Shown piece after piece: positions 1 through 64,000 of a stretch of DNA of 64,000 nucleotides. Under the pieces are notes generated by a model that did not search any database, was not told the DNA's origin, and saw only the letters and a program-made list of their open reading frames with translations. The stretch spans positions 18,600,001 through 18,664,000 of the forward strand of contig CM120641.1 in the NCBI GenBank assembly GCA_051362555.1, read 5' to 3'. The position numbers were made by a program, and so were the translations under genes. The DNA is from Lingula anatina (lineage: Eukaryota; Animalia; Brachiopoda). Positions within the stretch are counted from its first letter, which is position 1; each line of letters opens with the position of its first letter.

Positions 1-106
1 TTCATATCTCCTTCTAAATTCTACAAAAAACAACACAAATTCAGACTGCTCATTGTATTCAAACTCTTATATACAATCGGTGTTCTAAACATGTCTTTAC
101 AAAACA

Positions 107-256
107 CCATTTGAGTTGACCATTTATACGTATCACTTGAGCTGACCGTTTGTGCTGGCCATTTGTGCTATTTATACTGGCTATTTGTGCTGACTATATG
201 TGTTGACCATTTATACTGACCATTTGTGTTATTTGTAATAATCATTTGTACTGACC
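107..256. repeat. Degenerate ~13-bp minisatellite (CCATTTRTRCTGA)
   Basis: Repeated gaccatttatact / ggccatttgtgct units running into the donor site of spectrin exon 256-519. Confidence 0.6.
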
Positions 257-1612
257 TGATGATTCTTGACCAGTATTTTCACACTCCTCCTGTCATGTCC
301 TATATCCTCTGAAGACACGGCTTTATCAATCTCGTCCAAGCTCTCTTTGGCTTCTGCCAGGGCTTTGTTCAGTCTATGCTGCTGTGTTGCCTGGCGAAGT
401 TTGGTTCCCTTATCAGTGGACTTGTCGTATAGGTCAGCCCAGCGCTGGTTGAGGTCAGTCAGGGCACCCTTCACCTGTTTTGAGGCATAGTGCTTCTCTT
501 CCAGCAGAGCTGTTCCAGACTAGTAAAATACACAGCAGGTACCACGGTATTATTTTTTAAGGCAAACTGTGTTGAGGGGGGGGATGCATTATTAAACATA
601 AGTAATAACTCTTAAAATGTATGAGGGTGATAACAGATTGACACAATGACTGTTATTTGCATTTTCAAAACTAAAAAATAATGGAATCCTTTGGACAGGT
701 AAAGGTCCAATTAGAATCAAAACTGATGCAAAATATGCCACAAACATGAGGTTTTGCAGAAAAAAAGGTTCACTTTTTTTACAAAAAAAAAACCCGTTTG
801 CTTTAGACCTGCTGTTTGAACATTCTTTGTATATAAATATGTAATTCATCATATCACACAGCCATCTACCTGGTTAATCATCTGTAACCTGTCATGGTTG
901 GCTTTCAGTTCTGCCTCAAATGCCTGGTGTTTCTGGAACTTTGCTGGCAGGTTAGTGAGATCTTTGTAGGAGTCGTCTGTGGCCAGCTGGTACTTTTCAT
1001 GCATCCAACTAGACAGCTAGAATGGAATACATTTTATTGTATATGATTCAAATACATCACATTTTCACATTTCTGTCTGTAGCTAGAGTAGTTAGGTAGT
1101 TAGTAATTAAGAATTGTTATCACTGAATCCTTAGCTATCAACTTGGTACCATAAACATTTATAATTTATAAGCATGGAAGCACCACAGAAATGAGACTTA
1201 ACACATATATAAGTTATTGATCATATTATGCCATTTAACTAAATATATTTTCAGGAGCATGTGGCACAGTTTCAAATTATATTAACTTATATTCATAAAT
1301 ATCTCAAAGTGTATTCACAGAACCTCATTAATATAAAGCCTGGATTTCAAAGGTAACTTAAATAAGAAGAAGACATATTGGAGACTAAATAAGGACATTC
1401 TTGTTTCTAAGTACAATAAATACCTCATCTGCATCCCTGTTAAACTCTTGGTAGGCCATTGAAGCCAGTAGTTTATCATGTCTTTCCTGACATTTCCTCT
1501 TTACACTCTCCCTTCTTGTTAGCACGGACTGCTTCCTCTCAGCAATACTGTGATGGAAAAAGTGTATCACTCATCAAGAGTTCAGTGCTTTATAGCATTT
1601 GATTTGGTGTAC

Positions 1613-1648
<36 letters not shown>

Positions 1649-4600
1649 CATTATTATTATTATTATCAATAATACAATGATAGTAAAATAATTGGATATG
1701 TTGATTTTCCTTCACTTGTCAAAGTTACATCTTAATAGACTTCTCTTACTTCTGACTATCATAATGTCCCACTGCCAGCAGTTTATCTGCCATGTTACTG
1801 AAACTCTTCATTCTGTCCTCTTGGGCCAGGAGAGTGCTCTCAAAGTCTTCCTGCCTCTTAAATAATGCCTCAACAGCATTGACAGTAGTCTTGAGTAAAA
1901 AAAAATAACAATAAAATTTGTTTCTGAATAGACTCATTTAAAAAATTCACTGAATGTTAGGAAAATACTAATAAGAAAAGTTTATATGTATGAAATATGC
2001 CATTTAATAATGAATACGCTACCTGAAATTTTTTATGCTCTAAAGCATTAAGACATGACAAAGTTAATCTTTTTAAAAAAAATCTTAGAGGATTTTCATT
2101 TGGGAGACAATTTCTTACCCCCAGTTCATCAAACTCCAGGAATGCATCATGGCTGATGGTGACAGAGTCTATCTGGTCAGCTTCACGGAAAAATACCTTA
2201 AAAAAAAGAACACAATTATCATTCTTAATACTACTAGAAAATTTCATTTAGAATAGATATATAGTATGTCTTCTTTTGTTTGTTTGAAAACTCTTGCGTG
2301 GAGCTTTTCTGTTGATTTCCATGATCTCAGGGGAAAATGAAGAGTAAATTATTGTCCATAATCATTACTCCAGTTTGGCTACAATGAACTCTCTCTCTCT
2401 CTCCTAAAATCCTCTAGAATCAATACCAAAGAGAAAACTTCACAAACATTAAAATAAAATAAAATAAAATAAAATAAAATAAAATAAAATAAAATAAAAT
2501 AAAATAAAATAAAATTTAGCATAACAGGCATTTGAAGCTTAAACAGAATATTTTTTTCGGAAACTTACCTGTACATCATGGCAGTCTTGTAACAGTTTAT
2601 TTCTAGCTGCCCAGCCCTGGGTTATAGCTTCTCTGTCCACCTGCAGTTGCTTCAGCTGCTGGGTTATTTCCTTGCTTTCTGCTGGTTTCCTCTTCAGAAT
2701 TCTTTTACCCATGAGTTTGACTTGCTCAAATCTATATAAAAAAACATGCTGTTTAACAACCAACTTAACATCTCACATATACAATGTTGATAAGTTAACT
2801 GTATTTTTGCCAAAATAGCCAGTGAACACAAATGTTATTATGACTGGTTCATATCATGGTGGGTTCTCTTTGTTTCCATAAAATAATTACTGGAAGTCTC
2901 CCCTGTCCATTATAAACACTTCAATGAAGTACTTCTAAAAAATCCATGCAACCACATACATATTACACAACATTTGATCACTGCCTCATTTCAATCAATC
3001 ATTTCCTATTTACTCATTGTCCTAATTTGGAAGAACTTCTATATAATATTCTGACAAGTTTTATCCACAAACCTTTCTTGGTTATTTGTTATTTCATCTC
3101 GGAGTTCCAGATGTTGTTTGAGGAGTTTCTCTGCGCCAGGGACATCCTTTGCTAACTCAGTGTCAGCTACTTTCACTTTCACTTCACTGACCCAGGCTTG
3201 CTGTAAAGGTTATGTACACTGTATGAGCACAAACTATGACAAAGCAAATTATAACAAAACCAACTTTGACACTCAAATGTAACATAACAGAGATGAAATA
3301 TAATTACATAGTTTCACATCATCTAGAGAGATGGATTGGAGTATTGCAATATTGCTAGCAAGTGACACAAATATTATTCTCTCACCAAATAGAATTTTCC
3401 TTGAAAAAAATCTTACTTGTAGTTCATTGCTTGACTTGTTCTGGCATTTGGATTCATTATTTTGTATCATTTTTAATAAAAAAATCGCCTTCCTGTACTT
3501 TTCAGAAATTTGAATATATCTGTATTAATCGTTTTTATCTGAATCACAGAAAATACCACTTCCAGACATTTTTAAATGCAAATAATATAAGTTTCAATAA
3601 TAAAAAAAAAAAAACATTAGGCATGGGTGACATCTGTGTTATCCTTTAACAAATCTCTTTAACCTGTAAATATCATGTTTAATTATTCAAAGTCATATCT
3701 GAAGGGATTCCATTTAGTCACATAACTTATTTCTCACAAAATGATGAAAGAAAGGCAAATGATCAAGTAATTTTTATAATGACAGCATGGTTTGTGTTGT
3801 TTCCTTATGTTGCAGTATATTTCTCAAACCTCTGCCAGCAGCAGCTTGCTTTAATGATAAGCTTTCATAATGATTTACATGAGCTTGCTTTAATGATAAG
3901 TAAACTGCCAAGACTGAAATAGATTAATCAAGACGGAAATTGTCAAAATCAATAAACCTGTATCTAATCACATCTTTGTAACATTGCCATGACAATGAGA
4001 TCCTTGAACCCTGACAATTTCCCAGAATCTATACCAGACTGTGAATTGAATCTCTCTGTCTTAAGCAGATTTCTCCCACATAAGAAATGAAACCTTTTAA
4101 ATTACAGTAGCCAGCTATTAGTATAACAATGTATCTTCAGTCTTATACTTTGCTTCTGTTTGTCATCAAAATTGTCCTTAATAGCTTCCAAACTATCTGT
4201 CAAATTAACTTACTTCCCATTTTTTCATATATTAATGTACTGACTTCCAATTTTTATGTATAAAAGTAGGGATATGAACACAAGAATACCAAAGCCCTTT
4301 TGTGATTAATTGATTTTGCTGGGCCAATGAACTTTACATAAATACCGTAACCTAAATTACACGCAGAAAAGTTAATCAGATAAATAATTAATAGAAGAAC
4401 CAACACAAAAGTAGTATAATACAGTTTCCTGAGAGGGTTTGGTAGAGAGTGGTAGATGTAAAATGAAAATTCTTATTTCTTTAAAAAGATGGGAAACTAC
4501 AAACAACCTGGAGAAGTTTATTTTTGCTGCTTAAAAAGGTATGTAAGAAAGAAATGCATCTATTTTCCTGCTTTTGCATTTTTAGGATGCCCAACATATA

Positions 4601-7600
4601 AGTAACTAAAAGCTCACCAAAATGTAGTTTAAAAAGAATAAAATTATTTATAAAAATTATAATTTCTTGCACTTGCACTTGTTTACCAAGATCAAATAAT
4701 TTTTTTTAGGTGTTATGCAAACTTGATAAAAAATGCTGGTGTACGTAGTTTCATCCGAGGCATTCTTTCTTTTTAGTCCAAATTTCATAAAAATTTGCTA
4801 AATTTCAGTAAAAAAACTTACCAAATCTCTCAGTTCATTGTAGAACTTCTGCAATTCTTCAGAATCTTGAAGTTTTTGTTTTCTTTCCTCTGCCTTGTCC
4901 TAAAGAGAAAAAGAAATGTAACATAAACTAAGCTAGCTATATTTGTGATAAAAAACACTTTTTAATAGCTTTTTTAGTTACTGACAGGGTCAATATCTCT
5001 AAGCAAAATCTACCTTCTTTTCTTTTTCTTTTGATCTTTTTAGTTTTAAGTTAACAGAATTGAGATAAATTAGCTATATTTAAAGTTTCTAACCAGCAAA
5101 GCATTCCAGAGGCTGACCAGCTCCTGCTGCTTGCCTCCCACATTTTCCATTTCTCCAGGGTAGGATGTCTTTACACTTAATAATAAATAAATATCATTTA
5201 TAAAAACTATAAACAGAAACTGCTTTGACAGAAATAATTTTTTTTCATATTTGAAACACTGTAAGATTCTATTAGCTTAGAAGTGGATTTCAGTTTCAAG
5301 CTCCTTCTTTAATAAAATAGTTCACTTACTTCAAAACAAATCAGATAAAAAACTACAGTATTTAAATCATTTAGTTATAAATTAAGTTACACTATATACC
5401 CTTAATGTATTACTCTAGGTCAACTTCGCACTTACGCTGTGGCTAATACGCCTACTTTGGTGAGACGTCCCTCTAGAGGTCCTAACTCAAGTTCCAAGTT
5501 CTGAAATGAAAGCCATTTTAATATATAAGGCCACACTTTTTTAATTTTATGGATGACATCCTGCGCGCGCACCGATTTTCGTCCGTTCTCCAAAAAAAAA
5601 AAAAAAAAAAAATCCCCCCCCCCCCCCCCCAAACCGCCCCCCCCCCCCCAAAGGAAGTCGGTTGTCGCAAACATCGTTATTGAATTTGCCGGAAAATGCA
5701 ATCGGCAATTCTCTGCTAATTCCGCAAGCTCCATACTGTCATTGTCGACTGCGGAGACATCCGAGTAGTTCCGAGTGTGGAAAATGAGCTTTCTGCGCAT
5801 GCGTATTATCACCACATGGAAATATGGCCGTTTTGCCGTCAACTTCATCTCTAGCATTAATTTCAAAATACACGACAATTAAAGTCATAAAGAGAACGGG
5901 GGCCGTCGTTTTGGATTGGTTTGCCATTGATATTGGACATGGAGATATCACCCTTTTACAATTTTACGAAAGGCTGGCCGCGGCCAGCAATCATCGCCCG
6001 GAAAATTTCAGTGACATTCTGTCCAAAGCAGCACATACCAGTTTCTTTTTGGAGCGAAAAAAGGGTCGACAAGAGCGTCGCGGTATTTGGTGGACTGAAG
6101 GTCGGACAGGCCACCCGATAGTTGGCTGCTAGCGTGTGAGTCGAAGTAGACAAAATGGCATCGACCGAAATTACCTTAGTAGTAGGAAGCATAGGCCTAT
6201 CTTTGCTTAATTTTTTTAACAATTCTGTGAAGTGTTTACAATGCTTTAATTTTCTGAGAGTACAAATAAAGACACGCTATTTATTTGATATTTGTTTTAT
6301 TGGTTTCTATACCAACAGAATGCATGAAATAACCTTAAATAGATTTGGTAATATGCAGCATATATATTCATGACTTTTTACCTTTCTACGAAGTAGGCCC
6401 TATTCACAATGCTTTAATATTTTGAGAGCATGGATAAAGACATGTTGTTAGTTTGATACGTGTTTCTGTGGTAAATTAGTGTTTCCAGCTGTGTACTGAA
6501 AACATAACTTTTCTTAAGCAGTTTTTTTTTTTTTTTGGACTTTTTTTTTTTTTCGCCCGCTCGCACCGACTTTGGGGTCCCCAGAGGATGTCATCCATAA
6601 AAATAAAAAAGTGTGGCCTAACAAAGTTTAAAAAGTAATCTAGGGAATGACCATCACACAGCAGCCAGAATTTTTATCCTACTACTACATCTCCCAGATA
6701 TATTCCTTTGAAATAAGCAATGCAAAATCAATCTATAAATCTATCTGACCCAAAATTAAAAACAAAACACAGACACAGAAAGATATTTTCATGATGATTT
6801 TACCTGACTTCTATTAATCAGAATATCTTCAATAATTTACCAATGTACCTGTTTGATTACACATATTCCCCAGAAAGTTTTTGTACTGATTACACTTACA
6901 ATAGACAGAGTATTGATGAATAACCAGTTAATGTATCTCAATATCCACTTTAAATGTTAATTTTAAATAATTCAGTTCTAACTTCTTTTATTATTTAATG
7001 CGTGTAAAGAGAGCACCCGCCCCCCCCCCCCCCCCAAAAAAAAATAAATAAACCAGTGCCATTAAAACGTGCATCAATACAATTGTCTTTCATATATATA
7101 CATAACAGAATGGGACTTGATTTAACTGGTAATTAATAAAATGACCTGATGTTTTCTCTGTAAAGCCTGAACAGATGCCAAATCTCTTCCCACATCTTCT
7201 GTCAAAAGAGCACTGAATTTCTCCATTATCCAGTCCTTCGTCTCATCACATGCAGAACGGTAGAGCTCCACACTTTAAAGATAAATTACAAAAAGAAAAA
7301 ACAAATATTTATAAATCATAGCAATTACACACTTACAAAATGAAGATAAACTTGGTGCTTGAATTTCATCTAAGCAAGAAAATATGCATTTCTGGGATGA
7401 AGACAGGACATATCAAATACTTTTAAAAATTCCTCATACTTTAGTCAATTGATAGTCAAATTCTGTAGGTGCCCTTTAAAATTTTAACAGATAAGTACTT
7501 ATAGTCTTCACCAATTGTGTGCCACAAGTAAGGCTCTTAATAGAATCATGAAAATTTGCTATAAGCAACATGTTTTATTATCCAGTGCATGATCCTTATA

Positions 7601-10600
7601 ATGAAACTGTAGACTTCAATTACATCCAACTTCCTTGTTGGCAGGAATGTCAAAGAATATCAAGGATATTCTTTAACAGTACATCAAATTACAACAATCC
7701 AAGGATTTGAACAACAAAAGCACATCACTGCACATTTTCATATCTACAAAAACATCTTCTATAACACACCATTATCTAGAAAACTTATCAAAAGAAAAAC
7801 ATCATTAATGTTACCATAATAATAATGATAATAACCATAGGTTTAAAAATTCTTCTTAGGGCCAATTCTTTAATGAAATAAATAAGCATACTAGTGACAG
7901 TTACACTTCCCAGTTTATCATATTTAATTATCATATTTATCAACTTCACTAAAATACACTCGTGTGATTTGGATAAAAAGGTCAAGTGTTTTGGATTAAA
8001 AGTTAAAAGTCCGTGCCTTTAAATCAATGCAAAGCATAATATTCCATGCAGATTCCTTTAATGTATTCCTAAATTGATAACATTTTCTTTAACATAATCA
8101 TAATCTTATAATCTAATTCCACTGATTAAGACACTGATTTCGAACACAGCATTCAATATCTATATTCTAAATACACATCCCTATACTTCTAGAAAAATAA
8201 AATGCCACAGTCCAATGTTTGCCAATTAAGGCCTAAAATTCTATCAAGTACACACATGCTCATGTAATTCACTCAGAGATGAAATCAAAAAAAGATGACT
8301 GAAGTTGCCTTCACACCTGAGGGCCAGATACCACCACCAGGGACTGGTTTCCTCTATAAAAATTATGCCTAAACATTTACTGCTTTCTTTCTGTGTTCTA
8401 TATCATAACCCTTAGTCATTTCTGCCAACCCTCATGAAACTATTTACCCTATTGGGTGTGCAGCAGTTATACCTCATACATTACTACATCATTTGAGAGA
8501 CTTAAGAGGTGCCGTTTTTAAACAATTTTTGGCTGACTGAGTGATTAATTTGGTTTATCCTTTGGCAAGTCGACTTTATTTTAGTCCTATAACACACTGG
8601 TTATATGTGTTACAAAAAATCTACGCTTTATATGTAACTTTAAGTAAAAAAAAAAGGATATTGTACCAACTGAAACTTAAAGATTTTAAGAGTTAACAAA
8701 CAACATGTATTTTCAAGATAAATACTTCATCCTCTCTTCTCCCCCTCCCCCTGGAGAAAACTTATGTGTTACATGAGCATGTATGTACATAACAGAAACT
8801 ACTTTAGAATCACTGCATGCTACTTAGTCATCAAACCATTTTCTGCAGCTCTTTGAGTAACTACACATTTTTCATTAAGGCGTTTCTTTAATGGAAAAAT
8901 GAGCTGTCTTCAGGTAGTATCATTGAGGTTGACTGTCATCATATTTCCTGAGCTTGTGGCAATATCAAATCATTTCTCATAAAAACAATACCAGATATGG
9001 AAAAAAAGTATTTACCTGCGCCAGCCTCTAAAAGAGTTACAAAAAAAGCGACTTTTAAATTCTGAGTATAGCAGGGAAATAAAGTTCAGAAAGAGAATAA
9101 ATAAAGCAACTTGGATGGTGAACATTTTAAAAATTCATCTAAAATAACAGGATTATTTCAACTACAACATAAATATTGTTTATATGTTATAAGATGAACA
9201 GTTTAAAAATGTCTGCAAATACCTTGTCATAAAGTTAAACATTTAGTAAATTTCTCCTTATGTCTGCACTTCCAATTAATTTACGGTTTCACTCATCACA
9301 ATCTCTTGTGGAATTCAGAACAACCATCAATATAAATCTTTATATATTTGTATACTTTCATAAAACACACGGTACTTGAAATGTTATACAGATAGGTGTA
9401 AAAAAAAAAATCAAGAGACAGAGAGAGAAAGCACCTTTTCTTTCTTAAACGTAATATATATAACGACAAAATGAAGGAAGCACATTGCTGACCAGAGAGA
9501 CCACTTCTACCAAGTCACATCATTCACAGAATGTATATTTCTAGTAACTGTAGTATATAATAACAAGATAAAACATAATTCAACTTTAATTCACAACTTC
9601 TTACACTTATTTTAAGGACACTGGAGTTCATATAGCACTGGCAATGGTAAAACAAAAGTAACATGGTTTGGCTGTTTTTGGGTGAGAAACAGGTGGGTCA
9701 GACCATAACAGTCACTGTGACAACAAAAACAGTTGCAAAGGTGACAATATAGAGTCTGTATATAAAAACCAATTAGCTTGTGACAAAAGAAGAACTGCAA
9801 TCTTATATCAGTAACAGACTAACAAACTTATTTCGATATTCACTAATGGTATCTCAAAATAATAATTGGTTCGTGACAAAATAAAATTTGCAGTCAATAT
9901 AGATATTTTAAGAATAGAAAAAAAGTAAATAAAATATGACTCAAAAGCTTTGTTATTTTATAGTTAAAAAGCTTCTCATTTAACATGAGAGTCTCTTTCA
10001 AACTAAAGCAGAATAATTAACAAAAAAAAAAAAAATTTCAAGCTTGGATAATATTATCACAATTATATTCATAAGTACAATCTGTTTCAGTTGTATAGTC
10101 ACAATAATAATAATAAAAAAATCCCTCATTTTGCCAATTTTTGGAATGGGCAACTGAATTGAATTTGTCCACATCAAAACTTGCCAACCCTCTGTCCTAA
10201 CCATGGTTGCATGCCCCAGTAACATAATGAGTTACACCTGACCAAATCAATTAGGACCTTTATTGCCCTCTTGGACACACGGAACTAAAAGCCAACATGG
10301 AAACAAATACAATCCTATATATCTCTATATATATATAACAGGGAGTGCATATACTATCAGGTATCAAATGCTTAACTGTTGCAGTGGACATGAAAGGAAG
10401 ATAAACCAGGATTAACAGTTACATGTACAGGTACAGAAAAGTAAGATAATATCTCAATTTCAGTTATTTTAAGGGGTGCGGGGGGGGGGGGGGGGAGGGG
10501 GGGGGGCAATGTTAATCAATATACTCTTTATTCAAGAAAGGAATTATAATTGTTTTACTATTCTAAGCATTTAGGAATAATTCAAATGGTGGGGGTGTTT

Positions 10601-13600
10601 TGTAACATATAAACAAATTAGGAACAGTTTGATAAAACTCATTTACTAGTTTAAAAAAAGGGTTTAAACAAAAAAAAATTGTCTGTTTCTGCTAATGTTT
10701 ATGCCTTTCAGTGTTTCGTGCCTCTTCTTTGATGAATCATTGTGTAATATAATTTGTGTATCTAATATGACAAATTTTCACCCTACTGCTATTCTAAATC
10801 AAAAATTCCTGCTTGAGTATACAATGAATATAATATAATATTATCAAATCAAGCAAACAGTTTCTTCACATGTCATTACACATTCACAGCTAGCGGGTAT
10901 AAATGTCTTTATGTTAAAACTCAAGAAACATAACGGCACTTACTTCTTTGCTAATTTGGTTTTATTGTTAAACCAATTTGTAATTGGCTACTAATTTAGT
11001 TAATGAAATTGCTTGTATTGTGAAGTTGCCATTAGAAGAATGCAAACAGTGGTAGTCTTATTTAATTGCTACTATAATGTGACAGAATTTGAATCACCCA
11101 AGATAAACCAAGGTCTAATGGCTTATTTGTGTTAAATCAAGCAGGATTTCCAAGGGTTCGGAGAAGAGTGGGATCAGAAGTAATGACAAACTAGCAAGTG
11201 CATGCGTTAAGAAATAGAAGCTGACAGAAGTTATCCAGGTTAATTTTTCTGGTTGTTTTCTCTTACTTTCTGAAGAATAACACTCCTTTGCACAACAGTG
11301 CGTATTCATCAGGCTTTGTGTGTTACCTTCATATTACTTTCTAAGAAGGCATTCCCAATGCAAAGAGATTAACCCTCATTATCCCTGCCTTGCATGGTTT
11401 CTAGTCTTATATGGCATCAGCCAATAATGGATAATTTCCACTGACAATTTGGACAAGACAATAATGTGATTTCATGGAAATATAGAGCAACTCCAAGTAA
11501 CCAATAAATTTGGTTTCAAATAAAAAATACCCATGCATGCAGCTGTGGTTATCTATGTATTCTGGAAATCATCTCAAGTGGAAACCTCTAAATCTTTAGT
11601 AGAGACACAAGCCTTTATTTGATAAAATTGTTACATTGTTTAGCATTAACTGTAGTTTGGTTGTATACAGTAAATTTCTCTGGACAAATGGTGCAACCTG
11701 CAGGCTCACTCCCTCCAGAAACCTCTCTAAGCCACGGGGGTAGGGGGTTAAGATTATGGTTGGAAACTGAGGAGAAAATTAGTAAGTAATTGTCAAGTGT
11801 AATATCCTATATCCGGTAAGTCTAATATTTTGTAAGTGAAACTGAAGTATCAGTTGATGCAGGGAAACAATTTTCTGTTCTGTACAGTGTTATGTTAAGG
11901 GATCTTGATGAAGTGGGAAGAAGATAGAATTTCAAAAAAATTGAGGCTTTGGATGAAAAATGAAACACAAGGTGGCTGGCTAGCAACTGTGCCAATAATT
12001 GCTGAAGCCAAAAGCTGACATAGACATTCAAAGTGTCTAGAAAAAGGATCACTGAAATTCATTACATTCATCTTTTTAACATAACCTTATTAAGTCTTAC
12101 TTCATGAAACAAAGGAAATTATGACTGATAGATAAAACAGGTTTTGCAAACTGTTGAAGTACCGATATGAATACCAAGTATGAACTACCTCATCACTTTT
12201 TGCTCATCATAACCTCATTTTTCATAGTTCGTCTACCAAGTTAAAAATATTTCTGGAAATCCTCATCAAAAAATTCATGTACGAATTGAGTTCAATCGCA
12301 TATTAATAAATGTTTGATGGGTGTTTTATCATGTTTTACTAATAAATAAACATATATTAGTTCATTTGATTGCCTCATTTAAAATGATAAGGCAATTACA
12401 TTGTTCTGAACTCAGCATTTTTTTTTTCATCCTGGATGCCATTTGACACTTTGCAGCAAAGTGATGACTGCCTGGACACCAGACATTTAAAAAAATCGAT
12501 CACCGACCCTATCATATTTCCAAGAAACATGAGATTGTAGGAATGTGTCCCAAAAGTTAAATGTAGATTTCTCCTTAAAGTCCACACAGTCACGGGTTGC
12601 AACAGCAGCAAATAAAAGGTTTAAAATTTCATTGTTGACAGATTTTATTCAACTATATTTTTATGGCAAGATTGTGGAAGAGATTCGAGTTACAACAAGT
12701 TGCAAAAATTCAGCAACATACACAGGGGTTTGGTGGTGATTTGGGCGGACTGCTACGAAGTAAGAGCAGGGTCTTCGTAGTTAGTATTTAGTGTTTGTTA
12801 TTGTCAAAACCCCCCTAAATATGCTACACATATACCAGTATTTAACACATTTATTTTTCCAATTTACAATTCTTTTCAAAATTCATCAAAAAATTCCTTC
12901 TGACATGAAACCAACTTCATCTTTTGAATTTTTAGAATCATTCATTAACGTTAGCCAACATACACTGTTCTTTAAAAATGGAATTAATCAAATTTGTTGA
13001 AATTTGGTAAGTATTTAAAGTAAAAAAAGATACAACAACAACAACAACAAACAAACTTATGTAAAAAAAAAGGTATCAGTAAATGTAATGGAAATCAACT
13101 GTAGGATCCTTATCATCCCTACAACAAATCACCATAGGATCATTTGAATAGAACCCAATTTAAATGTAACACTAAAACTTTGTAATTTTGATCTCTACTC
13201 AGCTGGTCCTGAATCTAAGGAAGTGTTAACGTAACACTTGGGAGGAAATTGGCCATGACAAATACAGCACTCTATGTATATGGTGCTTAGCACGCCCACC
13301 TTAAACAATTACAGGTCTATTTTTCAGTATATAGGATATTTTCAAGCAGAGCTTAATTGCACAGGTCTCGGACCTAATAGTAATAAATAACAGGAGACTC
13401 TTAACTGCCAATACAGAACTGTAATTGTTCAACATAGCTTAAATGTTGATCTTCCATGCCAGTTTCTTTGTAGAAAGGCGGAAGATAATACTGAAATGCA
13501 GCCATGTTTCATGTTTGGCTGAGCTGAAGGCATCAGGCTTTCAAATAAACAAGTCTGCTATGTGTGAAGACTACAATCTAGCTATAAGAAGTCTTCACCT

Positions 13601-16600
13601 ATTAATCTTCTAAGAATAAAGGGAGTGTGAATGACAAAGTTCATTAACAGTGAGAAGATATTAAAGGGATAACAACTCTTTGTATGAGATCCATATTTCA
13701 CAATAAATACATTATAAACAACTTATAGAAATATAAAAGAATTCCATTTTGCCATCAATATGGTAGTTATTGCAATTATTCTTAGAATATCTGCTTGCCA
13801 TCGAACACCGTGACCACCACAGATGGCCATTGTCTGGAATAGTCCCCTAAGAGATTATTACAAAAGACCAAACTTTTTTGGAAAAAAATAAATAAAATAA
13901 ACAGGGACTAACTCTGAATGTTGGAATGGATTCATTATCCATTGGTAAGTATGGGAAAATTGACATTTACCCCAGGAAAATCCATTTTTTTGCCAAAACA
14001 AACAGTTGTTATCCCTGTAAGTCATAGGTTACAGCAATTCCAATCTCCTCCTTAGAGGGGGGAGGGGGACTGTTTGAAAGAACACATTTTTTGGCCAGCA
14101 AAATTCCACTTCTATTGAAACTGCTGTGGGCCTGTTAAATGAATCAAATGCAGCTTCCAAAATTTAGATTTAAGCAAATAGACAGGTGTGCCAAGTCAAC
14201 TGGAATGGAAAACCACACTGTGATGAGTTACTTTAAAAGATCTGTATTTTTTAATTGTCATGTATTCACAAGCATCTTTCAAAACAGTATCTTTCAAAAC
14301 AGCCATGCACGTATGACTATTTTGAAGAAAGCCCAAAGTAACATACATACAACAGCCTAGGGGGAAAAGATGAAAGCTTGTATGTAATAATATAAAATTC
14401 CAGGGATTTGGAGAATGGTACTTTTTTGTTTACCAACATTAATAATTAAAAGCACAGCAATCCTTAGATTCCTATTAAGTTCTGATAGTACCAGATGATA
14501 TGTTCATATGTTTACACACCCAACTAAAGCCTAGGTCCCAACTATATTTTGGACGCACGATTTTAATTTCCTTGCGTCCTGCTAGGACGTAGCTAGATCG
14601 CACGTAGCGGCTGTTGATCATGTCGAAAAGTTTCTACGTGCTGCTTGCGTCCTCCAAAAGTCGCACGATGGACGTGCTCCTCAGGCACGAACTCCCACGT
14701 TTTCCCCATTTTTTTGGCCGTAGACCACACGTAGCAGCCCGCACGTTCAGTTGGGACCTAGGCTTAAGACATCCTATTTACAAATGAGACTGATGTCTTG
14801 AGAAACTGTGTGTAAATGCACCAACAATTGTAATCAAATGGACTTACAAGTTTATATCGATGGAAAAAAAGGGATGTTATAATTACCTGGAAAGCCCCTC
14901 TAAAGCTCTCTCTTTTTCTAATTTCAAACTATTGAGGGCATCCCACCTGAAACAGATTTGTAAAAAATATAATACAATGTCATTATAACAGCAATATAAT
15001 ATTGATCATAAATAAAGTATCTTCATGCCAACTATTCCATGCAGCAAAACAAAAATTACATAGAGCTCCGAAATCTTGTATAGTGACTTGGAGATATTGG
15101 CCAGTTTATACAGTATTTCATCTTTTTATTTTTTCATAATATATATATTTTTTATTTTATTTATTTGTCTTTTATATGTTTTAAAACACAAGCTCATCAA
15201 GGCTATTATTTGTAATAAAAAAACACTTTAAAAAAAAGCAAATGTTGTGCAACTTATGACTTAAATGGTTAATGTAATTTGGCTGATAGTTTGCATTATA
15301 AACTACAAATCAACTCAAATATGGAGCAACAGTGAAATAGAAAGTGGAAGTTAAAAATTCACAGATTCTACAATAAGCAATGAATCAAATAGTACAATAT
15401 CATTATACTAATTGTTTTTTCTTTGTCATTTTTAATCTTAAAAGATTAAAAAAAAGTTACCCAAATCCATAGTAAGTGAACACTTTGGCTGAACTGGTTT
15501 CAGACAATAAGGCTTCGTTCACATGCAATGTCTATTTTCTAAATTCTATTTTCTATTCGCGGTATGTCTTATGATCACGGTCTGTGGCCTGAATATCCCA
15601 CGGCGTAATTACTGGCAGCGCGAGCCAGTTACTATAAGTTACTATAAGTAACTGGCTCCCGCTGCCAGTAATTACGCGGCGGGATATTCAGGGCACAGGC
15701 CGTGATCATAAGATAGCGCAAATAGAAAATAGAAATTAGAAAATAGACATTGCATGTGAACGAAGCCTAAGATAAGTAACAGATAGACCACGAGTCAGTC
15801 AGGTGTATGTGACACAAATAAGTGGAGGACATACACACATTGTTTATGTGTGGATTATCTTGCTAAAAATATAGTATAGCAGATGACAGGGAACAAAAGT
15901 CAGGTGTAGTATTCTTCACATTCATGTGTTATGTGCATGTTTGTAAGATACACTAAATTTGGATCTTTTGTTCTCAACCATCGGCTATGGTCTTAGAATA
16001 GCATCAACAGGATTTTCACCAGTAGTTCTTTTTTTTTGCAAAAACTGAACCTATCCTATTGCAATTCTGACAGTAATAAACTGGACATGCTAGTACATAC
16101 AACCTCTAGCTCAAAGAATGTAACCAATAGAGCAGAGACGGTATGTCACACTGGCAACTGTGCTGCCCTCTAGTGATCATCTGAACAAGGGCTGTGATCC
16201 AACCCATCATATTGATAGTTTATATCCATTATATTCATTTGTCCAAGTTCTAAGAACTGACAATAAGTCTGGATCATTGCCCTCTTTTTGGTAATAAAAA
16301 GGAAGAAAGAAGTGTTGCACATGCATAGACATTCAAGAAGAAAAACACACAAAATAATTATGATAATCATAAATACAGATTTGATTTGGTGTATCTTTTT
16401 TAGTTCTCTCAGAACATCTTCAACAGTATTCACTCATTTCATTTCTTAATGGTAAAACTTTTTTCATAAACTTGTGAATTGCCTTTATGTTTTGTATCTC
16501 CTTCGGAATATTCCTTATTAAGTTTACATCCTCTAGACAAGTTGAAGTATGACTATAAAATCTAATTTGAGTGTGGCAAAAATAATGGTAACCTTAATCA

Positions 16601-18810
16601 GACTAATATCAGACAACCTATATGTTGTTTGTCACTGACGTTCTTAATGAATATTGTTCTACTCAGAATGGATAAGATATAATACTACATGTAGTTAATT
16701 ATGCTTCAGAAATTTTATCATTAAGAAAAAAAAAAAGATTGCAACATGCTGATGATGTCCTCCAAAATTTAGTATTGTAGATGTCATCTCACAGTGGGTA
16801 TTTCAAACAAAAGCCTTGGGTATTTGGAAACTAACCGGTCATTGATCTCCTTTTGTCGTCTGCGCACAGCTTCTTGTTGGCTGTGTCCATTCTTTACAAA
16901 ATCATCTGCAAGCTTGTTGATTCTTTCAACTTCTCCTTTGTTAGCAGCCAGATCAGTCAATAAATTCTGAATAAAATCAATTCATTAAATGGCTAATATT
17001 TAAAAAAAAACAAAAAAAAAAAAAAAACCTTTTAATTGAACACTCTAAATTTTGATAATAATAATAAAGGTACATGTACTTCACTTTCTGGTAAAATTCT
17101 ATCAGGCTACTTTATGAAAATTTTATTATCATTTATCAAACATGTCATTTTAAGTAATACCTCAAATTTTCTCCTTAATGCTTCAACATTCTCTGTTTGG
17201 TTTTCTATATTTTGCAACAAGTGTTCCTAGAAAAAAAAAAGGCAAAATGCAGACTTATGGAATCATCAAGTAACTAAATAACACTTCTTCAATATCCCCA
17301 ACAATTTGATTCAACTTGTGATGATCTATAAGATATTAGGGATTTCATGTAATATATAATATATAAGTTTCACTTCAAGATACAAACTTACTTCAATTCA
17401 TAAATACTATATTATATACCAAAATAACCATGATAAACCAACAATTTTCTTGTGCTTCATCAGTTTACCACATGGAATACATGTAAGTAGAAAGTTCTCT
17501 AAATTTACATCCACAAAATACCTTTTTTCAAGAGTTTCAGGTCTGTGAGTGTGTGTGATGATACAGTTGGTAAATGTTGTATGTCAGTCGCATTTTTACG
17601 AGTGAACTAACTGTTACCAAGAGACTAAAGGATGTTTGAAAACTTGTCCTGGATTACATCTCAAAACAATATTTAGCAATGCAAATTATAACTCAAAACA
17701 ATAGAACAAGTAAAGTATAAGGGCATATCAAAATATCCTTATCAACTGAAAGTCAAATTTTTATCTCTTAATAATTAATCTTACTATACTGTGATGATAA
17801 AATGTTTGGAATGAGAGCATCTTAATATATCTGTGACTTATTACCTGAAAAAAGGTACATAAAACCAGGTTTTCCTCAAAATATGAATAAAATAACTCTA
17901 GACTTACTTTATCTCTTATCCAAGATTCAAACTCATCACATTCTCTGTAGAAATGAAAAAATTGGATGGCATCTTCCAAGTATAGGCGGCGTGCCTGAAT
18001 GAAAAATTAAGAAGGAAAAGATGCTTTATAATAAACAAATACACCAAGGTAAGGCTGATTAAGTACATATACCAATAAATTAATAAATAATTTAAAATCT
18101 ACATAAAGACCATATACAATCACAATTTTAAAGCAGTCAGAGACTCACTTTTACAATAAGTTAATTCTCATCTCATCTTAATTGTTCAATCCCACCAACA
18201 CTTTTCATAATCAAAATATTTCACCTTTCACAAATGTTAATGAACTCAGATACCTCACCTTGGCAAGTTTAGTAAGCCTCTTATGGGTGGAATTAATGCC
18301 CTGCTGACGTTCTTCAACATTTTCTTTGTCAAAATGAAGATTGGCTTGAGATCGCACTGAAAATTATACCAGTAGGAACAATCAATTTGACCATGGAAGT
18401 AGATATAGTTCCATGATTTGATACAAAACATTTTTAAATCCAGTATATGTTTATGTATGATAAAATGCATTTTTCTTGAATGACTTAATTGTTTAATAGG
18501 TATGTTCAGCTTAAGAACTCACAAATCAAAGGATGTCAGGTTATCTAATGAAGCCCAAAGGTGCAGAATTTGTATTTAAGACTGATTGGATTGAAATTGG
18601 TGGATGACTTAGATGATAAGACTGAACATAGTGAAAAGAGAAAAAAAGAGGTTTGAGAAAACTTCAGGCTCCAGTTGTTATATTCTCTCATGCTTCTCTC
18701 ATTCTCCCATGCTTGTTTTTTTTTTTTTTTTTAAATCCAGAACCTGGGTAGAGAGTAATACTGAACTCTACAATGCATATGAACACTTGCTTGCTTGCAT
18801 ATGCCCCCCC

Positions 18811-18876
<66 letters not shown>

Positions 18877-21800
18877 CATACATGTATACATATATGCTGT
18901 CGTACAAGCTATGAAGCCCAGAAACACATTTTTCAATTCCATCAGTTTTCTGAAATAACTGCTTTCTGGGAAACTAAATAAAAGCTGGTAAATACTAGTG
19001 CAGTAAGCAAACTATTATCTGCCCTTATTAATATAATGTATTATTGTTATGAACCTTTGTAGATAGGATGTTAATGACCCACTTGATCATTAGTGTTTAT
19101 CATTAAGCTGACATATCCATGCAAACACACTGACAAATTATTATCAAATAACTTCTTTAAATTTCTAAATCATCATTGAACTGGCAAATCTATACCCCTT
19201 GAGATGCATATATTTCTAATTTCCTTGGTGTTTTATAAATTATACAAATGACTGCGTATAGTTCAGTCAGATTTACAAAAACATTCACCAAGAAGAAAAC
19301 AATTGTATTTGGCATTGTAAGGGACCTGCGTAGCCTATGACTGTATTGATTTATATGTTACGTCACAACCAAGCTGAGGCATGATAGGCTGAACAAATAA
19401 TTCTCACAGTGGGTTTCACTTACACCTCCCTATATCAATAAAAAGGATAAAAAAATCAGGACTCTCCAGAACGCGTGATCAACTCTCAGAAGTATGGTTT
19501 GTTAGGATTAGAAAGTATCAAAGGAACACATGAGGAGAGAATCCATGCTTAATGAAATATACTTATATCCCAGAAGCAGGTATGTAAAACAATGTATAAA
19601 AAGTAATATCAATTTCAGTCATTTCTTGTAAACAAATAGAAAAATAATTATTATTAAGAAGTGAAACTGCATTTCTGCCAGGAATAATGCTGTGCTGGGA
19701 AAATAAGTTGTTTTGGCAGTAAATTCTACAGGAGGGAACTGTTTCTGGCAGAAGTCATCAGCAAGTACAAAGTTTAAGCACTGCGCTTCCACAAACACTA
19801 GCTGAATTTTGACTACGCCAGTGAAGAATGTCAATAATACCAACATGGTTTTAAAAATTTATTGTACACGGATAATTGCATCAGGTAATGGTATTTCACT
19901 TATATGATCACGTTTTTTCATTTGCATGAGCACGTTAGGTCACAAGTGTCAGTTATTTGTTGTAACCCAAGTCTGCTACATAAATCTTACTTAGAACATG
20001 AAGAAAGAAAATATCTGGATTTATCCAAAATGAAAAAAAAAAGATAGTGGTCAAAATTTAAATTACAGGTGCTTTTAAACCCTAATCAATATAACATAAA
20101 TATACCCATACAAACTACATGTACATGATTTTATTTACTGTCGAAGCCATTAAATAGTGTAAGAAAATACAAGCAGCATGAGGATGTTGACAAAACTTTC
20201 ATTCACTGACAAAATTAATGGAAAAAAAGGAAAACTCTATAAAATTAGGCTTAACTTACTCACCAAGGAAACAAAAAATCTCATTTTGAGGTGAATTACG
20301 TCTTCCAAAAAAATAATATTTTTAGTCAATGAAACTATATTTTAAATTGCCGAATTGCATTTCCAAGTTGTCTACATTTTTAACAACATGTAGAAATTCT
20401 ATTCATCCTCTCACCTGAAGGTGTTCTTCGAAGGGAGCGCCTCTTTTTCACAATCTTCTCTTTTTTATTGGTGACCTTCTTCACCTTCACTTTCTCCGGC
20501 ACTTTCACTGTTTTTTTCACCACTTTCTGTATGATTTTGGGGGTGGTTTCTTTCACATAGTTGGCAGGAACAAATCCCTCCTGGCCCGTGGATCTCCTGA
20601 CCAGCCACCATTCTTTGTTGGTTTGCTGTAGAAGCAGCATTACCTAATAGGGCAAGAAGATAATATGTATAAATAACACAGACGGTGCCCAGCACTTTCT
20701 GACAGTTTATTATACAATTTAAAACACTGTCATAAAGTGAAGAAAAAGATCTGAAAGAGAACTGATTTGCTGGAAAAATTAATTCTAAAGTAAAAAAAAA
20801 TCATATAATGAATAAAACATTATTTTTTCAAATAATGTCAAATTATTTTTAGAAGCCTGACCTTGTCTTTGCTTAAATGAAAACAAAATAACAGCATGCC
20901 ACAAAATGTCAAAAGCTTCTTTGTAAATCATATCTAAAAGCATCAAATATAAAATATCAAAATGCATGTAAGATAAAAAAAAAAAACCTCCTCAGATGTG
21001 TTTTTATGACAGGCAATATCAGTAAGCACCATGCACTTAATGTTCTCATCAATTCTACACAGTGAGTTATTAGCAAAAAAATTTTCTTTCACACTGCCTC
21101 CATCAGTAAGCCATGGCTAGGGTGAAGAACAAAAGACTATATCGACTGTATTCAACATACAGTATATCATGAACGAATGTGTTCCACGCCTCGCTGCACT
21201 CCAAGCAGTACCAACTCCAGCAAAGTGCCCATTATCTGTATACCAATCCTGGCTCTCCCTGGGATTCTTGCATAAATAAATATCAAGTCGTGTTGTTTTC
21301 TCTTTTAAATTTTCTCAAACCATGCACCATGCTAAACTGAAAATTTACGTTGGTCTTCAAATTGTAATTTACAATCTCCTGTAAGAGCAACAAGTTGCCT
21401 CAAGCACAGCATATGAAAATTGAATATTAAATCTACACTTTCAGAGTAAATTTCTGTGGTCTTTAGCCATTTACATTTTTCTTCATTAGGGAAGGCAACT
21501 GTGTCTCAAGCTATCACTATTTTCATTAGATGATTGGGGGGGGGGAGAAAGAGAGAAAGAGTGAGTGTGTCTCTGTGCTTTGATTACTGTCTTTCATTGT
21601 CATCTCTCTGAAATCACACCAGGTGCACTACTTGCTGAACAAATAGAATACCTATTAAGTGATGCTCTGCATATGTGGTGATAGTCTAAATGCTATATTC
21701 TCAATGAACGTAGAATTGTCTAGAGGATCTTCTCTTCTTCTCTAGGATGGTCTCAATTTCAATACTGTATTAAAAAGAGATTGCATTGGTATGTATATCA

Positions 21801-24800
21801 AAATGATACATGTAACATAAAAGACTCCGTTCATATGGAAAGTCTATTTTCTAAAAATCTATTTTCTATTTGCGGTATCTTGTAATCACAGTCCCTGTGC
21901 CCTGAATATCCCGAGAATTAATTACAGCTTTGGAAGTAACTGGCTCGCGCCGCCAGTAATTACGCCGCGGGATATTCAGGGCACAGGGACCGTGATTACA
22001 AGATACCGTGAATAGAAAATAGATTTTTAGAAAATAGACTTGCAATGTGAACGGGGCCTAGGACCTGTGTTCTCCATCGTCCAAGTTATGGGCAATGTGG
22101 CCCCAAGGGGCCCTAGAATCTCCTTACCATGGCCACAGATTGATTTTTCACCTGAAATTCACAGATATGTAGCTAGTTTATTCTTGATGTTTTTTTTTTT
22201 TTTTTTTTTTTTTAATGTCCAGCAAGAATTTTTACATGGGATTTATTTCATCACTCAGATGGTCCTTGCAAAGAATAGGCCCTACACATGCATCATTAAG
22301 GTATTGCACAAGCTGCATGTAAAAATTACTTCTGTATTATCTTGCATGCAGCTTGTCAATTCACTCATAATGTTTCACCTACGGTGACTTGTCTTCCATC
22401 TATCACATAACTCGCTTCTAAATTAACAGTTGCCAGGGTGTCTGGGGTTTAACACCTGCTTTTCATTACATCCCTTTTAATTATCACCTTCTACGTAATC
22501 CTATGAAATAGTCCCGCAAATCATAAACTCTGATAATAATCTTAAATAGAGACAAAAAAAGAAGCTCAAGATACAGTTATGCAACAAATTTTTTCTTTGT
22601 TTTTGTTTTTTATAGATTTTGTGTATTTTGTTAATGAAAATATGTAACTGACTTTGTCAAGAGCCAAGTGTTACATGTATGAGGTGTACGAGACATACAC
22701 ATTTATATAAATAATTGGTGATTTAAGTTACATAACCATTATAAAAGAGAAGAGAAAATGTCACTGGTTTTTCCATACAATCCCTATTCTTGCATGTACA
22801 AATTCTGTTAATGACTATTGGCAGGTTCTATTCTATTCTGACTGAAACGTGCATGATTTCATTCCAAAGTCCATAAGTTGACAACTACATTGCTAACAAG
22901 AGATCTCATATTCCAACAATGTTCCAAGGTGCCTGTGAGAGTGGGATCTTTTTGTAACCAGTCCGTCTTGATTCCTAGGGGTGATGAACTGTTTCTGCGG
23001 AGAATTTATCACAGAAAACTGTTTTTAATTTTTAAGCTGAACCTAGTGTGAATGGTACAACTTAGTATTCCATGAAGTAGCAGCTGTTTGCAGTGAGTTA
23101 TCTCCATAAAACAAAAAGCAATAACACTCATTAAAAGATAGTAGTTTCATAATGGAAGTCGCTTAATCATGTTCCAAAGCTGCAGTATCTCTGGGTGTTC
23201 TTTTCCCTGGGGGAGGAGACAACAAACACTGAGTGACGGAGATTGTGAACACAAACAGAATTTGCTGGAAAATCACTTTGGTTTTTTGTGTGACAATGAC
23301 ATAATTCTATTCCCCATGGTGGTACAACTCCTATAGCAGGTCACCATCGATATGGCACAGGTACCATTTTATGAGATATCATACAAATTCAATCTTAGTT
23401 TTTTCAGATAAATGTACAATAAATAAACTAAGTAATTTAAATTAAATTGAGCAACAAAAATATTTTGTAATTGTTTCCACAATACTGTATGGTGGCTTTG
23501 CAGTGCAAATTACATTGTAACCTGTCAGTGAACTTGCAGTAGTATAAAAAGCTGTGTGTAAGCAAAACCATTTAAGTGCACAATAAACTAAAATATATTA
23601 TAATATATAGTATAATACTATAATATTATTTAAACAGGTGCCATACCAGATATGTAAAACTCTTTAGGTTTCAATTACTAAGTTTTCAAGCCTTTTTTTT
23701 TTGTTTTTGTTTAGGTTACTAAATGGTGTGATGGCTATTAAAGATTGCACTGTGCTTACAAACTATGACATGTACATAGGGATTGCTACGAATTTTTTTT
23801 CAATTATTATATTCCACATCATACACACACTTTCAAACTGAACAGAAGTGACCTTGGGGAATCTTAATAGAAAAATAATATGAAATATACCCGGTAGGTC
23901 AAAGAAAATGGAAAAAAAAAGAGTGAAATGTTTCAAACTGCTGGAAAAATCAAATGGCCATTGTTTATTACCAAATTTACAAATACATATTTTTCAAATG
24001 TATCCTAGCTATCCACGATTTCCAAATCTACCTTGAAAAAATAAGTTTTATCCTACTTTTGAATCTCAGCTCAACCCCACTCTGCATTTTAGGTCAATGT
24101 TTTACACTATTTTAATTAAATTATTTAGTTCTAAATGTTTCTTGTAACATTTAGACGACCATGTCTCCCCTTCAGCAGAAAAAATAACATCAGGTACATT
24201 TATTTGAGAAGGCTGTAGCACTTTAAGGTCTGCATTAGGAAAGAGAAGTAGCTTTGCTTTGACATAAGAAAATGACTTTGGGACAATTGCAGATAGTGTA
24301 CCTTAAGACACTGTACTAGATTTTCATAACTATCTCAAAAGGCATTCACCAGAAAAGACCTCATCAATGTTTCCACATTCTGTTGGTTATGACGTGAATA
24401 ACAAACATTCACATCTCCATCTGTTTAACAAAACAGCTTACAGCCTTGAAAAGGGACTTTCAGGCATGAACTCATCTTATACTTTGCTTATTTTCAGGGA
24501 AACATGATGCAAGAGCTGAGAAGACATGAAAACTGCAAATGGATACCCATAAAATCTTCTCATTGCATACATTACAAAAAGAAAAGAAGATAATGCATTC
24601 CATTCTTCTATTCATGTATCAAGTTTCCGGACAGGTGGCAAATTCTGAAACTGAATTATGCTTGGTTAAGAAACCAATTTTTCTTATAAAAAATATCTCA
24701 GCTCAAAGTCCACAACAAGGTCAAGACTCAGAATGTTTTAACCACAAAAATCAACAGTTAAAGCAGTGTTAGATCACTATCAGCGCAAAGTGGACCAGAT

Positions 24801-27800
24801 GAATGATTCCATGATCACAATGGACTCCAACTACACTAATTTAACAACCAGCGAGGAAGATTTTCAAAGAAGATCACTTGAAGCCATTATCATCGGAACC
24901 ATATTCCTCCTAGCCATTATTCTTTGCTCAATCTTGGGTAACATCTCTGTCATTGTAGCAGTATGGACATATCCAAAATTATATGAGCAGAAGGCAAGTA
25001 TCTTCATAGTAAACCTCAGCATAACAGACTTGTGCAACGCCATATTTGTTATGATATGGACATGCTGTGCCCTGATCACAGACGGATGGCCATTTGGAAT
25101 CATGTGGTGCCGATTCCAATGTGCCTTTAACTACTGGTTGATCATTGTGTCAATGCAGACTTTGGCCTGGATAAGTGTTGACCGCTATCACTCCATAGCT
25201 CATCCTCTCCAATATGCAGACTATCTGACAACGAAGAAAATCATGATGATGCTCAGTTTTAGTTGGATTCTAGGACTCATCTTTGCCTTTGTGCCCGTGT
25301 TTCTAGACTGGGTGCACTATGACTATTGGGAGGTTGTTTGTGCTATTAACTGGCACTACCAACAAGATATGGCTGTATTTTATGTTGTCATAGCATTTAT
25401 TGTGTGTTTTCTCATCCCCGCTGTAATAATGGTTGGATGTTACAGCTGCATAGCCTATGCAGCCAACAAGTGTGCACGGAGAATTGAAGCTTGTGTTGTG
25501 CCACGTTCTCAGTCGATTGCCAGCGACTCCAACAGCACTGGCACCTCACAGACAACTAAGCTCATTCAAAGCAATACGAAGGTAATCAAGAGTCTCATAA
25601 TTGTTGTGGCTGTCTTTTTTGTATGCATGACCCCATTTTGTGTAACAAAACTTTTGAAAGTTGTATTCTATAACAATATTGTCCCTGGCTGGCTGAATGC
25701 TTTTTCCACTTGGGTGCAGTTTCTGAGCAGTGCCTCCAATCCTTTCATATATGGTATATTTAGAAAGGATTTCCGTATGGCCTTTAGAAGGCAGATTCGC
25801 TTTTTAAACTGTGGATTGTTTAATGTAGAACTTAGTTCTGAGTCCACATAGCTGTACATGCCCATAGGGCCATATTGCAATACAAAAAGCAGGTTTTATT
25901 AGAAGTGTAAAGAGTCTTATCATTAGAGTTTTATAATAGTAAAGGCCTAAAAAACCATTTTGTATTCTTATTTAGACTTTTGCTGTGCACTTTGATTTCT
26001 ATTATATCCTATTGATTTCTATATAATGGAAGACAGCAGATGTAAATTACATGGAAAGTCATAGTTAAAAGTAAAATGAGTTATGTTTGATGTAATGAAT
26101 GTGCAGTTATTTCTTGTAAATTTCTGAAGTCAGAAAATTTTTTGTAAGTGTTTATTGGTAATAAGTTTAAGTATAAGAAAAAGGGAAAAGATGTTGGCAA
26201 TTTTTTAAAAATATTAACTCTTATAAAAAATAGGGCATTCAAGTCTTGTGAGTAAAAAAACTTTGTCTTGTAGTCATGGTAGTAATTACTATGTTTCTCT
26301 ATCATTATCACTGTTATTGTTCATATGAATATTCTTGTAATTTATTTATTAATCTATTTATCCATTTGTTTTGCTGTAGTATGTGGATTCAGAGGTTGGC
26401 GAACTCACCATACAACAAACTAATTATTTTGGGCTTGTAACTATTTTTAAGCAAGTCTTTACAGTATTATTTCACAGTATTAATTGACATACGTCTGACA
26501 AAAACAAAGCTGTGTTTACATTAAATGTCAACCAGAAACAGTCTTGCTGACATCAGCAGGCAAACAGAATTCCTAGGGTCCCAAATCATTTTCAGAATTT
26601 CTAAACCCATGTTGGACTATCAGGTCATCTGATCAGTTGTAGAGCTTCAGGTTTAAATTAAGTCAGTTGTGAACACGGCTAGAGTATATTTTTCACGTGG
26701 CAATTAAGTAAGACCAGTGAATATTAGGTTATAAATACTTTGTCTATCCATATTTACATCAATTTGTAATATATATCCGTCACACTATATATTTATATAC
26801 ATTTAATGTAAATAAATGTCATACTGTCTATAAGATATCTGTATGTCATACATACAAAATGTTTTTATCAAGACCTTTAAATGTCATTTGTAATGCTGCC
26901 TTAGGAACTTCAGTTCATTCAAATAAATGTGGAAACATTTCTAAAACATGAGCAAAAGCTATCTATGTAGAAATCCAGAAGAAATACTACTGTAAAAAAA
27001 TCTCAAGAGCATTTTCTCTCACAAAAACTTCAAATGTCTACACAGAGCATAGACATTCTCTTTGCCAGATTCTCTGAACACCATATGGCCATGTTCATTC
27101 TTATCCACATGTCACATTAAAGGAATTGATGAACTTTAAACATGATTTTGTTGTCAACCTTACACCATCCATGATGTAAATAAAAATCAGTAAGACAGAG
27201 GTTATGGCTATAGTGATGTAACCAGATTACTGGGTGTAGCATAAAAACAACCTATCATCTGGTCTGGATCTGATTTAAAACAAGTATCAATTTTGGCAAA
27301 CTCTGGGAACTCTCCAATCTCTCAAATAAAGTTATATATAAGAAAGCACTCAATTAATGATTCGCCACCAAAACCTAATTGATTCCAAGTTAACTTATTC
27401 TTGAAATTAAATCAAAATTAGAACCTGCCCCCCCCCCCCCCCCCATTCTGTTATATATTACCTTTAACAAGGAATTTTTGTTAGATTTTGGTAGGGATCT
27501 ACTAATTAATAAATAATGGAGATTGAGCTGCAGAGGTCTGTGCTTTGATTGTTTTTCTAGTTTTTAGTTTAAATTACATACTTATCAAAATATGTCTTTT
27601 TGCTTTCTGCTAATTTCCTGTCAAAAAAAGAACTTTTTCCCTAGAAATACATTTTCCCTAGAAAAATAAAATCAGAATCACATCAACTGGCTGAGAGGAA
27701 ACAATGGCAGGAAATCCCATTACTTTCATCCTTTTTCTTATCAGATGAAATATATTTTTAATTAAATAAATATTAAGTACTTTCAAAAAAAAAAGACAAA

Positions 27801-30800
27801 ACACACACACACAAAAGGGGTAAGGGTTTGTTCAAATCATATTATGTGATGATTTGCACAAGAAGATTTACAGGGTCATCACTGTAAATAAAACACAAAC
27901 TGAAAGCTTGATATAAAGGACTATTCCAATTTTTTTCCTCATCTATTTCATAGGTAATCAAGCATCTAATTCAGGATAGGATTTTTTTTCTCCAGTTACA
28001 AAACTGCAAATCATGTTACCAAATTAATATGTTTTCATTAAGAGTCTGCAGCTCAAAAATAGTGACTCAACTTGTAGTTATGCTATTGTGTCAGGAGAGA
28101 ATGGAGAATGTGCTTGGATGTGACACATTATCTCTTGAAGTGGGATTGCAAAGAAAGGTCATGTATCTGGCATATAATTATATGACATGGTCAAATTGGA
28201 ATAGTGGCCTAAAAGAGATCAACTTATGTCACGTGATGACCTTAATGCTATACAGAAGGCTTTCTTCATACTAGATAGCATCTGTAAAACAAAAGTATTT
28301 GACTTTAGCACAGGATTATTCCTAGACTTCACATTTAATATAATGATAACACTTGCCTCTCTTTTGTCCACTTGGAACCCCTCTCCTTTGTATTTATACA
28401 TTGCTTTGACCTGTGGCAGCTTCTTCTCTTCTATTGACTCTTGAATCACTTCTTTCTCTACTATTTCCTCAACCTCTATTTCATATGGAATGTCCACAAT
28501 TTCTTCAACTGTTTCTCCTTCTTTGTCAACAACTTCTTCTTCTGTGTTCTCACTGAATTTCTTTTCTAACACTTCTGGGGGTGGCTATATGTAATTAAAA
28601 AAGAAAAAAAACATAAAAATCAAAGTTCTTGGTCATTACTATCAGTTAACAATAGAGTAAAAGTGAGTCACCTATGCCATAATATAATATAATAATATAA
28701 TATAATAAATTGGCCCATACAGCTCTGAGTGCATAGAACAGGTCAGCAGTAACTATGTGAGAGAGAATAAGAAAGAATAGCATGACATAATCTTACCAAA
28801 CTCAGGTGACCAGCTTTAGTCATTAGGTTGGCAAGCTCATTTAATCTCTGTATATCATGCTGATAAGCTTGAATCTCTTCCTCCAGGTGGGTGTGCCTCA
28901 CTAACAGGGCCTGAAAAGGTCAAAATGGTAAAAACAAAGAATGAGGATATTTCAAACCAAAGCAATAAAATTTACACACTGTGCATGTGTATGGTTTCTC
29001 CAAATTTAAGTTTTGGGTCCATTCTTCAGTAAATTTCTTTTACTGCATCTAATTGTAAATGATAGAATCATGACCTAATCATCAACTCGTTTCATTTAGC
29101 TTTACCTTTGCACTCAGTTCATCCTTGCCATAGTCATCACTGCAAACTAAAGGGATCTTCTCCCTCATCCATGACTCTGCTTCATTGGCATCAGCATAGT
29201 ACTAGAACAAAGCGGACCAGTCTGTTAAGACCATGTATGGGATAGATTATGCTTACTGGTTTAGTCTAGTTAAGATATATGACTTTTTGTTACACCAAAA
29301 TAGGAATTTAGAAAATAAGAAATGATGAAATCTTTTATAATTTTTGAAAAATAATTTGATAAAATTTTCCAGTATAAGATGTTTCCTCGTCCTGCTAGAG
29401 TGCCAAACATGACAAGTAGTACTTTAAAAGTGTAGAAATATTGTCTGGTATATAACAACCAATAGAATAGCCAATGTAAACAATGGAAGCCTGATGATTC
29501 ACTACATAATGTGCAAAATACGCATAATAGAGTTGACAGCACTGTCCTACATACTCTATGTGACTCTTCAGCATCTTCCAATCTTGTCCTTCGGGATTTG
29601 GCCAGTTCTTGGAGTCTCGTCCACTTGTCCTTGAGACTGTCTACTCGCAGCTTGATGTCAGTGCTGGCATAGTGGCGGGTGTCAATCAATTGCTGTCCGA
29701 GCTGACACACCTGATGACACCTGGGATGTCTGGCCTGGAGTTCTGCTTCTAGAGCCTGAGAAACAAATGAATATATGAATAGATAAATAATTAAACAGAG
29801 CATCCTCAAAGTCTTTCAGCAAAGATTTATCATATGAAACCATATTTTGATGACAGTTCTGGACTGCGCTTCTTCATTCAGTAGAGCCATGTATAAAATT
29901 GGAACTAGAAGGTTATAATTACATAGGCTGAAAAAAAAAATTGAAAGAAATTGACAGCAAAGCATATAGACAATTTGAGCAAAAAAACAAAACAAATAAT
30001 GTGCAGATTTTTAGTTATCAGACAAAGAACAGTCATGTACTTTTCACAATCTTCAAGGTAGCAGTATCTGGTGACTGAATTCATGGTGCATGCAGAGAAC
30101 AAGAAAACAAAATATTGTGCAGACTTTTTTGAAAAAAAATATTGCTACATAGACATAACCCAAAACATATTTCATAATTTTAAAATTAACAGCAAGGAAG
30201 AAAAAAATACCAGCTTCAGAACAGTAATGTCTCCTAATTGACCAAACAGGGCAGATGTGTTCTCAGTCTGTGCAGTTAGGCACTAGCCTGAGACAACTGC
30301 CCACCTACTGGGACAATGGCCTAATAAATAATCTAAAATGTATTATAACATTAGTCCACTATTCAATCTTGATTGTCAGAAGAGCTAGTATCAGGAATGT
30401 CATTTGTGAGGGGAAGGGGGGGGGGGATTAAACAATGTGTAATTATCCCAGACAAGTTCAAAAACAGAGTTAAAAACAAAAAGTTAAAAAGCCTGAAATT
30501 AAAAAAAACTTGAAAAATCACATCCCTGTAGTAGCCAAAAAAAAAAAAAACCTTTTAGCACAGCCTGTGTTCCTTACCTCATGTTTCTTGAGAAGACCTA
30601 TGACAGCCCTGAGATCTCGGCCTGTCACCATGGACTTGGCCTGCCTTTGTTTCTCCAGCACCCAGCTCTCCTCCTCTTCACTGTCCTGGATGAACTTGTA
30701 AAACTTCAGTGATTCCTGGAGACGTTCACCTCTGATAGTGCTTAGCTTCTGGAGGCTAGATTGAAAAAAAATATTTCACTAGTATTTTACAAATTTTTTG

Positions 30801-33363
30801 TTGTTGATGTACCTTTTTAATTGTTTATAGAAATAAGATTTATTTGAAAGAATTTCAGAGATTATTGTACAGGTGCAATACTCAAAAGTTTTGTTATGAA
30901 ATATAATTCATACATCAATGTTCAATAAGATGTGAATAAATCTCTTAAAATATTCTAAATATTTTACCTTAAAAATTTCAAAATCTTTACTATTATAAAC
31001 TATTTATTTAAAAAAATCTATGGGTTATTTATCAGCATCTCAAATCACTACCACACTTCTTACCAAACACACTTACTTTTCATAATCCTTATTGAGGTTC
31101 TCCAGCCTTTTCAATAGCACAGCAGTCTCCGCCTGCTTCACGTGACCATATTCTCTGGCCCTCTTGTTAAGACCCTTGACCCTTTGACCTTGGGCCTGGA
31201 TCTGTGTTTCTATCAGACTGTGCTTCTGTAACAGATCTTCTACTCCCAGTAAATGCTTGCCAAAGTCTTCAGATCTTACACTTCCCTGATATAAAAACAG
31301 GTATTTAACTGAGTCACAGATTGTGTTCAAGTGAAGCAAAATGAAAATTAAAAAAAACTGTCTGGAAGATATGTATTGTTACAGATATATAAACTCGATA
31401 TTCAATTGAACAATAACGGCAGTTAAATTGGCCAATCATTGAAAATATTGCTATATATCACAATAAATTTTCAAAAAAATGTACAATTATTAAGTTATGC
31501 AGGAAAGTACTGCTTTATGACTTTCAAACAATAAACATATTTTTATAAATTTCATTAAAGACGATAAACAAAAATTTAAACAGACAATTAGAGTAACTTG
31601 AAAGCTGAAATGAAACAGAAATGCCATACCTCAACCTCCTTCATTTCAGCCATGATGCCCTCTATCTCTCTGAACATACCCATCAGTTCATGGAATCCCA
31701 TCAGAACACGCTTCTTATTTTCAAGCTGGTTCTGTAAATTCCTCCATTTCAGGCTGATCAGTTGTTCCCTAAATAAATAAATTAATAAGTAAAAAAATAA
31801 ATATACGCCACTTGTCTAAATTTATGAACTTCAAATGTGATAACAAATACTCTAAAAATAAGTTGTAAAATTTTCTATAATGGAATCAAATTGTTCTTAT
31901 ATATATATTTATAATTGGAAACAAAATATCAAACTGAGACTGAAATTGCACATTTTGCTCTTAATTTCTTACCTTTTGGCAATGGTCTCAGCACTGTGGA
32001 AATTACCATCTAAGAGTTCTTGTGCCATACTTGAGAGAGCTTCAAACCTGTCTTTCTAACAGAAGAAAAGATAGGTGCATTTTAAAACATATGAAAGAGA
32101 ATAAACCTGATATGTTAATTGTTTATCAGCTTTTGGCCAATTTTGTCATTGTCAAGATAAACTTTAATTGTAACTAATATAAAACCAAAAATCACACCTG
32201 AAATGCACTTTATCTTTGTAACATTTTGCTTTAAACAGATATGAGAATGCATTTATAAGTGGGAGATTTCATATCCTCTCAGCCCCTTATCATATCAAGC
32301 AGTGCCTGTAACTGAATCAGTCCACTCTGAGAGGTCCTAACATGTACTGATTAAAATGATTTTCCCACATTTTCACACATTCTTCGAAAGTTTAGATATT
32401 GCTGTGTATTTGGCTGGAGGGGTGAAGGGTGGGCTCCAATTCAGTGACTCTCTTACAAAACAGCCACTCTACTAAAAATGTTTATCCCTCACAGTTGAAT
32501 GTATCGCTGGATGTGAAAAAGGTCTTACTCTTGATAAAATATCAGCAGTGATGGCCTCGTATTTCTTGACAGCTGCTTCCACCTGGGAGGAGTCTGTTCC
32601 TGTGGTGTGTTCTGACACCACCTGGATCATGTCAGCCAGCCAAGATTCCCTGATGCCAGCCTGGAGGAAAGAAAAACTGTGCTAATTACTTGAAACATGA
32701 TGTTAATTACAGACAAGTAGAATCTGTTAGTCCTACTGGTCACGACTGACAATATTTTCAAGGACTGGCATAAAAATTGCATTTAGTCGGTTCAAGGGAC
32801 CTGCAACAATTTAAAGAGATGCCATTCAGTCCAACAAAAAGTTCTTCAGTCTGACAAATTTTTCATAACTGCTGGCTCAAATATGCAGCTGTTTTAAAAA
32901 AGACTTCATCATATCTGTAATTAAAGGAGAAAATAACTTTAAAGTAATTTATCAAATACCCTGATATTCAGCAAATTAATGATGAGCATTATGCTTTTTC
33001 TTTGTCACTACATAATTCAATCCTTGATGAAATGTGGCATATTGTGTAAACCACTAACCTTGCTTTCAAACTTGGCTGACAAACGCTCCAGTTTTTCTTG
33101 CCTGAAATTGGTAAGGTAAGTAGCAGTAGTAAAACTTTATTTACTTATTATAAAAACACAGTAGAAAACTTATCTTTCTCATGGCCTTTCAGTAATCATT
33201 CAACATTATAAGAACACAGTTCTATTGCATATTACTGATTTGAAACACAATGTTCAAACAGTTACTTATTCATAATGCAACTACTGAAAACACTTATAAC
33301 ATCTAAATAATCTTTACAAAGACACACAGAAAAAGTCTTTGTTGTGTGTGCCATCAAAAATAA

Positions 33364-33419
<56 letters not shown>

Positions 33420-34986
33420 CAACAACCAAAACACATTTATTCCAATATTTATTTATCCAGTCTAAAATCCATTAAATATGACTTAACACAGAAACAGACA
33501 GTGCTTTTCATGTAAATACAAATTTTTACTTGCTCAATTATTTAAGATGGTTACCTTATCATTTCCTCCCTCAGTGCCTTTTCTCGTTGATATTCAGCTT
33601 TCTCCAGTCCTGCCCAGGCCCTCTCCAAATCACTGACCAGCAGACCCTCACGAGGGATGTAAGCCTTCTGACCATTAGCCTTTAACTTGGCTTGAATGTG
33701 AAATAGCTCCTCTTCAAGTAAGCCTTTTTCTTTGTACCTGCAGAAAAAGAAATATATTCAAGTCAGGTCTGACCATTTTTGCAACTTGTTAAAATTTTTC
33801 ATGATTTGTTCCATGGAAGATGGTGGGTAGGGGTTAAAAAGTCTGCCAGAGCCCTGAAACACTGTTCAAAATCAAGGAATTCCACTACTTACCTGTATTT
33901 AGTTCTTAATAACTGTTTCTAAAGAGGCTTATCATTTTTCTGATTACTATCTTAACAAGAGGCAATGGAAAACTAATTATATTATATAACATGAAAAATA
34001 ACAGAAACACAGATAGAAAAAAAAACAATGCTTATAAACAACAAAGAACATAAAACTTACTTTGGTGGTTTCTCCAATGAAATATAGTCCTTAAACTTCA
34101 ACATTTCTTGCTGCACCCCATCCAAGGTGTTAGGAAATCTTCTAAGGCTCAGCGCTTTCACTTTCTGTTTGATCCACTCCAGCAGAGCAGTACTGGCCTG
34201 TTCAAAGTTCTGCTTCATCTGGTCTATGGCCATCACAAGTCCAACAATCTATAAAAAATATTAAAGCAAAATTTTTGATCAAACTTACATTGACTATTAA
34301 TGCCCACTTCAGTATCAAAAATGCTTTTTTTTTATTTTGAAAATAAAAATGCATAATGTATGGTGCCTTTATGGTACACTGTAGTAAGATGCTGCTCTAA
34401 ACAAGTACATGTACATGCATTACCTTTGTCATAAAGTAACAGCTATAAAAAATACGACTCTGAGTGAAAGTCCAAAATGGCTTAAGTTTCACCGACAAGA
34501 ATGCATTGACCCTCTTAAAATACTAAAGAGCTACAGACATGCAGTAGCAAAACATTTAAAGACTTCAGCATATATGAGGATGCCAATTCCCTTCTTATAA
34601 ATGCTGTCATGAAATGGGTTCCCATGGTCAGTATCAATATCTTATTTTTATGCCTATCAAATCCTGTTTTTATGAAAGTCAAGGTGAGCTTTTCAGAACA
34701 GAACAGAATTCAAAATGGTGCAATCCTGCTACTTCTGAATCTTAAGTGCAATTTCTAGTGTTTGAAGTTCACCTTTGCTATTCTCTTTCCTCCAGTGATT
34801 CCTGTCTTCATTTTAGCAAAGTGATGGTAGTATGCTGCAACATATGTTATGATGGATCTCTCGTCTGGTTGTTCTACAGCAACATCTAAAAATATTTAAG
34901 AAAAAACTAGAGATTTATATTTTCACTAATTGGTAAAATTTGCTTTTTATGAAATTGTACCTATATGTACTGATCCTCTGTCACCT

Positions 34987-35024
<38 letters not shown>

Positions 35025-38000
35025 TGTGTGCATGCATGTTTGTGTGTTAACATAAATGTACATGTCTGTGTATGTGTAGAGATGTGTGCACGCCTGCACA
35101 TTCAGGCACATGTCTTTGTGTTGTAGTAGGAGAGTGATGGTTCCCATGGCTCTGCAAATAAAGAGAGGGAAGAGAGATGGATCACCTGGATTGCAATCCG
35201 ACTGCCAGTCCTGAGAAACAAAGTTTGTATTTCCCTTCTGCAAAAAAGTTAGTTTGCTGTTTTACCTTCGGCATCCAGTAGCTTGGCAATACCCAGCTTC
35301 TCCTGTGCAGTGTAGAAGGCATTGTTCAGGTTGTACAGAGCATTGCTGGGCTTTAAAAGATCATAATCAATAAGTTCAGGTCTGAAATGATAAAATTTAT
35401 AGTGCATGTTCATTTTCAGCTCAGGAAAGCAGACTTTTCAATATAGTCAATTTAATTCCTAAGTAAACAAATAAAAAATTCACTCCTGTTTAGAAATAAT
35501 ATATCCAAGTCTTGAACAAGCATTGTGAAAACAAAAAAGATCACTACTCATATATTATATGTCTCAATAAAATGTCATATGCCTCAAAGTCCCAATGCAT
35601 ACTAATTAAAGTGTTTACATGACACACTTTAACAGCTAAAATGCTTCAGAAACCATATTAGGCCCAGTTCGTATCATGTGGTATACTTTAGCAACACAGT
35701 CCATACTGGTACAATATTGACAACTTTGAAGTATCAAAATAGTCGGCTATTATGTAAGAGTCACCTAAATAGACCCCTTGCTGGACATGATCAACTTATC
35801 AACTCCTGCCCAAACAGTAAGAAGGGAAATTATGAAAGTGAGTAAAATCCCATGATGCTTAATTACATGTTAGAGCCTCTCAAAGTGTACTGGTACAGAC
35901 TGTACAGCCAAAGTATACCAGTCAGTGTGAAAAGGGCCTGGTACGTATATGCATGGGGCGGTCTATGCTGTACCTGTGAGCATGTATAAGAGCATTGAAC
36001 CCCATGCCATTTCTCCAACTGGAGGTGAAGTTCTGAATCTCTGCGCCAGCGTACCTGTGATAATATGAATGAATCTGGTATTACTTTCAAAGTATTAGAA
36101 GATAAAAACTATTCTGCAAGTCCAAAAATTTGGGGGTTTATTTTCCATCATATTAGTCATATGAAAACTAGATGGAACAAACTAAATTGACCAGAAACAA
36201 TAACAGTCATGAAAGAAGTACCAAAATAGCAATAAACTGGTTAAATAATATGAACATAAAACATATCAGTGTTAACAAATGCATACACACTCACCCTTCT
36301 GTTTTTCTCTGACACCACAACAGGAGAGCAGCTTTTGCTGATCTCTTCTCTGTGCTCTCATCTTCCTCCTAGAGAAATAACAACCACAATATACAATTAA
36401 GATTCACATCAAGACATTTTGTTATTACTTAAAAATAACTTGAAGTAAGAAAATGGATGTAGTTCAGATATAAATGTGAATCTCAAAGACAAATGAACCC
36501 ATTCCAACACATTAAGTTTCGAAGATTACTCTTTTTCAATCTTAATAAAAATATAATTTCTGTTCATGATGAAGTAATTATAAAACTATCCTACCTAGCT
36601 TAGAAAAAATTCAACAATGTGTGTCAAAAAATAACACACTAAGTCTTACGTCAGACTCAGAGACACCAGACACCACACAGAAAGAAGCCATAGCACTGAC
36701 ATTCTCTGAGAGGTTAGAGCTATCAGCCTCATTGCAACAGTTGTCCTGTTGGCTACTGGTAATGAGATGGCAGTTAGAAGCAGGTCCAGATAATGTTGAA
36801 GAGGTAGAAGATGAAGCAAGTGAAGAAGCGAGAGGAGATGACCATCTAGTATTGGCTGAAGAGCCATACTCCGTGTCATGCTTGTTGAAGTACAAGGAGT
36901 TAGGTTAAATACATACAATTCCAAAATGCATATAAAAGAAAGTTTTAAAAATTATACTTTTTCTAAATATGTTTGAAAACAAAGGAATGCTTTCTGATCT
37001 ATATAAAATATAAGAGATAAAAACAACTTTTTCAAACACTTCTATGTTAATTAAATTAAATAAAGCAGAACTGGAGCTAAATGTTATAATTATTGTTATA
37101 AACATAATATTCAATAATTTAGTTTCTTCTGGCCTGATGCAAAATAACATTAGACCATAACAAATATTTCTAAAAATCAGTTTTCCCAACATTTATCCCA
37201 AATAAGAAAGTTTATTTAAGAAAGAATGCATACAAATGATTAAATATATAAAACTATGCAAATGCTGGTATATTAGATTCTTTATATATGAAAAAATACA
37301 GACACTAAGACAATTTTTAACACATCAAACTGCAAATAATAATACCTGTCATATGTTAGCTTAGCTAAAACATTTTCATAAATGCAACATAAATATAATA
37401 AGCAACTCCATAAGTTCTAATAATAATATTATAGCTAATACACCCTTTACTTGGATAACTTACGGGATCTCTGGGTGTCTGAATTTATATGGCAATAAAA
37501 AGAACAGAATTATGTGGGTTTTTTTTTTAGAAATAAATATATGATAAAATATGTCATATAAAAACGGATGTTAATCTTCCTTTTTATAAAGACAGATACT
37601 TTTGATGCAAGGCAATAAAACAAAGTCATTAACTATTCTATACCTATTTGAAACCATGCAACATTGACTTATGTGCAGAACATCAAAAATATCAATAGTA
37701 GTGCTCAGCTTGTAAAATAAAAAATCTATTTCTAAACATATTAGCAGCTATTTCAGCATCCTGACAAAAGTAATTGTTGTCAATCTAGTAAATGAATTTA
37801 AAGTTTGCCATGCTTCATTATTTTATTAAGCAATATTAATTTTTATAAATGGTATAAGGAAAATCATTTACTTCTTCTGTAAACATCACCCGCTAGTAAA
37901 AAAAAAAAACAAGAAATTTCCATCATTTCTTTATACAATGATGATTTATCTAAAAATGCACAGGAGATATATTCCACTTGCATTTGACTAAACATTTTTA

Positions 38001-41000
38001 CCTTCCACTCTCATTAAAAAATATCACCATAATCTTGTAGGGAGAGCTCAAATAAATTTAAGAATACACATAATATTAAGCACAAATAGCAAAAATAATC
38101 ATATTGAATCTTAAAATACTGCCACCTTACATGTCATTAATTAATAATGTGCCATATCTTAATTACATTTCATGCTCTACCATCTGTCACATTCTACTTG
38201 TCTGGTACACTATATTTAATAACAGTAGATTATTTTCTATACAATAGAGATTGTATCCCATGAGATGTTTCTCTTTCCCAATGAGTACTATTACCTGCAA
38301 GACCCAGTATACAGACAAAATGTATTATTATAAGACACATAAAAAAAGGACTTGAAAGTGGTCCCTCCTTTTCTCGTAACCCACTCATTCCATTTTCATA
38401 CAATATTATGAAAATGTACAGTCACCTTCACATGAGTGGCAATGAAGCAACTTGAAAACTGAACTCTTTGCTGCTTTCTTACTGAATTATTATAATATTC
38501 AAGACTCTGTACTTACCACTTCGATTTCAATTTCCTGGATCTGAAATCTCAGAATGATCGTCCATATTAAGCCCAGTATAAGCCGCTGGTTCCCATCTAC
38601 TATGTCCTCTGCTCCAATGTTTTCCAGTTGAACCTGAGAGTTATTATAAAATACATTATGAAAGTGCACTTTATTAAAATTATATGAAAAAAGGGGGGAA
38701 ATAATAATATAAAATAATATATGGATATTAAAATTTTAGATGACTGTGTATCATAAACCTACTGCAACTTACACATTTGATAAAATTACACATTTCAGCA
38801 ACAGTGATAGAAACAGAGGATGTGGTTTCTATGTCAAATACAGGTTTCCATATTTTGGGGAAAAATAGAAAAAGGGAGTTTTTGTCCCTAATCAAACTTT
38901 AGCTCAAATACGTGGACCAAATTAAGGTGTTCTAAAAGCCAAATAAATAGCATTGCATTCATTGAGATTAGTTTCTAATTATGCATATAGATGTCACTGT
39001 AAGTGAAGTACAGTGGTGTGCCAGTTTGGATGAGTTGTAACATTGAATAATCTGTTCTTTGTGGCTTCATAATGACAATGTGTATTGTGTAATTTACCCT
39101 GATTGGTGATTGTGGAGTTGCGGTGAACTGGGATGTAACTAAGGGCACTCCATGAAATAAATTGTTCTCTGAACTCCTTTTTTTCCAAAAGAGCATTTCA
39201 TTACTATTATTATTACTGAAGAAGTAAGTCAACTTTTGTAAGGCACTAGACCACTTAAACATCCCACAGTACTCAAATGACACTAACCAACTGACAGTAA
39301 TCTGTTGATACCCACAACACTGCATACAAGTACTTTATATCTCCTGATATACATTAACTCAATTATTTGACAATAGTAGTAAAAGGGACAAACACAAGAA
39401 TGATGTTAGAAATTCCGCCGAGTAGGTCGCAATTATTGTAATACCTCTCTGTTAAATGGAATAAATGTTTATTAGCAGCCAAACTTCCCCTTATCCCAAC
39501 AGCCTATATTATCAGTATATCTTCAAGTTTATATATTATCATATTATCCAATGCAGTTAAATTGTTACCTTTTTCTGTGCTAAAAACTTGAGACACTTGT
39601 TGAGGTTTTCCACTTTCTGCACCCTCAGTGTCCCCCTGTTGGCTCTGCCAATGGTCTCCCCAGATATGATCTCCAACAGTTTCAGCAGTAACTTTCCATC
39701 ACACAAGTCTTCAAATATTTCACTGATCTTCAAATCAGCCTGGGAATAGGTAAGTGGATATGCATAAACAGTCATCTTAAAAAGTTTATCAATGTTTGTT
39801 TAAAAATTGGACCTTGCTGTGCATTAATATATGTATCTGAATAAGGAAATTTTGGAATGAAGTAATATTTCTTCACAGTGCATGAAGAAATGTTAACTAC
39901 TGCATTAGAGTTTGACTTTTTATCAAAGTTCTTTGCTATCTAATTTTGATCATTGTATGATAATCCAGAGCAAAAAGACAGATACATATATACCACGCGG
40001 GTTAGTTCTGAATTTCTAGGTAATAACTGACATTTTTACACTGTGCTATCTAATCACAGGACAATCTTATCCTCCTGCTGTCCCGCCCAACACAATTACT
40101 ATTTAGGCAAGTTGAGTACTCTTTGACTGGCTTTCTATGGTATAAAACAGAAATCATATGAAATAGTAAGAGAATTACAAAGATATTAGTCAGCACACTA
40201 GAAATTGGCCTACCACTGGTAAATTACACACGTACCAGATAAAATAAATAACTGCAAATATCAAATGCAAATGTTGCATTTATATTCATGTCAACACAGA
40301 AAGCAATCCACAATAATACAACTGTTTGAACTGCCCATTCTGTTACAATTTTCCAGACTATATTTCAATGGAAAATAATCCTCTTGCACAATGTATATTA
40401 ATACAACTGCTTTTAAATGTTGACTTCTGTGTAAGAACGTAAACTAACTTTCGTCAAGAAGGAGCTTAGCAAATTTTGTGAAAGTTTTTACCTGCAAGAA
40501 ATTTCTAAATGTGTGCCCTGGCTCATGTTATTAACTTTTGGCAAATATGTAGTGAATTATAATTTTTAATGCAAAAATGGCTATTAAAAAATTCCAATTT
40601 GCAATTACTGACAGCACAAATCTTTAATTGCAAAATGATTTGAAGTTATCGCATCAATGGTTAAAACATGATCTACACAATCTTAGAGTAAGACTTCATT
40701 CCCAATGAAACTATAGATCCACATAGATCCATCCAACTCTGCAGACTTTTGCTTAATACAATCAGATTAGCAGGTTAATACGCCTTGTCTTGTTTCAAGG
40801 GTACTCGTATAATCACATTTTTCTGTATTCTACTCAACACCAGGAGATCATGTTAACCTCTTAATCTGATTGCATTTGGTAAGAGTTTCCACGGAGTTGG
40901 ATCGATCTGCATAGACTGATAATTTCATTGGGAATGAGCCCTAAGAAAAATAGAGAATGTTTTTTTTTTCTTCTTTTTTTTACAAATCCACCATCTCTTC

Positions 41001-41128
41001 ACAGTGACACTTACCTTCATCAGGAAGGAGTTAATCCAGTTGGTAAAAGTTTTCTTTTGCACCAGAATCCTTTCCTCCTGCAGGGCTCGTATACGGCCCT
41101 TCTCAAACTTACTGGCATCCTGACTCAT
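256..41128 (-). CDS. SPTBN5: Beta-heavy spectrin (karst/sma-1/SPTBN5-type), 5' part; gene continues beyond the left edge
   Basis: 36 coding exons joined by eye, all phases compatible (transcription order): 41015-41128, 39569-39739, 38517-38633, 36295-36368, 35974-36054, 35266-35381, 34773-34885, 34061-34248, 33555-33737, 33059-33101, 32529-32660, 31973-32055, 31630-31768, 31077-31285, 30578-30755, 29555-29755, 29106-29201, 28797-28910, 28357-28584, 20415-20643, 18259-18356, 17908-17994, 17161-17226, 16836-16966, 14887-14946, 7146-7272, 5436-5500, 5094-5175, 4822-4899, 3073-3200, 2569-2731, 2119-2196, 1750-1889, 1424-1547, 870-1016, 256-519. N-terminus [27 protein letters not shown]; CH1 ([31 protein letters not shown]); CH2 ([31 protein letters not shown]); spectrin repeats ([18 protein letters not shown]); internal SH3 ([31 protein letters not shown]) typical of invertebrate beta-H spectrin. 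An in-frame TGA lies upstream of ATG 41128. Confidence 0.93.
1615..1666. repeat. (TTA)n microsatellite
   Basis: Directly visible. Confidence 0.95.
2451..2515. repeat. (AAAAT)n microsatellite
   Basis: Directly visible. Confidence 0.95.
5529..6618. mobile_element. Non-autonomous DNA transposon, PIF/Harbinger-like, 1090 bp
   Basis: 34-bp TIR GGCCACACTTTTTTA(A/T)TTTTATGGATGACATCCT with one mismatch; TAA on both sides (5526-5528, 6619-6621); CpG-rich interior. Confidence 0.85.
14528..14764. mobile_element. Tourist-like MITE, 237 bp
   Basis: Perfect 16-bp TIR AGCCTAGGTCCCAACT / AGTTGGGACCTAGGCT; TAA TSD on both sides; CpG-rich interior. Confidence 0.85.
15511..15767. mobile_element. Fold-back MITE family A, copy 1 (257 bp)
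   Basis: Nearly whole-length palindrome GGCTTCGTTCACATGCAATGTCTATTTTCTAA...TTAGAAAATAGACATTGCATGTGAACGAAGCC; TAA TSD. Confidence 0.9.
18814..18874. repeat. (CA)n microsatellite
   Basis: Directly visible. Confidence 0.95.
21823..22058. mobile_element. Fold-back MITE family A, copy 2 (internally rearranged subfamily)
   Basis: Shares TCTATTTTCTA..TGTGCCCTGAATATCCCG arms with 15511-15767; ends ...GTGAACGGGGCC; TSD degenerate. Confidence 0.85.
24799..25851 (+). CDS. Class A (rhodopsin-family) orphan GPCR with uninterrupted CDS, ~350 aa, nested antisense in a spectrin intron
   Basis: Seven hydrophobic segments; GN (TM1), NLSITDL (TM2), C3.25 and SVDRY (TM3), W4.50, FLIP (TM5), CMTP (TM6), NPFIY (TM7), helix 8 FRMAF; N-terminal sequons NDS, NYT, NLT. 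First in-frame ATG at 24799 (the ORF track starts at a GTG); likely upstream acceptor ttattttcag|24498. Confidence 0.93.
   Translation: MNDSMITMDSNYTNLTTSEEDFQRRSLEAIIIGTIFLLAIILCSILGNISVIVAVWTYPKLYEQKASIFIVNLSITDLCNAIFVMIWTCCALITDGWPFGIMWCRFQCAFNYWLIIVSMQTLAWISVDRYHSIAHPLQYADYLTTKKIMMMLSFSWILGLIFAFVPVFLDWVHYDYWEVVCAINWHYQQDMAVFYVVIAFIVCFLIPAVIMVGCYSCIAYAANKCARRIEACVVPRSQSIASDSNSTGTSQTTKLIQSNTKVIKSLIIVVAVFFVCMTPFCVTKLLKVVFYNNIVPGWLNAFSTWVQFLSSASNPFIYGIFRKDFRMAFRRQIRFLNCGLFNVELSSEST
33367..33426. repeat. (AAT)n/(AAC)n microsatellite
   Basis: Directly visible. Confidence 0.95.
34989..35030. repeat. (TG)n microsatellite
   Basis: Directly visible. Confidence 0.95.
36650..36880 (-). CDS. Candidate alternative (cassette) exon of beta-H spectrin, 77 aa Ser-rich insert between CH1 and CH2
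   Basis: 231-nt open frame, phase 0/0 matching the flanking exons; acceptor ...ctaactccttgtacttcaacaag| with a CTAAC branch-like motif; donor GAC|gtaaga; more GC-rich than the surrounding intron. Confidence 0.5.
40692..40941. mobile_element. Degenerate Tourist-like MITE, 250 bp
   Basis: Inverted termini ..TCATTCCCAATGAAA / TTTCATTGGGAATGA.., inner inverted match ATCCAACTC / GAGTTGGAT; TAA on both flanks. Confidence 0.7.
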
Positions 41129-41144
41129 CTTGACCTTTATCCTT

Positions 41145-41285
41145 TCATCCCATCACCTGAAACAATTAATAATTATCAATTAGCAAGAATTCTGTCATCC
41201 CATCACCAGAAACACAACATCTATCAATTTGCAAGAATCCTTTTATCCCATCACTTAAATTAATTAACATTTATCAATTAACAAG
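41145..41285. repeat. Three ~48-bp degenerate tandem units spanning the acceptor of the first spectrin coding exon
   Basis: ATCCCATCAC...TATCAATT(A/T)(G/A)CAAG occurs three times in tandem. Confidence 0.75.
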
Positions 41286-44200
41286 GAAAGAGCACTTGAA
41301 GACCAAATCAGATGACAATTTATATCATGACACCTTCTTGTAGAACACCTCCTGATATTAGTTTCTCCTGGATTAACCTCAAGTGAAAGAAAAAAATTGC
41401 ATTACCACAGCAAAAAAAAAAAAAAAAAAATTCTTATCAAAGAAAAATAGTTTTTCCACTCTCACTCACTCAGTGTAATTCCAGGGCTATGGAGTCAGGT
41501 TGGCTGACTAAAGGATAACACAAGCTAATTTGTCACCTTAGATCCTCTCTGCCATCTTTCAGTCAACTATCAAATGGCAGATGATATTTGGTAGCTGTTA
41601 TTCCTGCAGTCTTCTTAGAAGCTCAGTACTTCCACCTGACTCCTTACTAGTAACTCTGTGGTATTATTTTCAACAAAACTGTCACTTCTGACAAACTGCA
41701 TGTAACCTAGGTTATATTTTATATTGGAACCTTCAGAAACATACCCCCATCTTCTGTGTCAAAAATGTACGAGCAGCTTTAAACAAAATAGGACCTTTAA
41801 CACCTAAAATGCACCTTGAGTCATCGAGCTAAGTGGTTAATTAGGTGTTAAAATGCACACTGCCAGTGGTCAGCATACCTGTCACAGGTGAAGTCATTAC
41901 AGTATGGATGTTTTTGCCATCAGTAAGCCCATTGTTTGCAAAAGGCAGCAGATCTAATGATAAAATCCATCAGGTGGTTTGATCTGATTTTATGGACACT
42001 GAGCAACGCTAAGGGTGGCTTTTTTTGCAGGGAATTATCTAGGTTGTTTCACATGACTTCTGGTAGGCTTAAAAATTATAAATCAATTGATATAATTAGT
42101 ACAGTGTAATTTGGTTGTCTGATGTTGCAAATCATTATTGATTAAGTGCCCAATATTATATTAATATAAGTACATAATGAGCAAATACTATGGGAAGATC
42201 AGGCATTTCAATAAGTAGCTAAAAAAAGAAAAAACTAAATATTTGACTGAAAAACAACAAGCTGTCTGTTAATCCATTAAACGGCATACATGAATTTTTT
42301 TCTTTTTTCCAGTGGGGTTCTAAATGTCGATCTATGTCATGCAAGAACTCAATTTGCTGTATCAAGTACTCTGTTACACACCCTAAAAATAATCCCATGA
42401 GATCAAAACAATTATTTTTTCTATCCTGCATGACTTTATGGACAAACTGATTATAACAATTCTATATAATTAACTTTCATTTTTGCACAGAAATATCTGA
42501 ATACAAATTAGTTTTCAGAAATATCTATCAATCACTTGAAAATCAATAGCAGTAGTTCAGCTGAGAAACTAGTAACAGCAAACTGTGCAAGTTGATACTA
42601 CAGTAGATGTGCACATATGCTTCAACTTGGTGCAATGAAAAGAGTTATATTCTTTTCATTAGTTCTTCAATAAAGGAATACAACATTAATTTTTATACTG
42701 TTAAAAACTGCACCATAATCACTTACACACTTGAACTTGTTGAAATAAAATGACCTCTCTAAAGTCTTTCGCTCACTTCATTTTGATGGACTACTGCTGG
42801 GCTGACAACTACACAATCTCTAAATCCAACTGATGACCTCAATACTCTTCAAAACTTGTTTTACCTATCAACATATTCACAGATAGTATAATTACATATG
42901 TAAGGCAACATCCTTTAATAAAAAAACTCCATATACCCATTCAATGAAGTCAGACAGCTTTTTAATCAATCGTAAGTTCAAGTACCATGTAGCAATTGTT
43001 ATATTGATCCTAGAGTAATCTAAATCTCCCCAATCTTCCACAGTAATGTATCCCATACTGTGGGACCTGTCATTTACAAGTAGTAATTGGTGATTGATGT
43101 AATAAGCACACTTCATTACTTGATTTAAGCAAACAATGGACTTCTGTCAGCTAGGTGAGCTTTGAAGTAGAAGCTACAGGTGAAAAAGGTGACTCATATT
43201 ACTGACTTTATGAAAAGTACAGATTTGATACCAGGTATTCCTTGGGGAGGGGGGGGGGGGATGTTGAACGAACCACCCTTTTGCCCAGAAAGGTCTGCTC
43301 TGAATTACATTTTGAGGCTCTTTTTACCCCCCCCCCCCCCCAAACCACCCACCTACATTTGTGCTTTTTATAACAGCCTGTTACAATTATGATAGCAAAC
43401 ATTTGAATAGAACATGATTTTTTCCTAATTATTTATTATTTGCAGAGGGAAAGCCATAAAATTATCAATGTGTGTTCCTTTAAAAAAGTCCACATTTTAA
43501 GATAAAATGTCATCTGAAATATCTGCATTGTATAGCTTCCTGATCACAGTATATCTTGCTTAATGCCATGTATACCACACCCCATGGAGGACTGATGTAC
43601 AAAGACACAAGACTTCTATATATACATTTTTTTTTCAAATAGAGATATGTCTAGTGCCTTTCTAGCTATTAATAAAATCCCTCCTGCCTGCTACACAGGA
43701 TCATAAAATCTGAAAAAAAGAAATGCTCACAGAACTAATAAGTCTTTATTTTTTATTTGGAGAGATCATGTACTAGTACTTGTTACAGATTATACACGTG
43801 CATTTTTAAAGAAAGGAAGCAACTACAGATATCTGAAACACTACACCTATCATCAAATATCATTAATATAATCCTAAAACATCTGTTTCAATAGTACACA
43901 AATATTAACAGATCTTTAAATGCAGGTCAAACTCTTCAGTAAACATAAAAAATAGGAGCAAATGCAACTGCTCACTGGAAAATAACCTGTCTCTTCATGT
44001 TCACAATAGTATATAGTTGCAGTTTATTGTTGAAGTGTGTGTTGACTTTACCTTGTGTGTACATAACTGACCTGCATTTTCTTTTATATTCTACAATGAC
44101 CTGTATTCAGTGCATTCTTCATGTGTTTGTTTTCTTTTCCCCTCAGAAATGAAGCATTTCTAGCACATATATTCTATCCAGTCTCCTATGAAGCCAGCTT

Positions 44201-46965
44201 ATGGATTATTGGTTGACCAACATGTTGACACAATACCACAATGAAACAGTTGAGGCAGGTTTTGACTGTATATGGCTAGTACATGAACATCATTACATGT
44301 TGCTTGATTAAGTCTATAGCATCAAATGAGAATTAATGCACAAAGTTAAGTTTTGCATCATGAATAGAAGAATAAGTTTTAGAATAAAAAAAACTACCTA
44401 CCTGCACCATCAGTGTGCTGTTGCCTTACAAAGTGTCGCAAAGAATCTAATTCACCAAGCTATCGCCATTAACTTAAACAGCAGCAATTTAAGTACTCGT
44501 GATACCCCTACTGCAAACACTTAAATTACCCCCTACTATCCAGTAATAATGATAAAGGTGTTCATCAATGAATCACCATCTAATCCAATCAGTTATTATG
44601 TCTTACCTGTACAATAGCCAGGGTCAGCTCCACAATGAAGACCACCTACATCCTGTTTATTACTGCCTCAGAACCCTGTGGATGTGCTGTGCTCTAATGA
44701 AAAGAAGAACAGTTATATTACTGTTAGTTCCCTGTACTCAGACTCTGACTAGCCTTTTATAATGCACTTACATAAAGAAGATGAGTGAAACAGAGGTCTA
44801 TTTATAGGGTTATTGAATGAAGAGAAGTAAATTTGAAATATACTTCAACAAAAGCAAATAGGCCAAAGATTTGTACTGCCCAAAACTGAATGTGGAACCT
44901 ACCCACTGCCCAACCTCAAAAGCTATCTAAAATATATCCAAGCAAATGTAGAAAAGTTTCATGCTTATTTCACCCATGTCCTCTTCTCTTCAACAGTTCA
45001 ACCTCTTTATACAGATAATGCTGTTCACCAAATAACCATGTGTTACTCTCCAATCTTCTGTCATTAAACTGTAGTACAATTAATAAAAATTTCACACAAA
45101 GTGCTTCAACTCCCAATATTACCTTGTGTATTTAGGATGAGTTAGACCAATATAAGCTTCTTATGCATGTGTATAAGCATTCAGAGGAATACCTGTGTCC
45201 AATACAGAAACTCAGGTATTCCATAAATCAATAAAGTTATGTTAAATATTAATGCCCATTGAGGAAACTAGCAACTACAAGTGTCTTATAATACTGGCAC
45301 GACAAAAAAGAACTTTCACCAGTATGCCAATATGACCCTTTTTCTTGCTACTATTTTCTTAATCAATTGATCTTAAAAGAGGTGAGTATGGGTTACTCTA
45401 ACAGAGAAAGGAAAATTCAGATTTTTTTTGCCTTGCCATTCCACAAGCAATTATTGTGCTATTGATAAATTAAAACAAACTTCACCATATAGTTCAGCCA
45501 ATTTATAGCATAATTCAATATAACATCAAAAATTAAATGTGCTACTTAAAAGGCATCAACATATACAAATATTTAAAAAGTGTATAAACATAGTCACCTA
45601 CATCTGTATAGCATACTAAGCTTAAGAATTGTAGCAAAGTGCCAGATTTTAAAATAACAATTTCTCCATTTATCATTTTCATTTTAATGACCTTACTAGT
45701 AATTTTTATAACGTGCACCTAAATCAAACTGCATTCACTTTTATATCCACAGAGATTTGCCATTTTCATCCGTACTGATCACTAAGTGTAAATTCCACAA
45801 ATCCCATCATTGCCTATGGCAGTTAAGTACCTACTTCTTCAAAAGTGTACTTTTTACAGTCCAATGTTCACTACAATATTATTACATGCAATGTTTTGAG
45901 TTTCAACTTGCATGTAGAGTTGTAAAATGCAGATCAGGAGTACGCACCCAACTCTATAAATATTGATTAAGCAATACCAGCCTCAGAAATGGGGTGTATG
46001 ATTATAGAATGTTACATTGATCAGTAGCTTTCAACACTTTAAACCAATTTACAGCCATATAACTTACATTATCCAAATTTTGTATCCCTATACAAAACAT
46101 ATAAGGAATATCCATCACTTGACTTGCCAAGTGGCCAAAACAGACTGATAGACTGATGAATTATTTGAATTATAACACCCTGTTCTTATTATGCCTCAAC
46201 AACTGCAATGACTGAGTCACAAGTTATTTATTTCTCCACATGTGTTTTAGTCTCTTTACAACAATTTAATTCCCAGAGGTGGTAACCAGATACATGCCCA
46301 TAAGACAGATCTAATTGTTTCGAGTCAAGGTTATTAGTTTATGACATGCTCTAGGCAGTTACAACAATTGCATCCATGACTGATACCTCTCAGTAGGCTT
46401 TGGTCTTTATCTGAAGAGTTCAGTCCTCATCATCATCCTTCAGAGAATGCAAAAATTTGTAATATATCATATGAGATCCATTCATATCTATAGATCAGAA
46501 AAAACATGCTGTGAATTATATTTGAAATAAACAGTACAGTAATGATATATTGTCCTAAAATACTTAAAAATTTCTGTTAAATCCCTTAAAATCATTTGGT
46601 TTTTTTTCAATGAATCCTTTCATTACAGATAAAAACAAGACATTATTTATCTAAGTATAGATATGACTATGTCTTTTTCTTTTAACCTAACAATAAGACT
46701 AACACAGACCTATAAAGGCCAAAAATATCCTTATGAGATTTGTAAAAAATGTTCAAAGTCAAGTAATTGAAATGTACCTCTGTTAAACTTTATCATGGGC
46801 AATTGAGCCTTTTCATAACTGTACTGCTGACACTTTGGATGTTATTGTGCACCATTGGATAATATATAAGAAAGTTAAACTAATACCTTTTAGTGTTAAT
46901 AAATTGTCACCAACATGTTTGCCATACAAGTTTGATCAATCTTTTTATTTTATAATAATAATTCC

Positions 46966-47008
46966 TATTTATTTATTTATCTATTTATCTGTTTATTTAT
47001 TATTATTA

Positions 47009-47040
<32 letters not shown>

Positions 47041-47041
47041 T
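46966..47041. repeat. (TTTA)n/(TTA)n microsatellite
   Basis: Directly visible. Confidence 0.9.
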
Positions 47042-47663
47042 GCAATATAAGATAAACTTAATCTTTCTCTTGATTACACTGATTATACAAAAATATGGTT
47101 GTTGGAATAAAAATCCTATCCCCAAATAATGCACAGTTAAATCTTCAGTATATAGCACAATTAAATCTGCTCATGAGAACAAAATGATAAAAATATGACA
47201 ATCTAAAAAAATTCTTAGAAGCGGTCATTATAAACCTTAGAAAAACTTAATTATTTTTATAAAAGCATGCACTATTTAGTCTGCTGTTAGTCACGGTTAT
47301 TTGTTTAAAAAAGGAAATGGGTAATGCATTTCCATTTCCAGACCACAAGTTTTTTTTTTTTTTTTTTTTCAAATACATGAGAAATATAACACCCCCACCC
47401 ACCCACCCGCACCCATCCCTCCTCAGTAGGTTTTTATGTTACATAAAACACTATCACACTTACTGCTAAACGCAATGGTAGACGAAGATAGGCTCGGCTC
47501 TGTTTCAAAATGGAAGCTGCCAAATTCATTTTGTATCTAGTATAAATCACTAAGCAAATGAATGACACTGGACAGACTGCAAAAATCTACACTGACTATG
47601 AAAATAGTTTGTGCACTGTTTAAAGTAATTCCAGGAAAATAATATCTTGTTTCAGAAACATAC

Positions 47664-47941
47664 CTGTTTTAGTTTACTATCCTCTTCTCTTTAAACCTCA
47701 TAAGATTTTGAAAATGAATGAAAGATTTGCGTAAACCGTATTTAAATTTAGTGTCTCCGTCGTGCAGACACCTGTTCGTGCCGCCATTTCCAAACAAAGA
47801 AGTCTCGCACTTACAATAATCACCCGTGTCATTGGACACGAAAGAAAATTGAGATTGACTTAAGCGGCTGTGTTATTTGTGGCGGGACGGATGTACATGA
47901 ATTTTTCTGAAATCTACGGATGTAGCCCACGTTTAGTACAG
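47664..47941. promoter_or_regulatory. Probable bidirectional promoter with first (UTR) exons of spectrin (-) and ZWILCH (+)
   Basis: Local CpG enrichment between two divergent genes; YY1-like GCCGCCATTT (47780-47789), inverted CCAAT (ATTGG ~47831), GGCGGGA E2F-like element (47881); minus-strand donor CAG|gtatg at 47664 and plus-strand donor CAG|gtattg at 47941. Confidence 0.55.
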
Positions 47942-48851
47942 GTATTGTGATGTTTGTTGCGTTGTAAATCAGTCGTGGAACAAACATACCACACAACATC
48001 TCCTGATAACTGATTTCCTAGCCCAAACACTCCTGGCTTAAGAATTTTTGTTGAGTTAGACGGACGTATGACTTGCTGTCTTACCGATACATGTAGGACG
48101 ATTGTACCTGAGTTTATGTGGCGAAATAAAATTCTGTAACAGTTTTGTTACAATTCTACATATTTTCAGGAACCTACAATAATAGCTTCTTCAAACAGTA
48201 CATCATTCTGAGCTGCATTCCGAGGGAATGAGGCAACAAGCGTCATATTATTTATAGCGTCTCTCTCCCAGAAGGTACCCCCCCCCCCCCCACCTCCGTG
48301 GCCTTAGCACTAAGTTTCGTGCGTAATTAACACTCTTACAGAAAACGTAAAAAGAAAGGTATATCACATAAATCTTTGTGCTACCTCACATGCACCCCAT
48401 AATTGCTATATATTATTATAGTTAACCCCCCCCCCCCCCACCATTCAGACCTACTGAACTTAAGATGAATCCAGCATGGATTCCCTATGAAACACATAAA
48501 CACATTTACTTGTTTCAAATACCACTCAAATAAAGTCTACATGCCAAGAGATAAACCAAATTTACCAGTCAGACCTATTTATATGTCCCGCAAGTTTGTA
48601 AAAGTTCTGTTCATATATTGTTTTTCAGGAAGTTATGATCTTTACAACAATACTGTATGGTGGCATTTTATTTGGCCAGGTCTAGTGGCCAAGATTTAAC
48701 TTCATATGTAATTTTAACCATTTCTGCTGTTATCTTGGACTAAGATAAAATAAGTGTGAATGGCTTACTAGCAATAAGTTGTAAATATTTGATTAATGGT
48801 TGAATAACATTTTTCTTATCAGGCAAAATCCAAGAAACAAACATTGAAACA

Positions 48852-51800
48852 ATGTCTGTTGTTGACGACAATGTCACTACTATTTTGAAGAGGTAAGGAT
48901 AATGCTGCTCTTTTGATTTTCCCAACTTGTATGCTAAGCTCACAAATCTTGGTATTTAAAGTAGCTGTAATATTTTAGCAAAGTTGAGATTTCACTGGAA
49001 AAAAAGGGATGTAAGTTATCTTAAGCACGTGGATACATTTGTACAGTGTATGCATTATATCTAATGAAATCTTACTTTTTGTTATGTTATATTTGCATTT
49101 TACATTTTTTGGAGAGGGGGATTTCTTTTATTGTTAGAGTTAAGAAGTCCTTTATTGGTCCCTGTTTTTGTTTTCAGATTATCTGCTACAGAAGATGGAC
49201 CAGATGTAAATCATTCAAATGAAGAAGGCACCAAGAAAGATTTCATGTTTAAAGTAGGTGTGGCATGAATATACATTGTCCACATTTTCATTTTCCTTTG
49301 GTGAATAGCTGCAAACTTTGTGTTAAAATTTCAGTTGTACCCGACTTAAAATATGGTTATTGTTTTTGTATATATTCTAAATTCCAATAAAGGCATGAAG
49401 TACATCTATGAGTAACTCAAAAAAAGTTTGTTTCGTTTTATTAATGAACAAATATTATAGAGTTAAATGAAAAGTGATTGTTGCAGACTTGATGAGTCTG
49501 TGACAGCAAGTATTTTATTTTGTCACTTGCTTTCAGGACTTCACTTTGGAGAGAGCATGCAGTAGTCATCCACTGCAGACCATCCTTGGAGAAAACATCA
49601 CAAAACATGTGCCATTTATCTTTGCTTATAGGAAAGGTGTAGTTGAGGTATGGGTTTTGATATTGAGGATGCATATATATTCAACCAGAGTTGTCTAACT
49701 AAAGTTTGTTTAGTCTACTATATCTTCATATTATTATTATTTATTTATTTTACAAGATGAGAAAGCTTCAATATCACATGTTGTTAAAATACCTGTTGCA
49801 ATCATTTTGTGCTTTAGACAAGGGTCAGGGATTTTGAAAGAAGTGCCCTTCTTGCCAGAAAAAAGTCCACTTTGAATCAAAATTTGAAGTACATAAGTGC
49901 TATATGCCATTTTTTTTTTTTTCAGTTTCTTTCAACAAAAGGAAGTAAAAAGTTCCGCCTTTTTTAGAAAAAGAACCCCCTTTGAAAATTCTGGCTATAG
50001 GCCTTACAAGAGTATATTTATCTTTTTTCTTTTGTTTATTTTGTAGCTTTCTGAAAAAGAAGATGAAAGCTTTCGTAGAGATAACACTGCAGACAGCAGC
50101 TCTGAGCAGCTAGGAGGATCACCACTGAAACTGCAGGAGTTTTCCTCTGGTGTAACAATTCCAAACAACTCTAGAAAACCTTCTTCGAGTGCCCCCTTCA
50201 TGAAACCTATATCCACCAATGATGCAAGGTAACAGAAATGGAGACAAAGAAAATAGAAAGGTTACATTTTAGCTAAATTAATTGATGGTGCCAAATTTAG
50301 GAAATTGTTTGATATTAATGATGACAATCAAATTAAAAAAAACTTTCAATGAAGTTGTCACATGCATGGTTTTATTAAGTTTTTACATTATTTGATGACA
50401 TTGATGCATTACAGAATAATTCAAATGACAATCATGTAGTTTATTTCATCCAACAAGGACTATTTTTTAAATACACAAACCTCTACAACACGTAATTATT
50501 TCAATTTTACTACTGTGTGTAAAATCAATAATTTTAGATACCTGGTTTCTCAGTACACATTTCTGTGCAATCCATTTATGACTGCCACCCGTACAGACCT
50601 GCTACCTCTGTGGGTTTACTGTGACAGACAGGAACATGGAGACATGCTTTTTCTTGGAACACGGCAGCTTTCTGGCAAGAAGAGAGGAAATGTCTTGCAT
50701 ATGGTGACATCTAGAGGTACTTTTAGGAATCTGTGCTGGGGGATGATTTATAAAGTCATGCTAGTACATACGTGTGTTTATATTTATATTATATAATGTT
50801 ATATTATGGAAAACTGAAATGTTTCATTGTTTGTGCCAGTTTTGTTATAAATTATGTTGAATAATAAATAAATTGTCAGCATGGCACTATCTTTTTATAT
50901 GAATGTACATTCAATAAGAAGATTCAATGTCTCATCAGCTTCAAATCTGCCTTTATAAAAGTAAATTTAATTGTACAGTATGTAAATTTATTTTGTTAAC
51001 TGATTTAAAAGAATGTCATTATAAAAGAGGTGCTTAATCAAACACAAAAATGTGTTCCACTTGATTGCTTTTAGTGAGCATCACTGACATAAGTATAAAA
51101 TTATTGTTGTTATTCATTTACATCTTTGATTGATAATATTTTGCAAAAAAGATGTACATTAACATATATAATATAATAGCAAGGAATGATTCATACTTCA
51201 TAATGATCAAACAGAGCAAAATGTAAATTTCCCGTAGCTGTGTATGTATTTAGTGGTTTCAGGAAGACTTATGGTTTACTTTCAGGGCCAGTCCAAAGCA
51301 TTCAAGATGTCCCCTCACACATGAGAACTTTGAAGAAACCCCAGCAGATTGGCAATGTATGTAGTGGATATTGATATACTGTTGTCCCATCACTTAAAAG
51401 TAAACTTTTACAGACTTTTCTATATTTTATTCTCAGAGTAAAGGCAGGTTGCTTTTTATAAAAGCATTCTGATATGCAGGTACATAATATAAAGCAAAGT
51501 AAGTTGGTCTATGAAAAATTTTAGGACACTTTCATCTTGTTTATATTACAAGATTAGTTGAATAGTTGCCTTTCCTATTATTATGTGCAGGCCACAGTGA
51601 AAGTGTCAGTACATTATGACATCTTTGGGTCCATGAATAAGGACGAGAGTAGTGCAGGGTCATCTTTTCAAGGGTCACTAATGGTCAGTTCCAGTTGGGA
51701 CAGAGTGACCACCCTCTTGGAGGTCCCTCCTGTAGAGGCAGTCACAGCCCTAGTAAGATACATACATGTTACCATAATTTTCTGTTGTATTATACAGTGC

Positions 51801-51957
51801 TTATATACAGTTAATTTATCTGTATACATTGTTAGTGATAAGATTGCTAAAATTAATGTTTTAGCAATAGCAGAGTATTAAAGCACCAACAAAGACACTG
51901 GCTGTATATATCATGGTTCTCGTCTGGAATCACCATTTCAGTCACGTGGATCTGGCT

Positions 51958-51989
<32 letters not shown>

Positions 51990-53003
51990 CAGAGCCCTAC
52001 ACCACTGCCCAGCATATTAAAATTGTGTGTGGTTGACTCATACATAATGTCTACTTTAATCTGGCTGATTTTAGGGTCAGTTAGTGTTTCTATAAAAACA
52101 CAAAAAATTATCTTTGGCAATGATTAAGTCAAGAAGAGGCTTACCACCATGTGGCTGTATATTGTTTGTTATATTATTCACTAGGATATCCAAGTGGCTG
52201 CTGGAGATGTGGGGAGTGCAGTATACAGCATGTTCAGAGAGCTGTCCATTCTTCAGGTGAGGTTCTTTAAAATTCCAGCTTCTTGGATCATTGTGTATGA
52301 ATAAGAAATAAGTTATATATGTGTTGAAAAGACATTGAAAAAGTAAAATCAAAGTGAAATATGGTTTGCAAATCAGATTAATTTTTTTATGCATCAGGCA
52401 TTCAGGTTATGTATAAATTTTGCATAAATTGAACAATAGTATTATTGGACTTGTATTTTGCTTACAAGAGGTGTACCCTTGCCTGTATTTTGATACACTT
52501 CAATTTGTTTCTTGCCTCAATGCACACAATACATACATGGCTGGGGTAGCACTAACACTTGCCAATCAAGCCAAATGCTAAGACTGACTTAAATTGGCTT
52601 AATTTGACTTGTTTTATTCTAATTTAAATCATTTAGAGAATAAAGTGATGAAAAAGTAGTGGTTTTAGTGAAAAAATTTGCTCACACAAAAGTTACAATA
52701 GGCGGGTCATCCTGTGTATGCCATATGTTAAGCTTCCATAATCTCACTGTTGTATTTAACTGACAGTTTGTAACTCATCCTGTAAACGTTTTTTCCAGGG
52801 CTTTGCCTCCGGTCTAAAGGATGGATGTGTGAGCTGGGCTGTGGAGAGCTGCTCAGGAAAATCTCTGCTGGAAGAAGTGCAGACACTCACTGAAGGTGAA
52901 ATTTGCTGTAGGGCTGTATAGATGATAATGTAGTATGACTTATTGATCAAAAACTACCTACCTTTTTTTATTTATTTTATTTATTTTTTATTTATTTATT
53001 TTA

Positions 53004-53034
<31 letters not shown>

Positions 53035-56000
53035 TTTTTTTTGCATACAGTAAAATCTTTGGGAGTTTGTTTTTGCATCAATGATTTCAGAATAACTTAC
53101 AACCTTTTTATCTCCTACTTGGTTTTACTTGAAATCTTTAAAGTAGTTTCTAAATATTGTAATTGCACAATTTGGAATTTGTCTATGTATTTTCAAGATT
53201 TAAAGCAAGGAGATGCTTTATGGCAGCCTACAAAGGACACCAAAAAGGATTCAACTGCAGTTTGTAAGAATGAAGATGAAAGTGATGTCACTTCTCCAGT
53301 GAAAAGTCTGGCACTGGCTGACAGGGTGGACCTAGACTTCACAGAGAAACTCTGGAACATTTTGATTGGTGGGTGTACCACAATAATTTAAAGATTTATA
53401 TGCACTCAAGTATTTACACAGACTGCCGTTATGCACACAAATACAATCCCAGCTAAATGATATTGTGATATGCTCATTTTTATGCTTTGAGAAGAGAAAA
53501 CTATATCAAGTCATTTATTTTACTTATAAAATAATTTAAGGGAAATTAATTAATATAATTTCAGATTGTTCTTCTTATGATGAATTGGTCAAGTGCTTTC
53601 AGTATGTCTTACGCATTTTAAAAAATGGAGAACTTCAGCCCATGGTGAGTAATCCCACTAATAATTTGTGACAATATTTTACAAATTGTGTGACTAAGAG
53701 ATGATATGGAAGCATCACATTTTTCACAGATATTTCTTTTAAATGACATACATGTCCCTATAACTGTCAAACCCTAACCTAATTATGTAATGTAATCATT
53801 AATATAATAACCAGGCTATTAAGTTGTCAATCTCTCATATGAAAATGGATGGATCCAGTCAAATATACTTTTTGATTTGATAAATGGCTTAAGTTATCTT
53901 TGGGCAAAAAATAAACATTTTTACTGCCTGTACACAGGTGCATGCCAGTAACCACACACAGCTAGCAGAACTGGTCCGGGCCTCCTACTATAACAAACTG
54001 GTGATGCCAGACCTGGCCGGACTGCTGCCACTGGAGCTTTTGGTGGAGATAGGTGTTGAGAAACTAAGAAGAGACTATAGTCATGCATTCATTGGTGAGT
54101 TAGAGTGAGAGGAGGTTGGGGGGAGAGGGTTAGTATGGGACTGGTGGAATCGAATTCTTGTCAGTCAGTAGGTGCATTTTTCCTGTCAGTCAAATGAAAG
54201 ACAGGCGTTATAAAAAAAATTTGAAAAATAAAGTCTTTGATTAATAACCACTTCATAACAGTGGGTTTTGTTTAAAAAAATGATGGAATAAATTACGTCA
54301 ATTTGACATTTTGTTTTCAGGAAAAAAGTATTGAAAACACCCATTCCTGGGGTATTTCACTAATGATTTGCCCCAAATCAAACAACTGAAAATGTTTATA
54401 CAAACGCTTAAAACACAAGGATCTGTCCATTTTAATTTCACTGCCAATTTTCCTAAAAGTATGGTGATCCAGGTCACCTTGAAGACATTGTCTGGCACTG
54501 ACTGTTTAGTGAATTATGATCTGTAGGGAAGAGTTTTTCAGATGTGTCTGCTATTTACTTTCATATATCAGACAAAGATTTGGTGACAGCTGATCAGCTG
54601 ACATATTTCCTGGAGAAGAACCTGGACCTCCATGAGAAGCTTAGTCGACTTGAAAAGCTGCACAATGTGCTGGAGCTGGTTGTGATGATGAAGATGTTCC
54701 TCAACATACCTCAAATTACACTCAGCTCAGCCGCAAGGTGGGCAACTTCATAAGTTATACTTTCTGACATGTATAGGCCTGGCAAGAGTGGCTACTGATA
54801 AATAATACTGGTTACAGAAAATTTGTTTTGGAAGTGGGCTCCTTTGAAAACCTTTTTATTTATTTATTTTTGTATGAAATTTATTATAAATTTCCAAGTT
54901 GTGTACATTGTGTAAGTTACTTAAGTGAAGAGTTAATAGCTTGAAGTTTAATAAGATAAAAGTAGCATATACACAACACAAAATGCTTTATGTTGCCTTT
55001 TTTTTTTTCATTTTCTCTATAAAACTGTTGTCAGTATCATTTTACTTTAAAAAGTGAATATATGGCCAATTAAAAAATTTTAATAAAACTCATAACTAAG
55101 ATGTTGCTGATATATAAACTTTACTTCCAGACAAGCCATGAATCATTACCAAATCCACAATGTTGATCCAGCCCATGTCTTCCACATCCCTGTTGCTACC
55201 TCAGCTGTCAGAGGAGTATTTGATACGTAAGTGTTTCTGTTTTGGTATATAACAAGGCTTTGCCTTTGTTTTACAAGAGTTCTGATTTTAGAGTTTCAAG
55301 AGTTCTGAGTTTAGTTTTGAGTATTTGATAATGTAGCATGCCTGAAAAAACAACCGTCTACATCAGGGGTGGATTGAGGCTGTCTTCTGGGTCTTTCCGA
55401 AGGTATGCCATCTCTGGATCCGCCTCTGTACATGGGTGAAAGTTTTCAGGATTTTTCCTCAATTTCAGGATTTTCAGTCTTCATTTCAATAATTTGGAAT
55501 TTTACCTGGCTGGATAAGCTTATTACATAGAACATCTCTAGAGTGTGATATTGGAGTATAGTTTTAAAGGTGTTTTATGGGTTAACTAAATCTCTTTCTT
55601 CTTGGTATGTATCTCAAATAATACACTGCCACCCTCTTGCGATATATGCGATGAACACCTCTCACTGATGCTCAAGGTGTTCTGGCACATATTGCTTGGG
55701 GGACAGTGTACTGTCTCACACATAATGTATTTCTTTTGAACTTTGAACCCAGTCAGTGGGCCTCAGATAATCCTCTGGTGTTATGTGGAACATATCCTCA
55801 GTGTAGGTATGAAGAAATTCAAATTTGGGACGTTGCCTTGGCTCCAGTGACCAACACTTGAGAAGCTCTTTATATATTTCTTGGGGGAATTCATAGTGCT
55901 CATTGTGGGGAATAGGCAGGTGGTATCCTTCTTGTACTTTCTGCAATACTTCCATCTCGGTCATGCCTAAAGAATGTTTGCATGCTTTTTGACCAATATA

Positions 56001-59000
56001 AGTATGTTAACTTAAACAGTGACAGGCAATTCAGAAAAAGATGAGAAAATCTGTTATTTAGATTATAATTTCATTCGCCAAAAAGAACAGATTCATGCTG
56101 TTGTTACTGTATTGTATGAGCTCAACTGAGGTTCAGAAATTCATGATAATGAAAAGTATTGCAGACCAAATTTCTACAAATTTACATTTACAATAAAGAG
56201 AAGAAAATTTACTCTGATCTCTTAATCATGCAAATCAAATTTGAATTTTAGAAGACAGCACTTGCATAGCCACATTAACAAAGTTAACGGAGGTGAGTGA
56301 AATAATTCCAAAATGCACCCCTGTATATTGTTATATTATCTTTATGTTATTGTTATGCTTACCTTCATATGGTAGTTTCCCCAAAGTTGCCATTTCAACC
56401 ATAACAACAGCAAAGGACCAGACATCAGACATTGGAGATATTCCCTTCTTACCATACTTGATAACCTCGGGTGCAGCCCACCGGATTGGAGGAGTGAAGT
56501 CTTTTAAGTGAAATGTATCAAAGTTACCTGTACTTCTCTGCAGATAGGCTCATATTACTGCAGACATAAGCTAAATTATGACAGTAGTTTACATGGGTGT
56601 GTGGTGTGTGGGTAGAAGTATGCACAGGTACATATGTGCATTTTAATTACTGTATTTTTATTAAAATTATTGTATTTTAACTATCTCATTAAAACAAGTG
56701 GGCAAAGTACCTTTGGCAGCTTTTTTCCATGGACACAATTCCACTTTGACTTTAAAGTTATCTGGATCAGATGTTAGGATAAATACATTGGTAGACTTCA
56801 AATAACCATGAGCAAAATGTATTTCTTCAAGGTATGCCATTCCTGCAGCAATCTATAAAAAGAAAGTAAAAAATCTGATATTAGACCTTTACCATCTGTC
56901 CTAGTAAAATTCTAATATCACGAAACAATTGTTGCATGAAATATTATGATTAAGTCAAGGATATGATCAAAATGTTATCATTTAGGAGAAATTGATGAGT
57001 CTGTCAGTTCAGTCAGTGAAATTTGTAATATTCAGTCCCCAAACCTGAGAGGCTATTTGTAACAGAAGTCTCAGTCCTAAGGTTTCCCCCATATCTTCAG
57101 CCATAAAGTCAAGCAAAGACCCTTGAGGGAAATGTTCTGTGGCCACAAAGTACGGCTCTCCCTCCAGGCAGGTCAACATGGTGGCCAGGTGTGGGTGTTG
57201 AAAGGAGGCGAGTTCAGTAGCTTGACTATGCAGTTGTTGTTCATCCACAGAGTTAATGTTGAGGACATTGATGGTAGCAGGCATGCCATAAACAGTCCCT
57301 GTAAAATTGAGCTCAGTCAGTAACAGTTTGTGTGAATTTGAAAGTGAAAGTTCAAGAATGATTCTGTTCAAATTAATCAATTGTGGTTTCAAAGTACCTA
57401 CCTACCCACACCTCTCTGCAGTCTGTTTTATGAAGGAGTTCAGTATAGTCCACAGCATGTCTGTCCAGTAGTAACTTTGGTCTCAAGTTTGTATTTTCAT
57501 AAACATCCAAATCTAATGCCTGTGACATCTAAAGAAAAATGAAATTATGTATGAAAACTTGAAGCCCCTGTTGGGTTTCTGCTCTTGTTCCACTTTGCTG
57601 TATTGACACTGTGTACTAGTTACATCTGTCACAAAGTTGAGCGAGAAACTATAAGATATTTTCAAGTTTAACAAGTACATGTAACATTGTATTAATCAGT
57701 GTACATTATGTCATCAGTTCTCTGAATGTTTTAGTTTCATTGTGCAATTTTGTGCTACTTTTACATTTATTGTGGTCTTTATTTATTTATTTTTTTTTTA
57801 TTGAGCATATACAAACAAAATACAACTGTGGTCTTTATAACTAACCCGTTTCAGTGAAGCCTCTTGCATTTCCTTTACTGTTTCCAAGTTGAACATGTGA
57901 ATGTAGTCCTCATCCTGGTCTTCTTCATCCTCCTCCTTAGCATTTATTGACCCTTTGTTGCCATCTTCAACATTAGCATAGTTTCCATGTTGTGCCTTTT
58001 CCAGTGGCTCAGTGTTTTCATAGTCAGGAACTTTAGAATCTTCTGTTGTACAAGTAACACCAGTCAACATTCCTGTGAGGTATTTATGGTCAAATTGTGT
58101 TGAATCTCCAGTGTCTGAGTTCATCATTGCTACAACTGATGCGTAGAAGTTGGACTCAAGGTTTTCTGCCAAGTGCTTCATCTCGGAAGATTTATTTACA
58201 ATGGCTTGGTATTCTTCTGCAAAATCTGTAGTAACATGTTGGAGATGTTTTCGAAGATTGAGGATTTCTTCTGGTGAACCTTTGACCACAGTGGCATTTG
58301 CATCCTTTATGGCAGCTTCAGTCTTCTGAATTTGATCAACGATTTGTTTCACAGTGGCTGTAAGTGTCTCTTTTCCAGTGCTCGTTTCTTTGTCAGCCAT
58401 CATCAATAAATTTTGTGCAATCTTGTCAATAGTGTCACATAGTTTCTGTTTCCTGGTCATCATGTCACATTTGATCTGTGATGTCTTTTCAGAAAGGAGG
58501 TTTTCTTCTCCAGAAATGTCTTTTTGTAAGTCTTGAAGTTGTATAAGGTCATCTTGCATTTTTTGCAGTTGACTTTTGATGGTCTTAGAAGCGGCTTTGG
58601 TGGCAGAGAGAAGGCTGACTGTTTGGTGACCTTGGTGTTCTTCATCTTGACATTGTATGCACAGCAGTAGTTCGTCGTCTTTGCAAACATTTATAATTGT
58701 TTTTTTGTGTTTTTGACACAATGGCTTGTAAATTTCGTCCTTTGCTGCTGCTTTATCAAAAGTGGGCTTCGGGGGCACTTTTGGTGGCACATTTATTTTT
58801 TTTAGAGTATGCTTCTGCATTATTTTGTGTTGGTGAATTGTTTGAGAGCAGTTGTTACAAAGCTCACTGTGGCACTGTTCACAGGTGATCTCTGCAGCAT
58901 TAATTTCACAGTTGTTGCACTTTGTACTTGCAGCCATCTCAGCCTTGCTTGTAATGTATTCTGGAAAAGATATAAGTTGTCATAAGTTCATAATATTACT

Positions 59001-60639
59001 GCTAAATATATGTTTAAATGTACCATTGATTTTTATGGTATTATAAATTAAATATGATATATAAAATGGAATATATTTCTATTAGTTGTTTACAATGTAT
59101 TTATTGTGAAATATTAATCTCATACAAACAGCTGTTATCCCTTTAATTTGTTTAACAGACTGAAAGAACATATGCTTTTCAGAATTTTCTTCTCCTATTT
59201 CTGTACGTCATACTAGAATTTTACCATGCCACACAGTGAACTCCCCCATCTCAACTTATATTTCATGAAACTCCTACATAATTAAGTTGACTGCAGACAG
59301 AATTTGAGTTTCCAGTTACCCTATTTCAGTTGATAATAAATTTAAAATACTACCATTTTTATAAGTAATGCGCAAGGGTTGTCAAATGAGAATTGAGTAT
59401 TGAAGCTGTTTGAAACCTAGAGTGACATGTAATGTTTGAAACTTATAGTAACCTTACAGCTTTGTATGTATATAACATTGTAAAATTAACAGGCCAATAT
59501 ATCTGAACAAGACCTCAGATTTGGCTCTACGTGTAACTCTGCAGAAAAGAAAGGATTTTATGCCTATTTAGACATTTCTCTAGCCAAATATGGGAAGTGA
59601 AAGTAATATTTACTTAAAGTTACATTCCATGGGGTTTTCCCGCCAAAATTAATATCAAGAGATTCTCTGCACTCCTAGTAAGTGATTTAGGGACCATTCA
59701 CACAGATATTTGTATTGATCTATCTCCCTGGGGAGTCTCACTTAATTGCTATCAACGTAACCGGCTTAAATATCTGTCATGCCTAGTAAAGCTCTTTGAG
59801 GGTAATTGTCTTTTACCCCATAGCTGATTCCGTAGGCATGACAGACATTTAAGCCGGTTAGATGATAGCTATTTAGTGGGAACCCAGTCTTAGTTATCCC
59901 TCCTAGACCAAAGTTTTTCACGAGGTAAAAATGCTGTTTCCAGCATTACTTACATAACACGTACATGTTGTTTATCCAATGTATTTTTCTTTCACTGCAC
60001 TTTCATTGCCATGGTGCTGTTTCATGCAACCAGAGGTAAGCAGGTGCCTTTTTTGCTGTTATCAGTATTAACCTAATTTTTCAGCATTCAGCCTCATACT
60101 TGGCAAGTGGAAATGATAAGCAATGAGCAGGACGCAGAGGTATCAAGTATTTATCACATAAGCTGTAAACCTCCTGTGGATGAAATGTATTCAGAGCCCG
60201 GTAAGTGCTTGTGTTTATATTTCAGTATCCCTACGAGGTGAAGGTTGTTAAACAACAATAAAAGTAGGTTATTGGTTCACATAAAGTGATTGGGTGTTCC
60301 TTATGGAATGAGGAAGTTCTTTTTTTTTTTTTTTTTCAAGAAAGGGTTTTGTTTCTATTGGAATTGTAAACATTTTCACTTTAAAGAAATACCAAGGGTA
60401 AATATTTTATTAAATAGAATTTTTAGTGATATATTTGATTACAATTAAAACAAAATTGGAGTGGGAATGTTTGAGCAACAGCAACATTTTGCACTATTTT
60501 CACGGTCAGTTTTTTGTGTTTAATTGCTACAAACCATGACCGTAGGAACTTCTATATTTCAGACACAGAGACCTCTTCAGACCAACATTTATTATACTAC
60601 TTCACACGGATGGATTCAAGTGTTCATATTTGGGAATGA
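48852..60639 (+). CDS. ZWILCH: Protein zwilch homolog (RZZ kinetochore complex), ~617 aa
   Basis: 16 phase-consistent exons: 48852-48892, 49178-49253, 49537-49647, 50047-50228, 50538-50716, 51286-51356, 51591-51752, 52185-52256, 52799-52895, 53198-53368, 53565-53644, 53938-54094, 54572-54737, 55131-55226, 60085-60200, 60563-60639 (1854 nt including TGA). Motifs recognisable against human Zwilch as I recall it: ARYLVSQY..LLPLWVYCD, DLDFTEKLW, SYDELVKCF..GELQP, LVEIGVEKLRRDY, LEKLHNVLEL, HVFHIPV, PHTWQVEM. The start codon is the least certain part. Confidence 0.9.
52963..53042. repeat. (TTTA)n / poly-T low-complexity tract
   Basis: Directly visible. Confidence 0.9.
55716..58937 (-). CDS. B-box/B-box/coiled-coil protein fused to a Src-family-derived pseudokinase domain, ~676 aa, nested antisense in a ZWILCH intron
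   Basis: Exons 57846-58937, 57402-57528, 57045-57298, 56711-56852, 56363-56527 (acceptor less certain) and 55716-55966 join in frame (2031 nt). Two Cys/His B-box patterns, then a heptad-rich coiled coil. Kinase landmarks: EVWVG, QHPHL, GSLLDF, QIAAGMAYLE, PIRWAAPE, SDVWSF, G.LPYEGM, CWSLEPRQRPKFEFL. Upstream acceptor at 58960 implies a non-coding first exon. Confidence 0.85.
59690..59890. mobile_element. MITE family B copy (right end eroded), hairpin core
   Basis: Inverted arms TAACCGGCTTAAATATCTGTCATGCCTA / TAGGCATGACAGACATTTAAGCCGGTTA; shares GATCTATC..GGGGAGTCTCACT with 61925-62149. Confidence 0.65.
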
Positions 60640-61924
60640 TCAACAAGGAAACAGACTATTTATTAGGAAGTGCAAAATGTACATAATAATTATAATTATT
60701 GCTACTTTTAAAAGAAGAGGATAGTACGTTGAAGGGTTATAATTTAACTTTAATTTGTGTTAAATTTTATTTGAAAATTTAATTGAACGTAAATGTGTGA
60801 CAACATTTTGTAAAATTCACACAAATTTTTTTTTCAAATACAAACAAACATCTTGAAAAAATACTGTAGATATTTTATTGCCAAGTGGATGCTTTTTACT
60901 AAAAATTCTAAAATGCTCAAAGCAGTATATTGACCTAAAACAAAGATTATGCTTAGTGAATCCAGGTATATTATGTATGTGTCCTTTATACAGGCATCCC
61001 TTAGTCCTGTGACTGTATTGCTTTTTTTTTTTTTTTTTTTTTTTTTTTGTACAGCATCTTATACAGTGAAGTTCACATATGGTGCTAGCAAAGCCTGTGT
61101 ATTTGTATTTGGTAGTGTTTCAAATGTTGAATACTATAACAGTTGTCAGTATAATTTGAATAAGCTTATTGCAAATTATTTTGTTCTACATGTATGTACA
61201 TACCTTTTGCATATAGCTGGCTGGAGATACTTATTATAAAACTAGAATTCTCTTGAATCATTTAAAGTCACATTCTAAAATAGGAACCACCCTTCTTAAT
61301 ATTGCCATAAATTGGTACTATCATGTTGGATTTTCACTTATGATTTATTTCTGAATCTCAGGCCAGTGACCTTGATTGACAGCATTCACTTCTAGGGGAA
61401 TTCCAACCCATGGTTAGATCCTAGTCCACATCTTTTTGCAAGCCAGACAGAACCTCTATCTTATGTAGTCATTGTACTCTAAGCCTGATCACAGTTGACC
61501 AGTTACAAACAACAATGGTAAATCTCACATTCTTATTCTTTCATGACCAATCAACAGCTCTGTATTAGCAGCCATATCTTCTGAAATGTTGTTTAGTATA
61601 CCCTTAGTTTCAGTGCTATATGTTAAGTGTACATCATTTTAGGGGTATGAATGGTAAAAAAGTGTGCACAACATTCATTCAAACTTCATTCTTGACTGCA
61701 TGTAGGCAAAATTGCTTTTAAAAAATTAAAATTTAATGCTAACTGTAATAACAAATAATTAAGTCACTGACGTAACAATGCATTTACAAAAAAAAAAAAT
61801 TAGAAAAATCATTAAAGCGATTTTAACTTTAGTGACCAGAGAGTATTGAAATAAATTATGACTTCTCAGTGTGGCTCTTTTATTTTCTTCTTGTCACTTT
61901 TTAAGTTCTTCATTACATGTCTAA

Positions 61925-62149
61925 AACCCCATTTCCATAGATTTTAGATCGATCTATCCCTGTGGGGAGTCTCACTAGATTACTGTCAGCTTAGCCAGCT
62001 TAATCGTCTGTCCCGACTACTGAAAGCTGTAAGGGGGTAATTAACTATGGTGCGCGCTTGACTGACTGCAATTTAGCGTGAACCCCCAGGGAGTTAGGTC
62101 GATCTAAATCTTAATCTCTGGATCGATCTAAATCTCTGGGAATACACCC
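61925..62149. mobile_element. MITE family B copy
   Basis: Inverted termini containing TTTAGATCGATC / GATCGATCTAAA; related to 59690-59890; flanked by TAA and TTA. Confidence 0.65.
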
Positions 62150-62152
62150 TTA

Positions 62153-62361
62153 GGGACAGTTCATATGAAAAATCTATTTTCTAAAAAACTACTTCCTATT
62201 CGCGGTATCTTGTGATCACGGTCTGTGCCCTGAATAGCCCGCGGCGTAATTACTGGCAGCACGACCCAGTTACTTCCAAAGCTGTAATTAATTCTCAGCT
62301 GCGCTTGGAGTGATCACAAGATACCACGAATAGAAAATAGATTTTTCATATGAACGGTCCC
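62153..62361. mobile_element. Fold-back MITE family A, copy 3
   Basis: TIR GGGACAGTTCATATGAAAAATCTATTTTCT / AGAAAATAGATTTTTCATATGAACGGTCCC; core is the reverse complement of that in 21823-22058. Confidence 0.85.
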
Positions 62362-62364
62362 GTA

Positions 62365-62622
62365 GGCTTCATTCACATGCAATGTCTATTTTCTAAATTC
62401 TATTTTCTATTTGCGGTATGTCTTATGATCACGGTCTGTGCCCTGAATATCCCGCCGCGTAATTACTGGCAGCGCGTCCCAGTTACTATAAGTTACTATA
62501 ACTAACTGGCTCGCGCTGCCAGTAATTACGCGGCGGGATATTCAGGGCACAGACAGTGATCATAAGATACCGCGAATAGAAAATAGATTTTTAGAAAATA
62601 GACATTCCATGTGAACAAAGCC
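62365..62622. mobile_element. Fold-back MITE family A, copy 4
   Basis: Near-identical to 15511-15767, including the central GTTACTATAA duplication. Confidence 0.9.
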
Positions 62623-63329
62623 TTAAATGTATATATAAGTATTCAGTGTGAAACAGTTTAAATTAAACCTGAAATTTAAATAAGTTGTTCAGATAAATAC
62701 AATATACAATTGAAATGTTTATGCATAACAAAGTTTCAATAATTTATAACTCCACACTTCAGAAAAATATAATAGCATGTGTACTGTACATTATAGCTAC
62801 AGTTTACTCATACACTCAGTGCATGCCTCACAAACCTTTCTGACCTCTGCTCTCATATGTTTGAATGGCATAAAGCATTGAATATCATTTAAGTAAATTG
62901 CTAGAATTAATTTATATTTGAAAAGTAGAAACACATCGCCACTGATAAGAACATAAACAATCATGAAAATTAAAGACTTAGTTTGTATGTGTGTTGGGGT
63001 GGGACATACTGCCTAAACTTTTAACCCCTTTGAACACAGTATTTTGTTAATTTAATACCCAATATTATTACACCAGGGTACATATAGAGTCTTGAGCAGC
63101 CCAGCTCAAAAACTAATCTGACAATTCTGACAAATGACGCTGCCGATCTACCCTCTGCCAGGGTCTCTGATTGATTTTTCACCAGATATTCACAGATATG
63201 TGTCTGGTAAAAATGATGGGACTTTTTGGCAGTGTGTAAGAGAAAAGTGCACATATTAAAATATGCCACCCTGCTACGGTACTGCTGATCCATGCAACGG
63301 GTTGGACACAGAGCAGCAACAGAGGGGCC

Positions 63330-63546
63330 CATAAAAGAAAAATCACGTGACCCGTTTGACCAATCAATAGCCAAAGTACCACAGCATGCGGCAGCCTTTG
63401 AAGTTTGATCTTCATCTCTGCACATAATCCGCGATGTGCCAAATTGACATAGTGCGCGTTCTGTCAAACCATTTCGTTCTGGAGCGGCAAAATTATGTAG
63501 CAGTTACAGTAGTAAGTCTATGATCTGGACATCGGGAAAGGTAAGG
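63330..63546 (+). promoter_or_regulatory. Probable promoter and first exon of an unidentified downstream gene
   Basis: CpG-rich patch with TCACGTGAC E-box/CLEAR-like motif (63343-63351), CCAAT (63360-63364) and strong donor AAG|gtaagg at 63540. Confidence 0.45.
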
Positions 63547-64000
63547 AAAATATTTAACGATCAACCTCGAGAAAGCACATACCATTCGCGACAATGCGTC
63601 CACTTTTTACGCCAGCCCGTTTAGTAACTTTGAGATAATGGTTGATAAAACATTGTGGCAGAGGGGACTAATGAAATCATTTCATAGCAATCCAAGTTAG
63701 TCTGCGAAGTAGAAAGTTGGTGTGAATTGCAAAGTCATGTAGTCATCTATGGATTAGCTTAACTTTGAACTGGCGTTGAGTGAATTAATTTGCTTTTACT
63801 TGCTTACACGAGTAGAAATGGCGCTTCTAGGCCATTGTTCTGATGCAGTTTCTCAGAAAATGTCTGACTTGGACTGCTTTGCACTGCCTTGCTTTGAGAG
63901 CTAAATGATTCCATTTTCAAGCACAATGGGAAAGTATGATGTGATAATGTTAACAGGCTCCCGTCAATTAGCTCTCTTCTTATAGTGTAGCCTGATTGGC

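Follow-up and report, generated by a model that had tools for sequence, protein, structure and literature searches.

A B-box and Src-type pseudokinase protein of Lingula anatina as a candidate dimeric phosphotyrosine scaffold

A gene of the brachiopod Lingula anatina, located in the 64,000-nt stretch of genomic DNA analysed here (the window), encodes a protein of 667 amino acids in which a B-box/coiled-coil arm is followed by a kinase domain, and the two parts were observed to belong to one spliced transcript in two of four RNA runs. With a probability of roughly 55%, the product is considered to be a dimeric phosphotyrosine scaffold rather than an enzyme, PEAK1/Pragmin-like in design but independently built.

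Gene structure and genomic setting

The coding region comprises six exons on the minus strand, with GT..AG at every intron and a joined frame free of stop codons, and lies wholly within an intron of another gene:

57846..58937, minus strand: coding exon 1 (aa 1-364), with B-box 1, proline motif, B-box 2, coiled coil and most of the linker; from the frame and the read depth in runs X4 and X7
57402..57528, minus strand: exon 2 (aa 365-406), linker end and N-lobe start, glycine-rich loop lost; from joints 57846/57528 and 57401/57297
57045..57298, minus strand: exon 3, beta3 with Lys to Asn417, alphaC with Glu to Gln432, hinge and alphaE; from RNA joints, Pfam and alignment
56711..56852, minus strand: exon 4, catalytic loop with HRD changed to HGY (aa 506-508), no DFG, shortened activation loop; from RNA joints and alignment
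56363..56500, minus strand: exon 5 (acceptor 56500), P+1 loop, APE and alphaF; from joint 56711/56500 and Pfam
55716..55966, minus strand: exon 6 to the stop, alphaG to alphaI, with E634/F635/D642 at 55820-55794 and Tyr651 at 55769-55767; from alignment
55227..60084, plus strand: intron of the host gene ZWILCH, enclosing the whole coding region in antisense; from joint 55226/60085, GT..AG

A prior sequence-only reading of this DNA had joined six exons into about 676 aa. The exon count, splice sites and open frame were borne out, but the length was not: the 676-aa model (exon-5 acceptor 56527) was rejected because the spliced reads use acceptor 56500, the joint 56711/56500 being crossed by 10 reads in run X4 and 11 in run X7. 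The resulting 667-aa model equals in length RefSeq XP_013385541.2 of the same species, from which it differs at 9 of 667 residues. Among the junctions listed, RNA supported four of the five introns; the last (55967-56362), not listed there, is taken from the RefSeq model and from the frame with its GT..AG sites. An acceptor AG ending at 58961 precedes coding exon 1, and the 38 residues by which RefSeq isoform X1 is extended were not found within the window.

Reads across 57846/57528, which link the B-box exon to the first kinase exon and had been proposed as the check on the fusion, were present in X4 (6 reads, 4 starts) and X7 (10 reads, 5 starts), and the notion of two separate genes was thereby rejected. 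No such reads occurred in X1 and X2, where the depth of the gene is almost nil; these are the four runs used of the nine under the species label. The ZWILCH joint was itself crossed by 19 reads in X1 and 17 in X2, Pfam Zwilch matches flank the coding region on both sides, and no paralogue of the fusion gene was found within the window. The nesting in ZWILCH, together with the tyrosine-motif linker, the PxxPxK motif and the kept Src tail described below, goes beyond what the sequence-only reading had recorded.

The kinase domain: ancestry, losses and retained tail

The earlier assignment of a pseudokinase held up on alignment, where the equivalents of Src G274, G276, G279, K295, E310, D386, DFG and Y416 are replaced or lost, with N417 in place of the beta3 Lys, Q432 of the alphaC Glu and Y508 of the HRD Asp. 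The catalytic-loop His and Asn, the gatekeeper Thr and the APE Glu are kept, and the alignment is ambiguous in the DFG region; these features would suit an atypical but active kinase, which is nonetheless extremely improbable given that the beta3 Lys, alphaC Glu, catalytic Asp and three Gly-loop glycines have all been replaced together. We infer that the domain is incapable of catalysis, and probably of ATP binding as well, its fold being kept as a binding surface. This fold was predicted over aa 381-650 with pLDDT mostly 78-98 (one block of ten at 59), using an alignment of 30 mostly Src-type rows that left the B-box region unmodelled (pLDDT <50); the single-sequence fold (mean pLDDT 33.7) was of no use.

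The domain is likely Src-derived, as had been claimed from the sequence. Its best sequence and structure matches are Src-family kinases at 32-36% identity, and fold comparison placed Hck (Z 33.1, 29% identity) above Fes (Z 30.4, 26% identity), the structure matches being partly circular because the fold alignment consists mostly of Src-type rows. The residues of the Csk-docking surface and the tail, discussed below, point in the same direction. Four introns in the kinase domain sit at what we take to be the positions and phases of those in vertebrate SRC, one Src intron presumably being missing from this gene. Tree support was weak: the query fell among Src/Frk rows in the maximum-likelihood trees, which included no PEAK sequence and no row identified as Fer, Csk, Tec or Syk, but it formed a clade exclusively with them in just 129 of 1000 and 511 of 1000 bootstrap trees; its union with Abl was rejected (p-AU 0.036). 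In a FastTree of 157 domains the query was an unplaced long branch. Its branch in other trees was very long as well, at 3.2-3.5 changes per column. Both SrcM motifs as defined in PMC8662651, GxM in the beta3-alphaC loop and GxKF in the activation loop, are replaced in the alignment. Because TKL-like rows carry a comparable catalytic loop, the spelling of this loop was not counted in favour of Src descent.

RefSeq labels XP_013385541.2 as “Fer”. The protein shares with Fer/Fes an N-terminal helical dimer-forming region and a C-terminal tyrosine-kinase fold, but F-BAR (FCH) and SH2 domains precede an active kinase in Fer/Fes and all of these are absent here. With neither FCH nor SH2 in Pfam, Fes ranking under Hck, and Fes absent from the best 60 sequence matches listed, the label was rejected as a mislabel.

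With respect to Src kinases in general (SrcA/SrcB, Frk/Src42A), the protein differs in having no Gly2, SH3 or SH2 and in having lost the catalytic residues and the activation-loop tyrosine, and resembles them in bearing a C-terminal tail tyrosine at Src spacing. Src E510, Y511, D518 and Y527 correspond to E634, F635, D642 and Y651 at exact spacing, with Phe for Y511; the first three positions are those that Csk needs, according to the account of Csk docking in PMC10016382. The tail signature, a pattern written with the query in view, occurred in 20 of 157 fetched kinase domains, namely the query and 19 Src/Frk-like rows. It is conceivable from this that the dead kinase acts as a Csk decoy or a trans-acting Src tail, tying up Csk or offering its phospho-tail to SH2 domains, such that Src activity would be raised or redirected and the linker sites would be secondary; the keeping of the tail tyrosine in a protein without an SH2 domain of its own would fit. 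We nevertheless regard this as unlikely: the alphaH-tail segment is identical to Yes at 12 of 32 positions (38%) as compared with 39-41% in other C-lobe segments, so that the tail, being no better conserved than the rest of the C-lobe, may have been retained passively.

The N-terminal arm and the linker

The features upstream of the kinase domain are as follows:

58809..58919, minus strand: B-box type 1 (aa 7-43, six Cys and two His); by pattern, with Pfam ANCHR-like B-box at E 1.2e-5, below cut-off
58767..58784, minus strand: PxxPxK motif (aa 52-57), close to the consensus for the Crk N-SH3 domain but with Val for Leu; by pattern, binding putative
58626..58718, minus strand: B-box type 2 (aa 74-104); Pfam zf-B_box E 4.8e-14 and pattern
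58119..58625, minus strand: hairpin of coiled coil (about aa 105-273), predicted to pair antiparallel as a homodimer; from helices with pLDDT about 60-79 and the dimer score
57484..58118, minus strand: acidic linker (aa 274-379), predicted to be disordered and interrupted by intron 1; pLDDT <50 over aa 274-349, motif shuffles

The order of two B-boxes, coiled coil and kinase fold given by the sequence-only reading was recovered: Pfam on the whole protein reported zf-B_box (E 2.3e-13) and PK_Tyr_Ser-Thr (E 4.5e-44), B-box 1 being recognised by pattern with an ANCHR-like match of 23.6 bits under the cut-off of 27. Likewise in keeping with that reading, none of RING, SH2, SH3 and FCH is among the four Pfam families reported for the whole protein, both RefSeq isoforms lack a RING, and no RING-like pattern was found on the minus strand of 58961-64000. 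Residue 2 is Ala (the protein starts M-A) and isoform X1 starts M-L, so there is no Gly2 myristoylation site.

The proposed dimeric state agrees with a prediction in which the coiled coil forms an antiparallel homodimer, scoring 0.62 against 0.00 for the best of three controls, with contacts agreeing by at least 94% between runs and pLDDT of at least 82. Of the reference cases, 17 of 29 solved homodimers from eukaryotes but none of 30 single chains attained the pass mark, and among eukaryotic pairs lacking an older relative just 1 of 7 did so. Since TRIM coiled-coil dimers are already represented by solved structures, the score may echo those known structures.

Two B-boxes and a coiled coil in TRIM order are shared with RING-less TRIM proteins (TRIM29, TRIM44 and mollusc B-box proteins; PMC2533329), from which the protein differs in its C-terminal pseudokinase, in a B-box spacer of 30 aa against 13-20 in human TRIMs, and in a distance of about 280 aa from B-box 2 to the C-terminal domain against 170-220. 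The word “kinase” does not occur in the main text of that TRIM survey. RING-less TRIMs have been proposed there to regulate orthodox TRIMs by hetero-interaction, and the present arm is similar to mollusc B-box clusters, some of which bear a RING and score lower; a B-box family expanded in bivalves is moreover annotated with interferon-beta production in PMC8382680. The protein might thus be an immune adaptor whose arm pairs with RING TRIM ligases and whose pseudokinase is a substrate receptor or pathogen-effector decoy, its partners being routed to ubiquitylation. This is judged quite unlikely, as the argument is one of guilt by family only, the window holds no paralogue, and the YxN/YxxM linker would be left unexplained; nothing was found in support of the immune link that had been suggested earlier.

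YxxM is the PI3K p85-type SH2 consensus. The linker carries Y306, Y320 and Y374 in YxN and Y345 in YxxM, so that four of its five tyrosines are placed in such motifs (P=0.00035, linker shuffles), with three YxN within 70 aa (P=0.0026, whole-protein shuffles), these values being optimistic because the linker bounds and the motifs were picked after seeing the sequence. This evidence comes from the Lingula sequence alone, no orthologue having been found for comparison. The proline motif has Val where Crk prefers Leu, the Crk N-SH3 consensus being PxLPxK (PMC10279719).

A proposed scaffold of PEAK type and its evolutionary setting

As outlined in PMC10279719, PEAK scaffolds combine a dimer module, a pseudokinase, disordered pYxN for Grb2 and PxLPxK for CrkII with dimer-dependent binding; Src is their upstream kinase, and PEAK1/2 also engage Csk. 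The Lingula protein resembles PEAK1/SgK269, Pragmin/PEAK2 and PEAK3 in its dimer module, C-terminal pseudokinase and disordered YxN/PxxPxK region, the putative proline site being a PxVPxK variant. The resemblance is probably one of analogy rather than homology. SHED helices flank the PEAK pseudokinase, whereas dimerisation here is predicted to be through a TRIM-type coiled coil; the predicted fold shows a helix ahead of the kinase domain (aa 351-368) and a short C-terminal flank of low confidence. The kinase domain matches the Src family best, B-boxes are present, and any Csk link would be by a Src-type docking surface rather than an EPIYA motif. No PEAK structure was among the matches listed in the structure and sequence comparison.

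On the preferred scaffold reading, the coiled coil would pair antiparallel and therefore present two linkers per dimer, with the kinase domain keeping its fold as a binding surface without catalysis. A Src-family or receptor kinase would phosphorylate Y306, Y320 and Y374 (Grb2 SH2 type) and Y345 (p85 type), the phosphorylated linker would recruit Grb2-, PI3K- and Crk-type adaptors, and the PxxPxK motif may bind an SH3 adaptor with dimer avidity. The outcome would be Ras/PI3K/Crk-type signalling that is localised and tied to certain tissues or states. Evidence of a membrane anchor or of localisation is absent, and phosphorylation and adaptor binding are read from the sequence. Scaffold and decoy may also be one: two dead Src C-lobes per dimer, each bearing a tail of the inhibitory type, could dock Csk and relieve real Src kinases, which would then phosphorylate the Grb2/PI3K sites of the linker. 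We hold this dual role to be doubtful; if true, domain shuffling would have produced a positive-feedback switch, convergent with Pragmin, via Src's own Csk-docking surface.

The lineage-specific character ascribed to the gene is consistent with three orthologue searches, in which 1 of 4600 candidates (the Lingula record itself), 10 of 914 (best other at 25-32% identity) and 0 of 959 were retained, and with the absence of any other protein having both the N-terminal arm and the kinase from the best 150 of 25,784 representative matches. The related claim of no known family stood in so far as no orthologue of this architecture was retrieved, and no paper on the protein or architecture was found in a search that left subscription journals and bioRxiv supplements outside, absence from print thus not being established; a single supplementary file from each of PMC4595640, PMC13425148 and PMC8662651 likewise gave no B-box or accession match. 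The claim needs qualifying in that the pairing of B-box and kinase is already known elsewhere, namely in an Atlas cluster (64 members from unrecorded taxa, 425 aa, with a kinase in 100% and a B-box in 72%) and in one Leishmania NEK (PMC1266030). These fusions, likened by domain content alone, are shorter or of Ser/Thr type.

A singleton with so long a branch, low read depth and 9 amino-acid differences between window and RefSeq protein could be a young chimera or a decaying Src copy, transcribed with little function. This is very unlikely, as the frame stays open across all five introns although the sequence has diverged by about 65% from Src kinases, the losses are at the catalytic sites and in the N-lobe (22% identity) while the C-lobe holds 38-41%, and expression is sample-specific. 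The selection that had been anticipated is suggested by kinase-exon RNA variants, of which 8 of 10 were synonymous against 35% expected (P=0.0046, pN/pS 0.13), indicating purifying selection on few sites within the species and not dN/dS, the 10 sites being drawn from the variants listed (40 of 160).

The public “Fer” annotation is herewith corrected. In breadth, the finding concerns one gene in one lineage so far, with a function proposed from sequence and models. A natural Src domain without catalysis but with its Csk face and tail would offer a clean reagent for the non-catalytic functions of Src. If the scaffold reading is true, a brachiopod would have built the vertebrate PEAK design from unrelated parts, namely a dimerising TRIM arm, a linker studded with SH2 sites and a dead Src domain, and the combination of dimer, pseudokinase and phosphotyrosine would be a design that can evolve twice.

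A nested gene and its transcript

One spliced gene carries both the B-box exon and the kinase exons of the minus-strand fusion, as the sequence-only reading had proposed. Raw reads of four of the nine listed Lingula anatina RNA runs (X1, X2, X4, and X7) were placed on window 54000-64000, and joint 57846/57528, linking the B-box exon to the first kinase exon, was spanned in both X4 (6 reads, 4 starts) and X7 (10 reads, 5 starts). Joints 57401/57297 (5 reads in X4, 19 in X7), 57045/56852 (3 and 9), and 56711/56500 (10 and 11) were also recovered. No fusion-gene joint was found among the X1 or X2 reads on this interval, the last intron (before exon 6) was absent among the RNA joints listed, and no full-length read of the transcript was seen in the four runs. 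X4 first mates over the exons map to the plus strand, the pattern expected of minus-strand RNA in a stranded library, and it is this strand pattern together with the joint reads that places both sets of exons in a single gene.

Window features of the fusion gene and its host
58937-57846, minus strand, coding exon 1 (gene model)
57528-57402, minus strand, coding exon 2 (gene model)
57298-57045, minus strand, coding exon 3 (gene model)
56852-56711, minus strand, coding exon 4 (gene model)
56500-56363, minus strand, coding exon 5 (acceptor from RNA joint 56711/56500)
55966-55716, minus strand, coding exon 6 (gene model)
50440-60600, plus strand, ZWILCH (RZZ kinetochore subunit), host gene (Pfam Zwilch, RNA joints)

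The six exons read through without a stop, as first described, but the length of 676 aa did not stand: it follows from an exon-5 acceptor at 56527 (likewise without a stop), whereas the reads use 56500, giving a frame of 667 aa. The corrected protein differs at nine positions from the RefSeq record XP_013385541.2, named by NCBI “tyrosine-protein kinase Fer isoform X2 [Lingula anatina]”; a Fer identity fails on F-BAR and SH2 in Pfam. Depth and variants in all four runs at window 59010-59343, upstream of coding exon 1, mark a candidate 5′ UTR exon, and the 38 aa by which RefSeq isoform X1 is extended at its N-terminus were not found within the window. In X4 the 3′ UTR apparently extends several hundred bases beyond the stop (window 55002-55715, minus strand) toward the host exon end at 55226, with no canonical AATAAA in 55227-55716.

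The fusion coding region sits inside one intron of the plus-strand host. This intron (55227-60084, GT..AG ends) is skipped by 19 reads in X1 and 17 in X2, and Pfam assigns its flanking exons to Zwilch (E 2.9e-15 upstream, 0.0027 downstream; four of six pieces matched). The host joint is present in the runs devoid of nested-gene joints, X4 and X7 holding only 0-2 reads per host joint, and four runs are too few to call such opposite expression regulation. The rest of the window contains neither a paralogue nor a Src gene. A 369-aa open frame at 24742-25848 (plus strand) encodes a rhodopsin-family GPCR (Pfam 7tm_1, E 1.6e-47), and exons bearing a spectrin repeat (E 2.9e-13) lie on the opposite strand at 28222-29815, possibly making a second nested antisense gene. 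Elements at 59709-59860 and 61920-62620, from which many reads continue into unlike sequence, are probably dispersed MITE-like repeats with inverted arms (59758-59785/59833-59860, 96%; 62159-62275/62500-62616, 117 nt, 88%).

The kinase domain and its descent

Mapping through the Yes row of the kinase-domain alignment bore out the pseudokinase assignment. The three Gly-loop glycines correspond to H397, T399, and R402, the β3 lysine to N417, the αC glutamate to Q432, and the catalytic aspartate to Y508; DFG is absent, the alignment there being ambiguous, and the activation loop is about eight residues shorter and lacks tyrosine. An atypical active kinase fits poorly and is very improbable. Compared with Yes, the N-lobe is 22% identical, the activation segment 14%, and the C-lobe segments 38-41%, and the kinase fold is predicted with high confidence. 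Eight of ten RNA variants in kinase exons 2-5 (among 40 listed of 160 rows) are synonymous and two nonsynonymous, against 35% synonymous expected for transitions (P 0.0046, pN/pS 0.13), which, on few sites, points to a maintained pseudokinase; a near-neutral chimera fits poorly and seems improbable.

A Src origin of the domain, part of the original reading, is likely. The 60 top PDB sequence matches listed are all Src-family bar rank 1, an engineered tandem EGFR chain, and the best single-domain matches among 1.84 billion representatives are, by name, Lck, Fgr, Yes, Src64B, and FRK. When the model is compared with a single chain from each family, Hck comes top (Z 33.1, rmsd 1.9, 262 aligned), before Btk (31.0) and Fes (30.4), a ranking that is partly circular since the model was built from Src-type rows. 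The four introns inside the domain may match vertebrate SRC in position and phase. Src E510, Y511, D518, and Y527 correspond to E634, F635, D642, and Y651, and this tail pattern, composed with reference to the query, is found in 20 of the 157 kinase domains retrieved, namely the query and 19 Src/Frk-like rows. The residues that Csk needs on Src, according to the accessible text of PMC10016382, are retained, as would suit a decoy for Csk, the main rival account of function; the Csk-docking segment is, however, no better conserved than the remaining C-lobe, and this account is a modest possibility.

Trees, in which no row was identified as Fer, Csk, Tec, or Syk, support Src origin more weakly than the sequence and fold matches. 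FastTree on 157 rows did not resolve the query; a maximum-likelihood tree of 32 of these placed it among Src-type rows, apart from Abl and other tyrosine kinases at 79/95, with the TKL outgroup likewise falling among Src-type rows. In the 32-row set, 129 of 1000 bootstrap trees grouped the query exclusively with Src/Frk, 599 gave it a wholly Src/Frk sister set, and union with Abl was rejected (p-AU 0.036); dropping eight rows (two TKL, four long-branch kinases, and two Src-type) raised the exclusive grouping to 511 of 1000. Src-family membership fails on SH3, SH2, and Gly2, all three read as missing from the outset, as well as on catalysis and the GxM/GxKF motifs of Src-family kinases (accessible part of PMC8662651).

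The N-terminal arm and the linker

The arm carries two B-boxes, followed by predicted helices from about aa 101 to 273.

aa 7-43, B-box1
aa 74-104, B-box2

A RING turned up neither in the protein nor in the two RefSeq isoforms, and a pattern search of the 5 kb upstream gave none, in agreement with the initial reading. The nearest Atlas matches of aa 1-275 are B-box clusters that occur most often in molluscs (score 0.94, 195 shared features). The dimeric coiled coil stands as a predicted homodimer: a pair of aa 68-278 chains scored 0.62, with 0.00 for the best of three controls, with runs agreeing in at least 94% of contacts at a pLDDT of at least 82, and predicted contacts 134-203, 127-210, and 120-229 point to an antiparallel register. 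Among solved eukaryotic homodimers, 17 of 29 reached this mark (7 of 16 from animals), and one of seven without an older solved relative did so; of 30 single chains, none did. As TRIM coiled coils are already solved as antiparallel dimers, the predicted pass shows likeness to them, not binding. A TRIM-partner or immune role is rather unlikely, and the proposed link to immunity was not upheld, its whole basis being family resemblance (accessible parts of PMC2533329 and PMC8382680).

Residues 274-349 are predicted to be disordered (pLDDT <50), and the stretch from 273 to 385 is acidic, with 26 Asp/Glu among its 113 residues. Of five linker tyrosines, Y306, Y320, and Y374 lie in YxN and Y345 in YxxM, a p85-type motif; a PxVPxK motif occupies aa 52-57, between the B-boxes. 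The accessible text of PMC10279719 gives pYxNx as the Grb2 SH2 consensus and PxLPxK as that of the CrkII N-SH3. Three YxN arose in 0.3% of 200,000 linker shuffles, and four motif tyrosines in 0.035%; whole-protein shuffles (50,000 trials) put three YxN inside 70 aa in 0.26%. These percentages are optimistic because linker bounds and motifs were chosen after inspection.

Distribution and proposed function

Word-based protein searches returned one close relative, the Lingula record. Among the 149 other top representatives (best 150 of 25,784), none matched both the N-terminal arm and the kinase, and one fitted the arm: an unnamed B-box repeat protein (P0019, 1789 aa), with some 29 tandem B-box-like repeats resembling B-box1. 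A Pfam scan of 80 of 160 proteins, with the best five families listed for each, placed a B-box in the query only. An ESM Atlas cluster of 64 members (kinase 100%, B-box 72%, 425 aa, taxa unrecorded, score 0.96) could represent an independent fusion or could contain relatives of this protein, and is possibly an undescribed B-box kinase family. The accessible text of PMC1266030 describes a Leishmania NEK with a B-box, and that of PMC4595640 domain shuffling as a feature of the Lingula genome. From the start the architecture was not known from a described family, and no published description of it or of the protein was found in the literature searched, which excluded subscription journals and bioRxiv supplements.

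A dimeric phosphotyrosine scaffold is the best supported reading, at slightly better than even odds (about 0.55). The coiled coil would pair two chains, an active kinase would phosphorylate tyrosines of the acidic linker, Grb2-, p85-, and Crk-type adaptors would bind with dimer avidity, and the dead kinase domain would serve as a binding surface. The proposed mode of action is like that of the vertebrate pseudokinase scaffolds PEAK1-3 (accessible text of PMC10279719), but the fusion protein has another dimer module and a kinase of other ancestry. The gene is real, expressed, and apparently constrained, and is so far known as a single gene in one lineage, with its function predicted from sequence. 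Of an architecture not found described, the fusion would be a variant of the pseudokinase-scaffold type.

Follow-up and report, generated by a model that had tools for sequence, protein, structure and literature searches.

Gene structure, splicing and genomic setting

The window, by which we mean the whole 64-kb stretch of DNA analysed, is AT-rich animal DNA. On its minus strand lies a gene of six coding exons (58937-57846, 57528-57402, 57298-57045, 56852-56711, 56500-56363 and 55966-55716), which runs from an ATG at 58937 to a stop at 55716 and encodes a product of 667 aa with no internal stop. All six exons sit antisense within an intron of Zwilch, a kinetochore gene that was called from the Pfam Zwilch domain on the exons upstream and from a reading frame that stays open over the 55226-60085 joint. 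The features of the locus are the following:

55227..60084, plus strand: intron of Zwilch that hosts the gene, 4858 nt with GT..AG ends (joint 55226-60085: 19 reads in RNA run X12, 3 in X19)
59954..59983, minus strand: 3' end of an upstream exon, probably non-coding (GTAAGT donor below 59954; 6 reads of run X15)
57846..58960, minus strand: coding exon 1, aa 1-364, with both B-boxes, the coiled coil and the greater part of the acidic linker (ATG at 58937)
57402..57528, minus strand: coding exon 2, aa 365-406, with the Y374 motif, beta1, the degenerate G-loop HKTDCR and beta2 (read joints and alignment)
57045..57298, minus strand: coding exon 3, aa 407-491, with beta3 ATIN, alphaC E>Q432, the hinge and alphaD-alphaE (reads and alignment)
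56711..56852, minus strand: coding exon 4, aa 492-538, with the catalytic loop HGY..N, beta7, DFG>LCP (530-532) and a short activation loop (reads and alignment)
56363..56500, minus strand: coding exon 5, aa 539-584, with PIRWAAPE, SDVWSF and LPYE (read joints)
55716..55966, minus strand: coding exon 6, aa 585-667 and stop, with alphaG-alphaI, R630 and a Src-like tail with Y651 (reads and alignment)

The stretch 56363..57528, which an earlier note on this DNA had singled out, comprises four of the six coding exons and is the kinase half of the gene; the N-terminal half up to 58937, with its B-boxes and coiled coil, was absent from that note. When exon 3 was used as a query, a single protein identical across the exon was found, Lingula anatina XP_013385541.2 (667 aa), named by NCBI "tyrosine-protein kinase Fer isoform X2". 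Our model differs from this record at nine amino acids, none of them in the kinase motifs.

Six RNA runs were mapped, and joints with fewer than three reads are not listed. Transcripts of the gene were found in five of the six runs, with practically none in X12. Read depth on the gene is low. All five coding introns are supported by reads, four of them in three or four of the runs X15, X16, X18 and X20, in which the reads number, in that order, 6, 0, 12 and 10 for joint 57846-57528; 5, 5, 20 and 3 for 57402-57298; 3, 0, 9 and 6 for 57045-56852; 10, 0, 11 and 6 for 56711-56500; and 2, 2, 7 and 9 for 56363-55966. Read on the minus strand, these introns all have GT-AG ends, and a single orientation is seen in X15 and X16, which are stranded runs. 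Among the joints with at least three reads no alternative splice path was found, and none that restores the catalytic motifs. An alternative acceptor at 57519 was discarded, the reads splicing at 57528.

At the 5' end, the loose end of six X15 reads at 58960 matches 59954..59983 at 28 of 30 letters (compared by eye). When the resulting junction (59954 to 58960) is translated, a TAA stop lies in frame with the ATG, eight codons ahead of it, and because of this stop no RING is encoded upstream in the isoform seen in the reads. RefSeq isoform X1 has 38 additional residues, with no Cys among them; its 5' exon was looked for in the 64-kb window and not found.

A kinase domain without the three catalytic residues

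The C-terminal half has a kinase fold according to Pfam (PF07714, E=4.5e-44), and it was aligned with 69 related tyrosine kinases (alignment A1, 70 rows including the query). The motifs quoted in the earlier note (ATIN, SQA, HGYLKSTN, KVELCP, PIRWAAPE and SDVWSF) were all recovered in minus-strand exons and in the expected registers. On the minus strand LLHKTD occupies 57438-57421, ATIN 57278-57267, HGYLKSTN 56810-56787, KVELCP 56747-56730, PIRWAAPE 56489-56466 and SDVWSF 56429-56412, and SQA starts at 57227; in the 70-row alignment the degenerate motifs fall in the GxGxxG, VAIK, alphaC-Glu, HRD..N and DFG registers.

HKTDCR stands in the GxGxFG columns, with all three G-loop glycines replaced and R402 at the position of the third. 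In beta3, ATIN takes the place of VAIK (A>T415, K>N417) and the catalytic Lys is replaced, the alphaC Glu is Q432 in A1, HRD is changed to HGY (R>G507, D>Y508) and beta7 carries L>F515, a Phe also found in five of the 69 comparison rows. DFG reads LCP (530-532), with L530 at the Asp; HMMER pairwise alignments gap this region differently and still give no DFG in the query. The activation loop has no Tyr and is eight residues shorter than that of Src, because reads join 56711 to 56500; the AG at 56527 is nearer, but this acceptor, predicted to give a longer loop, is absent from the reads. It had been claimed that all catalytic motifs are lost, and this is accurate for the Lys, the HRD Asp, DFG, the alphaC Glu and the G-loop glycines, but not for H506, N513 (the catalytic-loop Asn), V404 (the beta2 Val) and the hinge T460/E461, which are kept together with W546, APE, D564 and R630. 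Similarly, the C-lobe motifs assigned to 56363..57528 are present, but the M of LPYEGM and CW..EP..RP.F belong to the last exon (55966-55716).

A pseudokinase is defined by sequence as a kinase in which at least one of the VAIK Lys, HRD Asp and DFG Asp is missing (PMC13519141). Here all three are replaced (N417, Y508 and L530), and on this sequence definition the protein is a pseudokinase. At least one of the three residues is missing in 19 of the 69 comparison rows, all three in only one row, which is possibly misaligned. To ask where changes accumulate, we took the 46 of the 69 rows whose catalytic residues are intact, and the 63 positions at which these rows show a conservation of 90% or more. 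Changes were found at 11 of the 13 ATP/catalytic positions (a set drawn from textbook roles after the alignment had been seen) versus 14 of the 50 others (Fisher p=3e-4), and non-conservative changes at 10 of 13 versus 9 of 50, in agreement with the bias that the earlier note had read by eye. In the comparison with a fish Src, identical residues number 17/78 for the N-lobe, 21/42 across alphaD-alphaE, 6/33 from the catalytic to the activation loop and 45/97 beyond.

In the C-terminal tail, Y651 (55769-55767) is in register with the tail Tyr of Src and Fyn, a position occupied by Tyr in 43 of the 69 rows. The motifs GxM (beta3-alphaC) and GxKF (activation loop), described as regulatory motifs of SrcM in PMC8662651, are lost, the query showing NSV and DFTP in those columns.

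Predicted fold and ATP pocket

A single-sequence model of the whole 667-aa protein was uninformative (pLDDT 33.7). The AlphaFold model of aa 365-667 with A1 as input reached a pLDDT of 88.8 and a pTM of 0.87, and it is biased to the canonical kinase fold, since A1 contains other, mostly active kinases and no orthologue. With Foldseek and VIA, Src, Hck and Fgr were the top folds (Z 33-35, differences below 1 counting as ties), the tighter matches having an rmsd of 1.4-2.6 A, and many of the top entries are labelled inactive, autoinhibited or C-helix-out. The domain is thus predicted to fold still as a Src-type kinase.

In VRK3, residues S201 and F313 fill the adenine pocket, the G-loop is degraded and ATP is not bound, as reported in PMC2639636. 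Judging from their positions, T415, at the beta3 Ala, would be the counterpart of S201, and F515, which follows the catalytic-loop Asn by two residues, that of F313. With no glycine left in the G-loop and with these two residues at the pocket-filling positions of VRK3, the domain would bind neither Mg nor ATP and would then belong to the class 1 pseudokinases, a class defined by the lack of ATP and Mg binding in thermal-shift assays. On the other hand, some nucleotide binding may remain, given that the hinge, H506 and N513 are retained and that R402 takes the place of the third glycine of the G-loop.

Variants and selection

Comparison of RNA runs X18-X20 with the window gave about 100 differing sites in the stretch of this gene. 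We analysed 41 of at least 111 sites, in 39 codons, chosen by read support; these variants between Lingula samples are a mixture of fixed differences and polymorphisms. The kinase half has 15 silent versus 8 replacement variants in this list (pN/pS ~0.19, p=1e-4, with transition bias included), which indicates purifying selection on it. When the half is divided at 560/561, a split chosen after the data had been seen and applied to a partial list, aa 395-560, i.e. the degenerate N-lobe and catalytic region, show 10 silent and no replacement variants (p=2e-6), whereas aa 561-667, the distal C-lobe, show 2 silent and 7 replacement variants and no constraint. The C-lobe replacements 561, 617 and 628 are common to the RefSeq individual and for this reason may be polymorphisms of the haplotype in the window. 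For aa 1-384, with 6 silent and 10 replacement variants listed, no significant constraint was found (p=0.21). Neither the degenerate motif codons nor the linker tyrosines carry a variant among the 41 of at least 111 sites, and the only indel listed is an in-frame deletion of 3 nt at the C-terminus.

This pattern argues against decay, and the earlier suggestion of a selected pseudokinase gains further ground from the open frame of 667 codons, the five canonical introns supported by reads, the degenerate motifs that are identical in the RefSeq individual and the pN/pS of the kinase half. The same pattern argues against the substrate-binding C-lobe as the part now held by selection, as had been proposed: the constraint in the listed variants falls on 395-560 and not on 561-667, and the C-lobe residues that are kept are mostly positions of the fold core. 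In our opinion the gene is very likely functional.

The N-terminal half and the linker

Upstream of the kinase-like domain the protein is organised as follows:

58806..58919, minus strand: B-box 1, aa 7-44 (Pfam PF22586, E=5.7e-5, 23.6 bits, below the cut-off of 27)
58767..58784, minus strand: PxxPxK motif PKVPPK, aa 52-57, between the B-boxes, a near match to the CrkII SH3 ligand PxLPxK
58611..58727, minus strand: B-box 2, aa 71-109 (Pfam PF00643, E=2.3e-13, above the cut-off)
58122..58601, minus strand: TRIM-like coiled-coil helices, about aa 113-272 (TRIM PDB matches)
57490..58052, minus strand: acidic linker, aa 296-384, split by the intron 57529-57845, with Y306-ENT, Y320-ANV, Y345-IHM and Y374-ENT

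All eight PDB matches of exon 1 are TRIM proteins (TRIM28, TRIM3, TRIM5 and TRIM29), and those to TRIM28, TRIM3 and TRIM5 span B-box and coiled coil with E from 9e-6 to 5e-3; B-box 1 can be aligned with B-box 1 of TRIM28. A hydrophobic period of 3.5-3.7 was observed in three of four segments of the coiled-coil region. The succession by which TRIM proteins are recognised, one or two B-boxes and then a coiled coil, is therefore present. The Pfam scan of the 667 aa revealed no RING domain and no SH3, SH2 or F-BAR/FCH domain. In the ESM Atlas the look-alikes of the N-terminal half are mollusc-rich B-box clusters (score 0.85-0.86), to be taken as leads only.

The linker carries 23 D/E per 90 residues and its four tyrosines form three Grb2-type YxN and one YxxM motif, putative sites as judged from sequence. 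Phosphorylated YxxM is a PI3K p85-type site. PxLPxK and pYxN are the consensus sequences for the CrkII SH3 and Grb2 SH2 domains, respectively (PMC10279719); PKVPPK departs from the former by V for L. In a shuffle test three YxN motifs had p=0.002, and all four linker tyrosines fitting YxN or YxxM had p=1.4e-4, in statistics designed after the motifs had been seen. In the rest of the protein one tyrosine out of 17 fits, as compared with four out of four in the linker, and three YxN in any 89-residue window were found in one of 156 other fetched proteins.

Relatives, phylogenetic placement and origin

The exon 3 search of longer proteins gave one match among 40 candidates, the Lingula record, and no orthologue outside Lingula. 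In the whole-protein search eight matches were found among 7991, the Lingula record being the only orthologue, and in the search with the N-terminal half one among 3700, again the Lingula record. In the best 150 of a search of 1.84 billion representatives the maximal non-self identity was 40%, and none had both B-box and kinase. This absence is weak evidence, because word-seeded searches perform poorly on distant relatives and brachiopod proteomes are possibly few. No paper on this gene was found under pseudokinase, B-box, Lingula and brachiopod topics, with subscription journals thinly covered.

The kinase domain is about 32-38% identical to any relative, and its top single-domain matches belong to the Src family (Fyn and Src at about 155 bits, a fish Src at 159 bits). 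In trees built with 58, 29 and 17 of 215 extracted domains, in which no reference sequence of Fer, Csk or Tec was recognised, it lies on a long branch in an open polytomy. AU tests rejected none of four placements (Src, Frk/Src42A, Abl and receptor kinases), p being 0.13-0.40 for three of them. Four introns of the kinase domain presumably match four of five Src-family positions, both in place and in phase. An ESM Atlas cluster with kinase and B-box, numbering 64 proteins, 72% of them with a B-box (425 aa; feature score 0.96), shows that the domain pair occurs elsewhere, in proteins that may or may not be kin to this one.

The probable origin of the gene is a fusion, in the brachiopod lineage, between a single-exon B-box/coiled-coil gene and the duplicate of a Src-family kinase gene, the latter having lost SH3-SH2. 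The only SH3-like match in the window, at about 20.6 kb, was considered as a lost piece of Src but belongs to a spectrin gene.

Proposed mechanism and alternative explanations

The explanation towards which we lean, by a modest degree, is that this Src-like pseudokinase with a TRIM arm is a dimeric, ATP-free scaffold that recruits SH2 and SH3 adaptors, having become similar to PEAK and Pragmin by convergence. According to PMC4455283, a TRIM coiled coil forms an antiparallel dimer; by homology, the coiled coil of the Lingula protein would do the same and hold two pseudokinase domains together. An active Src-family kinase might then phosphorylate the tyrosines of the acidic linker in trans, giving three pYxN docking sites of Grb2 type and one pYxxM of PI3K p85 type, and PxxPxK could engage a Crk- or Src-type SH3. 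The rigid pseudokinase would serve as a protein-binding surface, most likely on the N-lobe side.

Rather unlikely, in our estimate, is that the dead domain acts chiefly as an allosteric regulator or decoy, binding an active Src-family kinase or Csk directly in the manner of HER3 or JAK JH2; Y651 would then be a Csk substrate or a Src SH2 ligand in trans and the linker motifs would be secondary. Such a role is consistent with a tail Tyr kept in the Src column of a protein with no SH2 and with a constraint that peaks in the N-lobe and the catalytic region, and pseudokinases commonly regulate active paralogues (PMC13519141). It leaves the four SH2-type linker motifs unexplained, however, and the regulatory motifs of SrcM are lost. 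A regulatory role of this kind is compatible with the scaffold.

We consider still less probable a TRIM-like immune or stress sensor, in which oligomers would form through B-boxes and coiled coil and the pseudokinase would stand in for the ligand-binding domain usually found at the TRIM C-terminus and recognise a host or pathogen protein. The resemblance of the N-terminal half to TRIM structures and, as leads only, to mollusc-rich B-box clusters speaks for it, as does transcription in five of six runs, and the long branch and the lack of known orthologues are in keeping with fast evolution; against it stand the missing RING and the in-frame stop before the ATG in the isoform of the reads. An atypical enzyme or nucleotide sensor, in which R402 (at the position of the WNK lysine), K398 and N513 would have migrated so as to bring back ATP binding or a reaction of non-canonical type, appears very improbable: WNK, SelO, SidJ and POMK demonstrate that motif loss can mislead (PMC13519141), and H506, N513 and the hinge are retained, but Tyr and Leu stand in place of the two catalytic Asp, the sole acidic substitute in register being E529, and the G-loop is fully degraded next to pocket-filling substitutions like those of VRK3. 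Hardly credible is a young duplicate in neutral decay, a transcribed chimera with no selected function, which would agree with the lack of an orthologue found outside Lingula, with the low read depth and with a distal C-lobe and N-terminal half showing no significant constraint in the listed variants, but not with 667 codons free of stops and frameshifts and five clean introns in a domain so far diverged from its relatives (~32-38% identity), with losses concentrated at catalytic sites, or with ten silent and no replacement variants in aa 395-560 and a sole listed indel that is in-frame.

Returning to the scaffold, a more specific form of it can be put forward only tentatively, namely that a brachiopod independently built a PEAK/Pragmin-like protein out of parts with no kinship to PEAK, these being a TRIM dimeriser, a new Grb2/PI3K tyrosine array, a VRK3-like ATP-free Src domain and a Csk tail tyrosine that engages Src or Csk in trans. 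This would be a TRIM-class protein with a dead Src as effector domain. If the scaffold is real, exon shuffling has here put together a pseudokinase scaffold by convergence, and the protein offers a natural experiment on the Src surfaces that remain important without catalysis.

As a class, pseudokinases are well known and common, and among the relatives compared here a degenerate Src-like domain is no rarity, at least one catalytic residue being absent in 19 of 69 rows. What is unusual is that all three catalytic residues are lost in a protein that also has an arm of TRIM type and a set of SH2 docking motifs that is statistically odd, under the annotation of an ordinary Fer kinase. The reach of the case is limited to one genus so far, in a non-model animal. 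Taken as a whole, the gene encodes a real and expressed pseudokinase, probably under selection, whose TRIM-like architecture is unusual and which has so far been found in Lingula only.

Comparison with known systems

With Fer and Fes the protein shares an N-terminal coiled-coil region and a C-terminal tyrosine-kinase-like domain, but their F-BAR/FCH and SH2 domains are absent, and neither kinase appears among the 60 best PDB sequence matches or the 50 fold rows. Since there is no F-BAR or SH2, the name "Fer" is unsupported and looks like a mis-annotation, one that hides the dead kinase domain. The Atlas cluster with kinase and B-box has both domain types of the Lingula protein, a likeness in feature score.

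TRIM28, TRIM3, TRIM5 and the RING-less TRIM20 have B-box1, B-box2 and coiled coil in the same canonical order. NHL and PHD-bromo are classes of TRIM C-terminal domains. The Lingula protein differs from these in having no RING and in carrying a pseudokinase where B30.2, NHL or PHD-bromo would be.

As in VRK3, the G-loop is degraded, the residue at the beta3 Ala is polar, a Phe lies two residues after the catalytic-loop Asn and structural residues are retained; VRK3, however, belongs to the CK1 group, keeps the beta3 Lys and has an unrelated architecture. The Src family (Src, Fyn, Lck; SrcM) provides the best sequence matches, the best folds and a tail tyrosine in register. It differs by SH3, SH2 and the N-terminal Gly2, all missing in the Lingula protein, which has a B-box/coiled-coil N-terminus instead and has lost the K, the E, the Asp of HRD, DFG, the activation-loop Tyr, GxM and GxKF.

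The PEAK pseudokinases form dimers, bear pYxN sites for Grb2 that are phosphorylated by Src and use PxLPxK for CrkII, as described in PMC10279719. PEAK1, Pragmin and PEAK3 resemble the Lingula protein in a dead kinase domain, in a disordered region with YxN and PxxPxK motifs (putative sites in Lingula, where PKVPPK is a near match) and in a helical dimeriser, the last presumed in Lingula. PEAKs dimerise through the SHED that flanks the kinase, whereas the TRIM-type coiled coil of Lingula lies far upstream and its pseudokinase domain is flanked by the acidic linker and a short tail. No PEAK was found among the listed PDB sequence or fold matches. The resemblance to the PEAK proteins would be one of function, reached by convergence.

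Nesting and expression

The pseudokinase gene lies antisense within an intron of the kinetochore gene Zwilch. In X12 reads of Zwilch are present while the nested gene is absent, and in X15 the nested gene is read while Zwilch is practically absent (one run in each case). The features of the window are as follows, those of the spectrin-like region having been judged by eye from ORF translations.

Features of the window
55227-60084, plus strand: Zwilch intron (4.9 kb) hosting the pseudokinase gene antisense
232-41152, minus strand: large beta-heavy-spectrin-like gene
24742-25848, plus strand: intronless ORF of 369 codons, rhodopsin-type GPCR-like
61926-62500, 59072-59146 and 59520-59900: repeats with very deep RNA coverage

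The spectrin-like gene has recognizable exons for CH-domain, spectrin-repeat and SH3. Antisense inside it, the ORF that, from its translation, looks like a rhodopsin-type GPCR would be a second nested gene of the window.

Transcripts and their divergence

Over 55600-58990, reads of X15 and X16 differ from the window at 8 sites; those of X18-X20, which carry the same species label, show about 100 exonic differences (roughly 4-5%) and possibly stem from a cryptic lineage. Since RNA joints near 61943-62108 and 62191-62488 connect opposite strands, the deeply covered repeats are suggested to be inverted-repeat elements. The extra N-terminal exon of RefSeq isoform X1 (P0002, aa 1-31) has no match within the 64-kb window, and it may lie beyond it or be an artefact.

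Comparison with tandem kinases

Four ENA or representative proteins (P0003, P0010-P0012) carry 3 to 10 Src-like kinase domains in tandem, many with degenerate HRD/DFG motifs. The first kinase domain of P0003 has the beta3 Lys replaced by N, matching the Lingula pseudokinase. Among the 156 proteins compared with the latter, the only other one possessing a comparable YxN cluster is the tandem-kinase protein P0116, which holds four YxN motifs in an acidic linker, at aa 71-159.
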